DNA from: an uncultured Gammaproteobacteria bacterium
GTDB taxonomy: Bacteria > Patescibacteriota > Patescibacteriia > Patescibacteriales > UBA12465
Assembly (NCBI GenBank): GCA_964588465.1
Contig: CAZPPL010000004.1
Coordinates: forward strand, 13,182-77,181
Direction of reading: 5' to 3'
Length of the DNA stretch: 64,000 nt
Shown here in pieces: positions 1 to 64,000 of the stretch. The position numbers and the translations under genes are program-made. The notes below the pieces were generated by a model. It was given only the letters and a program-made list of their open reading frames with translations. It ran no database searches and was not told the origin of the DNA. Position 1 is the stretch's first letter; each line of letters opens with the position of its first letter.

Positions 1-329
1 TTAGAGCTAGAATAAAAAAATAAACTAATTGATTGCGCATTATCTCTCTAAGAGCTTTTCTAGCTAATTCATTCTTTTTTAAGCGGAATAATCCATAGTA
101 TATTTTTATTAGGATTCTATACACGATATTTTTAAAAAATAAGCGAAAAAAACCGCCAATAATTTTAAACAGTTGAAAAAGTAATTTATCAAGTAAGCGT
201 AGGACTTTAATAGCTAGTAAGCCCAGATTTATAATAAATTTTTTAAATTGTCGCTTAATTGGTTGATCTATATAATTGAGATTAAGCTTTACCTTATATT
301 ATCATTTTTAAACTTTTATCGTCAATTTA

Positions 330-338
330 TGCTATAAT
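330..338 (+). promoter_or_regulatory. Candidate extended -10 promoter (TGcTATAAT) for gpmA
   Basis: Sequence tgctataat lies about 30 nt upstream of the ATG at 369. There is no good -35. AT-rich genomes produce many chance matches. Confidence 0.35.
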
Positions 339-368
339 AAAAAATAATTAATATTTTTTTTAATTTTT

Positions 369-1103
369 ATGTATCAATTAGTTCTATTACGCCACGGGGA
401 AAGTGTTTGGAATAAAAAGGGTCTGTTTACTGGTTGGACTGATGTCAGTCTAAGCCAAACAGGAAGAGCAGAAGCTAAAGAAGCGGGGCTAAAGCTTAAG
501 AGTAAGGGTTTTGTTTTTGATCTGGCCTATACCTCTTATTTGAAACGAGCCGCTCATACTCTCCGTATTGTTTTAAGAGAATTACAACAAGAACAATTGC
601 CAGTTAAAATAGATTGGCGTTTAAATGAGCGGCATTATGGTAATTTACAAGGATTAAGTAAGGTGGCTCTGACTAAGAAATTTGGCGAGAAGCAAGTTCT
701 ATTATGGCGACGTAGCTATAGTGTTCGTCCTCCTAAAATTACTACTCAAAATATCTATAATCAACAAGGAGATCCAAAATATAAAAGTATTAAAGTTCCC
801 ACAGCTGAAAGTCTAAAAGATGTGGTAGCTCGAGTAGTTCCATTTTGGCTACAAGAAATTATACCAAAAATTAGAAACAATGAACGGATTATCATTGCTG
901 CTAGTGGTAATAGCTTACGGGCTTTAATAAAATATCTGGATAAAATAAGTGCTTCAGAAATTGCTAATTTAAATATTCCTACTGGGATTCCTCTAATCTA
1001 TGAGTTTGATAAGAATTTACAAGCCCGCAAACATTATTATTTAGCTAGTACTAAAGAATTACAGACTGCACTTAATCGGGTTAAGAATCAAACTAAAAAA
1101 TAA
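369..1103 (+). CDS. gpmA: 2,3-bisphosphoglycerate-dependent phosphoglycerate mutase
   Basis: The N-terminal LVLLRHGESVWNKKGLFTGWTDV is the histidine-phosphatase RHGE motif of dPGM. The 244-aa length fits. Confidence 0.9.
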   Translation: MYQLVLLRHGESVWNKKGLFTGWTDVSLSQTGRAEAKEAGLKLKSKGFVFDLAYTSYLKRAAHTLRIVLRELQQEQLPVKIDWRLNERHYGNLQGLSKVALTKKFGEKQVLLWRRSYSVRPPKITTQNIYNQQGDPKYKSIKVPTAESLKDVVARVVPFWLQEIIPKIRNNERIIIAASGNSLRALIKYLDKISASEIANLNIPTGIPLIYEFDKNLQARKHYYLASTKELQTALNRVKNQTKK

Positions 1104-1141
1104 GCTATTGTTTTTAAGTAGTTCAAATAATTTTTAGAATT

Positions 1142-2062
1142 TTATTCCACGATTATTGGAAATGGTTTTTTTTGTCCATAGGCTTGCGTGCCGTTTAGAC
1201 AAAATTGAGCGATATGTTTTTTAAAGTAAGGAATTTTTGAGGCTTGGATTTTTCCAATTAAATAATAGCTTAGAGCCATAACTAGACCAGCCTTAGCATT
1301 TTTTGGTAATTTTATTTCCCAACGTTCTGCTTTAGAACCAAAATATTTATTTTTTCCTAAACTGATCACTAATTCTTTATTCCAAGGATGAACAAATTTA
1401 GCATGTCGAGCTTCCCCTAAGCTAAAGGCTCGTAAAGATAAATGCGGACCAAACAGTTCGTCTTTTTTTATTTCTATCATAGGAGCTAAAGCTTTAAATT
1501 CATCGGGCAGCAGGAATGAATAGGCCAAGTAATTCTTAAAATTTCTGGGTCGTTTAGGTAATTTTATATTTTTTAGAAATTTTTTGATGTCTTTGGCTCG
1601 TTCTTGACTAGCTCCCAGTAACATCCCTAGATAAGTAGAGGTATTGTAGGTATAGGGTTCAGGAAGTTTTTGGTAAACAATAATTTTATCCGCTAGCATG
1701 GCTGAAGGAGAATTAGGGCTACAAGTTAGTAGAGTAGTTTTTAGTTTATACTTTTTAGCTAATTTGATTTCCCAGATTGAGTCTTTCTCTCCCGAAGCAG
1801 AGATTATTAAAGCTTGAGTAATATTTTTATTTTTTATCCAAGGTTTATAATTTTTAATAATTTGTGAAAAATTACTTTCGTCCGCTATTACACTTGGTCT
1901 AGAACCAAAGAGTACTAAAGCGGTGTTATAAGCATTTCCACTGCCTATAACTAGAGGAAATTTAAATTGATTAAGTTTTAGTTGGGCGGGTGGATTTTTA
2001 GTAAAAAAATCCAGAGCGGCTATCACGCTAACATCTAAATTCGGCAAATTTTTAATATTCAT
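1142..2062 (-). CDS. Hypothetical protein, possibly a SIS-fold sugar-phosphate isomerase-like protein
   Basis: 306-aa ORF convergent with gpmA. Segments VIGSGNAYNTALV and IISASGEKDS resemble SIS-domain nucleotide/sugar-phosphate binding loops. The assignment is weak. Confidence 0.3.
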   Translation of the reverse strand: MNIKNLPNLDVSVIAALDFFTKNPPAQLKLNQFKFPLVIGSGNAYNTALVLFGSRPSVIADESNFSQIIKNYKPWIKNKNITQALIISASGEKDSIWEIKLAKKYKLKTTLLTCSPNSPSAMLADKIIVYQKLPEPYTYNTSTYLGMLLGASQERAKDIKKFLKNIKLPKRPRNFKNYLAYSFLLPDEFKALAPMIEIKKDELFGPHLSLRAFSLGEARHAKFVHPWNKELVISLGKNKYFGSKAERWEIKLPKNAKAGLVMALSYYLIGKIQASKIPYFKKHIAQFCLNGTQAYGQKKPFPIIVE

Positions 2063-2166
2063 AAAGTTTATTTTAGCTTATTTTATTTATGTTTTTATTA
2101 TAATCCATCTTGATTTTTATTTCAATTTACGATACAGTGTAATTAATCACTCCTTAAATAATTTCT

Positions 2167-2886
2167 ATGTCGGGACATTCTAAGTGGGAAACCACCCATC
2201 GTCAAAAAGAACTAGCTGATGCTAAACGAGGTGCGGTTTTTACTAAATTTGCCAACATTATTACCATTGCTGCTCGGGCTGGAGGTGATCCTAATGCTAA
2301 TGCTTCTTTACGCTCGGCAATTGAACGGGCCAGAGGCGTCAGTATGCCTAAAGATAATATTGAACGAGCAATTAAGAAAGGTACAGGGGAATTATCTGGT
2401 GAACAAGTTGAGGAATTATTCTATGAAGGACTTTTGCCCGCTGGTATTCAAATAGTAGTTAAATGTTTGACTGATAATAAGAATCGTAGTGGTTCGGCGA
2501 TTCGTCATTTATTTACTAAAAATGGTGGAGCTTTTGGTTCGGTGCTATGGAACTTTTCTAAGTGGGGAGTCATTCGTATTACTAAAGATGAATTATCTGT
2601 GCACCAGATAAATATAGAGGAACTGGAATTAGAATTAATCGATCATAATGTTATAGATTTGATTTCTGAGGAAAAGGGTATTACTATTTATACGGAATTG
2701 CAAAATCTTCAATCTGTTCGTGATTTTTTAGAACAAAAGAGTTTGCAGTTAGAAACTGCTGATATTGAATATGTAGCTAAAGATAAAACTAAATTAGCGC
2801 TTGAACAAGCAGAGAAAATGGATAAATTTTTTGAAGAATTGGAGGACAATCTGGATGTTAGTGATTACTACTCTAATTTAATTTAA
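2167..2886 (+). CDS. yebC: YebC/PmpR family DNA-binding transcriptional regulator
   Basis: The N-terminus MSGHSKWETTHRQKELADAKRGAVFTKF...IERARGVSMPKDNIERAIKKG is the hallmark YebC family sequence. It sits in the conserved position upstream of ruvC. Confidence 0.9.
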   Translation: MSGHSKWETTHRQKELADAKRGAVFTKFANIITIAARAGGDPNANASLRSAIERARGVSMPKDNIERAIKKGTGELSGEQVEELFYEGLLPAGIQIVVKCLTDNKNRSGSAIRHLFTKNGGAFGSVLWNFSKWGVIRITKDELSVHQINIEELELELIDHNVIDLISEEKGITIYTELQNLQSVRDFLEQKSLQLETADIEYVAKDKTKLALEQAEKMDKFFEELEDNLDVSDYYSNLI

Positions 2887-2898
2887 AATATTATCTCT

Positions 2899-3390
2899 AT
2901 GGCTAAGATTATTTTAGGAGTTGATCCGGGGATAGCAGACACTGGCTATGGAGTAATTAGGGAAGAAAAAGGCCAAACAGTCTGTATAACTTATGGGTCC
3001 ATTAAAACTAAGTCCACTGATAATTTAATTACTCGTTTAGAAATTCTACATCAGGAACTAAATAGAATAATCAAAAAATATAAACCAGAATTAGTAGCTA
3101 TTGAGCAATTATTTTTTAATAAAAACGTTCGTACCGCCCTTATAGTTGGGCAAGCCCGAGGGGTGGCTTTGTTGACTCTGCAGCAAAATAAATTAGTCGT
3201 ATTAGAATTTACTCCAGCTCAGGTTAAGCAAGCGGTAACCGCTTACGGAAAATCTCCTAAAATTCAAGTACAAAAAATGGTTAAATTAATTCTTAAATTA
3301 CCCAAACTACCTCAACCCGATGACGCTGCCGACGCTTTAGCCTTGGCTTTGTGCGCTATAAATTCCACTATTTTATGTTTAAAAAATTAA
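2899..3390 (+). CDS. ruvC: Crossover junction endodeoxyribonuclease RuvC
   Basis: ILGVDPGIADTGYGVI carries the catalytic Asp motif, and the C-terminal DDAADALALALC motif is present. Length is 163 aa. Confidence 0.9.
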   Translation: MAKIILGVDPGIADTGYGVIREEKGQTVCITYGSIKTKSTDNLITRLEILHQELNRIIKKYKPELVAIEQLFFNKNVRTALIVGQARGVALLTLQQNKLVVLEFTPAQVKQAVTAYGKSPKIQVQKMVKLILKLPKLPQPDDAADALALALCAINSTILCLKN

Positions 3391-4847
3391 AAATTGTACA
3401 AATTGCTTCTGAGGTTGCTCCCTTTTCTAAAACTGGTGGACTGGGAGATGTTAGCCGTAGTTTGTCTAAAGCTTTAGAAAGGTTAGGACACGAGGTTATA
3501 GTTATTACTCCACTTTATGGCAGAGTAATTGATAAGTCTAGCAATAAATTGGAATTAATTTTTTCTAATATTGATTTACGTTTGAATTCTAGCGAGAAGA
3601 TTAAAGTCAATTATTGGCGGGGTTATTTAATGCCTGATTTACCTATTTATTTTATAGAATGTAAGCATTTTTTCTCTAAGTACAAACGCTTATATGGTTC
3701 AGGGCAAGAAAATGCTCGTTTTTTAGTTTTTGATGTTGCTACCTTAAAATTGTTATCTTTACTTAAGTTTAACGCTGATATTATTCAATGCCATGATTGG
3801 CAAACTGGTTTAATACCCTATTATCTAAAGACTGATTTTCGTTATTCTAAGACTTTGACTAAGGCTAAAACTATTTTTACCATTCATAATCTAATTTTTC
3901 AATTTGGAAGTAATTGGTGGGAAGTTCTTCCTAAAAATAAGGATTATGGTCATAGTCGCATACCCCATCTTAGTGACCCTCGTTTAAAATTTATTAATTT
4001 TGCTAAGCGGGCAATCTTATCCGCAGATTTTATTAATACGGTAAGTGAACAATATCAGAAAGAGATAATGACTAAAAAGTTTGGTCAAGATTTACACCGT
4101 ATTTTAAAAAATAGAGAAGATCGTTTGGTAGGTATTATTAATGGTATTGATTATAACATTTATAATCCCGCTGATGATCCAGGTTTATTTAAACCTTATT
4201 CTTTTAGAAATTCAGAGGTGAAAGAATTTAACAAAATTTATTTACAAAAAACTTTTGATTTACCCCCAGATAAAGATAAACCGATTTTTTGTACTACTTC
4301 TCGGGTTACTTTTCAAAAAGGTTTTGAGTTATTAATTCAACTATTACCTCAATTGTTAAAGTTGGATGCTCAATTTATTATTATCGGTTCTGGGGATAAA
4401 AATTATATTCAATCTCTACAAAAAATTTCTCGTAAATATCCAGATAGATTAGTAGTTATTCCTTCCCACTTAGCTAATCAGAAGTATGAAACGTTAGTAT
4501 ATGCTGGGGCTGATTTTTTTTTATTACCCTCCAACCATGAACCTTGTGGAATTAATCAGCTTATTGCTATGCGCTATGGGTGTGTTCCTATCGTTCGTGA
4601 GGTTGGAGGCTTATATGATACGGTAGAAAATTTTTCACCAACTACTAAGATTGGTACAGGTTTCACCTTTAAAAATGAAGATGAATTTTCTTTGTATAAT
4701 GCCATTATTCGGGCTCTGGAAAATTATAAAAATAAACCAATTTGGAGAGATTTAATTAAGCGAGTAATGACCGAATCTCATGGTTGGGAGATTCCAGCGA
4801 AAAAATATTTAGAACTTTATAAACGAGTTCTTAAAATTTCTAAATAA
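3375..4847 (+). CDS. glgA: Glycogen/starch synthase (GT5)
   Basis: KIVQIASEVAPFSKTGGLGDV is the KTGGL motif, and HDWQTGLIP and PSNHEPCGINQL are also present. The track ORF starts at 3351. The ATG at 3375 (MFKKLKIV) gives the canonical N-terminus and a smaller overlap with ruvC. Confidence 0.85.
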   Translation: MFKKLKIVQIASEVAPFSKTGGLGDVSRSLSKALERLGHEVIVITPLYGRVIDKSSNKLELIFSNIDLRLNSSEKIKVNYWRGYLMPDLPIYFIECKHFFSKYKRLYGSGQENARFLVFDVATLKLLSLLKFNADIIQCHDWQTGLIPYYLKTDFRYSKTLTKAKTIFTIHNLIFQFGSNWWEVLPKNKDYGHSRIPHLSDPRLKFINFAKRAILSADFINTVSEQYQKEIMTKKFGQDLHRILKNREDRLVGIINGIDYNIYNPADDPGLFKPYSFRNSEVKEFNKIYLQKTFDLPPDKDKPIFCTTSRVTFQKGFELLIQLLPQLLKLDAQFIIIGSGDKNYIQSLQKISRKYPDRLVVIPSHLANQKYETLVYAGADFFLLPSNHEPCGINQLIAMRYGCVPIVREVGGLYDTVENFSPTTKIGTGFTFKNEDEFSLYNAIIRALENYKNKPIWRDLIKRVMTESHGWEIPAKKYLELYKRVLKISK

Positions 4848-4855
4848 TATTATAT

Positions 4856-6058
4856 ATGTTGTGGCTTAATTTTTTACATTTTTATCAACCCGCTAATATT
4901 GAATTCTATCACATTAAAATTGCTCTAGACAAAAGTTATTGGCGTTTACTAAGATTAATGGAAGAACATCCTCAATTGCAGGCTACTTGGAATATTAGTG
5001 GTTGTTTACTAGATAGATTAGCTCAAGAAGGAGAGCAATCTTTTCTTGATCGTTTAAGATCTGTGGTTGAAAGGGGTCAGATAGAATTGACTTCTTCAGC
5101 AGCCTATCATGGATTCTTAGCTCTTTTACCTGAGTCAGAAATAGTTTCACAAATTAGAGAGAATGAAGAAATTTTAAAAAAATACTTTGGTAAGAGATTT
5201 AAACCTAGTGGTTTTTTTATTCCCGAGATGGCTTATTCTCCAAAGGTGGCTAAAATTATTAAAAAAATGGCTTATTCTTGGATCATTTTAGATGAAATTA
5301 GTTATAGCGGTACTAGCCAAAGTCATCCAATGTATGGAAAATTTTATCTAGATCAAGCCAGCGGTTTGCGAGTAATTTTTCATAATAGAAAATTATCTAG
5401 TGCTTTCCCGCCAGATCGTCTGTTGGCTATGCTCCCTAAGCTAAAAGCTAAAGATTCGTTTGCTATATATCTTAGCGCTACTGATGCTGAACTGTATGGT
5501 TTACGTCATGAAGATCCGACTGGTGAATTAGAAAAGATAGCCGACAATGATTATGTAGAAACTTTAACTATTTCGGATTATTGGCATTCACTTCCTAGGC
5601 AGAAGTTAGAAAAAATAAATTTGTATAATTCTTCTTGGGAATCAACGCCAGCGGAAATAAAAAATAATAAGCCTTATAGTTTATGGGACGATAAAGACAA
5701 TCAGATTCAAGTAGATTTATGGAAATTAGCTAACTTAGCTTTAGAGCTAGGAAATAAATTTAAGAATGATCCTAATTTCTATTGGTATCGTTGGCATTTA
5801 GTCCGAGGTCTAGCGAGTTGTACCTTTTGGTGGGCTAGTGCTCGGGATTTTTCTAAAATCTACGGACCCTACGCTTGGAGCCCTGATGATATTGAACGCG
5901 GTTTAGAAGATTTAATTAGATCGGTTCGTTCTATAGGCGACTTTAAAAGTAAAAAATATAAATTACAAGCTGAAAAATATTATTTACAAATTGAAAAGCA
6001 GATTTGGGAAAAACATTGGAAAAAATATTGGCCGATAATATCCCGTCTTGACGCTTAA
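4856..6058 (+). CDS. Glycoside hydrolase family 57-like protein
   Basis: N-terminal LNFLHFYQP resembles GH57 region 1 (HxHQP). FIPEMAY and SATDAELYG resemble the GH57 nucleophile and acid/base regions (..E.. / DGE.FG). It is adjacent to glgA. Confidence 0.5.
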   Translation: MLWLNFLHFYQPANIEFYHIKIALDKSYWRLLRLMEEHPQLQATWNISGCLLDRLAQEGEQSFLDRLRSVVERGQIELTSSAAYHGFLALLPESEIVSQIRENEEILKKYFGKRFKPSGFFIPEMAYSPKVAKIIKKMAYSWIILDEISYSGTSQSHPMYGKFYLDQASGLRVIFHNRKLSSAFPPDRLLAMLPKLKAKDSFAIYLSATDAELYGLRHEDPTGELEKIADNDYVETLTISDYWHSLPRQKLEKINLYNSSWESTPAEIKNNKPYSLWDDKDNQIQVDLWKLANLALELGNKFKNDPNFYWYRWHLVRGLASCTFWWASARDFSKIYGPYAWSPDDIERGLEDLIRSVRSIGDFKSKKYKLQAEKYYLQIEKQIWEKHWKKYWPIISRLDA

Positions 6059-6068
6059 GTTTAAAGAT

Positions 6069-7085
6069 ATGAATAAAATTTTACAATTATTTGATGAAAA
6101 GTTTGTTATTAATTTATTTCGTCAGAAGATCTTGCCTTATTACCCTGAGTTTATAGACATTAAGCAGATAAAGATTAAACCCTACAAAAATTTAGTTTGG
6201 AAAACTACTTATCATGTTGTCCTTAGTTTTGATACTTATTTTTTAAAAGCTGATGGAGAAGAGTCTAGAGTGTTAATCGTTTGTTCGGCCCACAATGAAG
6301 AACCTCGTAAAAATATTTATTTAGCTTTAAAATATTTATGGACTGCTGGTTTGCCTGATAAATTTATTGATTTGCCCAAACCTTTGTTCTATTCCACCGA
6401 GTTTAATGGCACTTTCTATCAAGGTTTAGAAGGTGAAAATCTATTATATTATATTAAGAATAAAGATTTATTTTTAGTATCTGAAATAGTTAGTGAAGCC
6501 GCTAAACTTTTTGCCCGTTTGCATGCTTTGGAAAATATGGGAGAGGCAAATTTTAATTTTGAGAACTCTCGCATTAAAACGGTTATTCCTGGAACAACTA
6601 GAATCTTTCAAGAAATGGAACGGCGATATCACAATAAATATAACAATGATTTGACTAAGATTTATGATCATCTTATTAAACAAGAAGAGGCTTATTTTGC
6701 TCAAGGACGACCTCCAGTTTTGATTCATGGTGATGCCCACGCCGAGAATATTATTCGTACCGCTCCGCATCGTTTAGGTCTGATTGATTTTAATGATTTG
6801 TGTCTGGGAGATCGAGCTCGTGATTTAGGAAGTTTTATTCAACAATTGGAATATAATATTCGGGTTACAGATCCAATTTGGTCTGATAGAATGAAAGAGT
6901 TATTCTTATCGGTTTATTTGCAGGAAGCTAATTTAAAGTTGGATACCGATTTAAAAGCTAGAATTCAGTTATATTGTAATTGGACTGCAATACGCACGGG
7001 TATTTATTGGTTTTTGAAATCTGGGCATGATGAGGATAAAGCGATAAGTTTGCTACAAGAGGTAAAGAATGATCTAAAATTATAA
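6069..7085 (+). CDS. Aminoglycoside-phosphotransferase-fold kinase family protein (possible sugar kinase)
   Basis: LIHGDAHAENIIR...GLIDFNDLCLGDRARDLG are the Brenner catalytic loop and the DFxD Mg-binding motif of the APH/choline-kinase fold. The track ORF starts at a TTG at 6048, and an ATG at 6069 is more likely. Confidence 0.55.
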   Translation: MNKILQLFDEKFVINLFRQKILPYYPEFIDIKQIKIKPYKNLVWKTTYHVVLSFDTYFLKADGEESRVLIVCSAHNEEPRKNIYLALKYLWTAGLPDKFIDLPKPLFYSTEFNGTFYQGLEGENLLYYIKNKDLFLVSEIVSEAAKLFARLHALENMGEANFNFENSRIKTVIPGTTRIFQEMERRYHNKYNNDLTKIYDHLIKQEEAYFAQGRPPVLIHGDAHAENIIRTAPHRLGLIDFNDLCLGDRARDLGSFIQQLEYNIRVTDPIWSDRMKELFLSVYLQEANLKLDTDLKARIQLYCNWTAIRTGIYWFLKSGHDEDKAISLLQEVKNDLKL

Positions 7086-7184
7086 AATATTATCATGGTA
7101 TTTGTTAGACCCTTAATCAGTAAAAACTCAGCAATTATAGGAGATTAAATTAAAAGTATAATACTTTTTTAATAGATTTAGCTA

Positions 7185-7193
7185 TGATATAAT
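7185..7193 (+). promoter_or_regulatory. Candidate extended -10 promoter (TGaTATAAT) for ftsK
   Basis: tgatataat lies about 50 nt upstream of the ftsK start, inside a 150-bp AT-rich intergenic region. Confidence 0.3.
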
Positions 7194-7239
7194 TTAGAGA
7201 TAATAATACTTAGTTTAGTTAATAAGAAATTAATTTATT

Positions 7240-9894
7240 TTGAATATGTCTCGTAAGAGAAAAAAGAAAAAGTCATTTGATTATATCGCCATGACAGAAT
7301 GGGGTCTTGATGAGCATGCTAAACGTAGTATTTTTTTAGTTGTTTTATTAGCTTTAGGTCTAATTAGTTTTTTAGGTCTATTTAATTTAGCCGGTCATTT
7401 TGGGGAATTTATTGCTCACTGGTTAAAACTTTTATTTGGTTATGGTAAATGGTTAGTGCCACTCATCTTTTTGTATTGGGCTTTATTAATCATTAAACGA
7501 GCTAAGAAATTATTAAGGTTTGCTGATTATTTGGGATTATTCCTATTATTTATTTCTTATCAAACTTTATTCCAATTTTTTATTGCTCCAGTTAATTGGG
7601 ATAGAGCAGTCGCCTCGGGTTATGGGGGCGGTTATATAGGTTTATATTTAAGCAAATTATTTTTTTATATTTTTGGTTTTTGGGGCGGAGTTTCGGCTTT
7701 AGTGGCTTTACTACTGATTGCTTTAGTTCTAGTGTCTAATGCTTCTTTGACTCGAATAATTGGACGTGAAAGTTTATTAGCTAAAATATTTTGGCCATTT
7801 AAAGTTTTTTTTCATAATTTATTTTTTAGTTCTGAAATTGAGGAAGAAGAGGCTGATAGTGATGGGCAAAACTATGTTAGTAGGGCTCGGGAAGAGATCT
7901 TAACTGCTTGGCAGGAAAAAACTATACCCGCTAAACTAGAAAAAGTTGAGGATTTAAGTGATTATGAAACTAGCGATGAAACGCTTAAATCTTTATCAGT
8001 TCATCATAATAAAGCCATTCAGGAGAAAATAGTTTGGCCTAAACGGAAGATTAAATTAGATATGCCGATTGAATTACTTAATAGTAAATTCAGCAAGGCT
8101 CATGGTGGCGATGTTAAGCTTAACCGAGAAAAGATTAAACAGACTCTAGAAAAATTTGGGATTATTGTGGAGATGGGTGATACTAAGGTGGGTCCGACCG
8201 TAACTCAATATACTTTTCGTCCAGCTGAAGGAGTAAAATTATCACGTATTACCACTTTAAGCAATGATCTCAGTTTATCTCTAGCTGCTCATCCGATTAG
8301 AATTGAAGCTCCCATTCCTGGCAAGTCTTTAGTGGGAATAGAGGTTCCTAATAAAGCTAAAGCCATTGTGGGTTTGCGAGAGATTTTAGAAGATAAAGCC
8401 TTTTTAAATCGTAAAAACAATTTATATGTAGCTTTAGGTAAAGATGTCGCTGGTAATGCTTGGTTGTATGATTTAACTCGTATGCCCCATTTATTGGTAG
8501 CTGGAGCTACTAATTCTGGTAAATCTGTTTGTTTAAACGCCATTATTGTAAGTTTATTATATCAGAATGATCCCGCTGATCTTCGTTTCATCATGGTGGA
8601 TCCTAAACGAGTAGAGCTGCCAGTCTATAATGGTATTCCTCATCTACTCACTCCAGTGATAACTGATGCCAATAAAACTATTAATGCTCTACGTTGGTGT
8701 TTGAATGAAATGGAGCGCCGTTATGATATTTTAAGTAAAAATAAAAAAAGAAATATTCAGTCCTATAACGCTAGCAGTGACGAGAAATTGCCTTATATAG
8801 TTTTTATTATTGATGAACTAGCTGATTTTATGATGACCTCGGGTAAAGATATGGAAGCGGCCATTATCCGTTTAGCTCAAATGTCTAGAGCAATTGGAAT
8901 CCATCTGATTTTAGCCACTCAGCGACCGAGTGTAGATGTTATTACCGGACTTATTAAAGCTAATATACCCACTAGAATAGCTTTCTCAGTAGCTTCGCTG
9001 GTTGATTCCAAAACTATTTTAGATTCTTCTGGGGCAGAAAAATTATTAGGGCAAGGTGATATGTTATTTTCTTCCGCTGAATTATCTAAACCTAGAAGAA
9101 TCCAAGGAGCTTATTTAAGCGATAGTGAAATAAATGATGTTATTAGTTATATTAAAGATCAGGCTGGTCCTGCTGACTATTTAGAAGGGGTTACTGACAG
9201 ACAAAAAGTTAGTGGTAATGCGGGAGTGGGTTTAGATGGAAATCATGGCGATGAGGATGAATTATTTGAGGCTGCTCAAGAACTTATTATGAGAGCTGGG
9301 AAAGCTTCTACTTCTATGTTACAACGTCGTTTATCTATTGGCTATGGGCGAGCAGCTAAGATTCTAGATATGTTAGAAGACTCTGGTATTATTGGCCCGA
9401 GTAATGGTTCTAAGCCTCGGGAGGTTTTGATTACTCAAGCACAATATGAAGCCCATGTTAATAGTCCTTTAAGTTCTATGCCAGTTCATAATAGAGCCGA
9501 AGCAGTTGCTCCGGATAATTATTTAGAAGAAGAGAATAATAATGAAGAGGATAATAATATGGATGAGGATATTTTAAGGTTTGAAAAAAGTGGATCAGAA
9601 CAGGCTAAATTAGGAGATGATAAACCAGGAGATGAAGGGGAAAAAGGGGACAGAGAGTCAGAGTTTGTTAATGATTCCCCAGATGATAATAATGTAAGAA
9701 ATGGAGAAATTAATTCTACAGAGGAAAATCTTGAAAATGAAGATTCCAATGTAAGTCCAGAAGATGATTCTCTGCAGTCTAGTGAATATTCTAATAATGA
9801 ATATTCTGATGTCGATGAAGATAACTTGGCTAAGGGCCAGAAGTCATCAACTCACCCCCTAGACGATGATGATGAAATGTTTTTTTCTAAATAA
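7240..9894 (+). CDS. ftsK: DNA translocase FtsK/SpoIIIE with an acidic C-terminal extension
   Basis: There are N-terminal TM helices, the Walker A GATNSGKSVCLN, and IVFIIDELADFMM. The gamma wHTH is MLQRRLSIGYGRAAKILDMLEDSGIIG. About 150 aa of D/E/N/S-rich tail follows. Confidence 0.9.
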   Translation: MNMSRKRKKKKSFDYIAMTEWGLDEHAKRSIFLVVLLALGLISFLGLFNLAGHFGEFIAHWLKLLFGYGKWLVPLIFLYWALLIIKRAKKLLRFADYLGLFLLFISYQTLFQFFIAPVNWDRAVASGYGGGYIGLYLSKLFFYIFGFWGGVSALVALLLIALVLVSNASLTRIIGRESLLAKIFWPFKVFFHNLFFSSEIEEEEADSDGQNYVSRAREEILTAWQEKTIPAKLEKVEDLSDYETSDETLKSLSVHHNKAIQEKIVWPKRKIKLDMPIELLNSKFSKAHGGDVKLNREKIKQTLEKFGIIVEMGDTKVGPTVTQYTFRPAEGVKLSRITTLSNDLSLSLAAHPIRIEAPIPGKSLVGIEVPNKAKAIVGLREILEDKAFLNRKNNLYVALGKDVAGNAWLYDLTRMPHLLVAGATNSGKSVCLNAIIVSLLYQNDPADLRFIMVDPKRVELPVYNGIPHLLTPVITDANKTINALRWCLNEMERRYDILSKNKKRNIQSYNASSDEKLPYIVFIIDELADFMMTSGKDMEAAIIRLAQMSRAIGIHLILATQRPSVDVITGLIKANIPTRIAFSVASLVDSKTILDSSGAEKLLGQGDMLFSSAELSKPRRIQGAYLSDSEINDVISYIKDQAGPADYLEGVTDRQKVSGNAGVGLDGNHGDEDELFEAAQELIMRAGKASTSMLQRRLSIGYGRAAKILDMLEDSGIIGPSNGSKPREVLITQAQYEAHVNSPLSSMPVHNRAEAVAPDNYLEEENNNEEDNNMDEDILRFEKSGSEQAKLGDDKPGDEGEKGDRESEFVNDSPDDNNVRNGEINSTEENLENEDSNVSPEDDSLQSSEYSNNEYSDVDEDNLAKGQKSSTHPLDDDDEMFFSK

Positions 9895-9913
9895 GTAAGA
9901 CTCTAGTAATTAT

Positions 9914-11344
9914 ATGTTAGAAAAAATTAAGAGCTTTATTCCCAGCAAATTATTTTCAACTTTCCAACCGCTATATCATTATTTGTTGGCTCTCTTGGCC
10001 GCTTTAATTTATCGTTTTCCTAGCCAAAAATTGATTGTTATCGGAGTTACTGGCACCGCTGGAAAAACTTCCACAGTATATTTAATAGCCCAGATGTTAA
10101 GTAAAGCTGGTTATAAAACCGGTTTTAGCTCCACGGCAGTTTTTTCAGATGGTAATCATGAATGGTTAAATGATCAAAAAATGACTATGCCTGGGAAGTT
10201 CTTCATTCCTCGTTTATTAAGAAAGATGGTTAAGAATAATTGTATTTATGCTATTGTAGAGACTACTTCTGAGGGTATAAAACAATTTCGTCATCGTTTC
10301 ATAAATTATGATGTTATAGTTTTTACTGGTCTTTACCCTGAACATTTAGAAGCTCACGGTAGTTTTGAAAATTATAAAAAAACTAAAGGTAAATTGTTTG
10401 CTCATTTAGAAAATTGTCGTGTTAAATATATTAATAATAAACGACAAGTTGTTAATCCGAGTAATGAACTTAATAAATTAGATTTATCTCGGGTTATTAA
10501 AACTATTATTGTGAACGGAGATGATAAACAAGTTGATTATTTTATAGATTTTAGCAGTCAAGCTAAAGTAGTATTTACCACTCATCCTTCATTAAGTGAA
10601 GAATTTTTTCTTCAAAAATTATCGCCTCCGGCTCAAGTAAAAGATTTTACCTTACTTCTAGGAAAAAATATACGAGCGGATGCTAGTGGCACCAGTTTAG
10701 ATATTAATGACCATAATATAGATTTGAAACTATTAGGAGAATTTAATGCTTTTAATGCTTTAGCAACAGCAGCTGTAGGCCTAAACCAAAATTTATCTTG
10801 GGGGCAAATTAAGTCAGGGCTGGAAAGTGTTAGCGCTTTAGCTGGTAAACTGGAGATACTTAATTTTGGTCAAGATTTTACAGTGATTGTTGATTATTCT
10901 TTTGAACCTAGAGCGGTACAGAAATTATATGATACGGTTAAACTTATTTCTCATAATAAAATCATTCATGTTTTAGGTTCAACTGGAGGGGGTCGCGATA
11001 AGTCTCGTCGGCCAGTGCTGGGTAATTTGGCTGGGAAACAAGCTGATATAGTTATTGTAACCAATGAAGATCCTTATGATGAAGATCCTGCCCTAATTAT
11101 TGACTCCGTAGCTAGTGGTGCTAAACGAGCTGGTAAACAAATCAATAAAAATTTGTTTAAGATTTTAGACCGCCGAGAGGGGATTAAAAAAGCTTTAGAA
11201 TTAGCCGAAAAGAATGATCTAGTGTTACTAACCGGCAAAGGAGCAGAACAATTTATTTGTGTTGCTAGTGGTAAAAAAATAGTTTGGGACGAACGAACCG
11301 TAGTTCGGGAGATTGTGGATAAACTGTGTATTGACAAAAAATAG
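9914..11344 (+). CDS. murE: Mur ligase family protein, MurE-like (UDP-MurNAc-tripeptide synthetase)
   Basis: IGVTGTAGKTST is the P-loop of Mur ligases, and the C-terminal domain contains VIVTNEDPY. The third-residue specificity cannot be called because the DNPR motif is absent. Confidence 0.7.
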   Translation: MLEKIKSFIPSKLFSTFQPLYHYLLALLAALIYRFPSQKLIVIGVTGTAGKTSTVYLIAQMLSKAGYKTGFSSTAVFSDGNHEWLNDQKMTMPGKFFIPRLLRKMVKNNCIYAIVETTSEGIKQFRHRFINYDVIVFTGLYPEHLEAHGSFENYKKTKGKLFAHLENCRVKYINNKRQVVNPSNELNKLDLSRVIKTIIVNGDDKQVDYFIDFSSQAKVVFTTHPSLSEEFFLQKLSPPAQVKDFTLLLGKNIRADASGTSLDINDHNIDLKLLGEFNAFNALATAAVGLNQNLSWGQIKSGLESVSALAGKLEILNFGQDFTVIVDYSFEPRAVQKLYDTVKLISHNKIIHVLGSTGGGRDKSRRPVLGNLAGKQADIVIVTNEDPYDEDPALIIDSVASGAKRAGKQINKNLFKILDRREGIKKALELAEKNDLVLLTGKGAEQFICVASGKKIVWDERTVVREIVDKLCIDKK

Positions 11345-11533
11345 TAAATATAATATTATAAGGATATATTAACGCTTTTTTACCTAAAAAGTGATTTATC
11401 AAAAAAATAATTAATTGAATAATTTTTGTAACTCAGACCAAATGGAATGAGCATTTTTTTGTTGCTGGATGAGCATTTTTTTGTTAGATAAATTCTTGTT
11501 TTTTAATTCTTTTCTATTTTAAAATATATTTAT

Positions 11534-14500
11534 ATGTCTAAACGAAAATCATTTTCTGACTTGAAGGCAATTATGCCCATGCCAGACTTAATTGAGATCC
11601 AGACGGATAGTTATAAATGGTTTTTGAAAGAAGGGCTAACTGAGCTTTTTGAAGAAATTAATCCAGTAACAGATTTTATCGGACGGGATCTAGAATTGTA
11701 TTTTGAAGATTATTATTTGGAAGAGCCAAAGTTTTCTGAATCAGAAAGTCGTCGAAAGAATGTTACTTTTGAAGCGCCCTTACGAGTTAAAATGCGACTA
11801 ATTAATAAAAAAAGTAAGAGATCTCTTAATCAAGAGGTCTTTTTAGGCGATTTTCCTCTAATGACTGAACGAGGAACCTTTATTATCAATGGTATTGAGC
11901 GAGTGGTAGTCTCTCAATTAATTCGTAGTGCTGGAGTGATGTTCACTGCTGAATTTATTAAAGGTAAAAAATGTTATGGAGCTAAAGTTATTCCTAATCG
12001 CGGAGCTTGGTTAGAAATTGAGTCTGATATTAATAAAGTAATTTGGGTGCGCATAGATCGTAAACGAAAAGTAGCGATTACTTCACTATTACGGGCTTTT
12101 GGATATGAAAGTGATGAAGAATTAATCAAATTATTTGCTGATGTAGACCTAGTTAAAAATACAGAAGAAAAATCTTTTATGGAGGCCACTATCGCTAAAG
12201 ATATTGCTAAAAATGAAGCCGAAGGTCTACAAGAAGTTTATCGTCGGATTCGTCCTGGTGATTTAGCTTCAGTTGATAATGCCCGCCAATTGATTCATGC
12301 TATGTTTTTTCGTTTTGATCGTTATGATTTTGGTAGAGTTGGACGTTATAAACTAAATCGCCGTTTTAATTTGAATCTCTCTTCTGCTAAAAGAGAAAAT
12401 CGTATTTTACGCAAAGAGGATCTAGTTTTAATTGTTAAAGAAATTATTAGATTAAATATTACTAAAGAGCCAGAAGATGATATTGATCATTTAGGGAACC
12501 GTCGGGTCAGAGCTGTAGGAGGTTTAATTCAAAATCGTTTTCGGGTAGGACTGGCTAGAATGGAACGTATCATCAGGGACAGGATGTCTACCTCAGACGT
12601 GGTTTCTTTAACTCCTTCTAGACTAATTAATGCTCGTCCAGTTATTGGAGTAATTAGGGAATTTTTTATGTCTTCTCAATTATCTCAGTTTATGGATCAG
12701 ACTAATCCTTTGGCTGAACTAGAGCATAAACGTCGTTTATCAGCTATGGGTCCTGGTGGTTTAACTCGAGAACGAGCTGGTTTTGATGTTCGTGATGTAC
12801 ATACTACGCACTACGGTCGTATTTGTCCAATTGCTACTCCGGAAGGACCTAATATTGGTTTAGTAGGACACTTAGCCAGCTATGCTTATTTAAATAGTTA
12901 TGGGTTTTTGGAAACTCCATATCGTAAGGTTACCCATGGTAGTAAAGGAAGTCGGGCTACTAGTGAGATTGTTTATCTAGATGCTTTTGAAGAAGAGAAA
13001 TATATTACGGCCGACGCTACTATTCCTATGGATAAGAATAGTCATTTCTTGGTGGATAAATTTGAAGTAAGAAAAAATGGACAACCTGGTATGTCTCAAG
13101 TTGATAAAATTGATTTTGTAGCTATAGCGGCCAATCAGATTATTTCTATTGCTACTTCACTTATTCCTTTTATGGAACATAATGATGGGCAGCGGTCTCT
13201 TATGGGGACTAATATGCAACGTCAGGCTGTTCCTTTGATTAATAGTGAATCACCGATTGTAGGCACAGGCATGGAAGCCCGAGCGGCTCGCGATAGTGGT
13301 CATATTATTTTAGCTGATGGTGATGGGGTTATTACTAAAGTAGAAGCCGCTACTATTGAATTAAAAACTAAGAAAGGAAAACTCATCACTTATCAATTAA
13401 ATAAATTTTTACGTTCTAATTCTTCTACTTGTATCAATCAACATCCAGTTGTAGAAGTTAATCAAAAGGTTAAAAAAGGGGATATTCTTTCCGACGGTCC
13501 AGCAATTGATGATGGGGAACTATCTTTGGGAAGAAATGTTTTAGTAGCTTTTATGACTTGGGAAGGTTTTAATTATGAAGATGCAATCATTATTTCTCAG
13601 CGGATGGTAAAAGATGACATCTTTTCTTCTATTCATATTGAAAATTATAAAATTGATGTTCGTGATACCAAATTAGGGCCAGAGCTTATTACTAATGATA
13701 TACCTAATATTAGTGAAGAAAAATTAAAGAATCTAGATGAAGAAGGAATTATTAATATTGGAGCTGAGGTGTCCAGTGGCGATATTTTAGTAGGTAAAAT
13801 TACTCCTAAAGGTGAGACCACCCTATCTGCTGAAGAAAAATTATTACGGGCTATTTTTGGCGATAAAGCTAAAGATGTAAGAGATTCTTCTCTGTATTTA
13901 GAACATGGTGAACATGGCAAGGTGGTAGATATTAAAATATTCTCTCGTGAAAATGGTGATAAATTATCTGCTGGAGTTTTAAAATCTATTCAAATCGCTG
14001 TAGCTAATCTACGTAAGATACAAGTCGGTGATAAGATGTCTGGTCGTCATGGGAATAAGGGGGTTATTTCTCGGGTAGTACCCATCGAAGATATGCCTTT
14101 TATGGCCGACGGCACTCCTATTGATGTAATCCTTTCTCCTCTAGGGATTATCTCTCGTATGAATTTAGGGCAATTGTTGGAGACTCATATGGGTTTTGCT
14201 GCTCATAAGCTAGGTTATAAGGTGGTTACCCCAGCTTTAAACGGTATTACTGAAGAACAAATTAAACATGAATTAAAAACAGCAGGTTTACCAGAGAATG
14301 GAAAAGTTACTTTATATGATGGTAAAACTGGTCTGCCTTATGATCATGAAATCACCGTAGGCCATAAATATATTTTAAAACTTAATCACATGGTGGAAGA
14401 TAAGATTCATCAAAGAGCTATCGGTCCCTATTCTTTAATTACCCAGCAACCTTTAGGGGGTAAAGCTCAATTCGGAGGACAGAGATTTGGTGAAATGGAA

Positions 14501-14800
14501 GTATGGGCTTTAGAAGGCTATGGAGCTGCCCATACTCTACAGGAAATGTTGACTATTAAATCCGACGATGTCCCCGGTCGCAGTAAAGCCTATGAATCTA
14601 TTATTAAAGGAGAAGAAATTGAGGAATTAAATATTCCTGAATCTTTTAATGTTTTAATTAGAGAATTAAAGGGCTTGGGTTTAAATGTAGAATTATTAAA
14701 TAAAGAAAAAAGTACGCCAGCTTCCGAGGTAATTACCGAGGTAGATGCTGAAATTGAAAAAGAAGAAGAATTAATTAATGATAAACCGGCAATAATTTAA
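11534..14800 (+). CDS. rpoB: DNA-directed RNA polymerase subunit beta
   Basis: Conserved blocks are present, including FMDQTNPLAELEHKRRLSA, MGTNMQRQAVPL, GRHGNKGVIS and FGEMEVWALEGYGAA. Confidence 0.97.
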   Translation: MSKRKSFSDLKAIMPMPDLIEIQTDSYKWFLKEGLTELFEEINPVTDFIGRDLELYFEDYYLEEPKFSESESRRKNVTFEAPLRVKMRLINKKSKRSLNQEVFLGDFPLMTERGTFIINGIERVVVSQLIRSAGVMFTAEFIKGKKCYGAKVIPNRGAWLEIESDINKVIWVRIDRKRKVAITSLLRAFGYESDEELIKLFADVDLVKNTEEKSFMEATIAKDIAKNEAEGLQEVYRRIRPGDLASVDNARQLIHAMFFRFDRYDFGRVGRYKLNRRFNLNLSSAKRENRILRKEDLVLIVKEIIRLNITKEPEDDIDHLGNRRVRAVGGLIQNRFRVGLARMERIIRDRMSTSDVVSLTPSRLINARPVIGVIREFFMSSQLSQFMDQTNPLAELEHKRRLSAMGPGGLTRERAGFDVRDVHTTHYGRICPIATPEGPNIGLVGHLASYAYLNSYGFLETPYRKVTHGSKGSRATSEIVYLDAFEEEKYITADATIPMDKNSHFLVDKFEVRKNGQPGMSQVDKIDFVAIAANQIISIATSLIPFMEHNDGQRSLMGTNMQRQAVPLINSESPIVGTGMEARAARDSGHIILADGDGVITKVEAATIELKTKKGKLITYQLNKFLRSNSSTCINQHPVVEVNQKVKKGDILSDGPAIDDGELSLGRNVLVAFMTWEGFNYEDAIIISQRMVKDDIFSSIHIENYKIDVRDTKLGPELITNDIPNISEEKLKNLDEEGIINIGAEVSSGDILVGKITPKGETTLSAEEKLLRAIFGDKAKDVRDSSLYLEHGEHGKVVDIKIFSRENGDKLSAGVLKSIQIAVANLRKIQVGDKMSGRHGNKGVISRVVPIEDMPFMADGTPIDVILSPLGIISRMNLGQLLETHMGFAAHKLGYKVVTPALNGITEEQIKHELKTAGLPENGKVTLYDGKTGLPYDHEITVGHKYILKLNHMVEDKIHQRAIGPYSLITQQPLGGKAQFGGQRFGEMEVWALEGYGAAHTLQEMLTIKSDDVPGRSKAYESIIKGEEIEELNIPESFNVLIRELKGLGLNVELLNKEKSTPASEVITEVDAEIEKEEELINDKPAII

Positions 14801-14805
14801 AATAT

Positions 14806-17800
14806 ATGTTAAATCCTATTAAAACTAGTGATTTTTCCGCTATTCGTCTACGTTTAGCTAGTCCGGAGGAAATTTTAGCTTGGTCACATGGTGAAGTCAT
14901 TCGCCCCGAGACCATTAATTATCGGACTCAAAAACCAGAGAAGGATGGTTTATTCTGCGAAAAAATTTTTGGTCCGACTAAAGACTGGGAGTGTGCTTGT
15001 GGCAAATATAAAAAAATTCGTTATAAAGGTATTGTTTGTGATAAGTGTGGGGTAGAAGTTACTCGTAGTATTGTTCGCCGGGAACGTTTAGGACATATTA
15101 ATTTACGGGTACCAGTTTCCCATATTTGGTTTTTAAGGGGTTTGTCTTCTAAAATTGGTCTATTATTAGGTTTAGGCATTCAGTCTTTGGAAAAAGTTAT
15201 TTACTATGCTAGTTTTATTGTTACTGACGTAGATGAAGGGCTGAAACAAAGCACTATTGATCAGGTTAAGGCCGAATATAAATCTAAAATTAAGAATATT
15301 GATAACGATTATAAGGTACAAATTAAGAATATTAAACAAACCAAAACTAATGATTCTAGCGATCAATCAGAAACAAAAGAACTAAATAAATTAAAAGCAG
15401 AACGCTTGGAGCGTTTAGAAGAAGATTTTTCTTTAGTTTTAAAAGAATTAAAAGATTTAAAACCGTTATTGATTCTGTCCGAACAACAGTATCAAGAATT
15501 AAGTAAAAAGTTCGGGCATATTTTTGAAGCCTCTATCGGTGCTGAGGCCATTCGCTTATTACTAGCTAAGATTGATTTAGACACTAGTGTGATTGAGTCG
15601 GAAGAAAAATTAAAAACTATTATTGATTCTAAAAAAGAGCGACTTATCAAGCGTTTAAAACTCTTAAAAGGTTTTCGTAATAATAATATTCGTCCTGAAT
15701 GGATGATTATGACGGTTATGCCCGTGGTACCTCCAGACTTACGCCCTATGGTAGCCTTAGACGGTGGTCGTTTTGCTGCTTCAGATTTGAACGATTTATA
15801 TCGTCGTATTATTAATCGTAATAATCGTTTACAGCAATTAATTGATTTAAATGCTCCAGAGGTAATCTGTCGTAATGAAAAAAGAATGTTGCAGGAAGCC
15901 GTAGATGCTTTAATTGATAATAGTGCTCGGCATACTAAAACCGTTACCGCTTCTACGGGACAAAAACGACAATTAAAATCTTTAGCCGATACTTTAAAAG
16001 GTAAACAAGGACGTTTTCGTCAAAATTTACTAGGTAAACGGGTTGATTATTCTGGTCGTTCAGTTATTGTAGTTAATCCTCATCTCAGTTTGGATCAATG
16101 TGGTTTACCGAAGATAATGGCTCTAGAATTATTTAAACCTTTTGTTATTTCCCAACTGATTAAGCGAGAGATTGTTCATAATGTTCGTAGTGCTTCACGT
16201 TATATGGAAGGAGGACATGACGAAGTATGGGATATTCTAGAAGAAATTGTTAAAAAATCTTTTGTACTTCTAAATCGGGCTCCAACTCTGCATCGTCTAG
16301 GTATTCAGGCTTTTAGACCAATTTTGATTGAGGGTAAAGCTATTCAGATCCATCCTTTGGTATGTACCGCTTTTAATGCTGATTTTGATGGTGATCAAAT
16401 GGCAGTTCATGTACCTTTGACTAAAGAGGCACGGCATGAAGCAGAAACTTTAATGCTGTCTTCTCATAATTTATTAAAACCGGCCACAGGAGAACCAATT
16501 ATTGTCCCTGGTCAAGATATTGTTTGGGGTACTTATTATATGACTTTAGTTAATAAGGATTATGATACTAAGCCCGAAAACAGTATGCATTATTTCTATA
16601 ATTTTGATGAAGCTTTGTTAGCCTATGATAACAATGGTATTGATCTACATGAAGCTATCTTAGTACGATATGAGGGCAAACGGTTTAAAACTACAGTCGG
16701 TCGTTTAATTTTGAATTCTTTATTGCCTAAGAAATTACGTTATCTTAATGAGATGGTGGGCAAAAGTAAATTAAAAGAATTAATTAAAGATACGCTGATA
16801 ATTTATGGAGAGGAAGAAACCGTTAAATTTATTGATGATTTAAAAAACCGTAGTTTTGCTTTTATTACTAAATCAGGGCTATCTTGGGGCTTTGGTGATC
16901 TACCTAGTTTGCCAGAAAAAGATCATTTAATTTCTGATACCAATAAAAGAGTAGAATTGATTCAGGAGCAATATAATGAGGGACTATTAACTGACAGTGA
17001 ACGTCATGCTAAAGTGATTGAAGAATGGACTAATACTAAAGACAAAATTGCGGAAATATGTAAACAAGGTCTATTAGATGTCCTGCCAGTATATTCTATG
17101 ATTGACTCTGGGGCTCGGGGTTCTTGGGCTCAGCCAGTTCAAATTCTAGGTATGAAGGGTTTAGTAACTTCTCCTTCGGGAGCAATTTTTGAATTACCAG
17201 TTAAAGGTAATTTTAAAGAAGGTTTTGGAGTTTTGGAATATTTTATTTCTACCCATGGAGTACGTAAGGGTTTATCCGATACTGCTCTTAGAACTGCTAA
17301 TGCTGGTTATTTAACCCGACGTTTAGTTGATGTTTCCCAAGATGTAATTATTTCCGAAGAAGATTGTGGTGATGACATTGGATTAGATTTAAATCGTTTA
17401 GAGGTAGAAAATGAAGGAGAAGATTTTTTCAAGAGGATCATCGGTCGTTATTTAGCTAAAGATCTTAAAGATAAAAAGGGTAAACTAGTTTTAAAGGCTG
17501 GAGAGTTATTAGGAGAAGAAAATATTAAATTGTTAAAAACTAAAGATATTGTTGATATTTGTGTACGTTCAGTATTGAGTTGTCGTATGCATAAAGGAAT
17601 TTGTGCTAAATGCTACGGTTGGGATTTAGCCTATAATAAAGTAGTGAAGATGGGAGCAACCGTAGGTATTATCGCTGCTCAGTCTATTGGTGAGCCGGGT
17701 ACGCAATTAACTCTACGTACTTTTCATGCTGGTGGTGTAGCTGGCTCTGATGATATTACTCAAGGCTTACCTCGGGTAGAGGAAATTTTTGAAGCTCGTT

Positions 17801-18747
17801 CTCCTAAGAAAAAAGCTTTAATTTCTGATGTAGATGGACGGGTTAAGATTGAATTTGCTCAAAAGATTATTCAGGATAAGGATGGACAAGAAATTTCTGT
17901 AGATAATCCTCAAGCTAAAATTCTTAGTATTTATTATAAAGGCCAAGATCAAGATAAATATTATTTTTCTGAAAAAATTAATGAATTAAAATTATCGGGA
18001 GGTTTAAGCGCTAAAGATGCTAAGAAATTAGATATTAAGGTTTTGGTTAAAACTGGCGACAAAATAACTAAGAACTCTGAATTATTTAAAATTGGTAGTG
18101 AAGTAGTACGGGCGACGTCTAGTGGAATTATTAGTGTAGAAGAGAAATATGTTGGTATTACTAAAAAAGTAGAAAAGGTTAAAGAATTTTCAATTTTAAA
18201 GGGAACGGTAATGATGGTTAAAGACGGACAAGAGATTAAGCGTGGTCTACAATTGACTGAAGGTAGTTTAGATTTAAGAGAGCTGTATAAATTAAAAGGA
18301 CGTTTAGAGACTCAGAAGTATATTATTAGAGAAATTCAATATGTTTATGGTTCCCAGGGGCAACCCTTAAATGATAAACATGTAGAAATTATTGCTCGTC
18401 AGATGTTCTCTCGTTATCTAATTATTGAGTCTGGTGATAGTGATGTTTTGCCCGGAGAAACCGTTGAAGAAGAAGTCCTAGAACAAGCTAATCGGAAGCT
18501 TAAGAAACCAGCTAAAGCACAACGATTATTGTTAGGTATCACCAAGGCCTCCTTAACTACTGATAGTTTCTTATCAGCAGCCTCATTTCAAGAAACTTCA
18601 CGAGTTCTGATTGACGCCGCGGTTAATGGTAAAATAGATTATCTAGAAGGTTTGAAAGAAAATGTAATTATTGGTTGTTTAATTCCTGCTGGAACTGGAT
18701 ATACTGGGAAAAAGAAACGTTTTGATTATAGTAAATTAACGAAATAA
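14806..18747 (+). CDS. rpoC: DNA-directed RNA polymerase subunit beta'
   Basis: The zinc finger is CACGKYKKIRYKGIVCDKCGVEV. NADFDGDQMAVH is the catalytic motif. LNRAPTLHRLGIQAF is also present. Confidence 0.97.
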   Translation: MLNPIKTSDFSAIRLRLASPEEILAWSHGEVIRPETINYRTQKPEKDGLFCEKIFGPTKDWECACGKYKKIRYKGIVCDKCGVEVTRSIVRRERLGHINLRVPVSHIWFLRGLSSKIGLLLGLGIQSLEKVIYYASFIVTDVDEGLKQSTIDQVKAEYKSKIKNIDNDYKVQIKNIKQTKTNDSSDQSETKELNKLKAERLERLEEDFSLVLKELKDLKPLLILSEQQYQELSKKFGHIFEASIGAEAIRLLLAKIDLDTSVIESEEKLKTIIDSKKERLIKRLKLLKGFRNNNIRPEWMIMTVMPVVPPDLRPMVALDGGRFAASDLNDLYRRIINRNNRLQQLIDLNAPEVICRNEKRMLQEAVDALIDNSARHTKTVTASTGQKRQLKSLADTLKGKQGRFRQNLLGKRVDYSGRSVIVVNPHLSLDQCGLPKIMALELFKPFVISQLIKREIVHNVRSASRYMEGGHDEVWDILEEIVKKSFVLLNRAPTLHRLGIQAFRPILIEGKAIQIHPLVCTAFNADFDGDQMAVHVPLTKEARHEAETLMLSSHNLLKPATGEPIIVPGQDIVWGTYYMTLVNKDYDTKPENSMHYFYNFDEALLAYDNNGIDLHEAILVRYEGKRFKTTVGRLILNSLLPKKLRYLNEMVGKSKLKELIKDTLIIYGEEETVKFIDDLKNRSFAFITKSGLSWGFGDLPSLPEKDHLISDTNKRVELIQEQYNEGLLTDSERHAKVIEEWTNTKDKIAEICKQGLLDVLPVYSMIDSGARGSWAQPVQILGMKGLVTSPSGAIFELPVKGNFKEGFGVLEYFISTHGVRKGLSDTALRTANAGYLTRRLVDVSQDVIISEEDCGDDIGLDLNRLEVENEGEDFFKRIIGRYLAKDLKDKKGKLVLKAGELLGEENIKLLKTKDIVDICVRSVLSCRMHKGICAKCYGWDLAYNKVVKMGATVGIIAAQSIGEPGTQLTLRTFHAGGVAGSDDITQGLPRVEEIFEARSPKKKALISDVDGRVKIEFAQKIIQDKDGQEISVDNPQAKILSIYYKGQDQDKYYFSEKINELKLSGGLSAKDAKKLDIKVLVKTGDKITKNSELFKIGSEVVRATSSGIISVEEKYVGITKKVEKVKEFSILKGTVMMVKDGQEIKRGLQLTEGSLDLRELYKLKGRLETQKYIIREIQYVYGSQGQPLNDKHVEIIARQMFSRYLIIESGDSDVLPGETVEEEVLEQANRKLKKPAKAQRLLLGITKASLTTDSFLSAASFQETSRVLIDAAVNGKIDYLEGLKENVIIGCLIPAGTGYTGKKKRFDYSKLTK

Positions 18748-18775
18748 AAAGAACAGATATTTAGAATAATATAAT

Positions 18776-18803
18776 AAAGAGGGGGATATTCCCCTTTTTT
18801 TAT
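18776..18803 (+). terminator. Rho-independent terminator after rpoC
   Basis: aaagagggg-gatatt-cccctttttttatt has a GGGG/CCCC stem extended by A:U pairs, followed by a T-tract. Confidence 0.6.
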
Positions 18804-18831
18804 TGTTAGAAATATCGTAGTATATAGATAT

Positions 18832-20313
18832 ATGTTAAAATCATTTTTGTCAAAATGGTCATTTTTATCTAAATTGCCTTTATTTTTGGGGCTGATTTTA
18901 TTGTTTTTAATAGTCTGTTTAATATATTTTAAAATTGTACCTCTAGGTCATATTACTTATAGTCGTAGTTGGCCTACTAGTTGGAAATTAGGGCAAGGTT
19001 TTATTAGTAATTTAAAACCAGACAATCGTTTAGATTTTAGTAATCCCCGGGTTCCTAAAATAATTGGCCAACCAATTTATTTCACTGTATTTACTCCTCG
19101 TAGATTTAATACCGCTATAATGACGGTTCAATATCGTAGTGAGCTTAGTTCTAGTACTCCCATCATTGAATTAGGGCTTCTGAAGGATCAATTAACTGAG
19201 GCTTATAATCTACAACCCCTAGAGAATGATATCTTGGCTCATTGGCGTTCTAAGTGGTTTCAGCTACCAGCTTCTAATTCGCTCTTAATCCTGCAAGCTC
19301 ATAAGAATTATTCTTCTTCGCTTCAGTTTTTAAGCGATTTATCCTCGGGATTTTTAAAAGATTGCCCTCGTGGTCCCATAAATTGTGTGGCAGTTTATAA
19401 TTATTCCACTAAAATTAATTATTCTCTACCTAACAATGTTTTACTTCGCCCTTTGACCATTACTCAGCCTCTGCGAGGAGCTCACCAGTTTTATTTATAT
19501 TTAAGAGATAAACCTTGGTATCTTGATTTAGAGTTTGCTTACCTGCGCCAAGATTCTAAGCCTGATCCAATAACTGTTAATATTTGGTTTAATCACCAGA
19601 TAGTTTGGACTAAGACTATTTTAGATACTAATTTTAAAACTCCCAGAACTGGAAAATTGGAGACTAAAAGTTTACATTTTAGTGCTTTATCTCAGCCTGC
19701 GGGAGTATATAAAGTAGAAATAAAAATTAGTCCTGATGTAGTTATTAAAAAAATTGAGAGTTCTTCTAATAAATTAGCTATAATACATAAGATTTGGCCA
19801 GTTTCTGGTACAGGGAATTTAAATTTATTTACCGATGCTAAACATCTGCGAGTACAAAGCTCTAATCCTGCTAGTTTAGGTAAAATTATTTTTGGGGGAA
19901 GAAGTTTTAATTTCAATAAAACTTACCAAGCTTTCAATTATCTATCTCCACTTAATGACTCTAGGATAAAATTAAAGAAAGATGATATAATTCTAGAAGA
20001 CAATGGAGTTTTTTCTTTTAGTCCTTCCAGCTTATTTAATCCTGGACTTAAGCAAGTGGATCGTTATTTTTCTCCAGGTCGGCAGGTAAAATATATTATT
20101 GCCCGCTATAGAGCTCCTCAGGAAAAATCAGGGCTGAAGACTGCTACCGCTCAATTTAATTTAGTAGGAGCTCCTCGGGTAGCTGGTCATTATACTTTTG
20201 TAATTTCCATTCCTGGTCTGAGTAATAAAAAGGGGGTTCTAAAATATTTAGAAATTAAAAAAATTAATGTGAGTTTACAGGGAAAAACTTTATGGCAAAG
20301 ACTTCGGTTTTAG
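18832..20313 (+). CDS. Hypothetical N-terminally membrane-anchored exported protein
   Basis: 493-aa ORF with one N-terminal hydrophobic helix (LPLFLGLILLFLIVCLIYF). I recognise no family. Confidence 0.5.
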   Translation: MLKSFLSKWSFLSKLPLFLGLILLFLIVCLIYFKIVPLGHITYSRSWPTSWKLGQGFISNLKPDNRLDFSNPRVPKIIGQPIYFTVFTPRRFNTAIMTVQYRSELSSSTPIIELGLLKDQLTEAYNLQPLENDILAHWRSKWFQLPASNSLLILQAHKNYSSSLQFLSDLSSGFLKDCPRGPINCVAVYNYSTKINYSLPNNVLLRPLTITQPLRGAHQFYLYLRDKPWYLDLEFAYLRQDSKPDPITVNIWFNHQIVWTKTILDTNFKTPRTGKLETKSLHFSALSQPAGVYKVEIKISPDVVIKKIESSSNKLAIIHKIWPVSGTGNLNLFTDAKHLRVQSSNPASLGKIIFGGRSFNFNKTYQAFNYLSPLNDSRIKLKKDDIILEDNGVFSFSPSSLFNPGLKQVDRYFSPGRQVKYIIARYRAPQEKSGLKTATAQFNLVGAPRVAGHYTFVISIPGLSNKKGVLKYLEIKKINVSLQGKTLWQRLRF

Positions 20314-20468
20314 TTTTATCAGAAATTTTTTATTTTTTTACCTTAGCCCTAGGTTTAGGTATTATTTTAGAAATTTTTTGGCCAGGCATTATTTTAGTTT
20401 ATTTTAATTTAAATTATTTATTAATTTTCTGGTTGATTAGTGCTTTTATTTTATTAATTAAATCATAA
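20292..20468 (+). CDS. Possible small hydrophobic protein (58 aa), below the ORF-track cutoff
   Basis: ATG at 20292 and TAA at 20466-20468. It translates as MAKTSVLVLSEIFYFFTLALGLGIILEIFWPGIILVYFNLNYLLIFWLISAFILLIKS, which gives two predicted TM helices. It fills an otherwise empty gap. Confidence 0.3.
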   Translation: MAKTSVLVLSEIFYFFTLALGLGIILEIFWPGIILVYFNLNYLLIFWLISAFILLIKS

Positions 20469-20504
20469 TTTTGTTTGTTTTAAATATTTAATATCATTAA
20501 ATTT

Positions 20505-22490
20505 ATGTCTTTAAAATACTTTTTTAATCCGCAGTCCATTGCGGTAGTGGGCGCTTCTACTAAGCCTCAAAAGTTGGGTCGGCAAATTTTAGACAATATT
20601 GTCCGTAATGGTTTTAAGGGAAAGGTTTATCCTATTAATCTAAAAAGATCTAAAGTGGCGAATTTACCTGCCTATAAAAGTTTAAGTGATTTACCGTCAA
20701 CAGACTATGCTTCGCTCTTAGTGCTCATTGCTATTCCCGCTAAGTTTGTTATAGCGGAATTGAATAAATGTGCTGTTCTAGGTATCAAAAATATAATTAT
20801 TATTAGTGCTGGATTTAAAGAAGACGGAGGAAAGGGAAAAGAAATGGAAGCAGAGATTGTCGCTTTAGCTCATCAGCATAAACTTAATATTTTAGGACCA
20901 AATTGTTTAGGATTGATTAACACTTGGCAAGGACTTAATGCTACTTTTGCAGCTGCCGACAAAGAGACTGGTAATAGTGCTCTATTATCACAATCTGGAG
21001 CTATTGGAGCGGCGGCTCTTGATTGGCTTAAGATTAAAGATTTCAATTTTGGTTATTTTGTTAGTTTAGGCAATCAAGCAGTTATAAACGAGAATCAAGT
21101 TTTAAATTATTTAGGAAAAGATTCGCGCATAGATTTAATTGTGGCCTATTTAGAAGAAATCAAAGATGGTCAGAAATTTATGGAGATAGTTTCACGCTTA
21201 TCTAAACATAAACCTGTAGCTATTCTTAAGTCTGGACTTAGTTCAGCGGGGAGTAAATTAGCTCTATCGCATACTGGGTCTTTAGCTGGATCAGCAGCAG
21301 CGGTACGAATTGGAGCCGAACGAGCAGGAGCCATTTGGTTAGAGAATCTAGGAGAATTGTTTAATTTATTATTATTATTTCGTAAAGAATCTTGGCATAA
21401 TTCTGGTCCAGCAGATTTACATATTATAACTAATGCTGGCGGAGTAGCAGTATTAGCAGCTGATGCTGTTAGTCGCCAGAATTTACCTTTAGGTTCTAGT
21501 CAAGACTTATTAGGTGATGCGGATGCTAAGCGCTATAGATTGGCTATTGAGGAGTCTTTAAAAAATAAAGATATTAACAATTTGTTAGTTCTATTAACCC
21601 CTCAGACTTCCACTGAACCTCTACAAACTGCCCAAGCCATAATTAAGGCGGCTCAAAAATATCCCCATAAATTAATTATGACCAATTTTGTAGGAGGGCA
21701 AGAAGTTGCTTCTGCTAGAGCCCTATTTGCTAAATATAGTATTCCCACTTTTAATTATCCTGAACAAGCAATACGTAGCTTTAAAAAACTTATTAATTAT
21801 AAGAACACTATTCATAACATTAAACCTTATCATCGTCCTTTGGCCGAGATTACTAGTAAGATTAGTAGTAGTGATTATGTAGCCTCCTTTAATTTATTAA
21901 AAAAATATAAGATTCCCATAGTTAAAACCGTAGTCTTTTCTTCGGACGATCTAAAGCTCTACAAATATCCTGCTGTTCTTAAAATTACTGGGGTAGATTT
22001 TTTGCACAAAACTGATAAAGGTGGGGTGATAATTAATTTAAAAACCGCTAAAGATTTAAGCTTGGCAGTTCGGCATTTGCAAAATAAATATCGTGTAGCT
22101 CTGCATAAAAAAGAAAATTATTTAGTAGTTCAAGCCCAAGAAAATAAATTTCAGGAAATTCTCTTAGGCTTTAAACGGGATTCCGCTTTTGGACCACTTA
22201 TGATGGTAGGGCAAGGAGGAATTTATACCGAAGTTTTTAAAGATTTTAAACTAGCAATTAGTGATTTAGGTCGTTCCCAGGCCTTAAAATTAATTGCCGA
22301 TTTAAAAATTTATCCGATTCTAAATGGAGCCCGTCGGCAGAAGAAATATGATCAGATAGCTTTAGCTGACGCTTTAGTGAATTTAGCGCATCTTGCCAAT
22401 GATCATCCAGAAATATCTGAACTAGATATCAATCCTTTATTTGTATTTGAAAAAGGAGTAAAAGCTGCTGATGTAAGAATTATTTTATAG
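20505..22490 (+). CDS. Acetate--CoA ligase (ADP-forming), fused alpha/beta (acetyl-CoA synthetase, ACD)
   Basis: The N-terminal CoA-binding segment is PQSIAVVGASTKPQKLGRQILDNI...VYPIN. LSQSGA and the His-loop region HTGSLAGS are present, with a C-terminal ATP-grasp domain. Confidence 0.8.
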   Translation: MSLKYFFNPQSIAVVGASTKPQKLGRQILDNIVRNGFKGKVYPINLKRSKVANLPAYKSLSDLPSTDYASLLVLIAIPAKFVIAELNKCAVLGIKNIIIISAGFKEDGGKGKEMEAEIVALAHQHKLNILGPNCLGLINTWQGLNATFAAADKETGNSALLSQSGAIGAAALDWLKIKDFNFGYFVSLGNQAVINENQVLNYLGKDSRIDLIVAYLEEIKDGQKFMEIVSRLSKHKPVAILKSGLSSAGSKLALSHTGSLAGSAAAVRIGAERAGAIWLENLGELFNLLLLFRKESWHNSGPADLHIITNAGGVAVLAADAVSRQNLPLGSSQDLLGDADAKRYRLAIEESLKNKDINNLLVLLTPQTSTEPLQTAQAIIKAAQKYPHKLIMTNFVGGQEVASARALFAKYSIPTFNYPEQAIRSFKKLINYKNTIHNIKPYHRPLAEITSKISSSDYVASFNLLKKYKIPIVKTVVFSSDDLKLYKYPAVLKITGVDFLHKTDKGGVIINLKTAKDLSLAVRHLQNKYRVALHKKENYLVVQAQENKFQEILLGFKRDSAFGPLMMVGQGGIYTEVFKDFKLAISDLGRSQALKLIADLKIYPILNGARRQKKYDQIALADALVNLAHLANDHPEISELDINPLFVFEKGVKAADVRIIL

Positions 22491-22615
22491 TTTATTTTGT
22501 TTGTAGTATTTTATTATAATAAGAATAGTAATCGTTTCAATTCGGCCCTTATAAATATATAAGACTTATTGAACTGGTATTATTACTGAAGCAATGAATA
22601 CCGGAGCTCAAATAT

Positions 22616-24265
22616 ATGACCCTTAAAAGCCTTTTGAAGAGACAGATCAATAATATCACTGTAGCCGCCGCCCTAGTGGCGATGTCGTCTTTAGCCTCAC
22701 GATTCTTAGGGCTGTTACGGGATAGAATATTAGCTGGTCAATTTGGAGCAGGACGATCTCTAGATATTTATTATGCTGCTTTTAGAGTCCCAGATTTAGT
22801 GTTTAATATTATCGTTCTAGGAGCTTTGTCGGCAGGGTTTATTCCAATTTTTACTTCAGTTATTCGTGATTTTAAGTGTGAACGAGATCTTAGTCAAGCA
22901 CCCGGTTTTAAAAATTCTGAAGCTTGGAGTTTGGCTAGTAATGTTCTAAATTTTTTATTTGTAGCTTTACTTTTCTTATCGCTACTGGGAATAATTTTTG
23001 CTCCAGCTCTTACTCGTCTGATTGCTCCAGGTTTTAGTTTATCTGAGCAGCTAAAGACCGCTTCTTTAACTAGAATTATGTTTTTATCGCCATTATTTTT
23101 AGGCATCTCAGGAATTATTGGCGGAGTATTACAATCGTTTAAAAGATTTTTAATTTATTCTTTAGCCCCTATTTTTTATAATTTAGGGATTATTATTGGA
23201 GCCTTATATTTTGTTCAGTGGTGGGGTCTTTATGGCCTAGCTTGGGGGGTAGTTTTAGGAGCCTTTATGCACATGAGCATTCAGTTGCCTACGGTACGTC
23301 ATCTAGGTTTTCGTTATAAGTTCAAATTCAATTGGCGGGATATTAATACTAGAAGAGTAGGGCGTATGATGGTTCCGCAAACCTTAAGTTTAGGAGTTTT
23401 ACAAATTAATTTAGTAATTATTACCATATTAGCTTCTAATTTATCTCATGGTTCTTTAACTATTTTTAACTTTGCTAATAATCTGCAATCTTTTCCTATT
23501 GGTATTTTTGGATTTTCTTTCGCCATCGCCGCTTTTCCAGTACTATCTGCCAATGCTTTTAATCGAGAGAAATTAGTTCGTACTTTTTCTCAAACTATAC
23601 GTAAGATTTTATTTTTTATTATACCAGCTACGGTTTTAATTATTGCCTTACGGGCTCAAATTATTAGAGTAGTTCTAGGCTCAGGAAAGTTTGATTGGCA
23701 AGATACAATTTTAACTATGAACACTCTAGGGATTTTTGCTATAAGTTTATTTGCTCAAGCTACCATACCTTTACTTATTAGAGTCTTCTACGCGCGACAC
23801 GATTCGGTTACTCCTTTTTATATTAGTTTAGTAACGGTGGCAGTTAATACGGTGCTGGCAATTATGTTAGCTCCACGTTTAGGAGTAGCGGGTTTAGCCT
23901 TAGCTTTCTCAGTCGCTAGTATTTTAGAATTTATAATGTTATGGGTCTGGTTATCCATTATTATTGGTGGTTTAGATTTGAATCATACTTTAAAGGCGGT
24001 TATTAAATTAACTATTAGTGGCATTGCTGCTGGCGGGGCAGCACAGATTATGAAAGTTTTAATTTTGCCCTTTATTAATATGACTAGATTCAGCGGAGTG
24101 TTTATTCAACTTTCTTCGGCGGCCTTGATAGGAATCTTAGTTTATCTAGGTTTCTGCTATTTATTTAAAAGTGAAGAACTGTTAGGATTTATGTTAGCCT
24201 TAAATAAACGCTGGCCTTTTAAGAAAGTTAATATTGGCGACCAGGGCGAAGCTCGGGGAATTTAA
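22616..24265 (+). CDS. murJ: Lipid II flippase MurJ/MviN
   Basis: About 14 predicted TM helices. The N-terminal SRFLGLLRDRILAGQFGAGRSLDIYYAAFRVPDL is typical of MurJ. Confidence 0.85.
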   Translation: MTLKSLLKRQINNITVAAALVAMSSLASRFLGLLRDRILAGQFGAGRSLDIYYAAFRVPDLVFNIIVLGALSAGFIPIFTSVIRDFKCERDLSQAPGFKNSEAWSLASNVLNFLFVALLFLSLLGIIFAPALTRLIAPGFSLSEQLKTASLTRIMFLSPLFLGISGIIGGVLQSFKRFLIYSLAPIFYNLGIIIGALYFVQWWGLYGLAWGVVLGAFMHMSIQLPTVRHLGFRYKFKFNWRDINTRRVGRMMVPQTLSLGVLQINLVIITILASNLSHGSLTIFNFANNLQSFPIGIFGFSFAIAAFPVLSANAFNREKLVRTFSQTIRKILFFIIPATVLIIALRAQIIRVVLGSGKFDWQDTILTMNTLGIFAISLFAQATIPLLIRVFYARHDSVTPFYISLVTVAVNTVLAIMLAPRLGVAGLALAFSVASILEFIMLWVWLSIIIGGLDLNHTLKAVIKLTISGIAAGGAAQIMKVLILPFINMTRFSGVFIQLSSAALIGILVYLGFCYLFKSEELLGFMLALNKRWPFKKVNIGDQGEARGI

Positions 24266-24274
24266 TTAATATTT

Positions 24275-26110
24275 ATGTTAGATTTAAATAAAATTAGAAA
24301 TTTTTGTATCATTGCCCATATTGATCATGGTAAATCAACTTTAGCCGATCGTATGTTAGAGATCACCGGTACGGTGGAAGCACGAAAAATGAAAGAGCAG
24401 ATTTTAGATGGTATGGATATTGAACGAGAGCGAGGAATCACCATTAAACTACAGCCAGTAACTATGGATTATAAGGGTTATCAATTAAACTTAATTGATA
24501 CCCCTGGGCATGTAGATTTTTCTTATGAAGTGTCACGGTCTTTAGCAGCGGTAGAAACAGCAATATTATTAGTTGATTGTACTCAAGGCATTCAAGCTCA
24601 AACTTTGGCTAACTTGTATTTAGCCTTAGAACAAAATTTAAATATTATTCCCGTAGTGAATAAGATTGATCTACCCGCAGCGGATGTAGCTAAAACTACA
24701 AGAGAAATAGTTGATCTACTGGGTTGTTCTCCTGAGTCTATAATTTGTGCTTCGGGCAAAACTGGAGCTGGAGTTATTGAGATTCTTCAGGCGGTAATTT
24801 CTCAAGGTAGTTTTCCTTTAGAGCCTAAGGAAAATAAAGATACTGGAGTCCAGACAGATTATTTACGAGCTTTAATTTTTGATTCTAAATATGATACCTA
24901 TCAGGGAGTGGTTGCCTATGTCCGGGTTTTTAATGGATCCCTGGAAAAAGGCGATAAAATTAAACTATTATCTAATGGGGTGGAGAGTGAGGTTTTAGAT
25001 TGTGGATTTTTTAAACCCGATTATGTCTCTACTGGAGAATTACATAGTGGGGAGATTGGGTATGTAATTACTGGTTTTAAACAAGTGGCAGATTGTCGAG
25101 TAGGGGATACTCTAACTGTTAACACCAAGACTCTTAGTTCTAATAAGCTGGTAGCTTTACCTGGATATAAGGAAGTACACCCTATGGTATTTGCAGGTAT
25201 TTTTCCGCGGGAAGGTAATGACTTTAAAGAGTTACGAGAAGCCATGGAAAAATTAAAATTAAACGACGCTGCCCTGTCTTATGAACCAGAACGCTCGGAT
25301 GCTTTAGGTTTCGGTTTTCGGTGTGGATTTTTAGGTCTATTACATTTAGAAATTTTTCAAGAAAGATTACAACGAGAATATAATTTGAATTTGATTGTTA
25401 CCGTGCCTAGCGTGGCTTATCAGATTATTAAAAGTAATGGAGAAGAAATTACTATTCGCACCCCTCAAGCTTTACCTGATCCGACCAAAGTTAGGGTGAT
25501 TAAGGAGCCTTGGGTAAACTTAGATATTATTACCCCTAAAAAATATTTAGGAAATATTATTAAATTAGCTCAGGATAAGAAAGGGATTTATAAAAATACT
25601 GAGTATATCTCTACCAGTGGTGATGACAGTCGGGTATTATTACATTATGAGATCCCTTTGGCGGCAATTTTAACTGATTTTTACGATAAAATAAAAAGTG
25701 TTTCTGCGGGTTATGCTTCTATTAATTATGATTATTTAGATTATCGTCCAGCCCGAGTAATTAAGATGGATATTTTAGTAGCGGAAGAAATTGTTGAATC
25801 TTTAGCTACCATTGTCTATGTTGATGATGCCTATCGTGAAGGGCGTAAAATTGTAGAAATTTTAAAACATAATTTGACCAGACAAATGTTTGCTGTTAAA
25901 ATTCAGGCAGCGCTTAATGGTAAAATTATTGCCTCTGAAACTTTGTCGGCTCGGCGTAAAGATGTTACCGCTAAATTATATGGTGGAGATGTTACTCGTA
26001 AACGAAAACTTTTAGAAAAGCAGAAGAAAGGTAAGAAAAAGATGATGACTGCGGGTCGCGGAAGAGTAGATATTCCTCCCGAAACCTTTGTTAAAATTTT
26101 AAAACGATAA
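24275..26110 (+). CDS. lepA: Translation elongation factor 4 (LepA)
   Basis: IRNFCIIAHIDHGKSTLADR is the G1 motif, DTPGHVDF is G3 and NKID is G4. The C-terminal LepA-specific domain is also present. Confidence 0.95.
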   Translation: MLDLNKIRNFCIIAHIDHGKSTLADRMLEITGTVEARKMKEQILDGMDIERERGITIKLQPVTMDYKGYQLNLIDTPGHVDFSYEVSRSLAAVETAILLVDCTQGIQAQTLANLYLALEQNLNIIPVVNKIDLPAADVAKTTREIVDLLGCSPESIICASGKTGAGVIEILQAVISQGSFPLEPKENKDTGVQTDYLRALIFDSKYDTYQGVVAYVRVFNGSLEKGDKIKLLSNGVESEVLDCGFFKPDYVSTGELHSGEIGYVITGFKQVADCRVGDTLTVNTKTLSSNKLVALPGYKEVHPMVFAGIFPREGNDFKELREAMEKLKLNDAALSYEPERSDALGFGFRCGFLGLLHLEIFQERLQREYNLNLIVTVPSVAYQIIKSNGEEITIRTPQALPDPTKVRVIKEPWVNLDIITPKKYLGNIIKLAQDKKGIYKNTEYISTSGDDSRVLLHYEIPLAAILTDFYDKIKSVSAGYASINYDYLDYRPARVIKMDILVAEEIVESLATIVYVDDAYREGRKIVEILKHNLTRQMFAVKIQAALNGKIIASETLSARRKDVTAKLYGGDVTRKRKLLEKQKKGKKKMMTAGRGRVDIPPETFVKILKR

Positions 26111-26129
26111 TAAATAATAAACAATATAT

Positions 26130-26231
26130 ATGAAACGACGAAAAGTAATTAAAGCTTTATGGATTGTGATTTCTATAGTTGTAGTTCTGTCTATGGTAGC
26201 TTGGACTGCAGCGGTTGGTTTTATCCAATAA
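26130..26231 (+). CDS. Possible 33-aa single-TM micro-protein
   Basis: ATG at 26130 and TAA at 26229-26231. It translates as MKRRKVIKALWIVISIVVVLSMVAWTAAVGFIQ and lies between lepA and recJ. Confidence 0.3.
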   Translation: MKRRKVIKALWIVISIVVVLSMVAWTAAVGFIQ

Positions 26232-26235
26232 AACA

Positions 26236-28014
26236 ATGAAAATTTGGAAAATTTTACCTAAAATTAGTTCAGAGTTTTTACTCAGTCACCCCGATATTAA
26301 CCCTCTGCTATTACAGTTAATGTATAATCGTGGTTTAAAGCAGAGCGCTGATATGCAGTTAGTTTTAAACGATAGTGATTTTTATGATCCCTTTTTGTTT
26401 AAGAATATGTCGGCAGTGGTAGAACTAATAATTTCCCATATTAAAGCTGGCCATAAGATTATGGTATATGGTGATTATGATGCCGATGGCGTTACCGCTT
26501 CGGTTATTCTACTAGAGACTTTAAATATTTTACACGGTAAAGCTGAGGTTTATTTACCCGACAGATCTTCTGAAGGCTATGGTTTGAATAAGAAAGCCAT
26601 TGATAAGTTTGCTAGTGAAGATTTCAAATTAATTATTACCGTAGATAATGGCATTAGGAATAAGGACGAAGTAGTCTATGCTCAAAAGTTAGGGATAGAT
26701 GTTATTATTACTGATCATCATATTCTTCCCGATAAAGAAAAGGATTTACCGCCCTGCTTATACCTTAATCCTTCCGACTCTAAGGATAATTACCCTTGGA
26801 AATATTTAGCTGGTGTGGGAGTAGCCTTTAAATTGCTTAGCGCTCTTTTAGTTAAGGCTGATTTAAGCGAAAGTCAGAAAAAGTTAATTAGTGATAAATG
26901 TTTAGATTTAGTAGCTATTGGTACAATTGCTGATATGGTTAATTTATTAGGAGAAAATAGACAGCTAGTTAAGCAAGGATTGAAAGTATTAAATAATAAT
27001 CAACGTTTAGGTCTTAATGAACTGATAAAAGTGGCCAAAATTAATTCTAGCAGATCTCTAGAGTCTTGGAATGTTGCTTGGCAAATTGGTCCGCGTTTAA
27101 ATGCTGCTAGTCGTATGGCTCACGCCAACACTGCTTTTGCTCTGCTTACTACAACTGACCCGAGAGAAGCCTATGATTTAGCGCAGGAACTTAACGAACG
27201 TAATTTGCTACGTCAAAAGATTACTGCTGGGATTATTAGTCAAGTGGAAGATCAAATTGACGCTAAGAATCTGCCACTGATTATTATTGCCGTAGCTCAA
27301 GCTCAGCAGAATTGGAATGAAGGAGTGATTGGCTTAGTAGCTGGACGCATTGCCGAAAAATACTATCGTCCTACCCTGATAATAACACGTTCTAGAGATA
27401 TCCACTTTGATTATAAGGCTAAGAAACCAAAACCAGAAGAAACCATTTTTAAAAGTTCTGGACGTTCAATTAAAGAATTTAATTTAATTGCTGCTATTGA
27501 AGCTAGTGCTAAAAGTTTAGATAAATATGGTGGACATCCTATGGCTTGTGGTTTTTCCCTTATTGGTGAACAGAATTTAGCGGATTTTAAAAAAGACATT
27601 TTAGCTCTAGCCAGAAAAGAATTAGATCCTAGTACTCTTATTCCTCAAATAAGTATTGAAGCAGAATTAGAGTTTAGTGAGATAAATTTGGATTTAGTTG
27701 AACAAATTAATATTTTAGCTCCCTATGGACAGAATAATCCTCAACCAATTTTGCTTAGTCATAATCTGCGTTTAGAAGATATTGTTACTATGGGATTAGA
27801 TAATCAACATATTAAATTTCGTCTGAGTTCTCTTAGTTCGCTTACTAAACAATCTAGTAATTTTTGGGCTTTATCTTTTGGGGGAGCAGAGAAGTATAAA
27901 AAATTTAAAATTGGCGATCAGCTAGATTTGGTTTATCATTTGGAGATTAATGAATTTAAAGGTAGAAGAGAAGTACAACTAAAAATTGTAGATATAAGAT
28001 TAAATAAAGTTTAA
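26236..28014 (+). CDS. recJ: Single-stranded-DNA-specific exonuclease RecJ
   Basis: DHH family motifs are present, including VYGDYDADGVTA, ITVDNG and ITDHH, with a DHHA1-like GGHPMACG. The track start at 26215 is non-ATG, and MKIWKIL at 26236 is more likely. Confidence 0.85.
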   Translation: MKIWKILPKISSEFLLSHPDINPLLLQLMYNRGLKQSADMQLVLNDSDFYDPFLFKNMSAVVELIISHIKAGHKIMVYGDYDADGVTASVILLETLNILHGKAEVYLPDRSSEGYGLNKKAIDKFASEDFKLIITVDNGIRNKDEVVYAQKLGIDVIITDHHILPDKEKDLPPCLYLNPSDSKDNYPWKYLAGVGVAFKLLSALLVKADLSESQKKLISDKCLDLVAIGTIADMVNLLGENRQLVKQGLKVLNNNQRLGLNELIKVAKINSSRSLESWNVAWQIGPRLNAASRMAHANTAFALLTTTDPREAYDLAQELNERNLLRQKITAGIISQVEDQIDAKNLPLIIIAVAQAQQNWNEGVIGLVAGRIAEKYYRPTLIITRSRDIHFDYKAKKPKPEETIFKSSGRSIKEFNLIAAIEASAKSLDKYGGHPMACGFSLIGEQNLADFKKDILALARKELDPSTLIPQISIEAELEFSEINLDLVEQINILAPYGQNNPQPILLSHNLRLEDIVTMGLDNQHIKFRLSSLSSLTKQSSNFWALSFGGAEKYKKFKIGDQLDLVYHLEINEFKGRREVQLKIVDIRLNKV

Positions 28015-28064
28015 TAGAATATTATTTGATTTTAATTCAAATATTTATTAATTTAGATATTTAT

Positions 28065-28469
28065 ATGAATAAGTTAATTATCTATACTGATGGTGGAGCG
28101 CGAGGTAATCCAGGACCAGCAGGTATCGGAGCTATACTTTATGATGGGCAGAAGAAGGTAGTGGCCAAAATTTCGCAGTACTTAGGAGTGGCCACTAACA
28201 ATCAAGCAGAGTATAAAGCGGTTATCGTTGCTATTCAGAAAGCTCGTAGTTTAGGAGCTAAAGAATTAACTTGTTATTTAGATAGTGAACTCGTGGTTAA
28301 ACAGTTAAGACGTGAGTATAAAGTAAAAAACAAAGAATTAGCATCTTTGTTTTTAACTGTTTATAATTTGTCTTTTAGTTTTAAACAAATTACTTATATT
28401 CATATTCCCCGAGAACAAAATCAAGAGGCTGATAGTCTAGCCAATCAAGCCATGGACCGTAAGTCTTAG
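28065..28469 (+). CDS. rnhA: Ribonuclease HI family protein
   Basis: IYTDGGARGNPGPAGIG, NNQAEYKA and QEADSLAN carry the DEDD catalytic residues of type 1 RNase H. The likely start is MNKLIIY at 28065. Confidence 0.75.
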   Translation: MNKLIIYTDGGARGNPGPAGIGAILYDGQKKVVAKISQYLGVATNNQAEYKAVIVAIQKARSLGAKELTCYLDSELVVKQLRREYKVKNKELASLFLTVYNLSFSFKQITYIHIPREQNQEADSLANQAMDRKS

Positions 28470-28488
28470 ACTCATACTTAACTTTATT

Positions 28489-29370
28489 TTATTGCTTGCT
28501 AATATATTTATAGCGCCGAATATTTTTATTGGCTAATTGTTGAATCTCTCGTATATCTTTAGTTTTTAGATGTTTAAATCTGCCTTGTAAATTCAAGTAT
28601 TCATTAACTGGTTTAGCAGCAAAATTAGCATTAATACTGGAGCCACTGAGTTTTCCGTCTTTATATTCTAGTAAAGGATAGAGGCCAGTTAAAACTGCTA
28701 GTTTTCCCATTAGAACCGCTTGATTTGTCTCCACTTTCCAGCCGGGAATACAGGGTGATAGAATTTGTAAGTAACTGGGCCCAGAGACGCTCAAAGCGAC
28801 TTTTATTTTGCGAGTAATATCGTCAGGATATCCAGTAGTACTTTGAGCAGCATATTTCAGCCCGTGTGCTAGAGCAATCGCTAACATATCTTTTTTCACT
28901 TGTTGGGAACCAGCAGATTTTATTCCCGCCGGTGTGGTAGTAGTGGCAGCGTCATAAGGGGTAGAACCTGAGGCTTGAATACCAGTGTTGGAATAAGCTT
29001 CAGTATCATAACAAATATATAAAATATTTTCTTTCCTTTCCCACATTCCACTAATAAGTCCTAAACCAATATCATAAGTTCCGCCATCACCTCCTTGCAC
29101 TACCACTTTAGTATTTTTGTCGCCTTTCTGTTTTAGAGCGGCAGAAATTCCTGAGGCTACCGCTGAAGCATTTTCAAATAAAGAATGGATCCAAGGCAGA
29201 CCCCAAGCACTTTGGGGGTAGGCAGTAGTGGTTACCTCCAGACAACCAGTAGCATTGGAGATAATTGTGTCTGGACTTAAACCACGCATTACGGCTTGCA
29301 CAGCAACTAATTGTCCACAACCAGAACAAGCATTATGGCCTGGGGAGATGAATTTAAGTTTTGTTTTCAT
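28489..29370 (-). CDS. porB: 2-oxoacid (pyruvate):ferredoxin oxidoreductase beta subunit (TPP-binding)
   Basis: CSGCGQ is near the N-terminus and GGDGGTYDIGL is the TPP/Mg motif. It is the last gene of the por operon on the minus strand. Confidence 0.85.
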   Translation of the reverse strand: MKTKLKFISPGHNACSGCGQLVAVQAVMRGLSPDTIISNATGCLEVTTTAYPQSAWGLPWIHSLFENASAVASGISAALKQKGDKNTKVVVQGGDGGTYDIGLGLISGMWERKENILYICYDTEAYSNTGIQASGSTPYDAATTTTPAGIKSAGSQQVKKDMLAIALAHGLKYAAQSTTGYPDDITRKIKVALSVSGPSYLQILSPCIPGWKVETNQAVLMGKLAVLTGLYPLLEYKDGKLSGSSINANFAAKPVNEYLNLQGRFKHLKTKDIREIQQLANKNIRRYKYISKQ

Positions 29371-29423
29371 AATAATAAACAGAATTTAGTTAATAAAATT
29401 AATATACTAGTTTAGTGGTTATT

Positions 29424-30656
29424 CTAAGGTTTTTTATAACACCATAGGCCACTAGCACAATCCCTTGCTCCTAAATCGTAACTCTTACCAGATTTGGCAC
29501 AGGTGCTGCCAGGTTTATTACCACAAGGCTCTCCAAGTTTACCAAGACCCACTACCACAACATGATTATAGCACCACCTCCATTGACTAGCATCACTACC
29601 TCGAACAGTCATCCTTCCTAGCCATTTTGATCCATCTTTTAAAGTTGCGCATTTGTCACTATTGCTTGAAACACAATAATTAATTTCACCTTTAGAATTC
29701 ATAACTTTAGGTGTTTGTGAACAACTGGAGTGATAAAACTTACTATTAGAGAGTTTAGCACAATTATTAGGAGTAGTGTTCATACACTGATATAGACCCC
29801 CTGTATTAGTATAATCGATTGTACAACAACCCGTCGCTTCACAAGTTCCTGTAGTGTAATCGGGACTATAATAATTATCTTGTGAGTTTTTTATCATGAA
29901 ATTACCGCTCTTAATCTTGCAACTAACACTTCCCATTATTTCTGCTTGTTTATTATTATTGGCATCTTTATATTCACAACAACCTAAGTTACTCTTCGGT
30001 ATCACTTGAGTTTCAAGTATTTTTAACTTTACTAAATTAGGATTGATAGTGGTAAGTATTAACCAAGAACTAAATAGAATAACTAAACCTACAATACTGC
30101 CAGTAATTAACTCTTTAGCCTGACTTATTCTAGAATCATTACCTGCAGACACTAGCCATAACATTCCTCCGCCCATTAGAACTACTGCGGCTAAAATACT
30201 GCCGATTATTAGGCCATAATTATATAGAGCTTTAATATACTCCGCCAACAGACTGCTATACATTTTGCCAGAGCCAGCATCATAATGTCCAACGGCTACA
30301 CTTTTTTTATCAAAAATAGAATTAGGTATTTGTACTTGAGGTTCAAAGTTTAAAGATTTATAGATTTTTGCATTATTATTACTATTAGGAGGAGGAGTGT
30401 ATGTGCTTTGGGACGAATTTATAGCTGGACTCACTGTTTGAGTTGTACAACAACAAGCACCAGGATTTTGTTGTTGTTGGAAAAAAGTTATATTACAGTC
30501 ACTTGGGACTTTTTTTGTTTCAATAGTGGAGCATAGCTTTCCAGTATTTATTATATTCTTAGCCACCCAATGGCAAGATTCCGCTTTAGATATTTTAGGA
30601 AAAAATAAAAATATTATTAGAAATAAACCTAAGATTGTTATGGTTAATTTTTTCAT
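29424..30656 (-). CDS. Cys-rich exported protein with a TrbC/VirB2-like (T4SS pilin-like) two-TM hairpin core, paralog 2 (410 aa)
   Basis: The signal peptide is MKKLTITILGLFLIIFLFFPKISKA. It is followed by an N-terminal Cys-rich region (ESCH...CCC). The core LIIGSILAAVVLMGGGMLWLVSAGNDSRISQAKELITGSIVGLVILFSSWLILTTINPNLV forms TM, a short basic/polar loop, then TM, as in T4SS pilins. A C-terminal domain of about 190 aa carries many Cys. Confidence 0.5.
   Translation of the reverse strand: MKKLTITILGLFLIIFLFFPKISKAESCHWVAKNIINTGKLCSTIETKKVPSDCNITFFQQQQNPGACCCTTQTVSPAINSSQSTYTPPPNSNNNAKIYKSLNFEPQVQIPNSIFDKKSVAVGHYDAGSGKMYSSLLAEYIKALYNYGLIIGSILAAVVLMGGGMLWLVSAGNDSRISQAKELITGSIVGLVILFSSWLILTTINPNLVKLKILETQVIPKSNLGCCEYKDANNNKQAEIMGSVSCKIKSGNFMIKNSQDNYYSPDYTTGTCEATGCCTIDYTNTGGLYQCMNTTPNNCAKLSNSKFYHSSCSQTPKVMNSKGEINYCVSSNSDKCATLKDGSKWLGRMTVRGSDASQWRWCYNHVVVVGLGKLGEPCGNKPGSTCAKSGKSYDLGARDCASGLWCYKKP
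29990..30356. repeat. 367-bp perfect direct repeat, copy A (core of pilin-like paralog 2)
   Basis: I compared it base by base with 30874..31240 (offset 884 bp) and found no mismatch. Identity ends abruptly on both sides. Confidence 0.95.
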
Positions 30657-30685
30657 AGTTTAGATAAAAAATCTGGGTTCATCAC

Positions 30686-31540
30686 TTATCTACTAAAATT
30701 GAATTGAGTAACCATCATTGGTTGATCGGTTGCATTGATCATTTTTACTTCGCATTCATTTGTGGTTAAGTTAGCTACAAGTTCAGCTTGGAATTTATTA
30801 GTCCCACATTCACCCTTGGTATCGTTATAAACTTTATGGGTTATTTTGTTAGTACAGCAACCTTGAGCTAGACTACTCTTCGGTATCACTTGAGTTTCAA
30901 GTATTTTTAACTTTACTAAATTAGGATTGATAGTGGTAAGTATTAACCAAGAACTAAATAGAATAACTAAACCTACAATACTGCCAGTAATTAACTCTTT
31001 AGCCTGACTTATTCTAGAATCATTACCTGCAGACACTAGCCATAACATTCCTCCGCCCATTAGAACTACTGCGGCTAAAATACTGCCGATTATTAGGCCA
31101 TAATTATATAGAGCTTTAATATACTCCGCCAACAGACTGCTATACATTTTGCCAGAGCCAGCATCATAATGTCCAACGGCTACACTTTTTTTATCAAAAA
31201 TAGAATTAGGTATTTGTACTTGAGGTTCAAAGTTTAAAGAATTGTAAATCTTGGTATTGTCAGTAGGTGCGTTTGTTTTAGCAGTATTGGCTGACGGAGT
31301 TACCACCTTATTTTTAGGGGTTTGTTTGTCTGCTGATAAGGCTGGAGAATTAGCAGTACAACAACAAATATCGGCTTTAGACAGAGTAGCGCTACAACTC
31401 GCTAAAGTATTCTGGGTTTCAGTAATTGTACAGGTATTAGGAATAGTCACCAAATGACAAGATTCGGCCTTCACTACTATTGGAACAGAAAAGAAAGTTA
31501 GGAGTGATAAAGCTAAAATTATAACTGGTAATTTTTTCAT
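30686..31540 (-). CDS. Cys-rich exported protein with a TrbC/VirB2-like two-TM hairpin core, paralog 1 (284 aa)
   Basis: The signal peptide is MKKLPVIILALSLLTFFSVPIVVKA, followed by ESCH...CCC in the N-terminal region. The core of about 122 aa is identical to that of paralog 2. The Cys-containing C-terminus is short. The start ATG overlaps the porA TGA (ATGA). Confidence 0.5.
   Translation of the reverse strand: MKKLPVIILALSLLTFFSVPIVVKAESCHLVTIPNTCTITETQNTLASCSATLSKADICCCTANSPALSADKQTPKNKVVTPSANTAKTNAPTDNTKIYNSLNFEPQVQIPNSIFDKKSVAVGHYDAGSGKMYSSLLAEYIKALYNYGLIIGSILAAVVLMGGGMLWLVSAGNDSRISQAKELITGSIVGLVILFSSWLILTTINPNLVKLKILETQVIPKSSLAQGCCTNKITHKVYNDTKGECGTNKFQAELVANLTTNECEVKMINATDQPMMVTQFNFSR
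30874..31240. repeat. 367-bp perfect direct repeat, copy B (core of pilin-like paralog 1)
   Basis: Identical to 29990..30356. Confidence 0.95.
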
Positions 31541-32748
31541 AGTTTAGTGATAAATTTTAAATAACTATTTTTGAGTGGAGTATCCTTAATTATATCTATA
31601 ATCATTTTTTGATTTATATCGCGTCCACCTAGCCCAACAATATAATTTTTGAGATGTATATTATTTTTCGTTTTTCCCAGAGCCATAATAGTACTGGCTA
31701 CATCTGAGTATAATGGACCAGATTGTCCTAAACTAATTGCCTTTTCTAGCACCGCGATATGTTTAGCAGATTTTATTATATTTATAACTTCAGTCTTAGG
31801 AAAAGGACGATAGACTTTTATTTTTAGCAGGCCGATGTTCTTAAAGTTTCTAATAGTCTCTCGTATAGTTCCCAACATAGAGCCCATAGCAATTAAAATA
31901 ATCTTAGGGTTTTTCGGACCGTAGTATTCAATTAGACCATTATCAACAAGAGACCCTCTATTTTTGTTAGAATTATTTTTAAAACCTAAAATTTGGTTTA
32001 ATAATTTATATTCTTGCTTAATAGTTTTTAAGCTAGACACTAAATTATTATGTAAACTTTCTCTAGTTTCCATGTAACTGTTGGGTCCAAAAAAGGCTCC
32101 TAGAGTTACTGGATTATTAGGGTTCAGATAAGTTCCAGCACTGGGTTTATAATCTGGCAGATATTTTTTAATTAATTTTGATTCAGGAATAATTACTGGT
32201 TCATAGGAATGAGTTAAAATAAAACCATCTACATTAATCATAACCGGAAGCTTTAACTTTTCTGCCAGTTTATAGGCTAAGATATGTTGATTTACTGCTT
32301 CTTGGTGGTCAGCGGCGAATAGCTGGATCCAACCAGCATCCCGAATAACCATCACATCACTATGATCATTCCAGATATTAATTGGGGCAGAAATTGCTCT
32401 ATTAGCACAAGTTATGACTACGGGTAAACGCATTCCTGCAATATTAAAAATTACTTCGGTCATGAGCAATAGTCCTTGTGAGCTGGTTGCACTATAAACC
32501 CTGACTCCAGTAGCACTGGCTCCTAAGATTATAGAAGCAGCGGCAAATTCACTTTCAGCCCGTATATATTCAAAAGAACTTTTTCCATCGGCTTTCATTT
32601 TAGCTAAATCTTCCACAATATGTGTTTGGGGTGTAATGGGAAAAGCTGAGACTACTGCTGGAGCAATATTTTTAATAGTTAAAGCTATGGCGTTGGAACC
32701 TTCTAAAATTTGTTTTTTGTTTTTCATGGTATGGTAGATATTAGCCAC
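31537..32748 (-). CDS. porA: 2-oxoacid (pyruvate):ferredoxin oxidoreductase alpha subunit
   Basis: The 403-aa protein has the typical PorA N-terminus (GSNAIALT...AFPITPQT). Its position follows porD. Confidence 0.85.
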   Translation of the reverse strand: MANIYHTMKNKKQILEGSNAIALTIKNIAPAVVSAFPITPQTHIVEDLAKMKADGKSSFEYIRAESEFAAASIILGASATGVRVYSATSSQGLLLMTEVIFNIAGMRLPVVITCANRAISAPINIWNDHSDVMVIRDAGWIQLFAADHQEAVNQHILAYKLAEKLKLPVMINVDGFILTHSYEPVIIPESKLIKKYLPDYKPSAGTYLNPNNPVTLGAFFGPNSYMETRESLHNNLVSSLKTIKQEYKLLNQILGFKNNSNKNRGSLVDNGLIEYYGPKNPKIILIAMGSMLGTIRETIRNFKNIGLLKIKVYRPFPKTEVINIIKSAKHIAVLEKAISLGQSGPLYSDVASTIMALGKTKNNIHLKNYIVGLGGRDINQKMIIDIIKDTPLKNSYLKFITKL

Positions 32749-32751
32749 TTA

Positions 32752-33036
32752 TTAGTAGTCTTTTTTCATAATAATTGCTTTTACTGGGCATTCAAGCGCA
32801 CATAGACCGCAGCCCTTGCAATAGTCATAATCTGTTTTTGGTTTTAGTTTGCCGTCAAATTTTTTATTTCGTCCCATTAGAATACAAGCTTCTGGACAAA
32901 CCTTAGCACACAAACTACAGCCAATACAGCGTTTTAAATCAGTGACTGGACGTTCAGTTCGCCAAGGCCCAGTTTTATTGTTTAGACTACTATTGGGTCG
33001 GGTAATTAAATTTGCCTGTTTGATAACTTTTTTCAT
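32752..33036 (-). CDS. porD: 2-oxoacid:ferredoxin oxidoreductase delta subunit (2x[4Fe-4S] ferredoxin)
   Basis: There are two CxxCxxCxxxCP motifs, CIGCSLCAKVCP and CKGCGLCALECP. Confidence 0.85.
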   Translation of the reverse strand: MKKVIKQANLITRPNSSLNNKTGPWRTERPVTDLKRCIGCSLCAKVCPEACILMGRNKKFDGKLKPKTDYDYCKGCGLCALECPVKAIIMKKDY

Positions 33037-33040
33037 ATTT

Positions 33041-33580
33041 TTAAGATCTATTAATCAAAGAAACTGCTGCAATATTTTTTTTAATTATTTCTTGGCCCTT
33101 ACTAGCAAATTTAGTCACTATGGCTTTTTTTAAAGATTCTAAAGAAATTATTTTAGTATATTTTATTAAAGCTCCTAGAATTACCGTATTTACCAAATTT
33201 TTGCCTAGAATTTTTAAAGCTATTTCTGTAGCTGGACTAAAGTATAAATTCTTTGATTTTAAATTCAGTTGAGGCCAACGATTTTCTGGAGCATTAATAA
33301 TAATTTTGGTATTGCAATCAATACCTCCGAATACTTCAATAGTATCAATTAAAGTACTGTCTTGAATAATTAAAATAGTAGGTTTATAGATTTGTTCCCG
33401 AGTAATAATTTTATGATTATCAATACGAGCAAAAGATTGAATTGGAGCCCCACTTCTTTCTACCCCGAAACTAGGGAAAGCTTGAGCTTCATGGCCATCA
33501 TAGAAAGCGGAGAGTGCTATCAATTCAGCAGCGGTAACCACTCCTTGTCCTCCTCTACCGTGAATACGAATTTGTTCCAT
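33041..33580 (-). CDS. porG: 2-oxoacid:ferredoxin oxidoreductase gamma subunit
   Basis: IRIHGRGGQGVVTAAELIA is the characteristic gamma-subunit N-terminus. Confidence 0.85.
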   Translation of the reverse strand: MEQIRIHGRGGQGVVTAAELIALSAFYDGHEAQAFPSFGVERSGAPIQSFARIDNHKIITREQIYKPTILIIQDSTLIDTIEVFGGIDCNTKIIINAPENRWPQLNLKSKNLYFSPATEIALKILGKNLVNTVILGALIKYTKIISLESLKKAIVTKFASKGQEIIKKNIAAVSLINRS

Positions 33581-33581
33581 A

Positions 33582-34340
33582 TTATTTAATTAATCCTTGG
33601 ATTAAAGTATTAAATTTATTAAACGGTACATAACCAGAGAAAGCATAATTATTAACAAACCAAGTGGGAGTGCCAGAAATTTTTAAAGCATTAGCGTCAT
33701 TATAGTCTTTTTTAATTTGTTTAAGATACCTTTCACTGCTCATACAAGAATTAAATTGAGTGATGTTTAGTCTTAAATTTTTAGCCAAAGTCACTAATTT
33801 AGCGGGGCGAGAGCTATTATCTGTTATGAGTTCTGCTTGGTGGGCAAATAAAGCATTATGCATTGGCCAAAATTTTCCTTGTTCTCCAGCACAGCGCGCG
33901 GTCATGGCTAAAGCTATAGAACCTTTATTAAGTAGATAATCTCGCCAAATTATTTTTATTTTATTTTTATAGGTTTTGGCTAGTTGATTTACCACTGGAG
34001 AAGCTTCTTTACAGTGCTGACAAGTAAAATCACCAAATTCTACAATAGTAACTTGTGGGGTGTTTGTACCTAAAAAATAATTGCTACCATCACCATTAAT
34101 TTCACTTAAATAAGTATGAATTTGAGTACTAGTTAAAGCAGGAGAAGTTCCAGTCCTAATTTCTCTTACCTTATTAATCACATATAGACTGGAAGCGATT
34201 AGAAGTACTAAGAGTAGGCTGATAATCACTAAAATAATTATTCCCCACCATTTTTTATACCAAGGACGTAGTTTATACTCGTGTCGTGCTTTCATTTCAG
34301 CATATTTTAATCGTTCTTCTAAATTCATATCTAAACTCAT
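33582..34340 (-). CDS. Membrane-anchored DsbA-like thioredoxin-fold thiol:disulfide oxidoreductase
   Basis: There is one N-terminal TM (WWGIIILVIISLLLVLLIASSLYVI). The thioredoxin-fold active site is FGDFTCQHCKEA (CxxC), and the cis-Pro region is ISGTPTWFVN. The gene ends 1 nt before the porG start. Confidence 0.7.
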   Translation of the reverse strand: MSLDMNLEERLKYAEMKARHEYKLRPWYKKWWGIIILVIISLLLVLLIASSLYVINKVREIRTGTSPALTSTQIHTYLSEINGDGSNYFLGTNTPQVTIVEFGDFTCQHCKEASPVVNQLAKTYKNKIKIIWRDYLLNKGSIALAMTARCAGEQGKFWPMHNALFAHQAELITDNSSRPAKLVTLAKNLRLNITQFNSCMSSERYLKQIKKDYNDANALKISGTPTWFVNNYAFSGYVPFNKFNTLIQGLIK

Positions 34341-34403
34341 ATAATTGAAAAGCTGGTTGATTTAAACTATAATATATTTATTATAGCATATTATATTATA
34401 GAT

Positions 34404-35174
34404 ATGAAAATTATCTCTTGGAATATCAACGGTATTCGGGCTGTACTTAAAAAAGGTTTACTGGATTTTTTAGAAAAAGAAAAACCAGAGGTTCTGTGTC
34501 TACAAGAAATAAAAATTTCCGAGCAGGCTAAGAATGATATTAAGTTTAATTTTACTCAAACTACCGAGTATTGGAATTGTGCACTTCGCCCTGGCTACAG
34601 TGGTACTTTAATTTTAGTTCGTTCTGGATTTAAGGGAATTATTGGGGTAAGGAATGGTCTAGGTATAAATAAATTTGATATTGAAGGACGAGTACAAACT
34701 CTAGAATTTAGGGATTTTTACTTATTAAACGTCTATTTCCCCAACGCCAACCAAGTATTGTCTCGTTTATCTTATAAGTTAGAATTCAATCAAGCGTTAT
34801 TCAGATATATAAAAAAATTAGAAACTACTAAACCGGTAATTGTAAGTGGTGATTTTAATGTGGCTCACACGGAGATTGATTTAGCTCGCCCTAAAGAAAA
34901 TCAAGGATCGGCAGGCTTTACCCTAGAAGAACGAGCTTGGTTTACTAAATTTTTGAGTTCTGGTTTTGTAGATAGTTTTCGTCTATTAAATAAGCAAAAA
35001 ATTCAATATTCTTGGTGGAGCTATAGAGCTCAAGCCCGTCAAGGTAATGTTGGTTGGCGGATTGACTATTTTTGTGCTTCAGTTAAACTAAAAATGTGGC
35101 TAAAGCAAGCTTATATTTTAGACCAAACTTTAGGCTCAGATCATGCTCCTATTGGTATAGAGTTAAAAAATTAA
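34404..35174 (+). CDS. xth: Exodeoxyribonuclease III
   Basis: MKIISWNINGIRA, LCLQEIK, SGDFNVAH and LGSDHAP are ExoIII/APE1 family motifs. Confidence 0.9.
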   Translation: MKIISWNINGIRAVLKKGLLDFLEKEKPEVLCLQEIKISEQAKNDIKFNFTQTTEYWNCALRPGYSGTLILVRSGFKGIIGVRNGLGINKFDIEGRVQTLEFRDFYLLNVYFPNANQVLSRLSYKLEFNQALFRYIKKLETTKPVIVSGDFNVAHTEIDLARPKENQGSAGFTLEERAWFTKFLSSGFVDSFRLLNKQKIQYSWWSYRAQARQGNVGWRIDYFCASVKLKMWLKQAYILDQTLGSDHAPIGIELKN

Positions 35175-35177
35175 CAT

Positions 35178-37643
35178 ATGTATAAACCTAAAGAAATAGA
35201 AAAAAAATGGCAGAAACGTTGGCAAGAGAGTAATCTCTACAAAACTGGCGAAGATCAGACTAAGGATAAATACTATATTTTAGATATGTTTCCTTATCCT
35301 TCTGGGGCTGGTTTGCATGTTGGCCACCCTAAAGGTTATATTGCTACGGATATTGTAGCTCGTCTGCGACTGATGCAAGGTTATAATGTCCTACATCCGA
35401 TGGGTTGGGATGCTTTTGGTCTGCCAGCAGAGAACTATGCTCTTAAGAATAAGACTCATCCTAGATTATCTACTGAACAAAATATTATAACTTTTAAAAG
35501 ACAGTTAGGAGCTTTAGGGCTGTCCTATGATTGGTCTAGAGAAATTAATACTACTGACCCTGGCTATTATAAATGGACACAATGGATTTTTTTACAAATG
35601 TGGAAAAGGGGTTTAGCTTATGAGTCTTTTGCAGCAATTAATTGGTGTCCGTCCTGTAGGACAGGTTTGGCTAATGAAGATTTAGAAGCTGGACGTTGTG
35701 AGCGTTGTGGCACTTTGGTAGAACAAAAACCTATGCGTCAGTGGGTATTAAAAATTACTGATTATGCCGAACGATTATTAAATGATTTAGACAAATTACC
35801 AGATTGGGAAAAATCTATTAAAGATATGCAACGCAATTGGATTGGTCGCAGTCTAGGAACAGAAATTGAATTTAGCATTAAAACTAATAAGGGTTTGAAT
35901 CTAGATAAAGTTAGAGTTTTCACTACCCGAGTGGATACTATTTTTGCTTGTACTTATTTAGTGTTAGCTCCAGAGCATAGCTTAATTAAAAAATTACAAT
36001 CTAGAATAAAAAATTGGTCAGCAGCAGAAAAATATATAAAAAAGATAAAAAATAAAACTAATCTACAGCGAACAGATTTGAACAAAGGAAAGAGTGGGGT
36101 GCGTTTGTTAGGAATTAAGGCAATAAACCCTTTTAATCAAGAAGAGGTCCCAGTATTTATAGCCGATTATGTTTTGAATTCCTATGGTACTGGGGCTCTT
36201 ATGGCCGTACCAGCTCATGATGAGCGGGATTGGGAATTTGCTAAAAAATATAAGCTGAATATTCGGGAGGCTATAAGACCTAAATTAAAAACTGAAGATA
36301 CTCCTTCATCATCAGGTTCAATCTATACTGGTGAAGGAATATTAATAGCTTCTGGAGAATTTAGTGGATTAGAATCTAAATTAGCTCGCCAGAAAATGAC
36401 TGTTTGGCTTAAACAGCATAAACTCGGAGCAGAAAAAATAAATTATAAGATAAAAGATTGGGTTTATTCTCGGCAACGTTATTGGGGTGAACCCATTCCT
36501 CTTATTCATTGTCCTAACTGCGGAGTGGTAGCAGTAGAAGAAAAAGATTTACCTCTTCGTTTGCCTGAGGTAAAAAGCTATAAACCAACTGGTACTGGAG
36601 AATCGCCTTTAGCTGCAATTACTGATTGGGTTAATACTACTTGTCCTAGATGTGGTGGAATGGCTAAGCGTGAGACCAACACTATGCCTCAATGGGGTGG
36701 TTCTTGTTGGTATTATTTAAGATATATTGACCCTCGTAATGATAATGTCCTGGTTAATCATCAAAAAGAAAAATATTGGTCCCCAGTAGATTTCTATGTG
36801 GGAGGGGCCGAACATGCTACTCGTCATTTAATTTATGCTCGTTTTTGGCATAAATTTTTGTATGATATTGGAGTGGTGAATTACGATGAACCTTTCAAGA
36901 AATTAAAACATGTTGGACTTATCATGGGAGAGGATGATCGTAAGATGTCTAAACGTTGGGGTAATGTTATTAATCCTGATGAAATGATTGATAAGTTTGG
37001 AGCAGACGCTTTACGGGTTTATGAGATGTTTATGGGTCCTTTTGAACAGGCGGTTAGTTGGAATACTAAGGGTCTAGTGGGTACTAGAAAATTTTTAGAA
37101 AAAGTTGAAAAATTATTTGATGATTTAGGGACAGTGGAAACTAAATTAGAATCAGAAGATAGAAAATTATTAAGTTTATTACACCAGACTATTAAAAAAG
37201 TAAGTGAAGATATTGAAAGTTTCAAACTCAATACTGCCGTATCAGCTCTAATGATTTTGGTTAATGGTGTTACTACTTATAAAGCTAAGCATAAAGTTTG
37301 GCCTCTTAGTATAGAACATCGTTCTTTTCTATTACAAATTCTAGCCCCTTTTGCTCCCCATTTAGCCGAAGAACTTTGGGAGAAATTAGGGAATAAGACT
37401 AGTATATTTAAATCAACTTGGCCAAAATATGATTCCACATTAATTATTGATCAGACTATTAACCTAATAATTCAAATTAATGGCAGGCTAAGGGCAAAAT
37501 TGGAAGTAGCTAGTGATATATCTTTAGAACAAGCCCTAGAAATAGCTCATAATAACGAAGTAATTAAGAAATGGTTAGCTGGGAAGAGGGTAATAAAAAA
37601 TATTTTTATTCCTGGGAGATTATTAAATATTGTAGTTAAGTAA
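35178..37643 (+). CDS. leuS: Leucine--tRNA ligase
   Basis: The HIGH motif is PSGAGLHVGHP and the KMSKS motif is RKMSKRWGN. The CP1 editing domain is present. Length is 821 aa. Confidence 0.97.
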   Translation: MYKPKEIEKKWQKRWQESNLYKTGEDQTKDKYYILDMFPYPSGAGLHVGHPKGYIATDIVARLRLMQGYNVLHPMGWDAFGLPAENYALKNKTHPRLSTEQNIITFKRQLGALGLSYDWSREINTTDPGYYKWTQWIFLQMWKRGLAYESFAAINWCPSCRTGLANEDLEAGRCERCGTLVEQKPMRQWVLKITDYAERLLNDLDKLPDWEKSIKDMQRNWIGRSLGTEIEFSIKTNKGLNLDKVRVFTTRVDTIFACTYLVLAPEHSLIKKLQSRIKNWSAAEKYIKKIKNKTNLQRTDLNKGKSGVRLLGIKAINPFNQEEVPVFIADYVLNSYGTGALMAVPAHDERDWEFAKKYKLNIREAIRPKLKTEDTPSSSGSIYTGEGILIASGEFSGLESKLARQKMTVWLKQHKLGAEKINYKIKDWVYSRQRYWGEPIPLIHCPNCGVVAVEEKDLPLRLPEVKSYKPTGTGESPLAAITDWVNTTCPRCGGMAKRETNTMPQWGGSCWYYLRYIDPRNDNVLVNHQKEKYWSPVDFYVGGAEHATRHLIYARFWHKFLYDIGVVNYDEPFKKLKHVGLIMGEDDRKMSKRWGNVINPDEMIDKFGADALRVYEMFMGPFEQAVSWNTKGLVGTRKFLEKVEKLFDDLGTVETKLESEDRKLLSLLHQTIKKVSEDIESFKLNTAVSALMILVNGVTTYKAKHKVWPLSIEHRSFLLQILAPFAPHLAEELWEKLGNKTSIFKSTWPKYDSTLIIDQTINLIIQINGRLRAKLEVASDISLEQALEIAHNNEVIKKWLAGKRVIKNIFIPGRLLNIVVK

Positions 37644-37668
37644 AAACCTTAGCTTAGTAGTTCTAGCT

Positions 37669-38514
37669 ATGTCTAATTTATTACAACAAACTCAAGAGAT
37701 CTGTCGTCTAATGGAAATTAGGCCAGCACATTCTAAAGGACAAAATTTTTTAATTAATGAACAAGTCTATCAAGAAATAATTAATATTGCCGATTTAAAC
37801 TCTCACGATACAGTCTTGGAAGTGGGGCCTGGTTTGGGTTTTTTAACGGTAGAATTAGCTAGAAGAGTGCAAAGGGTAGTAGCGGTTGAACTTGATTCTA
37901 AATTAGTTAATTATTTAAAAATTGGTCTTGACTCTCAAGATGTTAATAAGGTAGAGGTATGGAATGAAGATATTTTACATTTTGATCTTCAAGTCCATAA
38001 GTTAATAGATAGAAAGTATAAAGTGGTTGCTAATTTGCCTTATAATATTACTTCTCATTTTTTAAGACGTTTTTTAAGTGGAGTCCCTCGCCCTCAGTCC
38101 TTGGTTCTAATGTTGCAACAAGAGGTAGCAGAAAGAATTGTGGCTTCAGCACCGCATATGAGTATTTTAGCTGTTTCAGTCCAATACTATGCTAAGGCTG
38201 AAATTATTAAAAAAATTCCCGCCAGTAATTTTTGGCCTAAACCCAAAGTAGCTAGTGCTCTTATTAAATTTGAAACTAAAAACCGGGCATACTCCTTAGT
38301 AGAGGATAAACAATTTTTTAGAATCGTAAAGATCGGTTTTAGTGCTAGGCGTAAAATGTTAAAGAATAATTTGATGGCTGGTTTAAAAATAGAAGTGAAA
38401 ATTATTGAGCAGATACTAATTGAACAGGGATTAGATTCTAAGGTCCGAGCCGAAGGCTTATCACTTACTCAATGGCAAGAATTATTTGCGGCCATTAAGG
38501 AATTTATGGTATAA
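37669..38514 (+). CDS. rsmA: 16S rRNA (adenine1518/1519-N6)-dimethyltransferase RsmA/KsgA
   Basis: GQNFLINE, the SAM motif VLEVGPGLGFLT, and NLPYNITS are all present. Confidence 0.92.
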   Translation: MSNLLQQTQEICRLMEIRPAHSKGQNFLINEQVYQEIINIADLNSHDTVLEVGPGLGFLTVELARRVQRVVAVELDSKLVNYLKIGLDSQDVNKVEVWNEDILHFDLQVHKLIDRKYKVVANLPYNITSHFLRRFLSGVPRPQSLVLMLQQEVAERIVASAPHMSILAVSVQYYAKAEIIKKIPASNFWPKPKVASALIKFETKNRAYSLVEDKQFFRIVKIGFSARRKMLKNNLMAGLKIEVKIIEQILIEQGLDSKVRAEGLSLTQWQELFAAIKEFMV

Positions 38515-38553
38515 TAAAATCAATTATAGGCCTAATTTTTAGTTTAATTTTTT

Positions 38554-39252
38554 ATGCGGCCAGAAAATCCCTTGGCATCAAATAAGCCGACAATAACTCT
38601 TAATGGTTTACCTGACCTTAGAAAAATTGTAATCATTATTTTGACGATTTTAGCAATTTCTATTATTGTCTTCTGGATTTGGCAAATGCAAACTCAAATT
38701 AATAGCCCTTTTGCCGACAACTCTACCAGTAAATTATCTTCTAGTGTAATCGCTAGCACTAGCCCTATTAATTTATTAAAAGAAACTGATACGGATGGCG
38801 ACGGTTTATCTGACTATGCAGAAATTTATATTTATCACACCTCCCCTTACTTAGTAGATTCTGATAGTGATGGAATTTCTGATTTTAAAGAAGTGCAACA
38901 AGGTACTAATCCTAACTGTCCCCAAGGTAAAAATTGTAATATTTCTAATCCAGTGGTTAATTCTAATCCAGCACTCAACTCTAAAGCTTCTCAATTAAAA
39001 CCCACTAGTAGTATTAGTTCTTTAAATTCTAGTCCTAGTTCACTGGCTAACTCTAGTTCTACTGAGGCTAGCCAAGTATTACTACAAAAAGTTTTAAATG
39101 GACAAGCTAATGCTCAGATGCTAAGAGAAATTTTAATTTCGCAAGGTATTAGCACTAAAGCACAATTAGATAAAATTAGTGATAGCGAGTTGATGAATAG
39201 TTATCAGACTACTTTACATAATCAAAGTTCTAGCACCAGTTTGACTAAGTAG
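38554..39252 (+). CDS. Membrane-anchored protein with thrombospondin-type-3-like Ca-binding repeats and an S/N-rich linker
   Basis: The TM helix is IVIIILTILAISIIVFWIW. DTDGDGLSDYAE and DSDSDGISDFKE (38788..38913) are D-x-D-x-D-G-x-x-D repeats. The gene ends 30 nt upstream of the giant gene. Confidence 0.55.
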   Translation: MRPENPLASNKPTITLNGLPDLRKIVIIILTILAISIIVFWIWQMQTQINSPFADNSTSKLSSSVIASTSPINLLKETDTDGDGLSDYAEIYIYHTSPYLVDSDSDGISDFKEVQQGTNPNCPQGKNCNISNPVVNSNPALNSKASQLKPTSSISSLNSSPSSLANSSSTEASQVLLQKVLNGQANAQMLREILISQGISTKAQLDKISDSELMNSYQTTLHNQSSSTSLTK

Positions 39253-39282
39253 TATCCAATAAAATTAGTAGGATTTAATAAA

Positions 39283-42200
39283 ATGAAGAATCATTTAGTT
39301 CCAAACAAAAAAGGCATGAACAGAATAAGTTTTAAAATAAAAAATATCCTGTTAATTTTTTTATTAGTATTCTCAGTAATGTTGGTTGTGCCAGTTAAGC
39401 CGGTTTGGGCATTTTCTCCTGGAGTGATTATTGTGAATACTGCTAAAAATGTTTTAGATAATGCCTCCAGTTTAGCTAAAAAATTATGGAAAAATGCTGG
39501 AGCCATTGCTTATCATAAAGCATTGAGTTTAGCCTTAGATAAGATTGCTTATGATGCCGCTAATTATGTTGGTTCGGCGGCCGCTGGACAAAAACCCACT
39601 TTTCATCTAAAGGCTGTGGGTCAGTACTTATTACAAGTGGGGGATCAGGCCAGTGGGCAGTTTATAGAAAGTTTTGTGAATAACATGAATAAACCAGAGA
39701 CTAATGATACTTGCCGAGCTTCGCTTCAAAGTTGCCAGCAGACTTGTATTAGTGCACATGGTTCACCTATTAATTCTTCGGGTCTTGGATTTTTAAACAC
39801 TAGCCCAGATGTTACTCCAGGTTTAAGTTCAAATTCTTCCGCAGGCTCATTAGATAGTTGTTTTAAATCTTGCACTGCTAGCAACACTGCCTGTGAAAGT
39901 CAAAGTCTTCAAGCTAATGCTAATGCCTCAACTGCCACTCCTTCATTTAATGTTTGTGGAGCTTCTTCTTTACAGGCTAAAGTTAAAATATCTTTGGGCT
40001 TGGTTAATGAACAGCGACCAGTTGCTCCAAGTTGTAGTGCTACTAAAATGGTTAATAATTGGCAAACTGATCTAAATAGAAAATTAGCGGACCTGCGTAA
40101 ACCTAATTATGTTTCTACTCTAATGGGATTGTTCAGACCAAATTCTAATGATTTAGGGATTTATCTGAGTGCTAGGACTGATATGTCTAGTAAGGATTTA
40201 TTAGCCAAGGAAAACGCTAAGACTAGTTTTATTACTAATCAAGGTTGGTTAAGAATACGAAATATTGGGGGTGAGGCCGTAGCTCCTCCTGGGACCTCTA
40301 AAAGAATATTACAAGAAGCTCAAGCGGTTCGAGATCAGAATTTTGGGAAGATTAGTACTAATGTTTTAGTAGATGCAGCCAATATTGCTTTAAATCAATT
40401 AGCCATGTCTTTATATAATAATTTATTACGGAAAGTAGGGTCTGGGCATAACAACAATAATTTTGCTATTAGTAATATAAGAGGTTCAGGCTCTTATACC
40501 CGAGATCCTAATAGCGGTTTAGGGGCTAATGCTCTAAAGCAAGTAACTTCTAAATTATTAAAACCTACTTTTGGTACTCAGATTGATTACAATATTCTAT
40601 CTTCTTTAGCGGTTTGTTTGAATCCTCAGAATCCCGCTCCAGATAATTGTGTTATTGATAATCAATTTATGCAAGCTGTTACCGCTAAAGATACAGTAGC
40701 GGAAGCCATTAAAGATGGTTATTTGCATGGTAATTGGCAAATAACTAATAATACTTCAGGCAGCGCTTATAATAGTAGCTATTCTTTACGAAATTTAATG
40801 ATTCTAGCTAAATATCGTATTCTGCCTATCGGTTGGGTGGAAGCAGCTAAACTAGCCACTGATGCAACTAATCCTCATAATGCTACTCTGAATGATTTAG
40901 TTTCTTGTTTTAATTCTCATGATATTTATGATAAATTCAGTGCGGGGTTTGATACTGCGAATACTATTTGGTGCCAAGGATTAGTTGATCCTAATTGGGT
41001 GTTGCGTTCGCCACTTAATTATTGTAAGAAAAAAGGGTTTGGAGCGCAGATCTTAAATAAAACTGTATTAGCGGGTACTCCAGCGGTTAATGGTATTCCT
41101 GCTACCCCTAGTCGTTTAGTTATTACTAGAGCAGATAATTATTGTGCCGATAATCAGAGTTGTATTAAAACTAGGGCTGATGGTAGTTGCGAGGCTTATG
41201 GTTATTGTAATGCTGAAAAAAGGACTTGGAATTTTAGCACCGATTCTTGTCAGCCCATTAATAATACTTGTCAATCCTTTACTAATCCCAGTGGTGAAAC
41301 AGTTTCTTATCTGCAAAATACTTTAAATTATGGAAGTTGTAATTCTGGCAATGCGGGTTGTTCTCAATATTCTTTATCTGGGAATTATGCCACCTCCACA
41401 GGAACTGTTAATTGGAATACTAGTCGCAGTTTATATTTAAATAATAATCTAAGTACTTGTAGTGTCCAAGAAAGCGGCTGTACTGGATTATTACGAGTAC
41501 AAGCTAATCAGGGTGATAATCTGGTAATGAATTCAAATTTTGCTAATGACCAAATTGGTGTTTCTACTAGTGGTAATCAACTTGATGATTGGTTTCTGTT
41601 TGGCACTAGCCAGTCCGTTATTGTAGATGCTAGTCAAGATCCAGGTAATCTCAGTGGTAAAGCTTTAAAATTAAGTATTTCTAAAGGATCACGGGGTGGA
41701 GTATATTCTTCTTTTTTGCATTCTTTATTGCCAAGCAATTTTCAAATTATACCTGGACGAGCTTATACTTTAAGTGCTGATGTTTATATTACTGGTGGAG
41801 TTAATGCTGGTACTTCGCTCAATTTAACTCTAGGAGTAGTTGGTAGTCCTTATACCCAGACCATGACTAACACCAATAAGTGGGAGCATATAAGTGTTAC
41901 TCGTCCTGCTAATAGTTCTTATAATGATCCTAACTTTAGTATTAGTGCTCAAAATAAGACTAATAATGGAATTTTCTATGTTAAAAATATTAAGTTTGAG
42001 GTAGGGAGTCAAGACACTGGTTATAGTTCTTATGGTTATACCCCTGCTGGTTCAGCTAAAATTTATGAAAAGTTATTACCACCGTATTTAGCTAAAACTT
42101 GTTATACTGATATCTCTGGAGCTAATAAGAATTATACTTTAAAGCCTGATGCCCCAGCATTTTGTTCAGACTATGCCCGAAAATGTAATTTAGCAGAAGT

Positions 42201-45200
42201 GGGTTGTCAGGCCTATACTAATGTACAGGATAAATTTACAGTGGCTGCTAAAACTACCACTGGGGATTATTGTCCGGCGCAATGTCTAGGTTATGATATT
42301 TATATATCTCAGGGTAGTTACTTCCATTCTCCAACTCGAGAAAATATAATTCCTAAGACTGCTCAGGCTTGTAGTGCAGCTGCGGTGGGTTGTACAGAAT
42401 TTACTAATTTAGATAGTTTAGCTCAAGGAGGAGAGCAAAAGGAATATTATACTTCACTAAAACAGTGTATTAAACCTAGTCCGACTCAGTGTTCTACTTT
42501 TTATGCTTGGCAAGGGCAGACCAATGGTTATCAATTACAAGCTTATTCTCTGAAGAATAATGGAGCTGGCTTACCAGCAGTTACTTCTGATGATAGTGCT
42601 CTGTGTAATGCCACAATCTATAATTTACCAGTTAGTGATCCTAACTTTAATTCTAATTGTAAACAATTTTATAATGCTTCGGGTCAGGTCGCCTATCATT
42701 TAGTTTCTAGGACTATTACTTGTTCTAATGATTGTCATGCCTATAGAATGACAGATAAGAATATTGATTCTAGTATTACACAGGCTAGCGCTTGTGTGGG
42801 AACAAATGAACATTGGAACAGTGTGACTAATAGCTGTAATGTTTGTTTAAATGGTGGAGTATGGGATCAAACTTCGGGAGCTTGTATCTATCAGGCTATT
42901 CCAGGACAAGGGCAAACTTGTAGTGCTAGTCAAAATGGTTGCAGTGAATATAATGGTAATACTGGAAGTAATGTCCGTTTGATCTATTCTGATAATTTTG
43001 AGAACGGTTTAGATTCTTGGTCTTCTAGTTGTAGCGATGGAACAGGAATTAGTATTAGCTCAGTTTCCAATAATAAAAATGGTCATTCCTTATTATATAA
43101 TGCTCAAGCCTGTTCTAATGTTCGGGCGCAATTAAATGTTAGTGGTTTAATTACCACTGCTAAGGCCTATACTTTAAAATTTGTAGCTCGAGCTGCCAAT
43201 AATACTAGCTTAAAAATTTATTTTATAAATTTGAATACGGGTATTGCCTCTAGTGCTTGGAGCCCAGTAATAATTAAAGGAGGAAATACTTGGAATGTTT
43301 ATCAAACTAATCTAGCCAATCTTGATAAAACCGTGGGGAATAAAGAAGAGCTGGTAATTAGTGCTAATGGTAATTTCTATTTAGGAAACTTTATTTTATC
43401 AGAAATTGCTGATCGTTATTATCTAATTAAAGGTTCTAGTCAAATTCCTAATGTTTGCTATTATGATACTGCTGGCAATTATCAAGGGGTGGATTATAAT
43501 TTAGGTTGTGCTCAATATACTAGCAGTAGTGGGGTGGTAAGTAATTTACATCAGTTCAATAGTCTATGTTCTGCCTCTTCAGTTGGGTGTGAGCAGGTGA
43601 TTAACACTAATAATTATTCATCTCCTGGCCCCGGATTTTGGGAAAATGGAGTAGCGACTAGCACTTGTAGCACTAGTGATCCAAATTGTGTTATAGTCCC
43701 TGGTGATCAATCTTTGTATGCCATTTATGATACCACTAAACAATGTAGTGCTCCTAGTCAAGGTTGTAGTCTGTTGGGTCAAGGTCAAGGGGGAGCTAAT
43801 CTTACTGGTTGGTCAGATGTCTTTAAATTAAATAATCCTGATAATTATAGTAAAACTTTATGTAGCGCAGTTAATGTCGGCTGTGAAGCCTATCAAGGTT
43901 CCAATAATACTATTAGTTATTTTAAAAATCCTGGCAATAAAGTATGTATTTATCGGGCTAGCCAAAATCCTACTATTTCACAAAAATCTTGGTATAAGGT
44001 TCCGGTTAAACGTTGTGATCTAAATAATGACGGAGTCATTGATAATCCGGTTGGAGGAAGTAAAGAGATTGGTAGCAAAATTTGTTTGAATAATAGTGAT
44101 TGTGGTAGTAGTAAATGTATTGTGGATAATAATGATTATCTTTGCAATTATTCTGTATTTAAGACTATTGGTTTAGGTGGTCAAGGGTCTGAAGTTAAAG
44201 TTCCTAGTTCTGATGTTGGTCTGTGCTCTGCTAGAGCTTCAGGTTGTACTGAATATATTGATCCAGTGACTCGCTTTAATCCTAATCTAGTTAATAATGC
44301 TAATTTTGTTATTACCAATGGAATAGCTGAAGGTTGGGGGCGAAGTAGTATTGGAACTTGGTCACCAGCACCTACTCCTACCCAACAAGTAATATCTTTA
44401 GAGCCCTACAAACTATATAGTTTAGATGTTAGCTCTGGTGATGGTAGTGGAGTAAGTCTAAGCTTTAGTACTCCAATTAGACCATTGCTAAATAATAATA
44501 ATTTTGGCAGTGGAATATCTCAACTCATAGCTAGCAGTACAGCAAATACTCCAATAATTTTTGATTCCGCTGTTAATAGAAGTGCTTTATTGTCTGGAGG
44601 GAATCCTAATCGTACCATTAGCATTAAGGAGTTAGCGGTTAATTATCAATTGCAACAAAACATAGATAAAACTAGTTGTAATGGACAAGCTCAATTTAAT
44701 AATGGCTGTATTTTATTTAATGAACGTAGCGTTACTGATGCTTCTGGTCCAGCCAGTTTGAATTTTAATGCTTATGCTGGTAATTCCTATACCACCAACC
44801 CTTATACTCCTATTACTTGTAGCCCTGGAGGTTCTTGTAACGCTAACCAAGTTATCAAGGTTAGCCCTAGTAGAGTTTGTTCTCAATGGTTAAGCTGTAC
44901 CTCCTATATTCAAGATCCAGTTACTCACCAGAAAACTTGTTATTCTTTTGGAGAGTGCAATAGCTTAAATAGTAAAAATGGTTGTGCTAATTTCGTAAAT
45001 ACAGCAACTTCTACAGTTTCGGCAGCAGTAAACAGTAATGCTACGGGTTATTCTATTCTGAACGATTATAATTTAAGTCAAATGAAAATTGTAGGTGAAG
45101 GAGTAGCTACTGCCCATTATGATTTTGAAAATAGCAGCATTAAAGCTTGTAGCCAAGATAATTTAACCCAGCCCTGTTTAATAGATAGTCCTGACACTGC

Positions 45201-47331
45201 TAGTTTATCTATTGCTACCAGTTATCCTGCGCAAGGTAAAGCCTATTTAGCAATACCAGCTGGTAAAGAATATACTTTTAAAAATAAGAGTGCTGTAAGT
45301 AATAGCAAGCCAACTGACTATTATATAAGCTATTTGGTAAATACTTCTAAATCCGCTGGGCTACGGGCCAAAATTATTATTACTCCTTACTATGGACCTT
45401 CTGATAGTGCTACTATGGGCACTCCAATAGTTATTTACTCTCCAGCTAATTTAGCCTGGACCAGGGAAGTAAACAAGTTCACTTTAACTAATGCTAATAA
45501 AATTACCATTACTCTAAGTTCAGATGCTAGTACTTCTGCTGGAGGACCAGTATATTTTGACAATATTAATATTTCTCCAGTATTACAAGTGGCTCCTAAT
45601 AAATATGTAGCTCCAGAATGTCGGCTGTATCCAACTAGTGGTAGTTTGAGTTGTATTAGTAAAGACTCTAATACTATTAAACCTGGACTGGAAGGTTATT
45701 GTCTAGAACATGACCCTGCTAATACTAATGTTTGTCTGCTTTGGTATCCTTTAGATAATATTCCTAGCTTAAGTTTATCTTCCTCTGGTTATGCGGGAAA
45801 GTTTCCTTTGAATTATTGTGCTGAGGCTAATGGTAATTTTGTTCTGTTGGAGAAACGACTGGTTTATGTTGCATCTAGTACTAGTATTCATAATCATACT
45901 GTGAAACTTTGTGGTAAGAAGTATAAAGACGGGGCAGCTATCACCTTATCTGGAACAACTCATACAACTTGTGATTCTTATTCTTCGTGCGATCAGTGTC
46001 CAGCTGATTATAATACTGATATTTCTTGGAAATTTACAGCTGCGGGGGCTAGTCCGTTGCGCATTATTTGTCTTCCTAAAAAAAATAAGTTATTTAATCA
46101 TTTTCAAACATCTTTTACACTAAATAATGCCTCTACTTTTGGTCAGTGTAACGGAATTACCACTACTAATGGTTATGGTATATATAATGGACTTCAAGGA
46201 GCAGAAGCTACTAATATGAATCCACCAATAGCAGTTTATAATTATAATAATCCTCCTGCTAGTGCGGCTCAATTGAAATTTCCTTATGCCACCTCTACTA
46301 GTAGTAATGATGTTTTCAATATTGCTTGTAATACTTTTGTACAAGCTGTAGATAATCAGGGTCTTAATAAAGCCTGGGTGCTTAGAGTAAATACGGTGGC
46401 CAATACCACTCCGACATTTTTTAGCCCTTATAATGGCATTCCTAACTATAGTCAGAATCGTAAAGACGTTCCTTTTGGAGCCGCTTCTTCACCTAAGAAT
46501 AATTTGTTTAATAGTGGGAATATTGCTTTAAATAATTCTGATACTAAGATAGGCAGTAATATTGCTGGGCGTCCTTATGGTTGCAATAATGGTCAGTCTG
46601 GTGATGGTTGTGATTTAATTGGTTCATGTACTAAGGCCCCTGACACCTATTGTTTAACTACTAAGAATGATAATTTTTCTAATACTGGCGTTGATGGTAA
46701 GGCAATTGATTATAGTTTAGCCTCCTCTACTTGTGGTCGTTCAGGTGGTTCTTGCGTTCCACTTTGGTCTAGTACTGTGGGATACGGGCAGTTGATAAAT
46801 ACGGCCAGCGCGGCTAGTTCTCCTTATGAAAAAATTCTTAAAAATATATTTTTAAGTGGTAATATTTATAAGTATAACAGTAATAATGGTGGAAATTACT
46901 CGCCAGCTGGTTTTTATGATTTTTCTAATGTTTCAAATAGCGATAATGTTATACCCCAGTGTAATTCCAACATCAGATCAGATCCTAATACTTTCTGTGC
47001 TGTTTATCCTAGTCTATTTAATGTTAAATTATATTATAATAACAGCACAAAAGCTTTAAATGGAAATAATAATATCAGTTATACCGACTCTTTGCAGGTA
47101 GTTAGAGGCTGGTATCGCTTAGAGTTCAATAGTAAAATAGATCCTCAACAACGACCTCTCACTAGTATTGTAATTAATTGGGGCGATGGTTATATTCAGA
47201 CTATTTATGGTCAGAATGCTCGCCCAGTAGCTTCTTCTCCTCAAGTTGTATATCATCATTATTCTCAGAATGCTACAATAAAGTTAAAAGTTGAAATTAT
47301 TGATAATTGGGGTTTCTTTGCTCATAATTAA
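39283..47331 (+). CDS. Giant (2,682 aa) secreted cysteine-rich modular surface protein
   Basis: It is a single uninterrupted ORF. The signal peptide ends ...VVPVKPVWA. By my hand count it contains about 94 Cys. A C-x5-G-C motif recurs, and there are four beta-sandwich (CBM4_9-like) modules and a C-terminal PKD-like domain. A terminator follows the gene. Confidence 0.8.
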   Translation: MKNHLVPNKKGMNRISFKIKNILLIFLLVFSVMLVVPVKPVWAFSPGVIIVNTAKNVLDNASSLAKKLWKNAGAIAYHKALSLALDKIAYDAANYVGSAAAGQKPTFHLKAVGQYLLQVGDQASGQFIESFVNNMNKPETNDTCRASLQSCQQTCISAHGSPINSSGLGFLNTSPDVTPGLSSNSSAGSLDSCFKSCTASNTACESQSLQANANASTATPSFNVCGASSLQAKVKISLGLVNEQRPVAPSCSATKMVNNWQTDLNRKLADLRKPNYVSTLMGLFRPNSNDLGIYLSARTDMSSKDLLAKENAKTSFITNQGWLRIRNIGGEAVAPPGTSKRILQEAQAVRDQNFGKISTNVLVDAANIALNQLAMSLYNNLLRKVGSGHNNNNFAISNIRGSGSYTRDPNSGLGANALKQVTSKLLKPTFGTQIDYNILSSLAVCLNPQNPAPDNCVIDNQFMQAVTAKDTVAEAIKDGYLHGNWQITNNTSGSAYNSSYSLRNLMILAKYRILPIGWVEAAKLATDATNPHNATLNDLVSCFNSHDIYDKFSAGFDTANTIWCQGLVDPNWVLRSPLNYCKKKGFGAQILNKTVLAGTPAVNGIPATPSRLVITRADNYCADNQSCIKTRADGSCEAYGYCNAEKRTWNFSTDSCQPINNTCQSFTNPSGETVSYLQNTLNYGSCNSGNAGCSQYSLSGNYATSTGTVNWNTSRSLYLNNNLSTCSVQESGCTGLLRVQANQGDNLVMNSNFANDQIGVSTSGNQLDDWFLFGTSQSVIVDASQDPGNLSGKALKLSISKGSRGGVYSSFLHSLLPSNFQIIPGRAYTLSADVYITGGVNAGTSLNLTLGVVGSPYTQTMTNTNKWEHISVTRPANSSYNDPNFSISAQNKTNNGIFYVKNIKFEVGSQDTGYSSYGYTPAGSAKIYEKLLPPYLAKTCYTDISGANKNYTLKPDAPAFCSDYARKCNLAEVGCQAYTNVQDKFTVAAKTTTGDYCPAQCLGYDIYISQGSYFHSPTRENIIPKTAQACSAAAVGCTEFTNLDSLAQGGEQKEYYTSLKQCIKPSPTQCSTFYAWQGQTNGYQLQAYSLKNNGAGLPAVTSDDSALCNATIYNLPVSDPNFNSNCKQFYNASGQVAYHLVSRTITCSNDCHAYRMTDKNIDSSITQASACVGTNEHWNSVTNSCNVCLNGGVWDQTSGACIYQAIPGQGQTCSASQNGCSEYNGNTGSNVRLIYSDNFENGLDSWSSSCSDGTGISISSVSNNKNGHSLLYNAQACSNVRAQLNVSGLITTAKAYTLKFVARAANNTSLKIYFINLNTGIASSAWSPVIIKGGNTWNVYQTNLANLDKTVGNKEELVISANGNFYLGNFILSEIADRYYLIKGSSQIPNVCYYDTAGNYQGVDYNLGCAQYTSSSGVVSNLHQFNSLCSASSVGCEQVINTNNYSSPGPGFWENGVATSTCSTSDPNCVIVPGDQSLYAIYDTTKQCSAPSQGCSLLGQGQGGANLTGWSDVFKLNNPDNYSKTLCSAVNVGCEAYQGSNNTISYFKNPGNKVCIYRASQNPTISQKSWYKVPVKRCDLNNDGVIDNPVGGSKEIGSKICLNNSDCGSSKCIVDNNDYLCNYSVFKTIGLGGQGSEVKVPSSDVGLCSARASGCTEYIDPVTRFNPNLVNNANFVITNGIAEGWGRSSIGTWSPAPTPTQQVISLEPYKLYSLDVSSGDGSGVSLSFSTPIRPLLNNNNFGSGISQLIASSTANTPIIFDSAVNRSALLSGGNPNRTISIKELAVNYQLQQNIDKTSCNGQAQFNNGCILFNERSVTDASGPASLNFNAYAGNSYTTNPYTPITCSPGGSCNANQVIKVSPSRVCSQWLSCTSYIQDPVTHQKTCYSFGECNSLNSKNGCANFVNTATSTVSAAVNSNATGYSILNDYNLSQMKIVGEGVATAHYDFENSSIKACSQDNLTQPCLIDSPDTASLSIATSYPAQGKAYLAIPAGKEYTFKNKSAVSNSKPTDYYISYLVNTSKSAGLRAKIIITPYYGPSDSATMGTPIVIYSPANLAWTREVNKFTLTNANKITITLSSDASTSAGGPVYFDNINISPVLQVAPNKYVAPECRLYPTSGSLSCISKDSNTIKPGLEGYCLEHDPANTNVCLLWYPLDNIPSLSLSSSGYAGKFPLNYCAEANGNFVLLEKRLVYVASSTSIHNHTVKLCGKKYKDGAAITLSGTTHTTCDSYSSCDQCPADYNTDISWKFTAAGASPLRIICLPKKNKLFNHFQTSFTLNNASTFGQCNGITTTNGYGIYNGLQGAEATNMNPPIAVYNYNNPPASAAQLKFPYATSTSSNDVFNIACNTFVQAVDNQGLNKAWVLRVNTVANTTPTFFSPYNGIPNYSQNRKDVPFGAASSPKNNLFNSGNIALNNSDTKIGSNIAGRPYGCNNGQSGDGCDLIGSCTKAPDTYCLTTKNDNFSNTGVDGKAIDYSLASSTCGRSGGSCVPLWSSTVGYGQLINTASAASSPYEKILKNIFLSGNIYKYNSNNGGNYSPAGFYDFSNVSNSDNVIPQCNSNIRSDPNTFCAVYPSLFNVKLYYNNSTKALNGNNNISYTDSLQVVRGWYRLEFNSKIDPQQRPLTSIVINWGDGYIQTIYGQNARPVASSPQVVYHHYSQNATIKLKVEIIDNWGFFAHN

Positions 47332-47362
47332 GTTAATTTATTCTTAACGATGTTGATTTTAT

Positions 47363-47396
47363 TAAGGCTGGTTATAAAAAATCAGCCTTATTTTTT
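47363..47396 (+). terminator. Rho-independent terminator after the giant gene
   Basis: taaggctg-(12-nt loop)-cagcctta forms an 8-bp stem, followed by tttttt. Confidence 0.6.
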
Positions 47397-47423
47397 GCTC
47401 TTTGTCATATTTTAGTGTATAAT
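47395..47423 (+). promoter_or_regulatory. Candidate sigma70-like promoter (TTGCTC-17 bp-TATAAT)
   Basis: The -35 ttgctc is at 47395..47400 and the -10 tataat at 47418..47423, with a 17-bp spacer. It lies immediately after the terminator and about 35 nt before the ATG at 47457. Confidence 0.4.
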
Positions 47424-47456
47424 TTTAAGGTAAAGAAAAGATTTACTTTAAGCTTT

Positions 47457-47981
47457 ATGGGTATTGATGAGGAGTTACTCAGTGTAAATAATCAGACTAG
47501 CGCAGATCGGGTTGGTAATTTGAATCGGGCTAGACGTAATTCAATAAGCCCTAATAATTTTTCAGGGTCTCTACAGAGTTCTAATAGTGATTTTTATGCA
47601 CTGCGTCATGCTCAACGACAAAGGAAAATGATCTTAGCTAAAAAAGGTGGCGGAGCCGCCACTGTGGCTTTGAGTAATCCAGCTCAAGCAGCTAGTAGTA
47701 AACTATTACAACAGGCTTGGCTTAATTTAATTGATAGTATGGGTCTCACCTTAATTTGGATTAATATCCATGTATTTTTAACTCAAATTCTAGGTGAAAA
47801 GTTATTCCGTAAATTAAAATTGTGGGAGGGAATGCTACTGGCCGCTTTAGATATTATAGTTTTTATAGCTATTATAATGGTTCTCGGTTTTATATATTCC
47901 ATTGTCACCGGACAAATAGCCATAGTAGCGTTGAAAGCAATTGTCGGTTCACTTTGGAAAGTATTAACTGGTGGAAAATAA
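47457..47981 (+). CDS. Hypothetical small membrane protein (2-3 C-terminal TM helices)
   Basis: The track ORF begins at a GTG at 47415 that lies inside the predicted promoter, so the ATG at 47457 (MGIDEELL) is more plausible. The N-terminus is polar. The C-terminal hydrophobic segments are LTLIWINIHVFL, MLLAALDIIVFIAIIMVLGFIYSIV and IAIVALKAIVG. Confidence 0.5.
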   Translation: MGIDEELLSVNNQTSADRVGNLNRARRNSISPNNFSGSLQSSNSDFYALRHAQRQRKMILAKKGGGAATVALSNPAQAASSKLLQQAWLNLIDSMGLTLIWINIHVFLTQILGEKLFRKLKLWEGMLLAALDIIVFIAIIMVLGFIYSIVTGQIAIVALKAIVGSLWKVLTGGK

Positions 47982-48016
47982 TTAATTTTTAAGGGATTAG
48001 AATATTATCAAAAAAT

Positions 48017-51004
48017 ATGAAACTCAAGAGGTCTAAAAAAATATTTTTTCTAGTTTTTCCTCTTTTTTTAGTATTGGGAATTTTTTTAATTGGGAACTAT
48101 GTTCATGCTGGGTGGGCTACTACCATAGTTAGTAATTTTCTGAGTATTTTTATTTTTGCTTTTGGTTTAATTCTGGGTCTAGTTATTCGCGGTTTAATTT
48201 ATATTGCTTCTTATCAAAATTTTATTAATGTTCAGGTTGTAATTTTAGGCTGGGAGACGGTAAGAGATATTGCCAATATGTTTTTTGTAGTGGTCTTAAT
48301 GATCATTGCTTTTGGGACTATTCTACATTTAGAGAACTATGATTACAAAAAATGGTTGCCTAAGTTGATTATCATGGCGGTTTTAATTAATTTTTCTAAA
48401 ACTATTTGTGGTTTATTAATTGATATTGCTCAAGTAGCCATGCTCACTTTTGTGAATGCCTTTAAAGCTATGGGTGGGGCTAACATGACTGATATGTTAG
48501 GCATTAGCAAGATTGTCACTATGGCTAAAAGTAATGGTAGCAGTAGTTTTTCTACCATTGTTGGGGCTTATATATTAGGAATTTTTTATTTATTAACTGC
48601 AGTAGTGGTAATTACCACTATGATGGTCGTTCTGGCCATGCGTTTAGTTATGATCTGGATCTATGTAGTTCTATCTCCTTTAGCCTATCTCTTAGCCGCT
48701 TTCCCTGGTGGACAAAAATATGCTTCTCAATGGTGGAGTGAATTTACCAAAAATTTAATTATTGGTCCAGTTCTGGCTTTCTTCATTTGGCTATCGCTAG
48801 CTTCTCTGTCTGGTATTAACAATATGGCTTTAACTCCTCAGCAAAAAATTAAAATTAATAATCAAGGAACCAGCTATAATAATTCTATAGTTGCCTCTAG
48901 ACCAAATACTGGTCAGCCTAATCCTATTGGTACTCAAGCTAGTACTCCGTCGGCTTTAATTGCTTTTGTAGTGGGAATTGGTATGCTGATTGGCGGTCTT
49001 AAGATATCTCAAGAAATAGGTGGTGCTGCTGGGGGTATAGCAGGAAAAGGGATGGCTAAAATAAACAGAGGAACGGCTTTTGCTGGTAATTTTGCTGGTA
49101 ATTTTGCTAAGAGACAAGTCCAGGAAGTTGGTCGCGCAGTTCGAAATAATGGTTTAGGCACCGCCTCTATGCTGTCCAAAGGAGCAGGAGGTATAACAAC
49201 TTGGATGGCAAAAGGAAAAGAAACTAAAGTTAGTAGTATTTTGAAGACCCTGGGTAATACTGGATTAGCTTGGCGTTCGGACATGATGAAAAAAAATAAA
49301 AAAAATAAACAAGTTAAACGCCAGCAATTCTTAGAGAAAATGGGTATGGGAGAGAAAGCTATGGATGTGACTAGTGAATTTTTAAAAACAGACACTGGTA
49401 AAGAAGTATCAAGTGCTGTTAATGTTGGAGCGATGGGAGCAGGAATTGGCACTGGTTTTGGCCCAATAGGGGCTGCGGTAGGTGGTGCTGTTGGTTTTCT
49501 GGGTGGCGGTTTAATTAGTCATTTTGCGGGGAAGGGAAAGGACTCAAAGCATAAATGGTGGGGCAAATTAACTGGTAATATCCAATCTTTCACTTCTGAA
49601 ACCACTCAGAAAGCTGCTGCTCATGGCAGTGTAGAGATAGCTAATGCCCGACAAAATGTTAAAAGTGCCAGTAAGGATGCTGGCGGGTTTATGCGAGATT
49701 CTTCGGGTTATACTTTCTATTCCAACACTGGAGGTCAAGCTAAAAAAACTATAGAACAACTAGCCTCTAAGGATAATCCTGATGCTACCACTGCTAGAGA
49801 TAACTTAAGAGATCTCATTAACAACGATGGCCCTGAGATGCATAATGCTCATAGTATGGATTTTGTAGCTGGTCTAGCCAAAGGTATTGCTGCTGCCAAA
49901 AAAGGTGGTATGGATGTTAGCAGACTTCAAGAAATTATTAATGCTATAGATAGTCATAATGGTGGTCAGGGCGACATTCATGGATTAAAAGGGGCTACTG
50001 TAGGAAGCTTAGAAGATAATGTGATTGCTTATCGCCACTCCTCTAAAGATAGTGAACATGGCAGTGGTCAGTTGGCGGTTGGCACTCTAGCTAATAATAC
50101 TCAGAATGAAGCTGGTAAAAATATTGTGGGAGTTGATTTTTCCAAATTAAAAGAGCAAGGAGTTGAAATTGATAGTGAGGGACTAGGAGCAAATGTTAGT
50201 GGTGCTAATATGGTAAATATCTCTGGAGCTATTATCAAAGAAATTAATACTGAGCAGTCTAACCTACAAGAAGCTAGAAATAGTGGAGAAATTAGTGAGA
50301 CTGAATTTAGTAAACGTAATGCTAATTTAGATAAGGCTAAGGAAAAGCTGTCTAATCCAGAAGAATTGAAGAATTTGAGTTTGGTCAACACTGCTTCTAA
50401 AGATTATGGACGTCAAGAAAGAATGACTACGGTCTATCATGAAGAAATACATAAAGGCGGAGTACAGGATGAAGATCTTACCGAAAATATTGCCCAGAGT
50501 TTAATGGGTAATAAGTTGTATGGTCGTAATGCTAGTTCGGGTGGACGTCATGCTACAGAAATTGCTACTTTTGCCAAGGGATTGAAGGATAAAAATATGA
50601 GCAACGGCGACATTATGAAAGAAGTTGATAAAGAAATAAAATCACGTCTTAAAATGGAAGGAGAGAGTAGAGCTGCTCGGGTTATAAATAAAGAGACTGG
50701 GCATAAGGAGAGTGAATCAGAAGCTACTGGGGGAGAGAACAATGCTTCAAAACCAGATAGTCCCGAAATAGATACCGAAGGTCTGCAAAGAAGCATTGAT
50801 CAATTGTCTGAAAAATTTAATAAATTTAAATTAGAATCTCCAGATTTATTAGCGTCGCTCTCCCCTCAGAAGTTTAAAGGCGGTATGGACACTTATGCCT
50901 TAAGAACCTTATTTAAAAAGATTGTTAGTAGCAATAATCGTTTGGCCAAAAGGCTGTCAACTCCGCTGGAGGCTAAAGTATTAATTAATACTGAAAAAAC
51001 CTAG
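48017..51004 (+). CDS. VirB6/TrbL-like polytopic membrane protein with a ~650-aa hydrophilic C-terminal extension
   Basis: The N-terminal ~330 aa carry at least six hydrophobic helices, organised like TrbL/VirB6. A Gly-rich stretch follows (GGAAGGIAGKGMAK, GAMGAGIGTGFGPIGAAVGGAVGFLGGG), then a long charged tail. Confidence 0.5.
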   Translation: MKLKRSKKIFFLVFPLFLVLGIFLIGNYVHAGWATTIVSNFLSIFIFAFGLILGLVIRGLIYIASYQNFINVQVVILGWETVRDIANMFFVVVLMIIAFGTILHLENYDYKKWLPKLIIMAVLINFSKTICGLLIDIAQVAMLTFVNAFKAMGGANMTDMLGISKIVTMAKSNGSSSFSTIVGAYILGIFYLLTAVVVITTMMVVLAMRLVMIWIYVVLSPLAYLLAAFPGGQKYASQWWSEFTKNLIIGPVLAFFIWLSLASLSGINNMALTPQQKIKINNQGTSYNNSIVASRPNTGQPNPIGTQASTPSALIAFVVGIGMLIGGLKISQEIGGAAGGIAGKGMAKINRGTAFAGNFAGNFAKRQVQEVGRAVRNNGLGTASMLSKGAGGITTWMAKGKETKVSSILKTLGNTGLAWRSDMMKKNKKNKQVKRQQFLEKMGMGEKAMDVTSEFLKTDTGKEVSSAVNVGAMGAGIGTGFGPIGAAVGGAVGFLGGGLISHFAGKGKDSKHKWWGKLTGNIQSFTSETTQKAAAHGSVEIANARQNVKSASKDAGGFMRDSSGYTFYSNTGGQAKKTIEQLASKDNPDATTARDNLRDLINNDGPEMHNAHSMDFVAGLAKGIAAAKKGGMDVSRLQEIINAIDSHNGGQGDIHGLKGATVGSLEDNVIAYRHSSKDSEHGSGQLAVGTLANNTQNEAGKNIVGVDFSKLKEQGVEIDSEGLGANVSGANMVNISGAIIKEINTEQSNLQEARNSGEISETEFSKRNANLDKAKEKLSNPEELKNLSLVNTASKDYGRQERMTTVYHEEIHKGGVQDEDLTENIAQSLMGNKLYGRNASSGGRHATEIATFAKGLKDKNMSNGDIMKEVDKEIKSRLKMEGESRAARVINKETGHKESESEATGGENNASKPDSPEIDTEGLQRSIDQLSEKFNKFKLESPDLLASLSPQKFKGGMDTYALRTLFKKIVSSNNRLAKRLSTPLEAKVLINTEKT

Positions 51005-51021
51005 AGTGAAAGCGTCCAAAG

Positions 51022-52029
51022 ATGAATTTTATGACTTATACTCAAGAGTGTTTAGAAAAATTTCAAGAATTGCCAAATCTAGCCAAAGAAAAAATTGGCG
51101 GGGCAGAGACTTTTAATGTCATCACAGAATTAGAAAAAAAATATAAGGTTTCTTTGAGTTTTCTTATAGTATTATTAGCGATTGGGGAGTTAGGTGACGA
51201 AGATATCTATGATTATGTCACTGCTCGTTATCAATTAGAACCAGCATTTGCTAAAACCTTAAGCCAAGAGATTAAAAGTAAGATACTGGATCCATTTTTA
51301 GTAAATCTTCGGGAGATCTGGGGATTAACTCCAGAGAATCCAATACCAGATTTAAGGAATTCGGAAGATAATGAAAAAATGATATTAGAAATTTTTTCCA
51401 ATCAGCTGGTAAAAACTTTAAAAATTAATAAATTTGATGATTTACATAAATTAAATATTCTAATTTTTAAGATTCTTCATGATAATGATAATTTTGAGAA
51501 CAAAATCATCGAAATTCTTTATAATAGTCCGGATAAACTCACCTCTCATAGATTAGTTTCTATTGATCGGAAAGTAGAGCCCACAGTTGCTAATTGGCTC
51601 AAAGATTTTATTAAACAAAATGGTAGTAAATTATTTGATGAGCTGTCTTTAGAGCAATATTTAGTTAATTCGGAGAATGCTAGAGAATTAGAACCAGAAG
51701 AAAAAAATTTAGTACGCAAACTATTAAAATTATATCGTAATTTAGTATTCTTTCCAGAGAGCATGGAAGGTATTCCCTTGGAACAGTGGGAGATTTTTTC
51801 TGTTGATTATCAACCCGAGAATCAATCCTCAGGGATAAGAGATGTTTTAGCCACTCCAGCTGAAACCGCACCTGGTGAGGCTTTGACTAAACAGCTTATT
51901 GAATTAGAAGAAACCTTAAAAAATTATTCTCCCTCCAGTTTAGAGTATAAAGCTCTTAGCCAGGAAATTAGTCGTTTAAAACGGGGTTCTTTAAAAATAG
52001 CTCAACAACAATCTAGTTTGAGAAAATAA
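51022..52029 (+). CDS. Hypothetical protein, paralog A (shares its N-terminal domain with 52306..53934)
   Basis: LEKFQELPNLAKEKI...ITELEKKYKVSLSFLIVLL aligns with LQKFNNLPSDLQAKV...ISDLERKYKVDLAMVIMKI of the next gene. Confidence 0.5.
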   Translation: MNFMTYTQECLEKFQELPNLAKEKIGGAETFNVITELEKKYKVSLSFLIVLLAIGELGDEDIYDYVTARYQLEPAFAKTLSQEIKSKILDPFLVNLREIWGLTPENPIPDLRNSEDNEKMILEIFSNQLVKTLKINKFDDLHKLNILIFKILHDNDNFENKIIEILYNSPDKLTSHRLVSIDRKVEPTVANWLKDFIKQNGSKLFDELSLEQYLVNSENARELEPEEKNLVRKLLKLYRNLVFFPESMEGIPLEQWEIFSVDYQPENQSSGIRDVLATPAETAPGEALTKQLIELEETLKNYSPSSLEYKALSQEISRLKRGSLKIAQQQSSLRK

Positions 52030-52305
52030 GTCTTATTTATTATAATATTATAGATAAGTAGAGTCGTATATTTATTAGGAATCTTAGTGGAATCTTATTT
52101 TTTTATATATTTAAAAATTAGAATTTTTTTATTCTCAGAGAGTTTGAGTTTAAGAATTATTTTAGCCTCTTAGTTAATAATAGTTTATTGTTTAAAATAA
52201 ACTTGATTAATATGATATCTTTCCTCTTTTAAGCGAAATATGTTAAAATAAAAATAGTTTAATAAACTGATTTCTCTTTTTATTTTGCTTATTTTCCCTT
52301 AAGCC

Positions 52306-53934
52306 ATGTTTGATTATCTACAAAAATTTAACAATCTTCCTTCCGACTTGCAGGCCAAGGTTTCTTCACCAGCTGTTATGGCTATAATTTCTGATTTAGA
52401 AAGGAAATATAAAGTAGATTTAGCCATGGTTATTATGAAAATCATGACTAAAAGTCTGCATTTTAGTGATTTAGCAGCCTATTTCGTTAATGAATTTAGT
52501 ATAGATTCACTTAAAGCTCAACAGTTAGTTATAGAATTGAAAGAAAAAATTTTTATGTCGGTGGCGGATTATCTAGGTCTTAGTGCGGAGCTAAAGAGTT
52601 CAGATTTAGATAAGGATTTTAATTCTTTTATTAAAGGGTTAGGAATAGTTTTACCTAGTTCAGTTCTAGTTAAACGATTTAAAAACATTATTAAAATATA
52701 TCTCAAAGGAGTTCGTAATAAAATTGATACTAGAAATACTTTAGCTAAAAATGTTAAAATCGGTGGTTTAAATTTAAGCGAGGAGGAAATTGGACAAATT
52801 TTAAAAGCTTGCGATGACAGAAAATATATAAATAAAACTGAATCTTTGGCTAGTAAATCTGTAGATTCAATTTCTAATAAATTAGTTTCTTCGGCGGCAC
52901 AGGAGACTTCCGTTTCTTCATCTCCCTCTCATTTGTCAATTGATTCCACTGTAGTACCAGAATATAATTTAAAACAAGCCATCAAAGATGGTAAAATAAA
53001 ACATTTGAAAATTTCTGCTCCGCAGGTACCATTAGATCTACCATTAAATAAATCAGTTCCCAAAATAGCTTCAAGTTCACAAGCTGATTCTAAACCTAAA
53101 GTAGAATCTGAATCAGTCTCAGCCTCTATGAAAATGGCTCCATCTACCTCGTCTCCAAAGCCAGTGAATCTCCAAGCTACAGTTCAGAGTCAAGCAGTTA
53201 CCCCTAGCCCTAGTTTAGCTGGAGAGTTAGGAGTTTCCTTAACTCCTCTTCATAAAATAGTTCCTTCCAATCCTCCTGCCCCTAGCATTACTCAACAGAA
53301 AAATACTCCAGTATTGCGTTCATTTAAAAAAACTAGTTTTTGGTCTAGGCTTTCTTTGTTTAAAAAAGAGTCAAAATCAAGGGCTAATACGCCTAAGCTT
53401 AATGCCACCTCAATTAGTAAACCTCTTACTAAATCTTCAGTCCCCGCTCCCCCAGTTTCTAAATCGGTAATAGCTTCGTCCAAACCATCACTAATTCAGC
53501 AGTCTATCTCTCCTTTAAATGTTAGTGCTCCTAAGCAGGTTATATCTCGTCCTGCTCCAACCTCTTCAGCTAGTCATCCAGCCATGCAAGATATTAAAGC
53601 TATGCCTAAGGTTATGGGTCCGATTGAAGAATTGAAATTTTTGGATTTACTTAATTTTAGACGTTTAGGCCATAATCCCAAAGAAGCAACGGATAAAATT
53701 TTAAACAAAATAAAATTGTTGGAACAAGAGGGTTATGATAAAATGGTAGCAGGAGTATTGGCCTGGCGACAGAGTCCACTTAACCGTTTATATTTACGTT
53801 TAGGGCAAGAGGCACTTGATAAAAATGTACCCCTTAAAGATTATGTGCTTTCTTTACAGAATACAGGGAAAGAGCAACTAAGTTTCCAGGATATAGAGGC
53901 TTTGTTAAGTTTAAATAGTAAATTAATATTCTAG
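52306..53934 (+). CDS. Hypothetical protein, paralog B, with a ~230-aa S/P/T-rich linker and a C-terminal globular domain
   Basis: It shares an N-terminal domain with 51022..52029. The middle is low-complexity (SSPSHLS...PSTSSPKPVNL...PPAPSITQ...PAPPVSKS). The C-terminus is MGPIEELKFLDLLNFRRLG.... Confidence 0.5.
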   Translation: MFDYLQKFNNLPSDLQAKVSSPAVMAIISDLERKYKVDLAMVIMKIMTKSLHFSDLAAYFVNEFSIDSLKAQQLVIELKEKIFMSVADYLGLSAELKSSDLDKDFNSFIKGLGIVLPSSVLVKRFKNIIKIYLKGVRNKIDTRNTLAKNVKIGGLNLSEEEIGQILKACDDRKYINKTESLASKSVDSISNKLVSSAAQETSVSSSPSHLSIDSTVVPEYNLKQAIKDGKIKHLKISAPQVPLDLPLNKSVPKIASSSQADSKPKVESESVSASMKMAPSTSSPKPVNLQATVQSQAVTPSPSLAGELGVSLTPLHKIVPSNPPAPSITQQKNTPVLRSFKKTSFWSRLSLFKKESKSRANTPKLNATSISKPLTKSSVPAPPVSKSVIASSKPSLIQQSISPLNVSAPKQVISRPAPTSSASHPAMQDIKAMPKVMGPIEELKFLDLLNFRRLGHNPKEATDKILNKIKLLEQEGYDKMVAGVLAWRQSPLNRLYLRLGQEALDKNVPLKDYVLSLQNTGKEQLSFQDIEALLSLNSKLIF

Positions 53935-53953
53935 GGATAGCTTTATTGATTAT

Positions 53954-54373
53954 ATGCAACAGTTTACCGTACCACAATTCATTGATGTAGAAAATAAAAT
54001 CATTGGCCCAATTACTACTCGGCAGTTTATGATAATATTAGGCGGAGCAGTGGTCTTAGGCATCAGCTATAAATTAGCCGATTTTTCTCTATTTATTTTT
54101 ATAGCTATAATTGTTTTCCTTTTAGTATCAGCCTTTGCTTTTGTGAAAGTCAATGGTAGACCGTTTCACCTTTTTGTTATAAATGTTACTCAGACTTTGC
54201 GTCGACCCAATTTAAGAGTATGGAGAAATCAAGGGCTACCTTTAGGAAAAGAGCAACAATCTCCTATAGCCGATCTTAAGCCACAGGTCGCTCCACCTAA
54301 ATTTTATAAAAAGTCACGTCTAGCAGAATTAGCCTTAATTGTAGATACTAAGGGCCGTTATCAAGGAGAGTAA
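53954..54373 (+). CDS. PrgI family (VirB3-like) T4SS membrane protein
   Basis: MQQFTVPQFIDVENKIIGPITTRQFMIILGGAVVLGISY is followed by a second TM helix. The 139-aa size and the position upstream of VirB4 match PrgI/VirB3-like proteins of Gram-positive-type T4SS. Confidence 0.65.
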   Translation: MQQFTVPQFIDVENKIIGPITTRQFMIILGGAVVLGISYKLADFSLFIFIAIIVFLLVSAFAFVKVNGRPFHLFVINVTQTLRRPNLRVWRNQGLPLGKEQQSPIADLKPQVAPPKFYKKSRLAELALIVDTKGRYQGE

Positions 54374-54394
54374 CAAATTCTAGTAAATATCCAT

Positions 54395-55075
54395 ATGTCT
54401 AGAAAAAGTTTAGCTAAAAATAAAATAAATGCCTATACTCAACAATACTTAAATATTGCTGAAATTAAAGAGGATACTGTTGTTATGAAGGATGGTACGC
54501 TACGGGCAGTATTGCTGGTTTCTAGTATTAATTTTGCTTTAAAGAGTGAAGATGAACAAAATGCGGTGATTAATTCCTATATTAGTTTTCTCAATAATAT
54601 TAATTTTAGTATTCAGATAGTCATTCAATCACGGGAATTAAATATTGATAATTATTTAGAGTATTTAAAAAGCAAAGAAAAAGTGCAGACTAATAAATTA
54701 TTAAAAATACAGACTACTGATTATATAGAATATATTAAAGATTTAACTTCTTTGGGCAAAATTATGAATAAACGCTTCTATGTAGTGGTGCCTTATGATC
54801 CCTTATCGGATAAGCATAAAGGGTTTTTTAGTTTGATAAGCGAAGCGCTGAGGCCAGCTACAATTATTAGATTAAAAGATAAGATTTTTAGAAATTATCA
54901 AGAGATGTTAAATCGTCGGATTGAAAGTGTGATTGGTGGCTTTGAATCTATGGGCGTGGCTGCGGTACGCCTAGATTCGCAAAGTCTTATTGAATTATAT
55001 TATAAAACTTATAACCCAGAGACTGCTAAGAATCAGGAATTAGTTGATTTAGATAAAATTAGAGTAGAAAAATAA
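54395..55075 (+). CDS. T4SS-associated protein resembling a VirB4 N-terminal domain, in frame with the downstream VirB4 ORF
   Basis: IAEIKEDTVVMKDGTLRAVLLVSSINFALKSEDEQNAVINSYISFLNNINFSIQIVIQSR follows the pattern seen at VirB4/TrbE N-termini. It is in the same frame as 55082..57004 and separated from it only by TAA-AAT-AGT. Confidence 0.4.
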   Translation: MSRKSLAKNKINAYTQQYLNIAEIKEDTVVMKDGTLRAVLLVSSINFALKSEDEQNAVINSYISFLNNINFSIQIVIQSRELNIDNYLEYLKSKEKVQTNKLLKIQTTDYIEYIKDLTSLGKIMNKRFYVVVPYDPLSDKHKGFFSLISEALRPATIIRLKDKIFRNYQEMLNRRIESVIGGFESMGVAAVRLDSQSLIELYYKTYNPETAKNQELVDLDKIRVEK

Positions 55076-55081
55076 AATAGT

Positions 55082-57004
55082 ATGATAAATTTTAATAAAA
55101 AGAAAACTAATGGTATTAAGTTTAATACTCCGATTAGTCTGGGGGCTAAGTCTACTGGACCGTCCATTGAGGTAAATCCAGAATTGACTCGGGAGGTGAT
55201 TGAGGAGGAAAAAACTTTTCGTCGAGGAATTCTATCGGTCCGAGATATTATTGCTCCCGCCAGTCTAAAAATAGAAGCTAATTTTTTACATTTAGGCCAG
55301 CAATTCTTACGGACTCTATTTGTTATTAGTTATCCTCGTTATATCTCGGTAGGTTGGTTTGCTCCGATTATAAATTTAAATGTTACTTTTGATATTTCCA
55401 TGTTTTTTTATCCAGTGAAGAGCGCTATTATCTTAAAACAATTAAAAAATAAAGTAGGAGCTCTGGAAGCTCAAATAGTTTCTGATGCCGAAAAGGGAGC
55501 TGCTCGTGATCCGCTTAGAGAAACCGCTTTACGTGATATTGAATATCTCCGCGATGCCTTAACCCAAGGAACAGAGAAATTTTTTCAATTCTCTTTGTAT
55601 GTAACTCTATATGCGGATAGTTTAGAAAATTTGGATCGTTTATCTGATCAGACTGAAGATATTTTCGGTTCACGTTTAGTTTATTCTCGTCGAGTTTATT
55701 ATCAAGCTGAACAAGGTTTTAATTCTACTCTGCCTTTAGGCGATGATGAACTATATATTACTTTTAATATGAATTCTTCACCAGTGGCTTCATCTTTCCC
55801 TTTTATTTCTAGTGAGCTTACTAGTGATCAAGGAATCTTATATGGCATTAATCGCCATAATAACAGTTTAATTTTATTTGATCGTTTTAGCCTACAAAAT
55901 GCTAATTCGGTAGTTTTTGCTACTACTGGTGCTGGGAAAAGTTATGCCATTAAATTAGAAATTTTGCGTTCTTTGATGTTGGGAACAGATATAATTGTTA
56001 TTGATCCTGAATATGAATATAAACATTTATCTGAGGCCGTTGGTGGAACCTATATTAATATCTCTTTATCTTCAGAGAATAAGATTAATCCTTTTGATCT
56101 CCCACGCTCTATCGGGGGTGAGGCTAAACCCAAGGATATTATTCGTAGTGCAGTTATCACGCTAAAAGGTTTAGTGCGTCTTATGCTAGGTAAATTAACT
56201 TATGATGAGGATTCTGTTGTTGATAGAGCTTTATTAGAAACTTATGCTAAAAAAGATATTACTCCTGATTCAGATTTATCTAACATTGAACCACCAGTTA
56301 TGTCAGATTTAGAACAGATTTTAGACGGTATGGAAGGGGGGGCGGATTTAGCCTTACGTTTACGTAAATATACACAGGGCACTTTTGCTGGACTACTCAA
56401 TAATCAAACTAATGTAGAAATGAATAATCAATTAATATGTTTTTCAGTACGTGATTTAGAGGATGAACTACGACCCATAGCTATTTATACGGTTATTAAT
56501 TATATTTGGAATGTGGTTAGAAGCGAATTGAAAAAAAGAATCCTAGTTATTGATGAAGCTTGGTGGATGATGCAACATGAAGATAGCGCCAAGTTTATAT
56601 TTGCCTTAGTTAAACGTTGTCGTAAATATTATTTAGGAGTTACTACTATTACACAAGATGTTAATGATTTTTTGACCTCACCTTATGGACAAGCTATTAT
56701 TACTAATTCTTCAATGCAGATTTTGTTAAAACAATCTAGCGCTTCAATCGATTTAATTCAGAAGACCTTTTTACTAACTGAAGGAGAAAAGTATTTACTC
56801 CTGGAATGTGCTGTTGGTGAGGGAGTATTCTTTGCTGGTAATAAACATGTGGCCATGAAGGTGGTTGCTTCTTATACCGAAGATCAACTCATCACTTCGG
56901 ACCCGCGTCAATTGCTGGAGATAGAAGAGGCTAAAAAGGATTTTGCCAATAGTCAATCTGCTGAGTCCGGACAGACCACCAAGGATGATAAAGTAAAAGA
57001 GTAA
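55082..57004 (+). CDS. virB4: VirB4-family T4SS ATPase (Gram-positive/TraE-PrgJ-like)
   Basis: Walker A is FATTGAGKSYA (GAGKS at 55928..55942) and Walker B is ILVIDEAWWMM (DE at 56552..56557). The N-terminal IAPASLKIEANFLHLGQQFLRTLFVISYPRYISVGWF is typical of conjugative VirB4 proteins. Confidence 0.85.
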   Translation: MINFNKKKTNGIKFNTPISLGAKSTGPSIEVNPELTREVIEEEKTFRRGILSVRDIIAPASLKIEANFLHLGQQFLRTLFVISYPRYISVGWFAPIINLNVTFDISMFFYPVKSAIILKQLKNKVGALEAQIVSDAEKGAARDPLRETALRDIEYLRDALTQGTEKFFQFSLYVTLYADSLENLDRLSDQTEDIFGSRLVYSRRVYYQAEQGFNSTLPLGDDELYITFNMNSSPVASSFPFISSELTSDQGILYGINRHNNSLILFDRFSLQNANSVVFATTGAGKSYAIKLEILRSLMLGTDIIVIDPEYEYKHLSEAVGGTYINISLSSENKINPFDLPRSIGGEAKPKDIIRSAVITLKGLVRLMLGKLTYDEDSVVDRALLETYAKKDITPDSDLSNIEPPVMSDLEQILDGMEGGADLALRLRKYTQGTFAGLLNNQTNVEMNNQLICFSVRDLEDELRPIAIYTVINYIWNVVRSELKKRILVIDEAWWMMQHEDSAKFIFALVKRCRKYYLGVTTITQDVNDFLTSPYGQAIITNSSMQILLKQSSASIDLIQKTFLLTEGEKYLLLECAVGEGVFFAGNKHVAMKVVASYTEDQLITSDPRQLLEIEEAKKDFANSQSAESGQTTKDDKVKE

Positions 57005-57044
57005 TAGTTAGAGTTAAACTAATTTATGATTTTAATTCAATTAT

Positions 57045-57653
57045 ATGAATACTAATCGGAAAAATATTGGGATTTTACTCATCGTTTTAGGACTCGTTCT
57101 AATTATTATAATTGTTTATTTTGCTTTCCTAAAGGTAGCTAAAGCCCCAACGAGAGCTCCAGTTGTATCAACTACTACCAGCGTTAAGCAACTGCCTAGT
57201 GTAGTGTCTTCCAGTTCTGGACAGTCTAATTCCTCTCCAGCTACCTCAGCCCCTGAACTTTCTAAACCCACAGTTCATAAAGTAAGTGCTGACGATTTAG
57301 GCAAAATTGCTATGGCCTTTAGTGGTCGTTTAGGCTCTTTTTCTAATCAATCTACTTATAATAATATTAGTAATTTAGGAATTTTAATGACTGATAGTAT
57401 GCGGTCCTGGTCTAAAACTTATATAACTAGATTGAGCAAAGAACATAAAAATAGTGGAATTTTCTATAGTATAGTGACTCACCCTCTATTATTCACCGTT
57501 GATAGCTTTAATCGTGATAGCGGTAAAGCACAAATTACCGTTACCACCCAGCGCCAAGTGCAAGGTAGTCAAGCCTATAATCAAAAGATTAGAATAAATT
57601 TTTTGAGAGTAAACGGAAAGTGGTTGGTAGATGGAGCTTATTGGTTAAAATAG
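57045..57653 (+). CDS. N-terminally anchored protein, possibly VirB8-like (NTF2-like ectodomain)
   Basis: It has a TM helix (IGILLIVLGLVLIIIIVYFAFL), an S/T/P linker and a ~130-aa domain ending ...KIRINFLRVNGKWLVDGAYW. This architecture and the position after VirB4 resemble VirB8/PrgL/TcpC-type proteins. Inference only. Confidence 0.35.
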   Translation: MNTNRKNIGILLIVLGLVLIIIIVYFAFLKVAKAPTRAPVVSTTTSVKQLPSVVSSSSGQSNSSPATSAPELSKPTVHKVSADDLGKIAMAFSGRLGSFSNQSTYNNISNLGILMTDSMRSWSKTYITRLSKEHKNSGIFYSIVTHPLLFTVDSFNRDSGKAQITVTTQRQVQGSQAYNQKIRINFLRVNGKWLVDGAYWLK

Positions 57654-57715
57654 AAAAGTTCTCGTAGTTAATAACGAATTAATATAGATTAATAATTCAG
57701 ATTAAAATATCTCGT

Positions 57716-59065
57716 ATGAGTTCCTCAATTAAAACTATTTTTGTTTGTAGTAATTGTGATGCCCAATTTCCTAAGTGGAGTGGGCGTTGTTTGGAATGTG
57801 GCTCTTGGGGAACTCTGACTGAGCAGACTAGCGACGCGCAAAGCCTTAATAAAGAATTAAGTAAAAAAATAATTGGAGCAGATATTATTGATTTGTCAGC
57901 AATTAGCGCCGTATCCTTAGAGCGTATTATAATAGGTATAAAGGAAATTGATCGAGTTTTGGGCGGGGGACTAGTTCCGGGTTCTTTAGTATTATTAAGT
58001 GGTGAGCCTGGTATTGGTAAATCTACACTAGTAGCCCAAATTGCTTCTGCCGTAGGAAAACAACATCCAACTATGTATGTCAGTGGAGAAGAGTCTGCTA
58101 TTCAAGTAAAGATGCGTCTGCAGCGTCTTAAATGCTCTTTAAATAATTTAAAGTTTGTTTCAGAAACTAATGTAGAAAAAATTATTGCCAGTGCTTCTAA
58201 ACTGCATCCCGATATTCTAATTATTGATTCTATTCAGACTGTATATTCTAGTTTAGTTCCAGCAGAAGCTGGTAATATTTCCCAAATTCGGATTGCTACC
58301 GTTAAATTTTTAGAATTGGCTAAAGAAAATAATATTGTAGTTGTGCTAATTGGTCATATTACCAAAGATGGGCAGGTGGCTGGTCCTAAGTCTTTAGAGC
58401 ACATTGTAGATACTGTATTGTACTTAGAAAATGAAACTAATAATAATTATTGTCTGCTAAGAGCCACTAAGAATCGTTTTGGTTCGGTTAATGAATTAGG
58501 AGTTTTAGAAATGACTGGAGTTGGTTTTAAGGAGGTGAAGAACCCTAGTTTAGTTTTTGTAGAAGAAGGTTTTAAAAATATTTCTGGTTCTGCTATAGGT
58601 TGTCTTTTGGAGGGGACTAGACCCTTTTTAGCAGATCTGCAAGCTTTAGTGACTAAAACTATTTTTGGTTATCCAGTTCGGAAGACTAGTGGCTTTGATC
58701 TTAATCGTCTTCAAGTGTTAAGTGCAGTTATTACTAAGCGAACCAAAATAAATTTGACCGCTCAAGATATTATTTTAAATGTTGTGGGTGGTTTAAAAAT
58801 CAGTGACCCGGCTTTAGATTTAGCCGCGGTTGCTGCTATCATATCCTCTTTTCTTAATAAAACTTTTAATCGTCAGACTTTAATTTTAGGAGAAGTCGGC
58901 TTAGGGGCAGAGATTCGTCCAGTCTTTAAATTGGCTCAACGCTTGAAAGAAGCCGAACGTTTAGGTTTTAAAACTGCGGTTATTCCTCAAGGAGAAGTGA
59001 AGGCTAGTAAATTAAAATTGGTGCAGATAAAGGATTTAGCAGACTTGGTGAGGATTATAAAATAG
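57716..59065 (+). CDS. radA: DNA repair protein RadA/Sms
   Basis: The N-terminal zinc ribbon is CSNCDAQFPKWSGRCLECGSWG and Walker A is GEPGIGKST. The KNRFG motif and a Lon-like C-terminal domain are present. Confidence 0.93.
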   Translation: MSSSIKTIFVCSNCDAQFPKWSGRCLECGSWGTLTEQTSDAQSLNKELSKKIIGADIIDLSAISAVSLERIIIGIKEIDRVLGGGLVPGSLVLLSGEPGIGKSTLVAQIASAVGKQHPTMYVSGEESAIQVKMRLQRLKCSLNNLKFVSETNVEKIIASASKLHPDILIIDSIQTVYSSLVPAEAGNISQIRIATVKFLELAKENNIVVVLIGHITKDGQVAGPKSLEHIVDTVLYLENETNNNYCLLRATKNRFGSVNELGVLEMTGVGFKEVKNPSLVFVEEGFKNISGSAIGCLLEGTRPFLADLQALVTKTIFGYPVRKTSGFDLNRLQVLSAVITKRTKINLTAQDIILNVVGGLKISDPALDLAAVAAIISSFLNKTFNRQTLILGEVGLGAEIRPVFKLAQRLKEAERLGFKTAVIPQGEVKASKLKLVQIKDLADLVRIIK

Positions 59066-59100
59066 TATTGGATTAAACATAATATCAATAATATAAAATA

Positions 59101-59127
59101 AAGACGTTTCTAGTATAGAAACGTCTT
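59101..59127. terminator. Bidirectional hairpin terminator between convergent radA and the small minus-strand ORF
   Basis: aagacgtttc-tagtata-gaaacgtctt forms a perfect 10-bp stem. It is A-rich upstream and T-containing downstream. Confidence 0.5.
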
Positions 59128-59139
59128 GTATATCTTTTG

Positions 59140-59460
59140 TCAGGAGTATTCTTCTCCTGATCTGAGTCTTATTAAGACTCTTCGGATGGAATTATTACCA
59201 TCCTTAGCAGCTTTGTATAAAGCCGCTTTTTCTTTCACCTCGCGGTGAATTTTGCTAGCTTCCTTGAAGCTAACTCCAAATAACTCCTTGAAGAGTTTTT
59301 CAGATTCTATCCCATTATTAAGGGATAGTTCCCACACGGGTATTCTCCGCTTGTGGGTTTTTATCTTAACAAAGAACTCTCCGTTCTTTGTTCTGTAGGC
59401 TCTGATAATTAGAACCTTTTGCCCGTTGTATAGGGCGGCAAATAAATTTTTTTGACTCAT
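59140..59460 (-). CDS. Hypothetical small basic protein (106 aa)
   Basis: An ORF with no recognisable family. My hand count gives ~39% GC against ~33% for neighbouring genes. Confidence 0.4.
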   Translation of the reverse strand: MSQKNLFAALYNGQKVLIIRAYRTKNGEFFVKIKTHKRRIPVWELSLNNGIESEKLFKELFGVSFKEASKIHREVKEKAALYKAAKDGNNSIRRVLIRLRSGEEYS

Positions 59461-59593
59461 TTTTTACCTTTTCTGCCCATTAAGATGGGCTATTGTGGCA
59501 GAGCTAACTGCCTATTAAAAAATTTAATTAACTGTTCACAATAATATCCTTTATTTAGAGATTAGTCAAGGATCATCACTAATTTTCGCTAAT

Positions 59594-61630
59594 TTATTCC
59601 AAATGTATAGTTTTTTCCCAGTTTTTTAGTTTTTCCAACAAAAGAGGAAATTGTTTTAATTCTTGGTCTTTAGTCACCAATCGTTCCGCTTCCAGCTGGG
59701 CTTTATTAATATTAGTATAATCAAACAAAGAAGCAATTTGTAGTTCAGGAAAGCCACTTTGCTGAATTCCATATACTTCGCCTGCTCCTCGTAATTCTAA
59801 ATCTATTTTAGCTAGCTCAAAGCCATTATTATATTTGCTTAGAGCTTGTAAACGAATTTTAGTTTTTTCATTAAGTGATTCTGGGGCAGAAGGGAATAGA
59901 AAGCAATAAGATTGCTCTGATCCTCTGCTAATTCTTCCTCTGAATTGATGTAATTGAGCTAGACCAAAACGTTCTGCTCCTTCAATTAGCATTAGGGTAG
60001 CATTAGGAACATCAATGCCCACCTCAATAACCGAAGTAGCTACTAAAATTTGAATTTTGTTAGCTAAAAAATCTCTCATTATTTTTTCTTTCTCGCTTGA
60101 TTTCAATTTTCCATGGAGTAGGCCAATTCTTAATTCTGGAAAAATTTCTTTAGTTAATTTTTCATATTCTTGTTTCACTGATTTTACTCCTAATTTATCG
60201 GATATATCAATTAAAGGACAGACGACAAAAGCTTGGTGTCCAATTTTAATCTCTTGACGAATGAAATCATAGGCTTCAGAGCGCTCAATTTCACTTACGA
60301 TTTTTGTAATAGTTTTTTGGCTGTTGATAGGTAGTTCATCAATAATTGATAGATCTAAATTGGCGTAGAGAGTCAAGGCTAAAGAACGGGGGATTGGAGT
60401 GGCAGTTAAAGATAAAAAATGGGGAATAGTTTTGCCGTCTTGTTTAAAGTCAATAATTTTTTGTCGCTGATTAACTCCAAAACGATGTTGTTCGTCAACA
60501 ACAGCTAAAGCTAAATTAATAAATTTTATTTTATCTTGAATAAGTGCTTGAGTACCAATAATAATGTCGGCTTGACTAGCATTGTTATCGGGATGGTTAT
60601 GAGTTAATAGGGATATCCTAAAATTATATTTAGTTAATAGAGTAGTAATTAAATCATAATGCTGTTGGGCTAAGACTTCGGTCGGTACCATTAAAGCTGC
60701 TTGTCTTTTGTTCAAAACTACGTTAAGTAGAGCTAAAACAACTACTATAGTTTTGCCACTGCCTACATCTCCTTCTAACAAGCGATTCATGGGAACGGAT
60801 TTGGCTAAATCTCCTAAAATTTCCCAAGCGGATTTCTTTTGAGCTGAGGTCAATTGAAAGGGCAGATTGTCAACAAAATCTCGGGTAGCGGTTTCTTGAA
60901 ATTCAATTTTAAAAGCCAACTTATTCTTTAGTTCTTGTTTAATAATCTGTCCTTTTAATTGACGCAAGAATAGTTCACTAAAACTTAAACGTTGTTGAGC
61001 TTTTTTTATCTCTAAATTATTTTTAGGAAAATGAATTTGCTGTAAAGCAGTTTTTAGATCTAAAAGTCCCAATCTCTTTCTTATCTCCTGAGGTAGCCAA
61101 TCAGGTTCCTGATCGGCTAAGGGTATCACCGTTTTGATTAGAAAACGTATTTGTTTTTGAGTTAGATTAGCACTCAGGTGATAATTAGGAACTAAACCTT
61201 GGGTATGGATTAATTTTTCTGAATACACTTTTTCGCTTATGGGCGAAATCATGGTGAGTTGTCCATAGTTTTCAGCTACCCGTCCAGCTAAAGAAATTTT
61301 ATCACCTACTTTATAGTTTTTAGTTAGAAAGGCTTGATTAAACCAAATAACTTTTAAAGAACCAGTATCGTCATTAATTAAAGCCTCGGTTAAGTATAAA
61401 CGTCGTTTAGCACTCTTTTTATTTTGTATAATATCTATTATTCCTCTAACGCTAGCCATTGAGTTAGGGGTTAAATCAGCAATTTTTGTTTGTTTCCTAA
61501 AGTCATCATAGCGAAAGGGAAAATAAAAAAGTAGGTCATGAATTGTATTCAGACCTAGTTTCTTTAATCTAGCAGAAGTAGCTTTACCGACGCGGTGTAG
61601 TTCAGCAATTGAAGAATTCAACTTGAGCAT
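59594..61630 (-). CDS. recG: ATP-dependent DNA helicase RecG
   Basis: There is an N-terminal wedge/OB domain. Walker A is GDVGSGKT and the DEAH box is VVDEQHRFG. QLHQFRGRISRG and the TRG motif region are present. Confidence 0.93.
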   Translation of the reverse strand: MLKLNSSIAELHRVGKATSARLKKLGLNTIHDLLFYFPFRYDDFRKQTKIADLTPNSMASVRGIIDIIQNKKSAKRRLYLTEALINDDTGSLKVIWFNQAFLTKNYKVGDKISLAGRVAENYGQLTMISPISEKVYSEKLIHTQGLVPNYHLSANLTQKQIRFLIKTVIPLADQEPDWLPQEIRKRLGLLDLKTALQQIHFPKNNLEIKKAQQRLSFSELFLRQLKGQIIKQELKNKLAFKIEFQETATRDFVDNLPFQLTSAQKKSAWEILGDLAKSVPMNRLLEGDVGSGKTIVVVLALLNVVLNKRQAALMVPTEVLAQQHYDLITTLLTKYNFRISLLTHNHPDNNASQADIIIGTQALIQDKIKFINLALAVVDEQHRFGVNQRQKIIDFKQDGKTIPHFLSLTATPIPRSLALTLYANLDLSIIDELPINSQKTITKIVSEIERSEAYDFIRQEIKIGHQAFVVCPLIDISDKLGVKSVKQEYEKLTKEIFPELRIGLLHGKLKSSEKEKIMRDFLANKIQILVATSVIEVGIDVPNATLMLIEGAERFGLAQLHQFRGRISRGSEQSYCFLFPSAPESLNEKTKIRLQALSKYNNGFELAKIDLELRGAGEVYGIQQSGFPELQIASLFDYTNINKAQLEAERLVTKDQELKQFPLLLEKLKNWEKTIHLE

Positions 61631-61651
61631 ATAACGTCGTTAATTAATGGG

Positions 61652-61723
61652 TGCATCCACCAGGAATCGAACCTGGATTTTAAGCTCCGCAAGCTCACGT
61701 CCTATCCGTTGAACGATGGATGC
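61652..61723 (-). tRNA. tRNA-Arg (anticodon GCG), 72 nt, CCA not encoded
   Basis: Folded by hand on the minus strand. Acceptor is GCATCCA/TGGATGC and the D-arm is GTTC-AACGGATA-GGAC with A20. The anticodon arm is TGAGC-TTGCGGA-GCTTA. The T-arm is CCAGG-TTCGATT-CCTGG and the discriminator is A. Confidence 0.75.
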
Positions 61724-61763
61724 TAGTTTATTCTGCTGGTAGGATAAAAACAGTTTTATCTTA

Positions 61764-62315
61764 TTACAGTTTTAGCAGTTTCGTCAACTGCTCGGATAAA
61801 GGCATCTGAGTTCTTTCTAAATCTTCATCTAGGTATCTAATTAAAAAATTGCGAGTTTCTAGGGCGTCTAAACGGCGTAGAGGCAAGGATATGCGGGGAT
61901 GTATAGAATTTTTAAATTCAAAGTACAGATTCTTAATACTTTGTTTAGGTTTATAGAGGACGGAAAAATTCTTTAATCTATCGTAGTCATAGAAAGTTCT
62001 TCCAACTTTAACCCCTTCTGGTCCCAATTCCACTTTAATTTGTACCGGAGTCCGAATATCGTTAATAGTTAATATAATAGCTGAGACCACTATTATTAAA
62101 GCAAACAGAAAATTAGAATTCGTCCCCAACCAAACCAAACGCCAACCAGAAATATCAAAAAAAGAATAGCCCAGTAGCAAAATAATAATGATGCTAGCAC
62201 TTATATACCAAGCTTGGCTACGTTCTGGTTTATGATATTCAGGAACGGTCCAACGTAAGTACTGGGAATTAGTTGAGGGCATATTTTTAGCTTTAATTCT
62301 TAGTTTGACAAGCAA
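61764..62315 (-). CDS. Hypothetical membrane protein (two TM helices plus a small C-terminal domain)
   Basis: The TM segments are WYISASIIIILLLGYSFF and FLFALIIVVSAIILTI. The likely true start is the internal Met (MPSTNSQ) near 62282. Confidence 0.5.
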   Translation of the reverse strand: MLVKLRIKAKNMPSTNSQYLRWTVPEYHKPERSQAWYISASIIIILLLGYSFFDISGWRLVWLGTNSNFLFALIIVVSAIILTINDIRTPVQIKVELGPEGVKVGRTFYDYDRLKNFSVLYKPKQSIKNLYFEFKNSIHPRISLPLRRLDALETRNFLIRYLDEDLERTQMPLSEQLTKLLKL

Positions 62316-62333
62316 ATTTAGATTTTATATAGT
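62305..62333 (+). promoter_or_regulatory. Candidate sigma70-like promoter for tRNA-Ser (TTGACA-17 bp-TATAGT)
   Basis: A perfect -35 ttgaca sits at 62305..62310, with tatagt at 62328..62333. It lies about 30 nt upstream of the tRNA 5' end. Confidence 0.45.
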
Positions 62334-62364
62334 GAATTATATCATAAAAGTTTGAGAAATAAAA

Positions 62365-62456
62365 GGAGAGATGGCTGAGTGGTTGAAAGCGGCACCCTGC
62401 TAAGGTGTTATTCGGGTTAAACCGGATCGAGGGTTCGAATCCCTCTCTCTCCGCCA
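62365..62456 (+). tRNA. tRNA-Ser (anticodon GCU), class II with long variable arm, CCA encoded
   Basis: Acceptor is GGAGAGA/TCTCTCC. The anticodon arm is GCACC-CTGCTAA-GGTGT. The long variable arm contains CGGGTTAAACCGG. The T-arm is GAGGG-TTCGAAT-CCCTC, followed by GCCA. Confidence 0.85.
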
Positions 62457-64000
62457 ATTTGCGATTTTGTCAGAAACGGCAGAATTGCGAGCAGAGCAAA
62501 GCTCTGCACAAGTCGCGCTTTGCGCGAAAAGGGCTGAATTTGCAAGGATTTGCCACGCTCCGCGTGGGCAAAAAGAAATGTTTTGGGTTTGGATTTGGAA
62601 GTTCGAACCAATCTTTTTTAGAAAATCCCGAATCCCTTCGGGATTTTCTTTAGAAGCGATAGTTTTGGCTTGTTTACTGTCTTTTATAAACTTCTCGGCG
62701 AGTTTGAACCGATTATTGCTTTTTTGTTCAAAAGACTTTAATTTGTCCTTCAAAACTTGTTTTTGATTGATGAGAATATTTTTTGCTTTCTGATATTCTT
62801 TGATATTGATAACATTTTCCAAATAAGCGTTCATTAGTTTTTCTAATTTCTCATCAAGTTTTAAAAGTTCTTTTTTCGTCTTTTGTACAAAAAAGTCTGA
62901 TGATTGTGCTTTTTCTTTTTTCTCTTTCGCCAATTCATTCAACATCCAATCAGCACAATCATCAGGCAAAGAAACTTTTTGAAGTTCCTCTGCAATTTGA
63001 GATGAAATTTTTTCTTCTCTCGTAAATACATTTTGCGTGCATTTGTAATGTGGATTTTTCTTTGTGCAATAGTAGTAAACATATTCTTTTCCACTTTTCT
63101 TTATCTTTCTATCTGCTGTTATTGTATATCCACATTCTCCACAATGGAAAAATCCACGATAAAGAAAAAATTTCATCGTCTCCACTTTCTGCGGTTTAGA
63201 TTTTCTTTTCATCACTTCTTGTACTTCATCAAAAAGTTTCTTTGTAATAATCGGTTTATGCTTTCCCTCATAAAATTCTCCACCATAACGAAGAACTCCA
63301 TAATAGAATGGACTTTGTAAAAAGTATTGAAAATTTGATACGGAAAGCATTTTGCCTTTCTTGCCGACAAGTCCCAAGTCGTTGATTTTCTTTCGGAGAT
63401 TTTTCAAAGTATAGTTTCCAGTTGCGTATACTTCAAATGCTTTTTTGATAAATGGCGCTTTTTCTTTATCAATATAAACAAGTTTTGTTTTCTTATCATT
63501 CAAATATCCCAGCGGAGCCATTTGAGGCCATAAGCCATTTTTCAATTTCTGCCGATGACCTCGCTTGATATTCTCCGAAAGATTATCAACATAATATTTT
63601 GACTGTCCAAAAGCAATACTCAACATAAATTTTCCCTGCGGAGTTGGATCAAACCAGAAAGTTGGAAATTTTAGCTCTTTAATTACTCCAGTATCTACCA
63701 AATAGATAATTTGTCCACCGTCTACACTATTTCTTGCCAATCTATCAGGGTGCCAGGCTAAAATTCCCACAGCTTCGCCCGCTTCAAGTTTTTGCAACAT
63801 CTCGGCAAAGAGAGGGCGACCGGGTTTCTTGGCGGTTTGTTTTTCTACGATAGTATCTACAATCTCCAAATTTTCTTTTTTCGCCAATTCTTGCAATTCA
63901 GAAATCTGGTCGCCAATACTCCGCACTTGCCTATCTTCTGAATCAATAGACTTGCGGGCGTAGATGAAAAACTTTCTGGTTTGTTCTTTTGTGTTGTTAT
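62400..64000 (-). CDS. Large serine recombinase (resolvase/invertase N-domain + recombinase domain + zinc ribbon), 5' end at or beyond the window edge
   Basis: The frame stays open upstream of the track start through the last complete codon (63996..63998) and translates as ...FFIYARKSIDSEDRQVRSIGDQ, the catalytic-Ser region. AWHPDRLARN, the recombinase domain, CGECGYTITADRK...YYYCTKK (zinc ribbon) and a coiled-coil are present. The ORF has no stop until the TAG at 62400..62402, inside the antisense tRNA-Ser. Confidence 0.8.
   Translation of the reverse strand, partial: NNTKEQTRKFFIYARKSIDSEDRQVRSIGDQISELQELAKKENLEIVDTIVEKQTAKKPGRPLFAEMLQKLEAGEAVGILAWHPDRLARNSVDGGQIIYLVDTGVIKELKFPTFWFDPTPQGKFMLSIAFGQSKYYVDNLSENIKRGHRQKLKNGLWPQMAPLGYLNDKKTKLVYIDKEKAPFIKKAFEVYATGNYTLKNLRKKINDLGLVGKKGKMLSVSNFQYFLQSPFYYGVLRYGGEFYEGKHKPIITKKLFDEVQEVMKRKSKPQKVETMKFFLYRGFFHCGECGYTITADRKIKKSGKEYVYYYCTKKNPHYKCTQNVFTREEKISSQIAEELQKVSLPDDCADWMLNELAKEKKEKAQSSDFFVQKTKKELLKLDEKLEKLMNAYLENVINIKEYQKAKNILINQKQVLKDKLKSFEQKSNNRFKLAEKFIKDSKQAKTIASKENPEGIRDFLKKIGSNFQIQTQNISFCPRGAWQILANSALFAQSATCAELCSARNSAVSDKIANWRRERDSNPRSGLTRITP
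62457..64000. mobile_element. Probable left end of an integrated element (prophage or integrative element) inserted at the 3' end of tRNA-Ser, continuing beyond the window
   Basis: The serine recombinase gene sits directly against the tRNA 3' end. A GC-rich, palindrome-containing junction segment lies between them. Sampled lines of the recombinase gene range from 33% to 52% GC, against ~33% in sampled lines of neighbouring genes. Confidence 0.4.

Follow-up and report, generated by a model that had tools for sequence, protein, structure and literature searches.

A 367-nt tract that is identical at every base in two adjacent pilin-like genes, A and B, of a Patescibacteria metagenome-assembled genome is best explained by recent gene conversion between old tandem paralogs, a reading to which we assign a probability of roughly 0.8. 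The stretch of DNA analysed, referred to here as the window, is 64,000 nucleotides long. The two genes lie in tandem on its minus strand in the gene order dsbA-porG-porD-porA-[A-B]-porB, the ATG of gene A overlaps the stop codon of porA (ATGA), and both genes are probably co-transcribed with the por genes. The upstream operon genes (31537-34340, minus strand) were assigned from open reading frames (ORFs), NCBIfam PorA and DsbA-like matches and synteny. The pair adjoins porA and porB and not virB3/virB4 or other T4SS genes, the nearest of which (53954-57004, plus strand) are ~23 kb away. The features are as follows.

33582-34340, minus strand: DsbA-like thioredoxin-fold protein
33041-33580, minus strand: porG
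32752-33036, minus strand: porD
31537-32748, minus strand: porA
30686-31540, minus strand: gene A, 284 aa, PF18895 pilin-like, with a short 62-aa, 4-Cys C-terminal domain (ORF, Pfam)
31241-31540, minus strand: N-terminal 100 codons of gene A, signal peptide (aa 1-25) and 6-Cys region (ESCH...CCC), a diverged homologue of the same part of B
30874-31240, minus strand: repeat copy 1, codons 101-222 of gene A plus 1 nt, an exact match to copy 2
30689-30873, minus strand: C-terminal domain of gene A, aa 223-284, diverged from B
30657-30670, minus strand: leader TATC-TAAACT before the start of B, matching 31541-31554 before the start of A (in-register alignment)
29424-30656, minus strand: gene B, 410 aa, PF18895 pilin-like, with a long 188-aa, 16-Cys, beta-rich C-terminal domain (ORF, Pfam, AF2)
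30357-30656, minus strand: N-terminal 100 codons of gene B, signal peptide and 6-Cys region
29990-30356, minus strand: repeat copy 2, codons 101-222 of gene B plus 1 nt, an exact match to copy 1
29427-29989, minus strand: C-terminal domain of gene B, aa 223-410 (sequence alignment, AF2)
28489-29370, minus strand: porB, downstream of gene B (NCBIfam PorB, 349 bits; synteny)
53954-54373, plus strand: PrgI/VirB3-like protein (Pfam PrgI, 34.3 bits)
54395-55075 and 55082-57004, plus strand: VirB4-like ATPase (TraG P-loop, 100.9 bits)

Both proteins match the Pfam T4SS_pilin model PF18895 at aa 138-204 by a narrow margin (30.7 bits for A and 28.7 bits for B, with a cutoff of 26.6), and no NCBIfam model matched either of them. 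Hydrophobic segments at positions 1-26, ~141-172 and ~182-209 in the Kyte-Doolittle profile follow the VirB2-like order, i.e., a signal peptide and two helices with a short polar loop, and AF2 predicts the helices at 136-169 and 174-204 with a pLDDT of 83-89. The AF2 model of gene B has a pLDDT of 76.9, with most of its C-terminal domain at 80-95. A and B are much larger than hairpin-only VirB2-like pilins, as they carry an extra 6-Cys N-terminal region as well as the 4- and 16-Cys C-terminal domains; other C-terminal modules, including Peptidase_M15_4, occur in relatives. The likely topology places disulfide-rich N- and C-terminal domains on the extracytoplasmic side, joined by two transmembrane helices and a short cytoplasmic loop. 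Gene A was also considered as a truncated pseudogene, which we rejected, as a similar gene with a short C terminus (P0014, 267 aa) stands alone between porA and porB in L041.

Direct comparison and a repeat search both gave a maximal exact run of 367 nt between 29990-30356 and 30874-31240 at an offset of 884 bp, and codon mapping bore out the claim of the earlier note that this block encodes a hairpin core of ~122 aa. In A and B alike, the tract runs from the first base of codon 101 to the first base of codon 223; it encodes aa 101-222 and contains the PF18895 match and the two long helices. The 64-kb window holds no other exact repeat of at least 20 nt outside the two copies, hence an identity of 367 nt is far beyond chance; the window repeat search also returned an 18-mer repeat at 30644/31528. 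GC-biased conversion was rejected, with a tract GC of 0.344 vs 0.345 for the window (34.5%) and a GC3 of 0.24, as in neighbouring genes. A few true differences between A and B may have been erased by De Bruijn bubble-popping or polishing, and the 100% identity may really be about 98-100%.

Inside the tract there are 0 differences in 122 codons (dS = 0; 83 synonymous sites, 95% upper bound of pS 0.035), whereas A and B differ with a dS of 1.1 in the signal peptide, 1.7 in the N-terminal region and 2.1 in the C-terminal region (C-terminal dN 0.83), and flank dN/dS is ~0.3-0.4. The comparison of core and flank substitutions proposed in the earlier note thus gave a sharp contrast, while its description of both flanks as unalignable was overstated, as they are homologous and in register at 46-68% nucleotide identity. 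A and B align in register from 14 nt before the ATG through the tract, the N-terminal parts being exactly 100 codons each, with a nucleotide identity of 68% in the signal peptide and 55% in the N-terminal Cys region. The shared leader at 30657-30670 is the 5' limit of the ancient duplicated segment. At the 5' edge of the tract, the K-I-Y codons (AAG ATT TAC vs AAA ATC TAT) differ only in synonymous third positions, and at the 3' edge S/N-L-(AQ)-G-C-C is alignable between A and B. The C-terminal parts do differ in length and sequence, as had been claimed (62 vs 188 aa, ~46% nucleotide identity where alignable). Overall, A and B are 63-71% identical.

Between genomes, synonymous sites of the core are saturated (dS 1.4 to infinity, dN about 0.25-0.28). 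As the same core reaches a dS of at least 1.4 between genomes, selection or nucleotide-level constraint cannot explain the identity of A and B. An RNA element was likewise rejected, as was any other nucleotide-level constraint, with no Rfam match and saturated silent sites in the core.

The proteins A and B were each seen once in a collection of 5.8 billion proteins, and exact-protein look-ups for the two gave no match. Close relatives were absent from the searched collections: a metagenome scan with the core peptide gave only ≤49% identity, and the full-length protein identity of the relatives to B is ≤49%, with a core nucleotide identity of ~67% or less. We built neighbour-joining trees of the core and of the C terminus, the latter on saturated sequences and with moderate bootstrap values of 70-86%. 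The two trees are incongruent, the core grouping by genome and the C terminus by gene type across genomes. In the core tree, A joins B (100%) and L001_1 joins L001_2 (97%). In the C-terminal tree, B groups with L005/P0004 (74%), A groups with P0014 of L041 (86%) and then with L001_1 (78%), and L001_2 groups with P0006 (70%). Trees of such paralogs based on the hairpin domain will therefore mislead. In L001, a related species, the order is porA, type 1, type 2, porB, as in the window, and a single fixed tandem arrangement is found in L001-L004, with 0 differences among the four assemblies. Single A-type or B-type genes are present in L041, L005 and L042. The common gene order and types in L001, together with the lone A- or B-type genes elsewhere, imply that the duplication predates these lineages.

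Other members of the family carry mosaics of their own. The L001 pair has a core dS of 0.34, a signal peptide dS of 0.10 and a 101-nt exact run; the downstream pair of L008 has a 96% core peak and a 387-nt exact run, which covers the exposed N-terminal domain; and core identity in L031 is 83%. Judging from these sequences, the event in the window is probably part of a recurrent concerted evolution, with mosaics of other ages at related loci. The dS contrast, the tree incongruence and the related mosaics thus speak strongly for what the earlier note proposed, gene conversion or very recent segmental copying. The word "ongoing" holds in the evolutionary sense, i.e., for events of different ages in different lineages, but not at the population level. 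The suggestion that identity is confined to the core while the ends are free to diversify was partly right, but the L008 tract covers the N-terminal domain and that of L001 also the signal peptide. Given these identical stretches outside the core, the position of the tract looks opportunistic, not designed.

We propose that a 367-bp stretch of one copy served as the template that overwrote the other copy by non-reciprocal homologous recombination, probably of the RecA type, which would have wiped out all differences in codons 101-222. Conversion would stop where the sequences of A and B are too diverged, and purifying selection on the hairpin would preserve enough similarity between the copies for recombination to begin and proceed. 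As a conserved hairpin eases recombination, the process may be self-reinforcing, with the core repeatedly homogenised and the diverged ends escaping. The genes ruvC, recG, radA and recJ are present in the window, where recA was not seen.

It is tempting to speculate, although we consider it rather doubtful, that in these epibiotic-type Patescibacteria the VirB2-like hairpin is a common membrane or filament scaffold for disulfide-rich surface modules, that the identical core is the substrate of a recurrent homologous exchange reshuffling these modules and that B, with its A-like N-terminal module and type-2 C terminus, is a fixed product of such an exchange. The modules would be the N-terminal Cys module, the two C-terminal types and, in relatives, the M15 peptidase. 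If true, proteins that interact with the host would be varied by a low-tech system of module swapping, with their genes placed and co-expressed within the operon for por energy metabolism. Among 40 aligned members of the family, gene B alone joins the N-terminal Cys module to a type-2 C terminus. An origin of B as an old hybrid of the A N terminus and a type-2 C terminus is suggestive but unproven, as the N terminus of B is no closer to that of A than to that of L008_1 and the N-terminal Cys module is common across the family.

A stronger version, in which the core is a dedicated recombination handle and frequent exchange between A and B yields hybrid surface proteins for phase or antigenic variation of an epibiont, is very unlikely. 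The two copies form a direct repeat in a common codon phase, so that a deletion could produce an in-frame gene with the N terminus of A, the core and the C terminus of B; the geometry of the RecA-mediated deletion or duplication suggested in the earlier note is therefore right, but we found no evidence that supports it. The unique combination in B would fit a past module exchange, as would the presence of the N-terminal module, which tracks the genome rather than the C-terminal type, and the related genomes with only A or only B. However, there are no silent cassettes in the window, no significant inverted repeats or special elements around the pair and no further copies of the pilin gene, and the sole recombinase seen, a serine recombinase (62400-63926), is 31 kb from the pair. 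Moreover, A and B are both complete, each with its own start codon and signal peptide, the arrangement in L001-L004 is fixed, and the homogenised part in L008 is the exposed N-terminal domain, the opposite of a design that diversifies the ends.

It is very unlikely that the tandem or its perfect identity is an assembly artefact, arising from concatenated strain alleles or from a repeat node that was passed through twice once bubbles had been popped or the sequence polished. Both genes come from a single metagenome-assembled contig, their proteins were each encountered only once, and a 367-bp exact repeat exceeds usual k-mers, so that its resolution depended on pairing or coverage. Nevertheless, four independent assemblies of a related species show the same tandem with the same type order, and the flanks of A and B are orthologous to different genes elsewhere. 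As the C terminus of A leads into the N terminus of B, the graph would have one Eulerian path, and an assembler can conceal a handful of SNPs but not add about 30% identity. A scenario without conversion, in which the whole gene was duplicated recently and diversifying selection then changed the two exposed ends very fast, is hardly credible: flank dN (0.5-0.8 between A and B) does exceed core dN between genomes (~0.27) and Anaplasma VirB2 paralogs have hypervariable surface domains (PMC3556328), but selection on proteins does not drive the synonymous change seen in the flanks and absent from the core, flank dN/dS is not >1, and the C termini of A and B have their orthologues in separate genes of other species.

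The virB2 clusters of Anaplasma phagocytophilum and A. marginale consist of tandem paralogs with a conserved signal peptide and two-helix hairpin and with diversity in two regions near the N and C termini (PMC3556328), and A and B share this plan. The Anaplasma proteins are, in contrast, small and encoded beside virB4, the variable ends of A and B are whole Cys-rich domains of 75-190 aa, and identical converted cores are not reported in PMC3556328. In VirB2-like arrays of Patescibacteria/CPR, amino-acid identity within arrays averages 25% and reaches 54% at most, and a VirB3/VirB4 module beside radA and recG has been described for Magasanikiibacteriota (bioRxiv 10.1101/2025.01.22.634366). The present genome likewise has tandem PF18895-type proteins and VirB3/VirB4 genes adjacent to radA and recG, but A and B share a 122-aa identical block, exceed the identities of those arrays, are much larger than a typical VirB2 and lie inside the por operon, 23 kb from virB4. 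Our literature searches found nothing on gene conversion in Patescibacteria pilins or on por-pilin linkage.

Bacterial paralogs known to evolve in concert through gene conversion include tufA/tufB of Salmonella and babA/babB and other Hop outer-membrane paralogs of Helicobacter pylori. As in these systems, one of two paralogs in the same genome would have received a few hundred bp from the other non-reciprocally, diverged homologous sequence of greater age lies on both sides of the tract, and trees follow the genome inside the tract and the gene outside. The present case differs in that A and B are tandem neighbours in a Patescibacteria genome of reduced size, that the event is known from sequence alone and that only the central membrane-hairpin module is homogenised, both extracytoplasmic ends being diverged. 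In Neisseria, RecA-dependent non-reciprocal transfer takes place between pilE and pilS copies that have conserved segments in common, and a single expression locus frequently receives its variable region from silent truncated cassettes, with a dedicated G4 cis element. Non-reciprocal transfer between pilin-type copies with conserved segments is a shared trait; however, A and B are both complete, expressed-type genes (ATG, leader, signal peptide), the part copied is the conserved hairpin core, and type IV pilins and VirB2-like proteins are unrelated.

Gene conversion is a well-known process, which is met here in a new host and setting and reveals no new mechanism. Patescibacteria, whose genomes are tiny, are believed to rely on surface contact with hosts. 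According to work cited in bioRxiv 10.1101/2025.01.22.634366, VirB2-like genes are among the most expanded families of surface proteins in Patescibacteria and are essential in one cultivated species. The homogenisation of parts of VirB2-like paralogs by homologous recombination would provide a tangible example of concerted evolution from a lineage in which recombination is little studied. Promoter and terminator scans at the locus gave counts equal to those of shuffled sequences. A repeat such as this one of 367 bp is also able to break or collapse assemblies.

Base-by-base comparison and a repeat search confirmed that 29990-30356 and 30874-31240 are identical over a maximal exact run of 367 nt at an offset of 884, as had been noted earlier, and found no other exact repeat of at least 20 nt outside the two copies in the whole 64-kb window, which belongs to a 79.5-kb NCBI MAG contig. 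The two copies lie in the tandem pilin-like genes A and B, which are embedded in a 2-oxoacid:ferredoxin oxidoreductase (por) operon with every gene on the minus strand, in the order dsbA-like, porG, porD, porA, A, B, porB; the ATG of A overlaps the porA stop codon.

33582-34340, minus strand, dsbA-like gene, first of the operon
31537-32748, minus strand, porA, upstream of A
30686-31540, minus strand, gene A, ORF of 284 aa
29424-30656, minus strand, gene B, ORF of 410 aa, adjacent to A
28489-29370, minus strand, porB, downstream of B

In A and B alike, the tract runs from the start of codon 101 to the first base of codon 223, so that the proteins have an identical block of 122 aa (the core). 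Both flanks had been described as unalignable, which the edges contradict: immediately 5' of the tract, A and B share the codons K-I-Y with no differences other than silent ones in the third base, and on the 3' side the S/N-L-(AQ)-G-C-C codons have changed but are homologous. The flanking sequences of the two genes are thus homologous and have diverged.

Each protein has a hydrophobic signal peptide (aa 1-25), a 75-aa six-cysteine region (ESCH...C...C...CCC), a conserved SLNFEPQVQIP motif, two long hydrophobic helices (136-169 and 174-204 in the AF2 models) separated by a short polar loop, SAGNDSRISQAKE, and a Cys-rich C-terminal domain with 4 cysteines in A and 16 in B; the core contains none. 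If the signal peptide is cleaved and the hairpin spans the membrane twice, the two variable ends should lie outside the cytoplasm, in keeping with the even numbers of cysteines and with a DsbA-like gene heading the operon. For the C-terminal domain of B, AF2 gives a confident beta-rich model (pLDDT mostly 80-95), which has no significant match in the PDB. Pfam matches aa 138-204 to PF18895 (T4SS_pilin) with 30.7 bits for A and 28.7 bits for B, barely over the gathering threshold of 26.6 bits. A and B resemble VirB2-like pilins in profile and topology, but they are not small hairpin-only proteins and do not lie next to virB3/virB4, and therefore the safest name is 'pilin-like membrane-hairpin surface protein'.

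Codon-based Nei-Gojobori estimates gave dS = 0 and dN = 0 between A and B in the core (122 codons, 83 synonymous sites; 95% upper bound of pS 0.035), against a flank dS of 1.1 in the signal peptide, 1.7 in the N-terminal Cys region and 2.1 in the C-terminal region. Between genomes, the core is saturated (dS 1.4 to infinity, dN ~0.25-0.28): selection on the hairpin is evident at the protein level and does not preserve silent sites, so only recent copying can account for A and B being identical there. The same saturation contradicts nucleotide-level constraint on the core, as does the lack of any Rfam match; GC-biased conversion left no trace.

A scan of species-representative genomes and homolog look-ups yielded ~35 related loci. 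Histories were compared using NJ trees (200 bootstraps) of the core and the C-terminal domain separately. The core tree groups A with B (100%) and likewise the pairs of loci L001 (97%) and L020 (100%). In the C-terminal tree, B joins L005/P0004 (74%), whereas A joins P0014 (86%) and then the first L001 gene (78%); the second L001 gene groups with P0006 (70%), separate from the first. Only the L020 pair stays together (81%), and its grouping in both trees indicates a lineage-specific duplication. In the alignment, the first gene is of the 'GCCT-NK' type and the second of the 'GCCEY...NNK.AE' type in both the window and L001, so the A/B duplication predates these lineages; that the cores nevertheless group by genome is the signature of concerted evolution.

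Similar tracts recur in relatives. The L001 genes are 97% identical over a 96-nt leader and signal peptide (dS 0.10) and 91% over 274 nt of the core (dS 0.34 over the 122 codons, with exact runs of up to 101 nt), and saturated elsewhere. In L008, two adjacent pilin genes 3' of porB (7065-8528 and 8479-10020 of JBAZBP010000002.1) share a 387-nt exact run spanning the signal peptide and N-terminal Cys domain, and their identity peaks again, at 96%, in the hairpin, with diverged sequence between the peaks and at the C terminus; they are an independent case of mosaic conversion. The L031 pair has a core identity of 83%. Conversion events of differing age and position thus occur across the family and are not restricted to the hairpin; the varied positions argue that a tract lies where homology happens to persist, and against a design that protects exposed ends. 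Diversification confined to exposed ends, as the earlier note had it, accordingly describes the window, where identity is limited to the core, but not L008 or L001, where signal peptide or N-terminal parts were homogenised.

Taken together, the dS contrast, the incongruent trees and the recurrence give good support to the origin first proposed, gene conversion or its equivalent, a very recent segmental copy, here acting between two old paralogs (probability about 0.8). It is possible that the last 1-2% of identity is an assembly effect, as a handful of SNPs can be lost in graph simplification or polishing. That the tandem arrangement itself is an artefact is unlikely, given that the order is conserved in a related species and the flanks are of distinct orthology. 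A recent whole-gene duplication with fast-diverging ends is contradicted by the saturated silent sites of the flanks and their dN/dS of ~0.3-0.4. The parts that define a programmed pilE/pilS-like system are missing: silent cassettes and a nearby recombinase are absent, and what was copied is the conserved part, not the variable one.

Conversion would likely proceed by RecA-type homologous recombination between the two neighbouring direct repeats, either within one chromosome or between sister chromosomes, beginning in the best-conserved segment, ending where mismatches accumulate and resolving without crossover. Genes for RuvC, RecG, RadA and RecJ are present in the window; recA was not seen within the 64 kb. 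Resolution with crossover would instead yield either a three-gene array or an 884-bp deletion that joins N(A), core and C(B) in frame as one gene. The geometry of this previously suggested hybrid route is correct, since the direct repeats share a codon phase, but we found no evidence of its occurrence: the closest sequence to B in the searched collections is 49% identical, and the pilin pair of L001-L004 shows 0 differences over 1.9-2.4 kb in four assemblies (ENA and JGI samples). Among 40 aligned family members, only B combines the N-terminal Cys module with a type-2 C terminus, and the module's presence tracks genome rather than C-terminal type; both patterns may hint at past module exchange. 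Against this, the N terminus of B is no closer to that of A than to that of L008_1. Hybrid generation from A and B is possible but unsupported.

Conversion between paralogous genes is long established in bacteria. The new elements are modest: concerted evolution, clear and quantified, of a pair of pilin-like genes in Patescibacteria, and the location of such a pair inside a por operon, away from T4SS genes. Literature searches returned no report of gene conversion in Patescibacteria pilins or of a secreted Cys-rich pilin-like gene within a por operon. A survey of CPR bacteria reported 441 tandem VirB2-like arrays with a within-array identity of 25% on average and 54% at most (bioRxiv 10.1101/2025.01.22.634366); the A-B pair is more similar than any of them. 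The layout, a conserved hairpin with variable ends, is that of the Anaplasma virB2 paralogs (PMC3556328).

All related loci belong to Patescibacteria (including Falkowbacteria and Magasanikbacteria), and the synteny map shows dsbA-porG-porD-porA-pilin-porB-(second pilin)-RNaseH<-recJ< conserved in ~20 species-level genomes. Usually one pilin gene lies between porA and porB (a short one in L041); tandem pairs occur there in the window, L001-L004 (four assemblies of one species) and L020. L005, L042, L011, L017 and L021 have lost the por genes and retain dsbA-pilin-RNaseH. The porA-pilin-porB layout of the window (28489-34340) is also seen in L001, L006-L010, L012-L016, L018-L020, L022-L025, L028, L030, L031 and L041, and the genes from dsbA to porB are tightly packed, with frequent overlaps. 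Many relatives have a further pilin-like gene 3' of porB (e.g., L001 7981-9123), in which the N-terminal Cys module and hairpin recur and are followed by a C-terminal Peptidase_M15_4 (cell-wall peptidase) module, suggesting that the hairpin anchors varied extracellular modules. The window has no such gene, and RNase H directly follows porB.

The remainder of the window is housekeeping (rpoB/C, leuS, lepA, recJ, murJ, ftsK and others), with a CPR-type T4SS module (53954-61630) ~23 kb from the pair, in a recG/radA-linked layout described for Magasanikiibacteriota (bioRxiv 10.1101/2025.01.22.634366).

53954-54373, PrgI/VirB3-like gene
54395-57004, VirB4-like ATPase, apparently split into ORFs 54395-55075 (faint TraC match) and 55082-57004 (TraG P-loop)
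between VirB4-like ATPase and RadA, ORF of 202 aa
57716-59065, RadA
59594-61630, RecG

Just upstream of the module lie two very large ORFs, 39283-47331 (2682 aa) and 48017-51004 (995 aa), neither of which matches Pfam at E<=1e-4; a short tandem repeat, an 18-mer, lies at ~49077/49089. Directly upstream of the 2682-aa ORF, 38554-39252 encodes a protein of 232 aa that contains bacterial TSP3 (thrombospondin type 3, calcium-binding) repeats. At the window edge, beside recG, 62400-63926 encodes a large serine recombinase (Resolvase, Recombinase and Zn_ribbon_recom), which is not linked to the pilin pair and may mark an integrated element.
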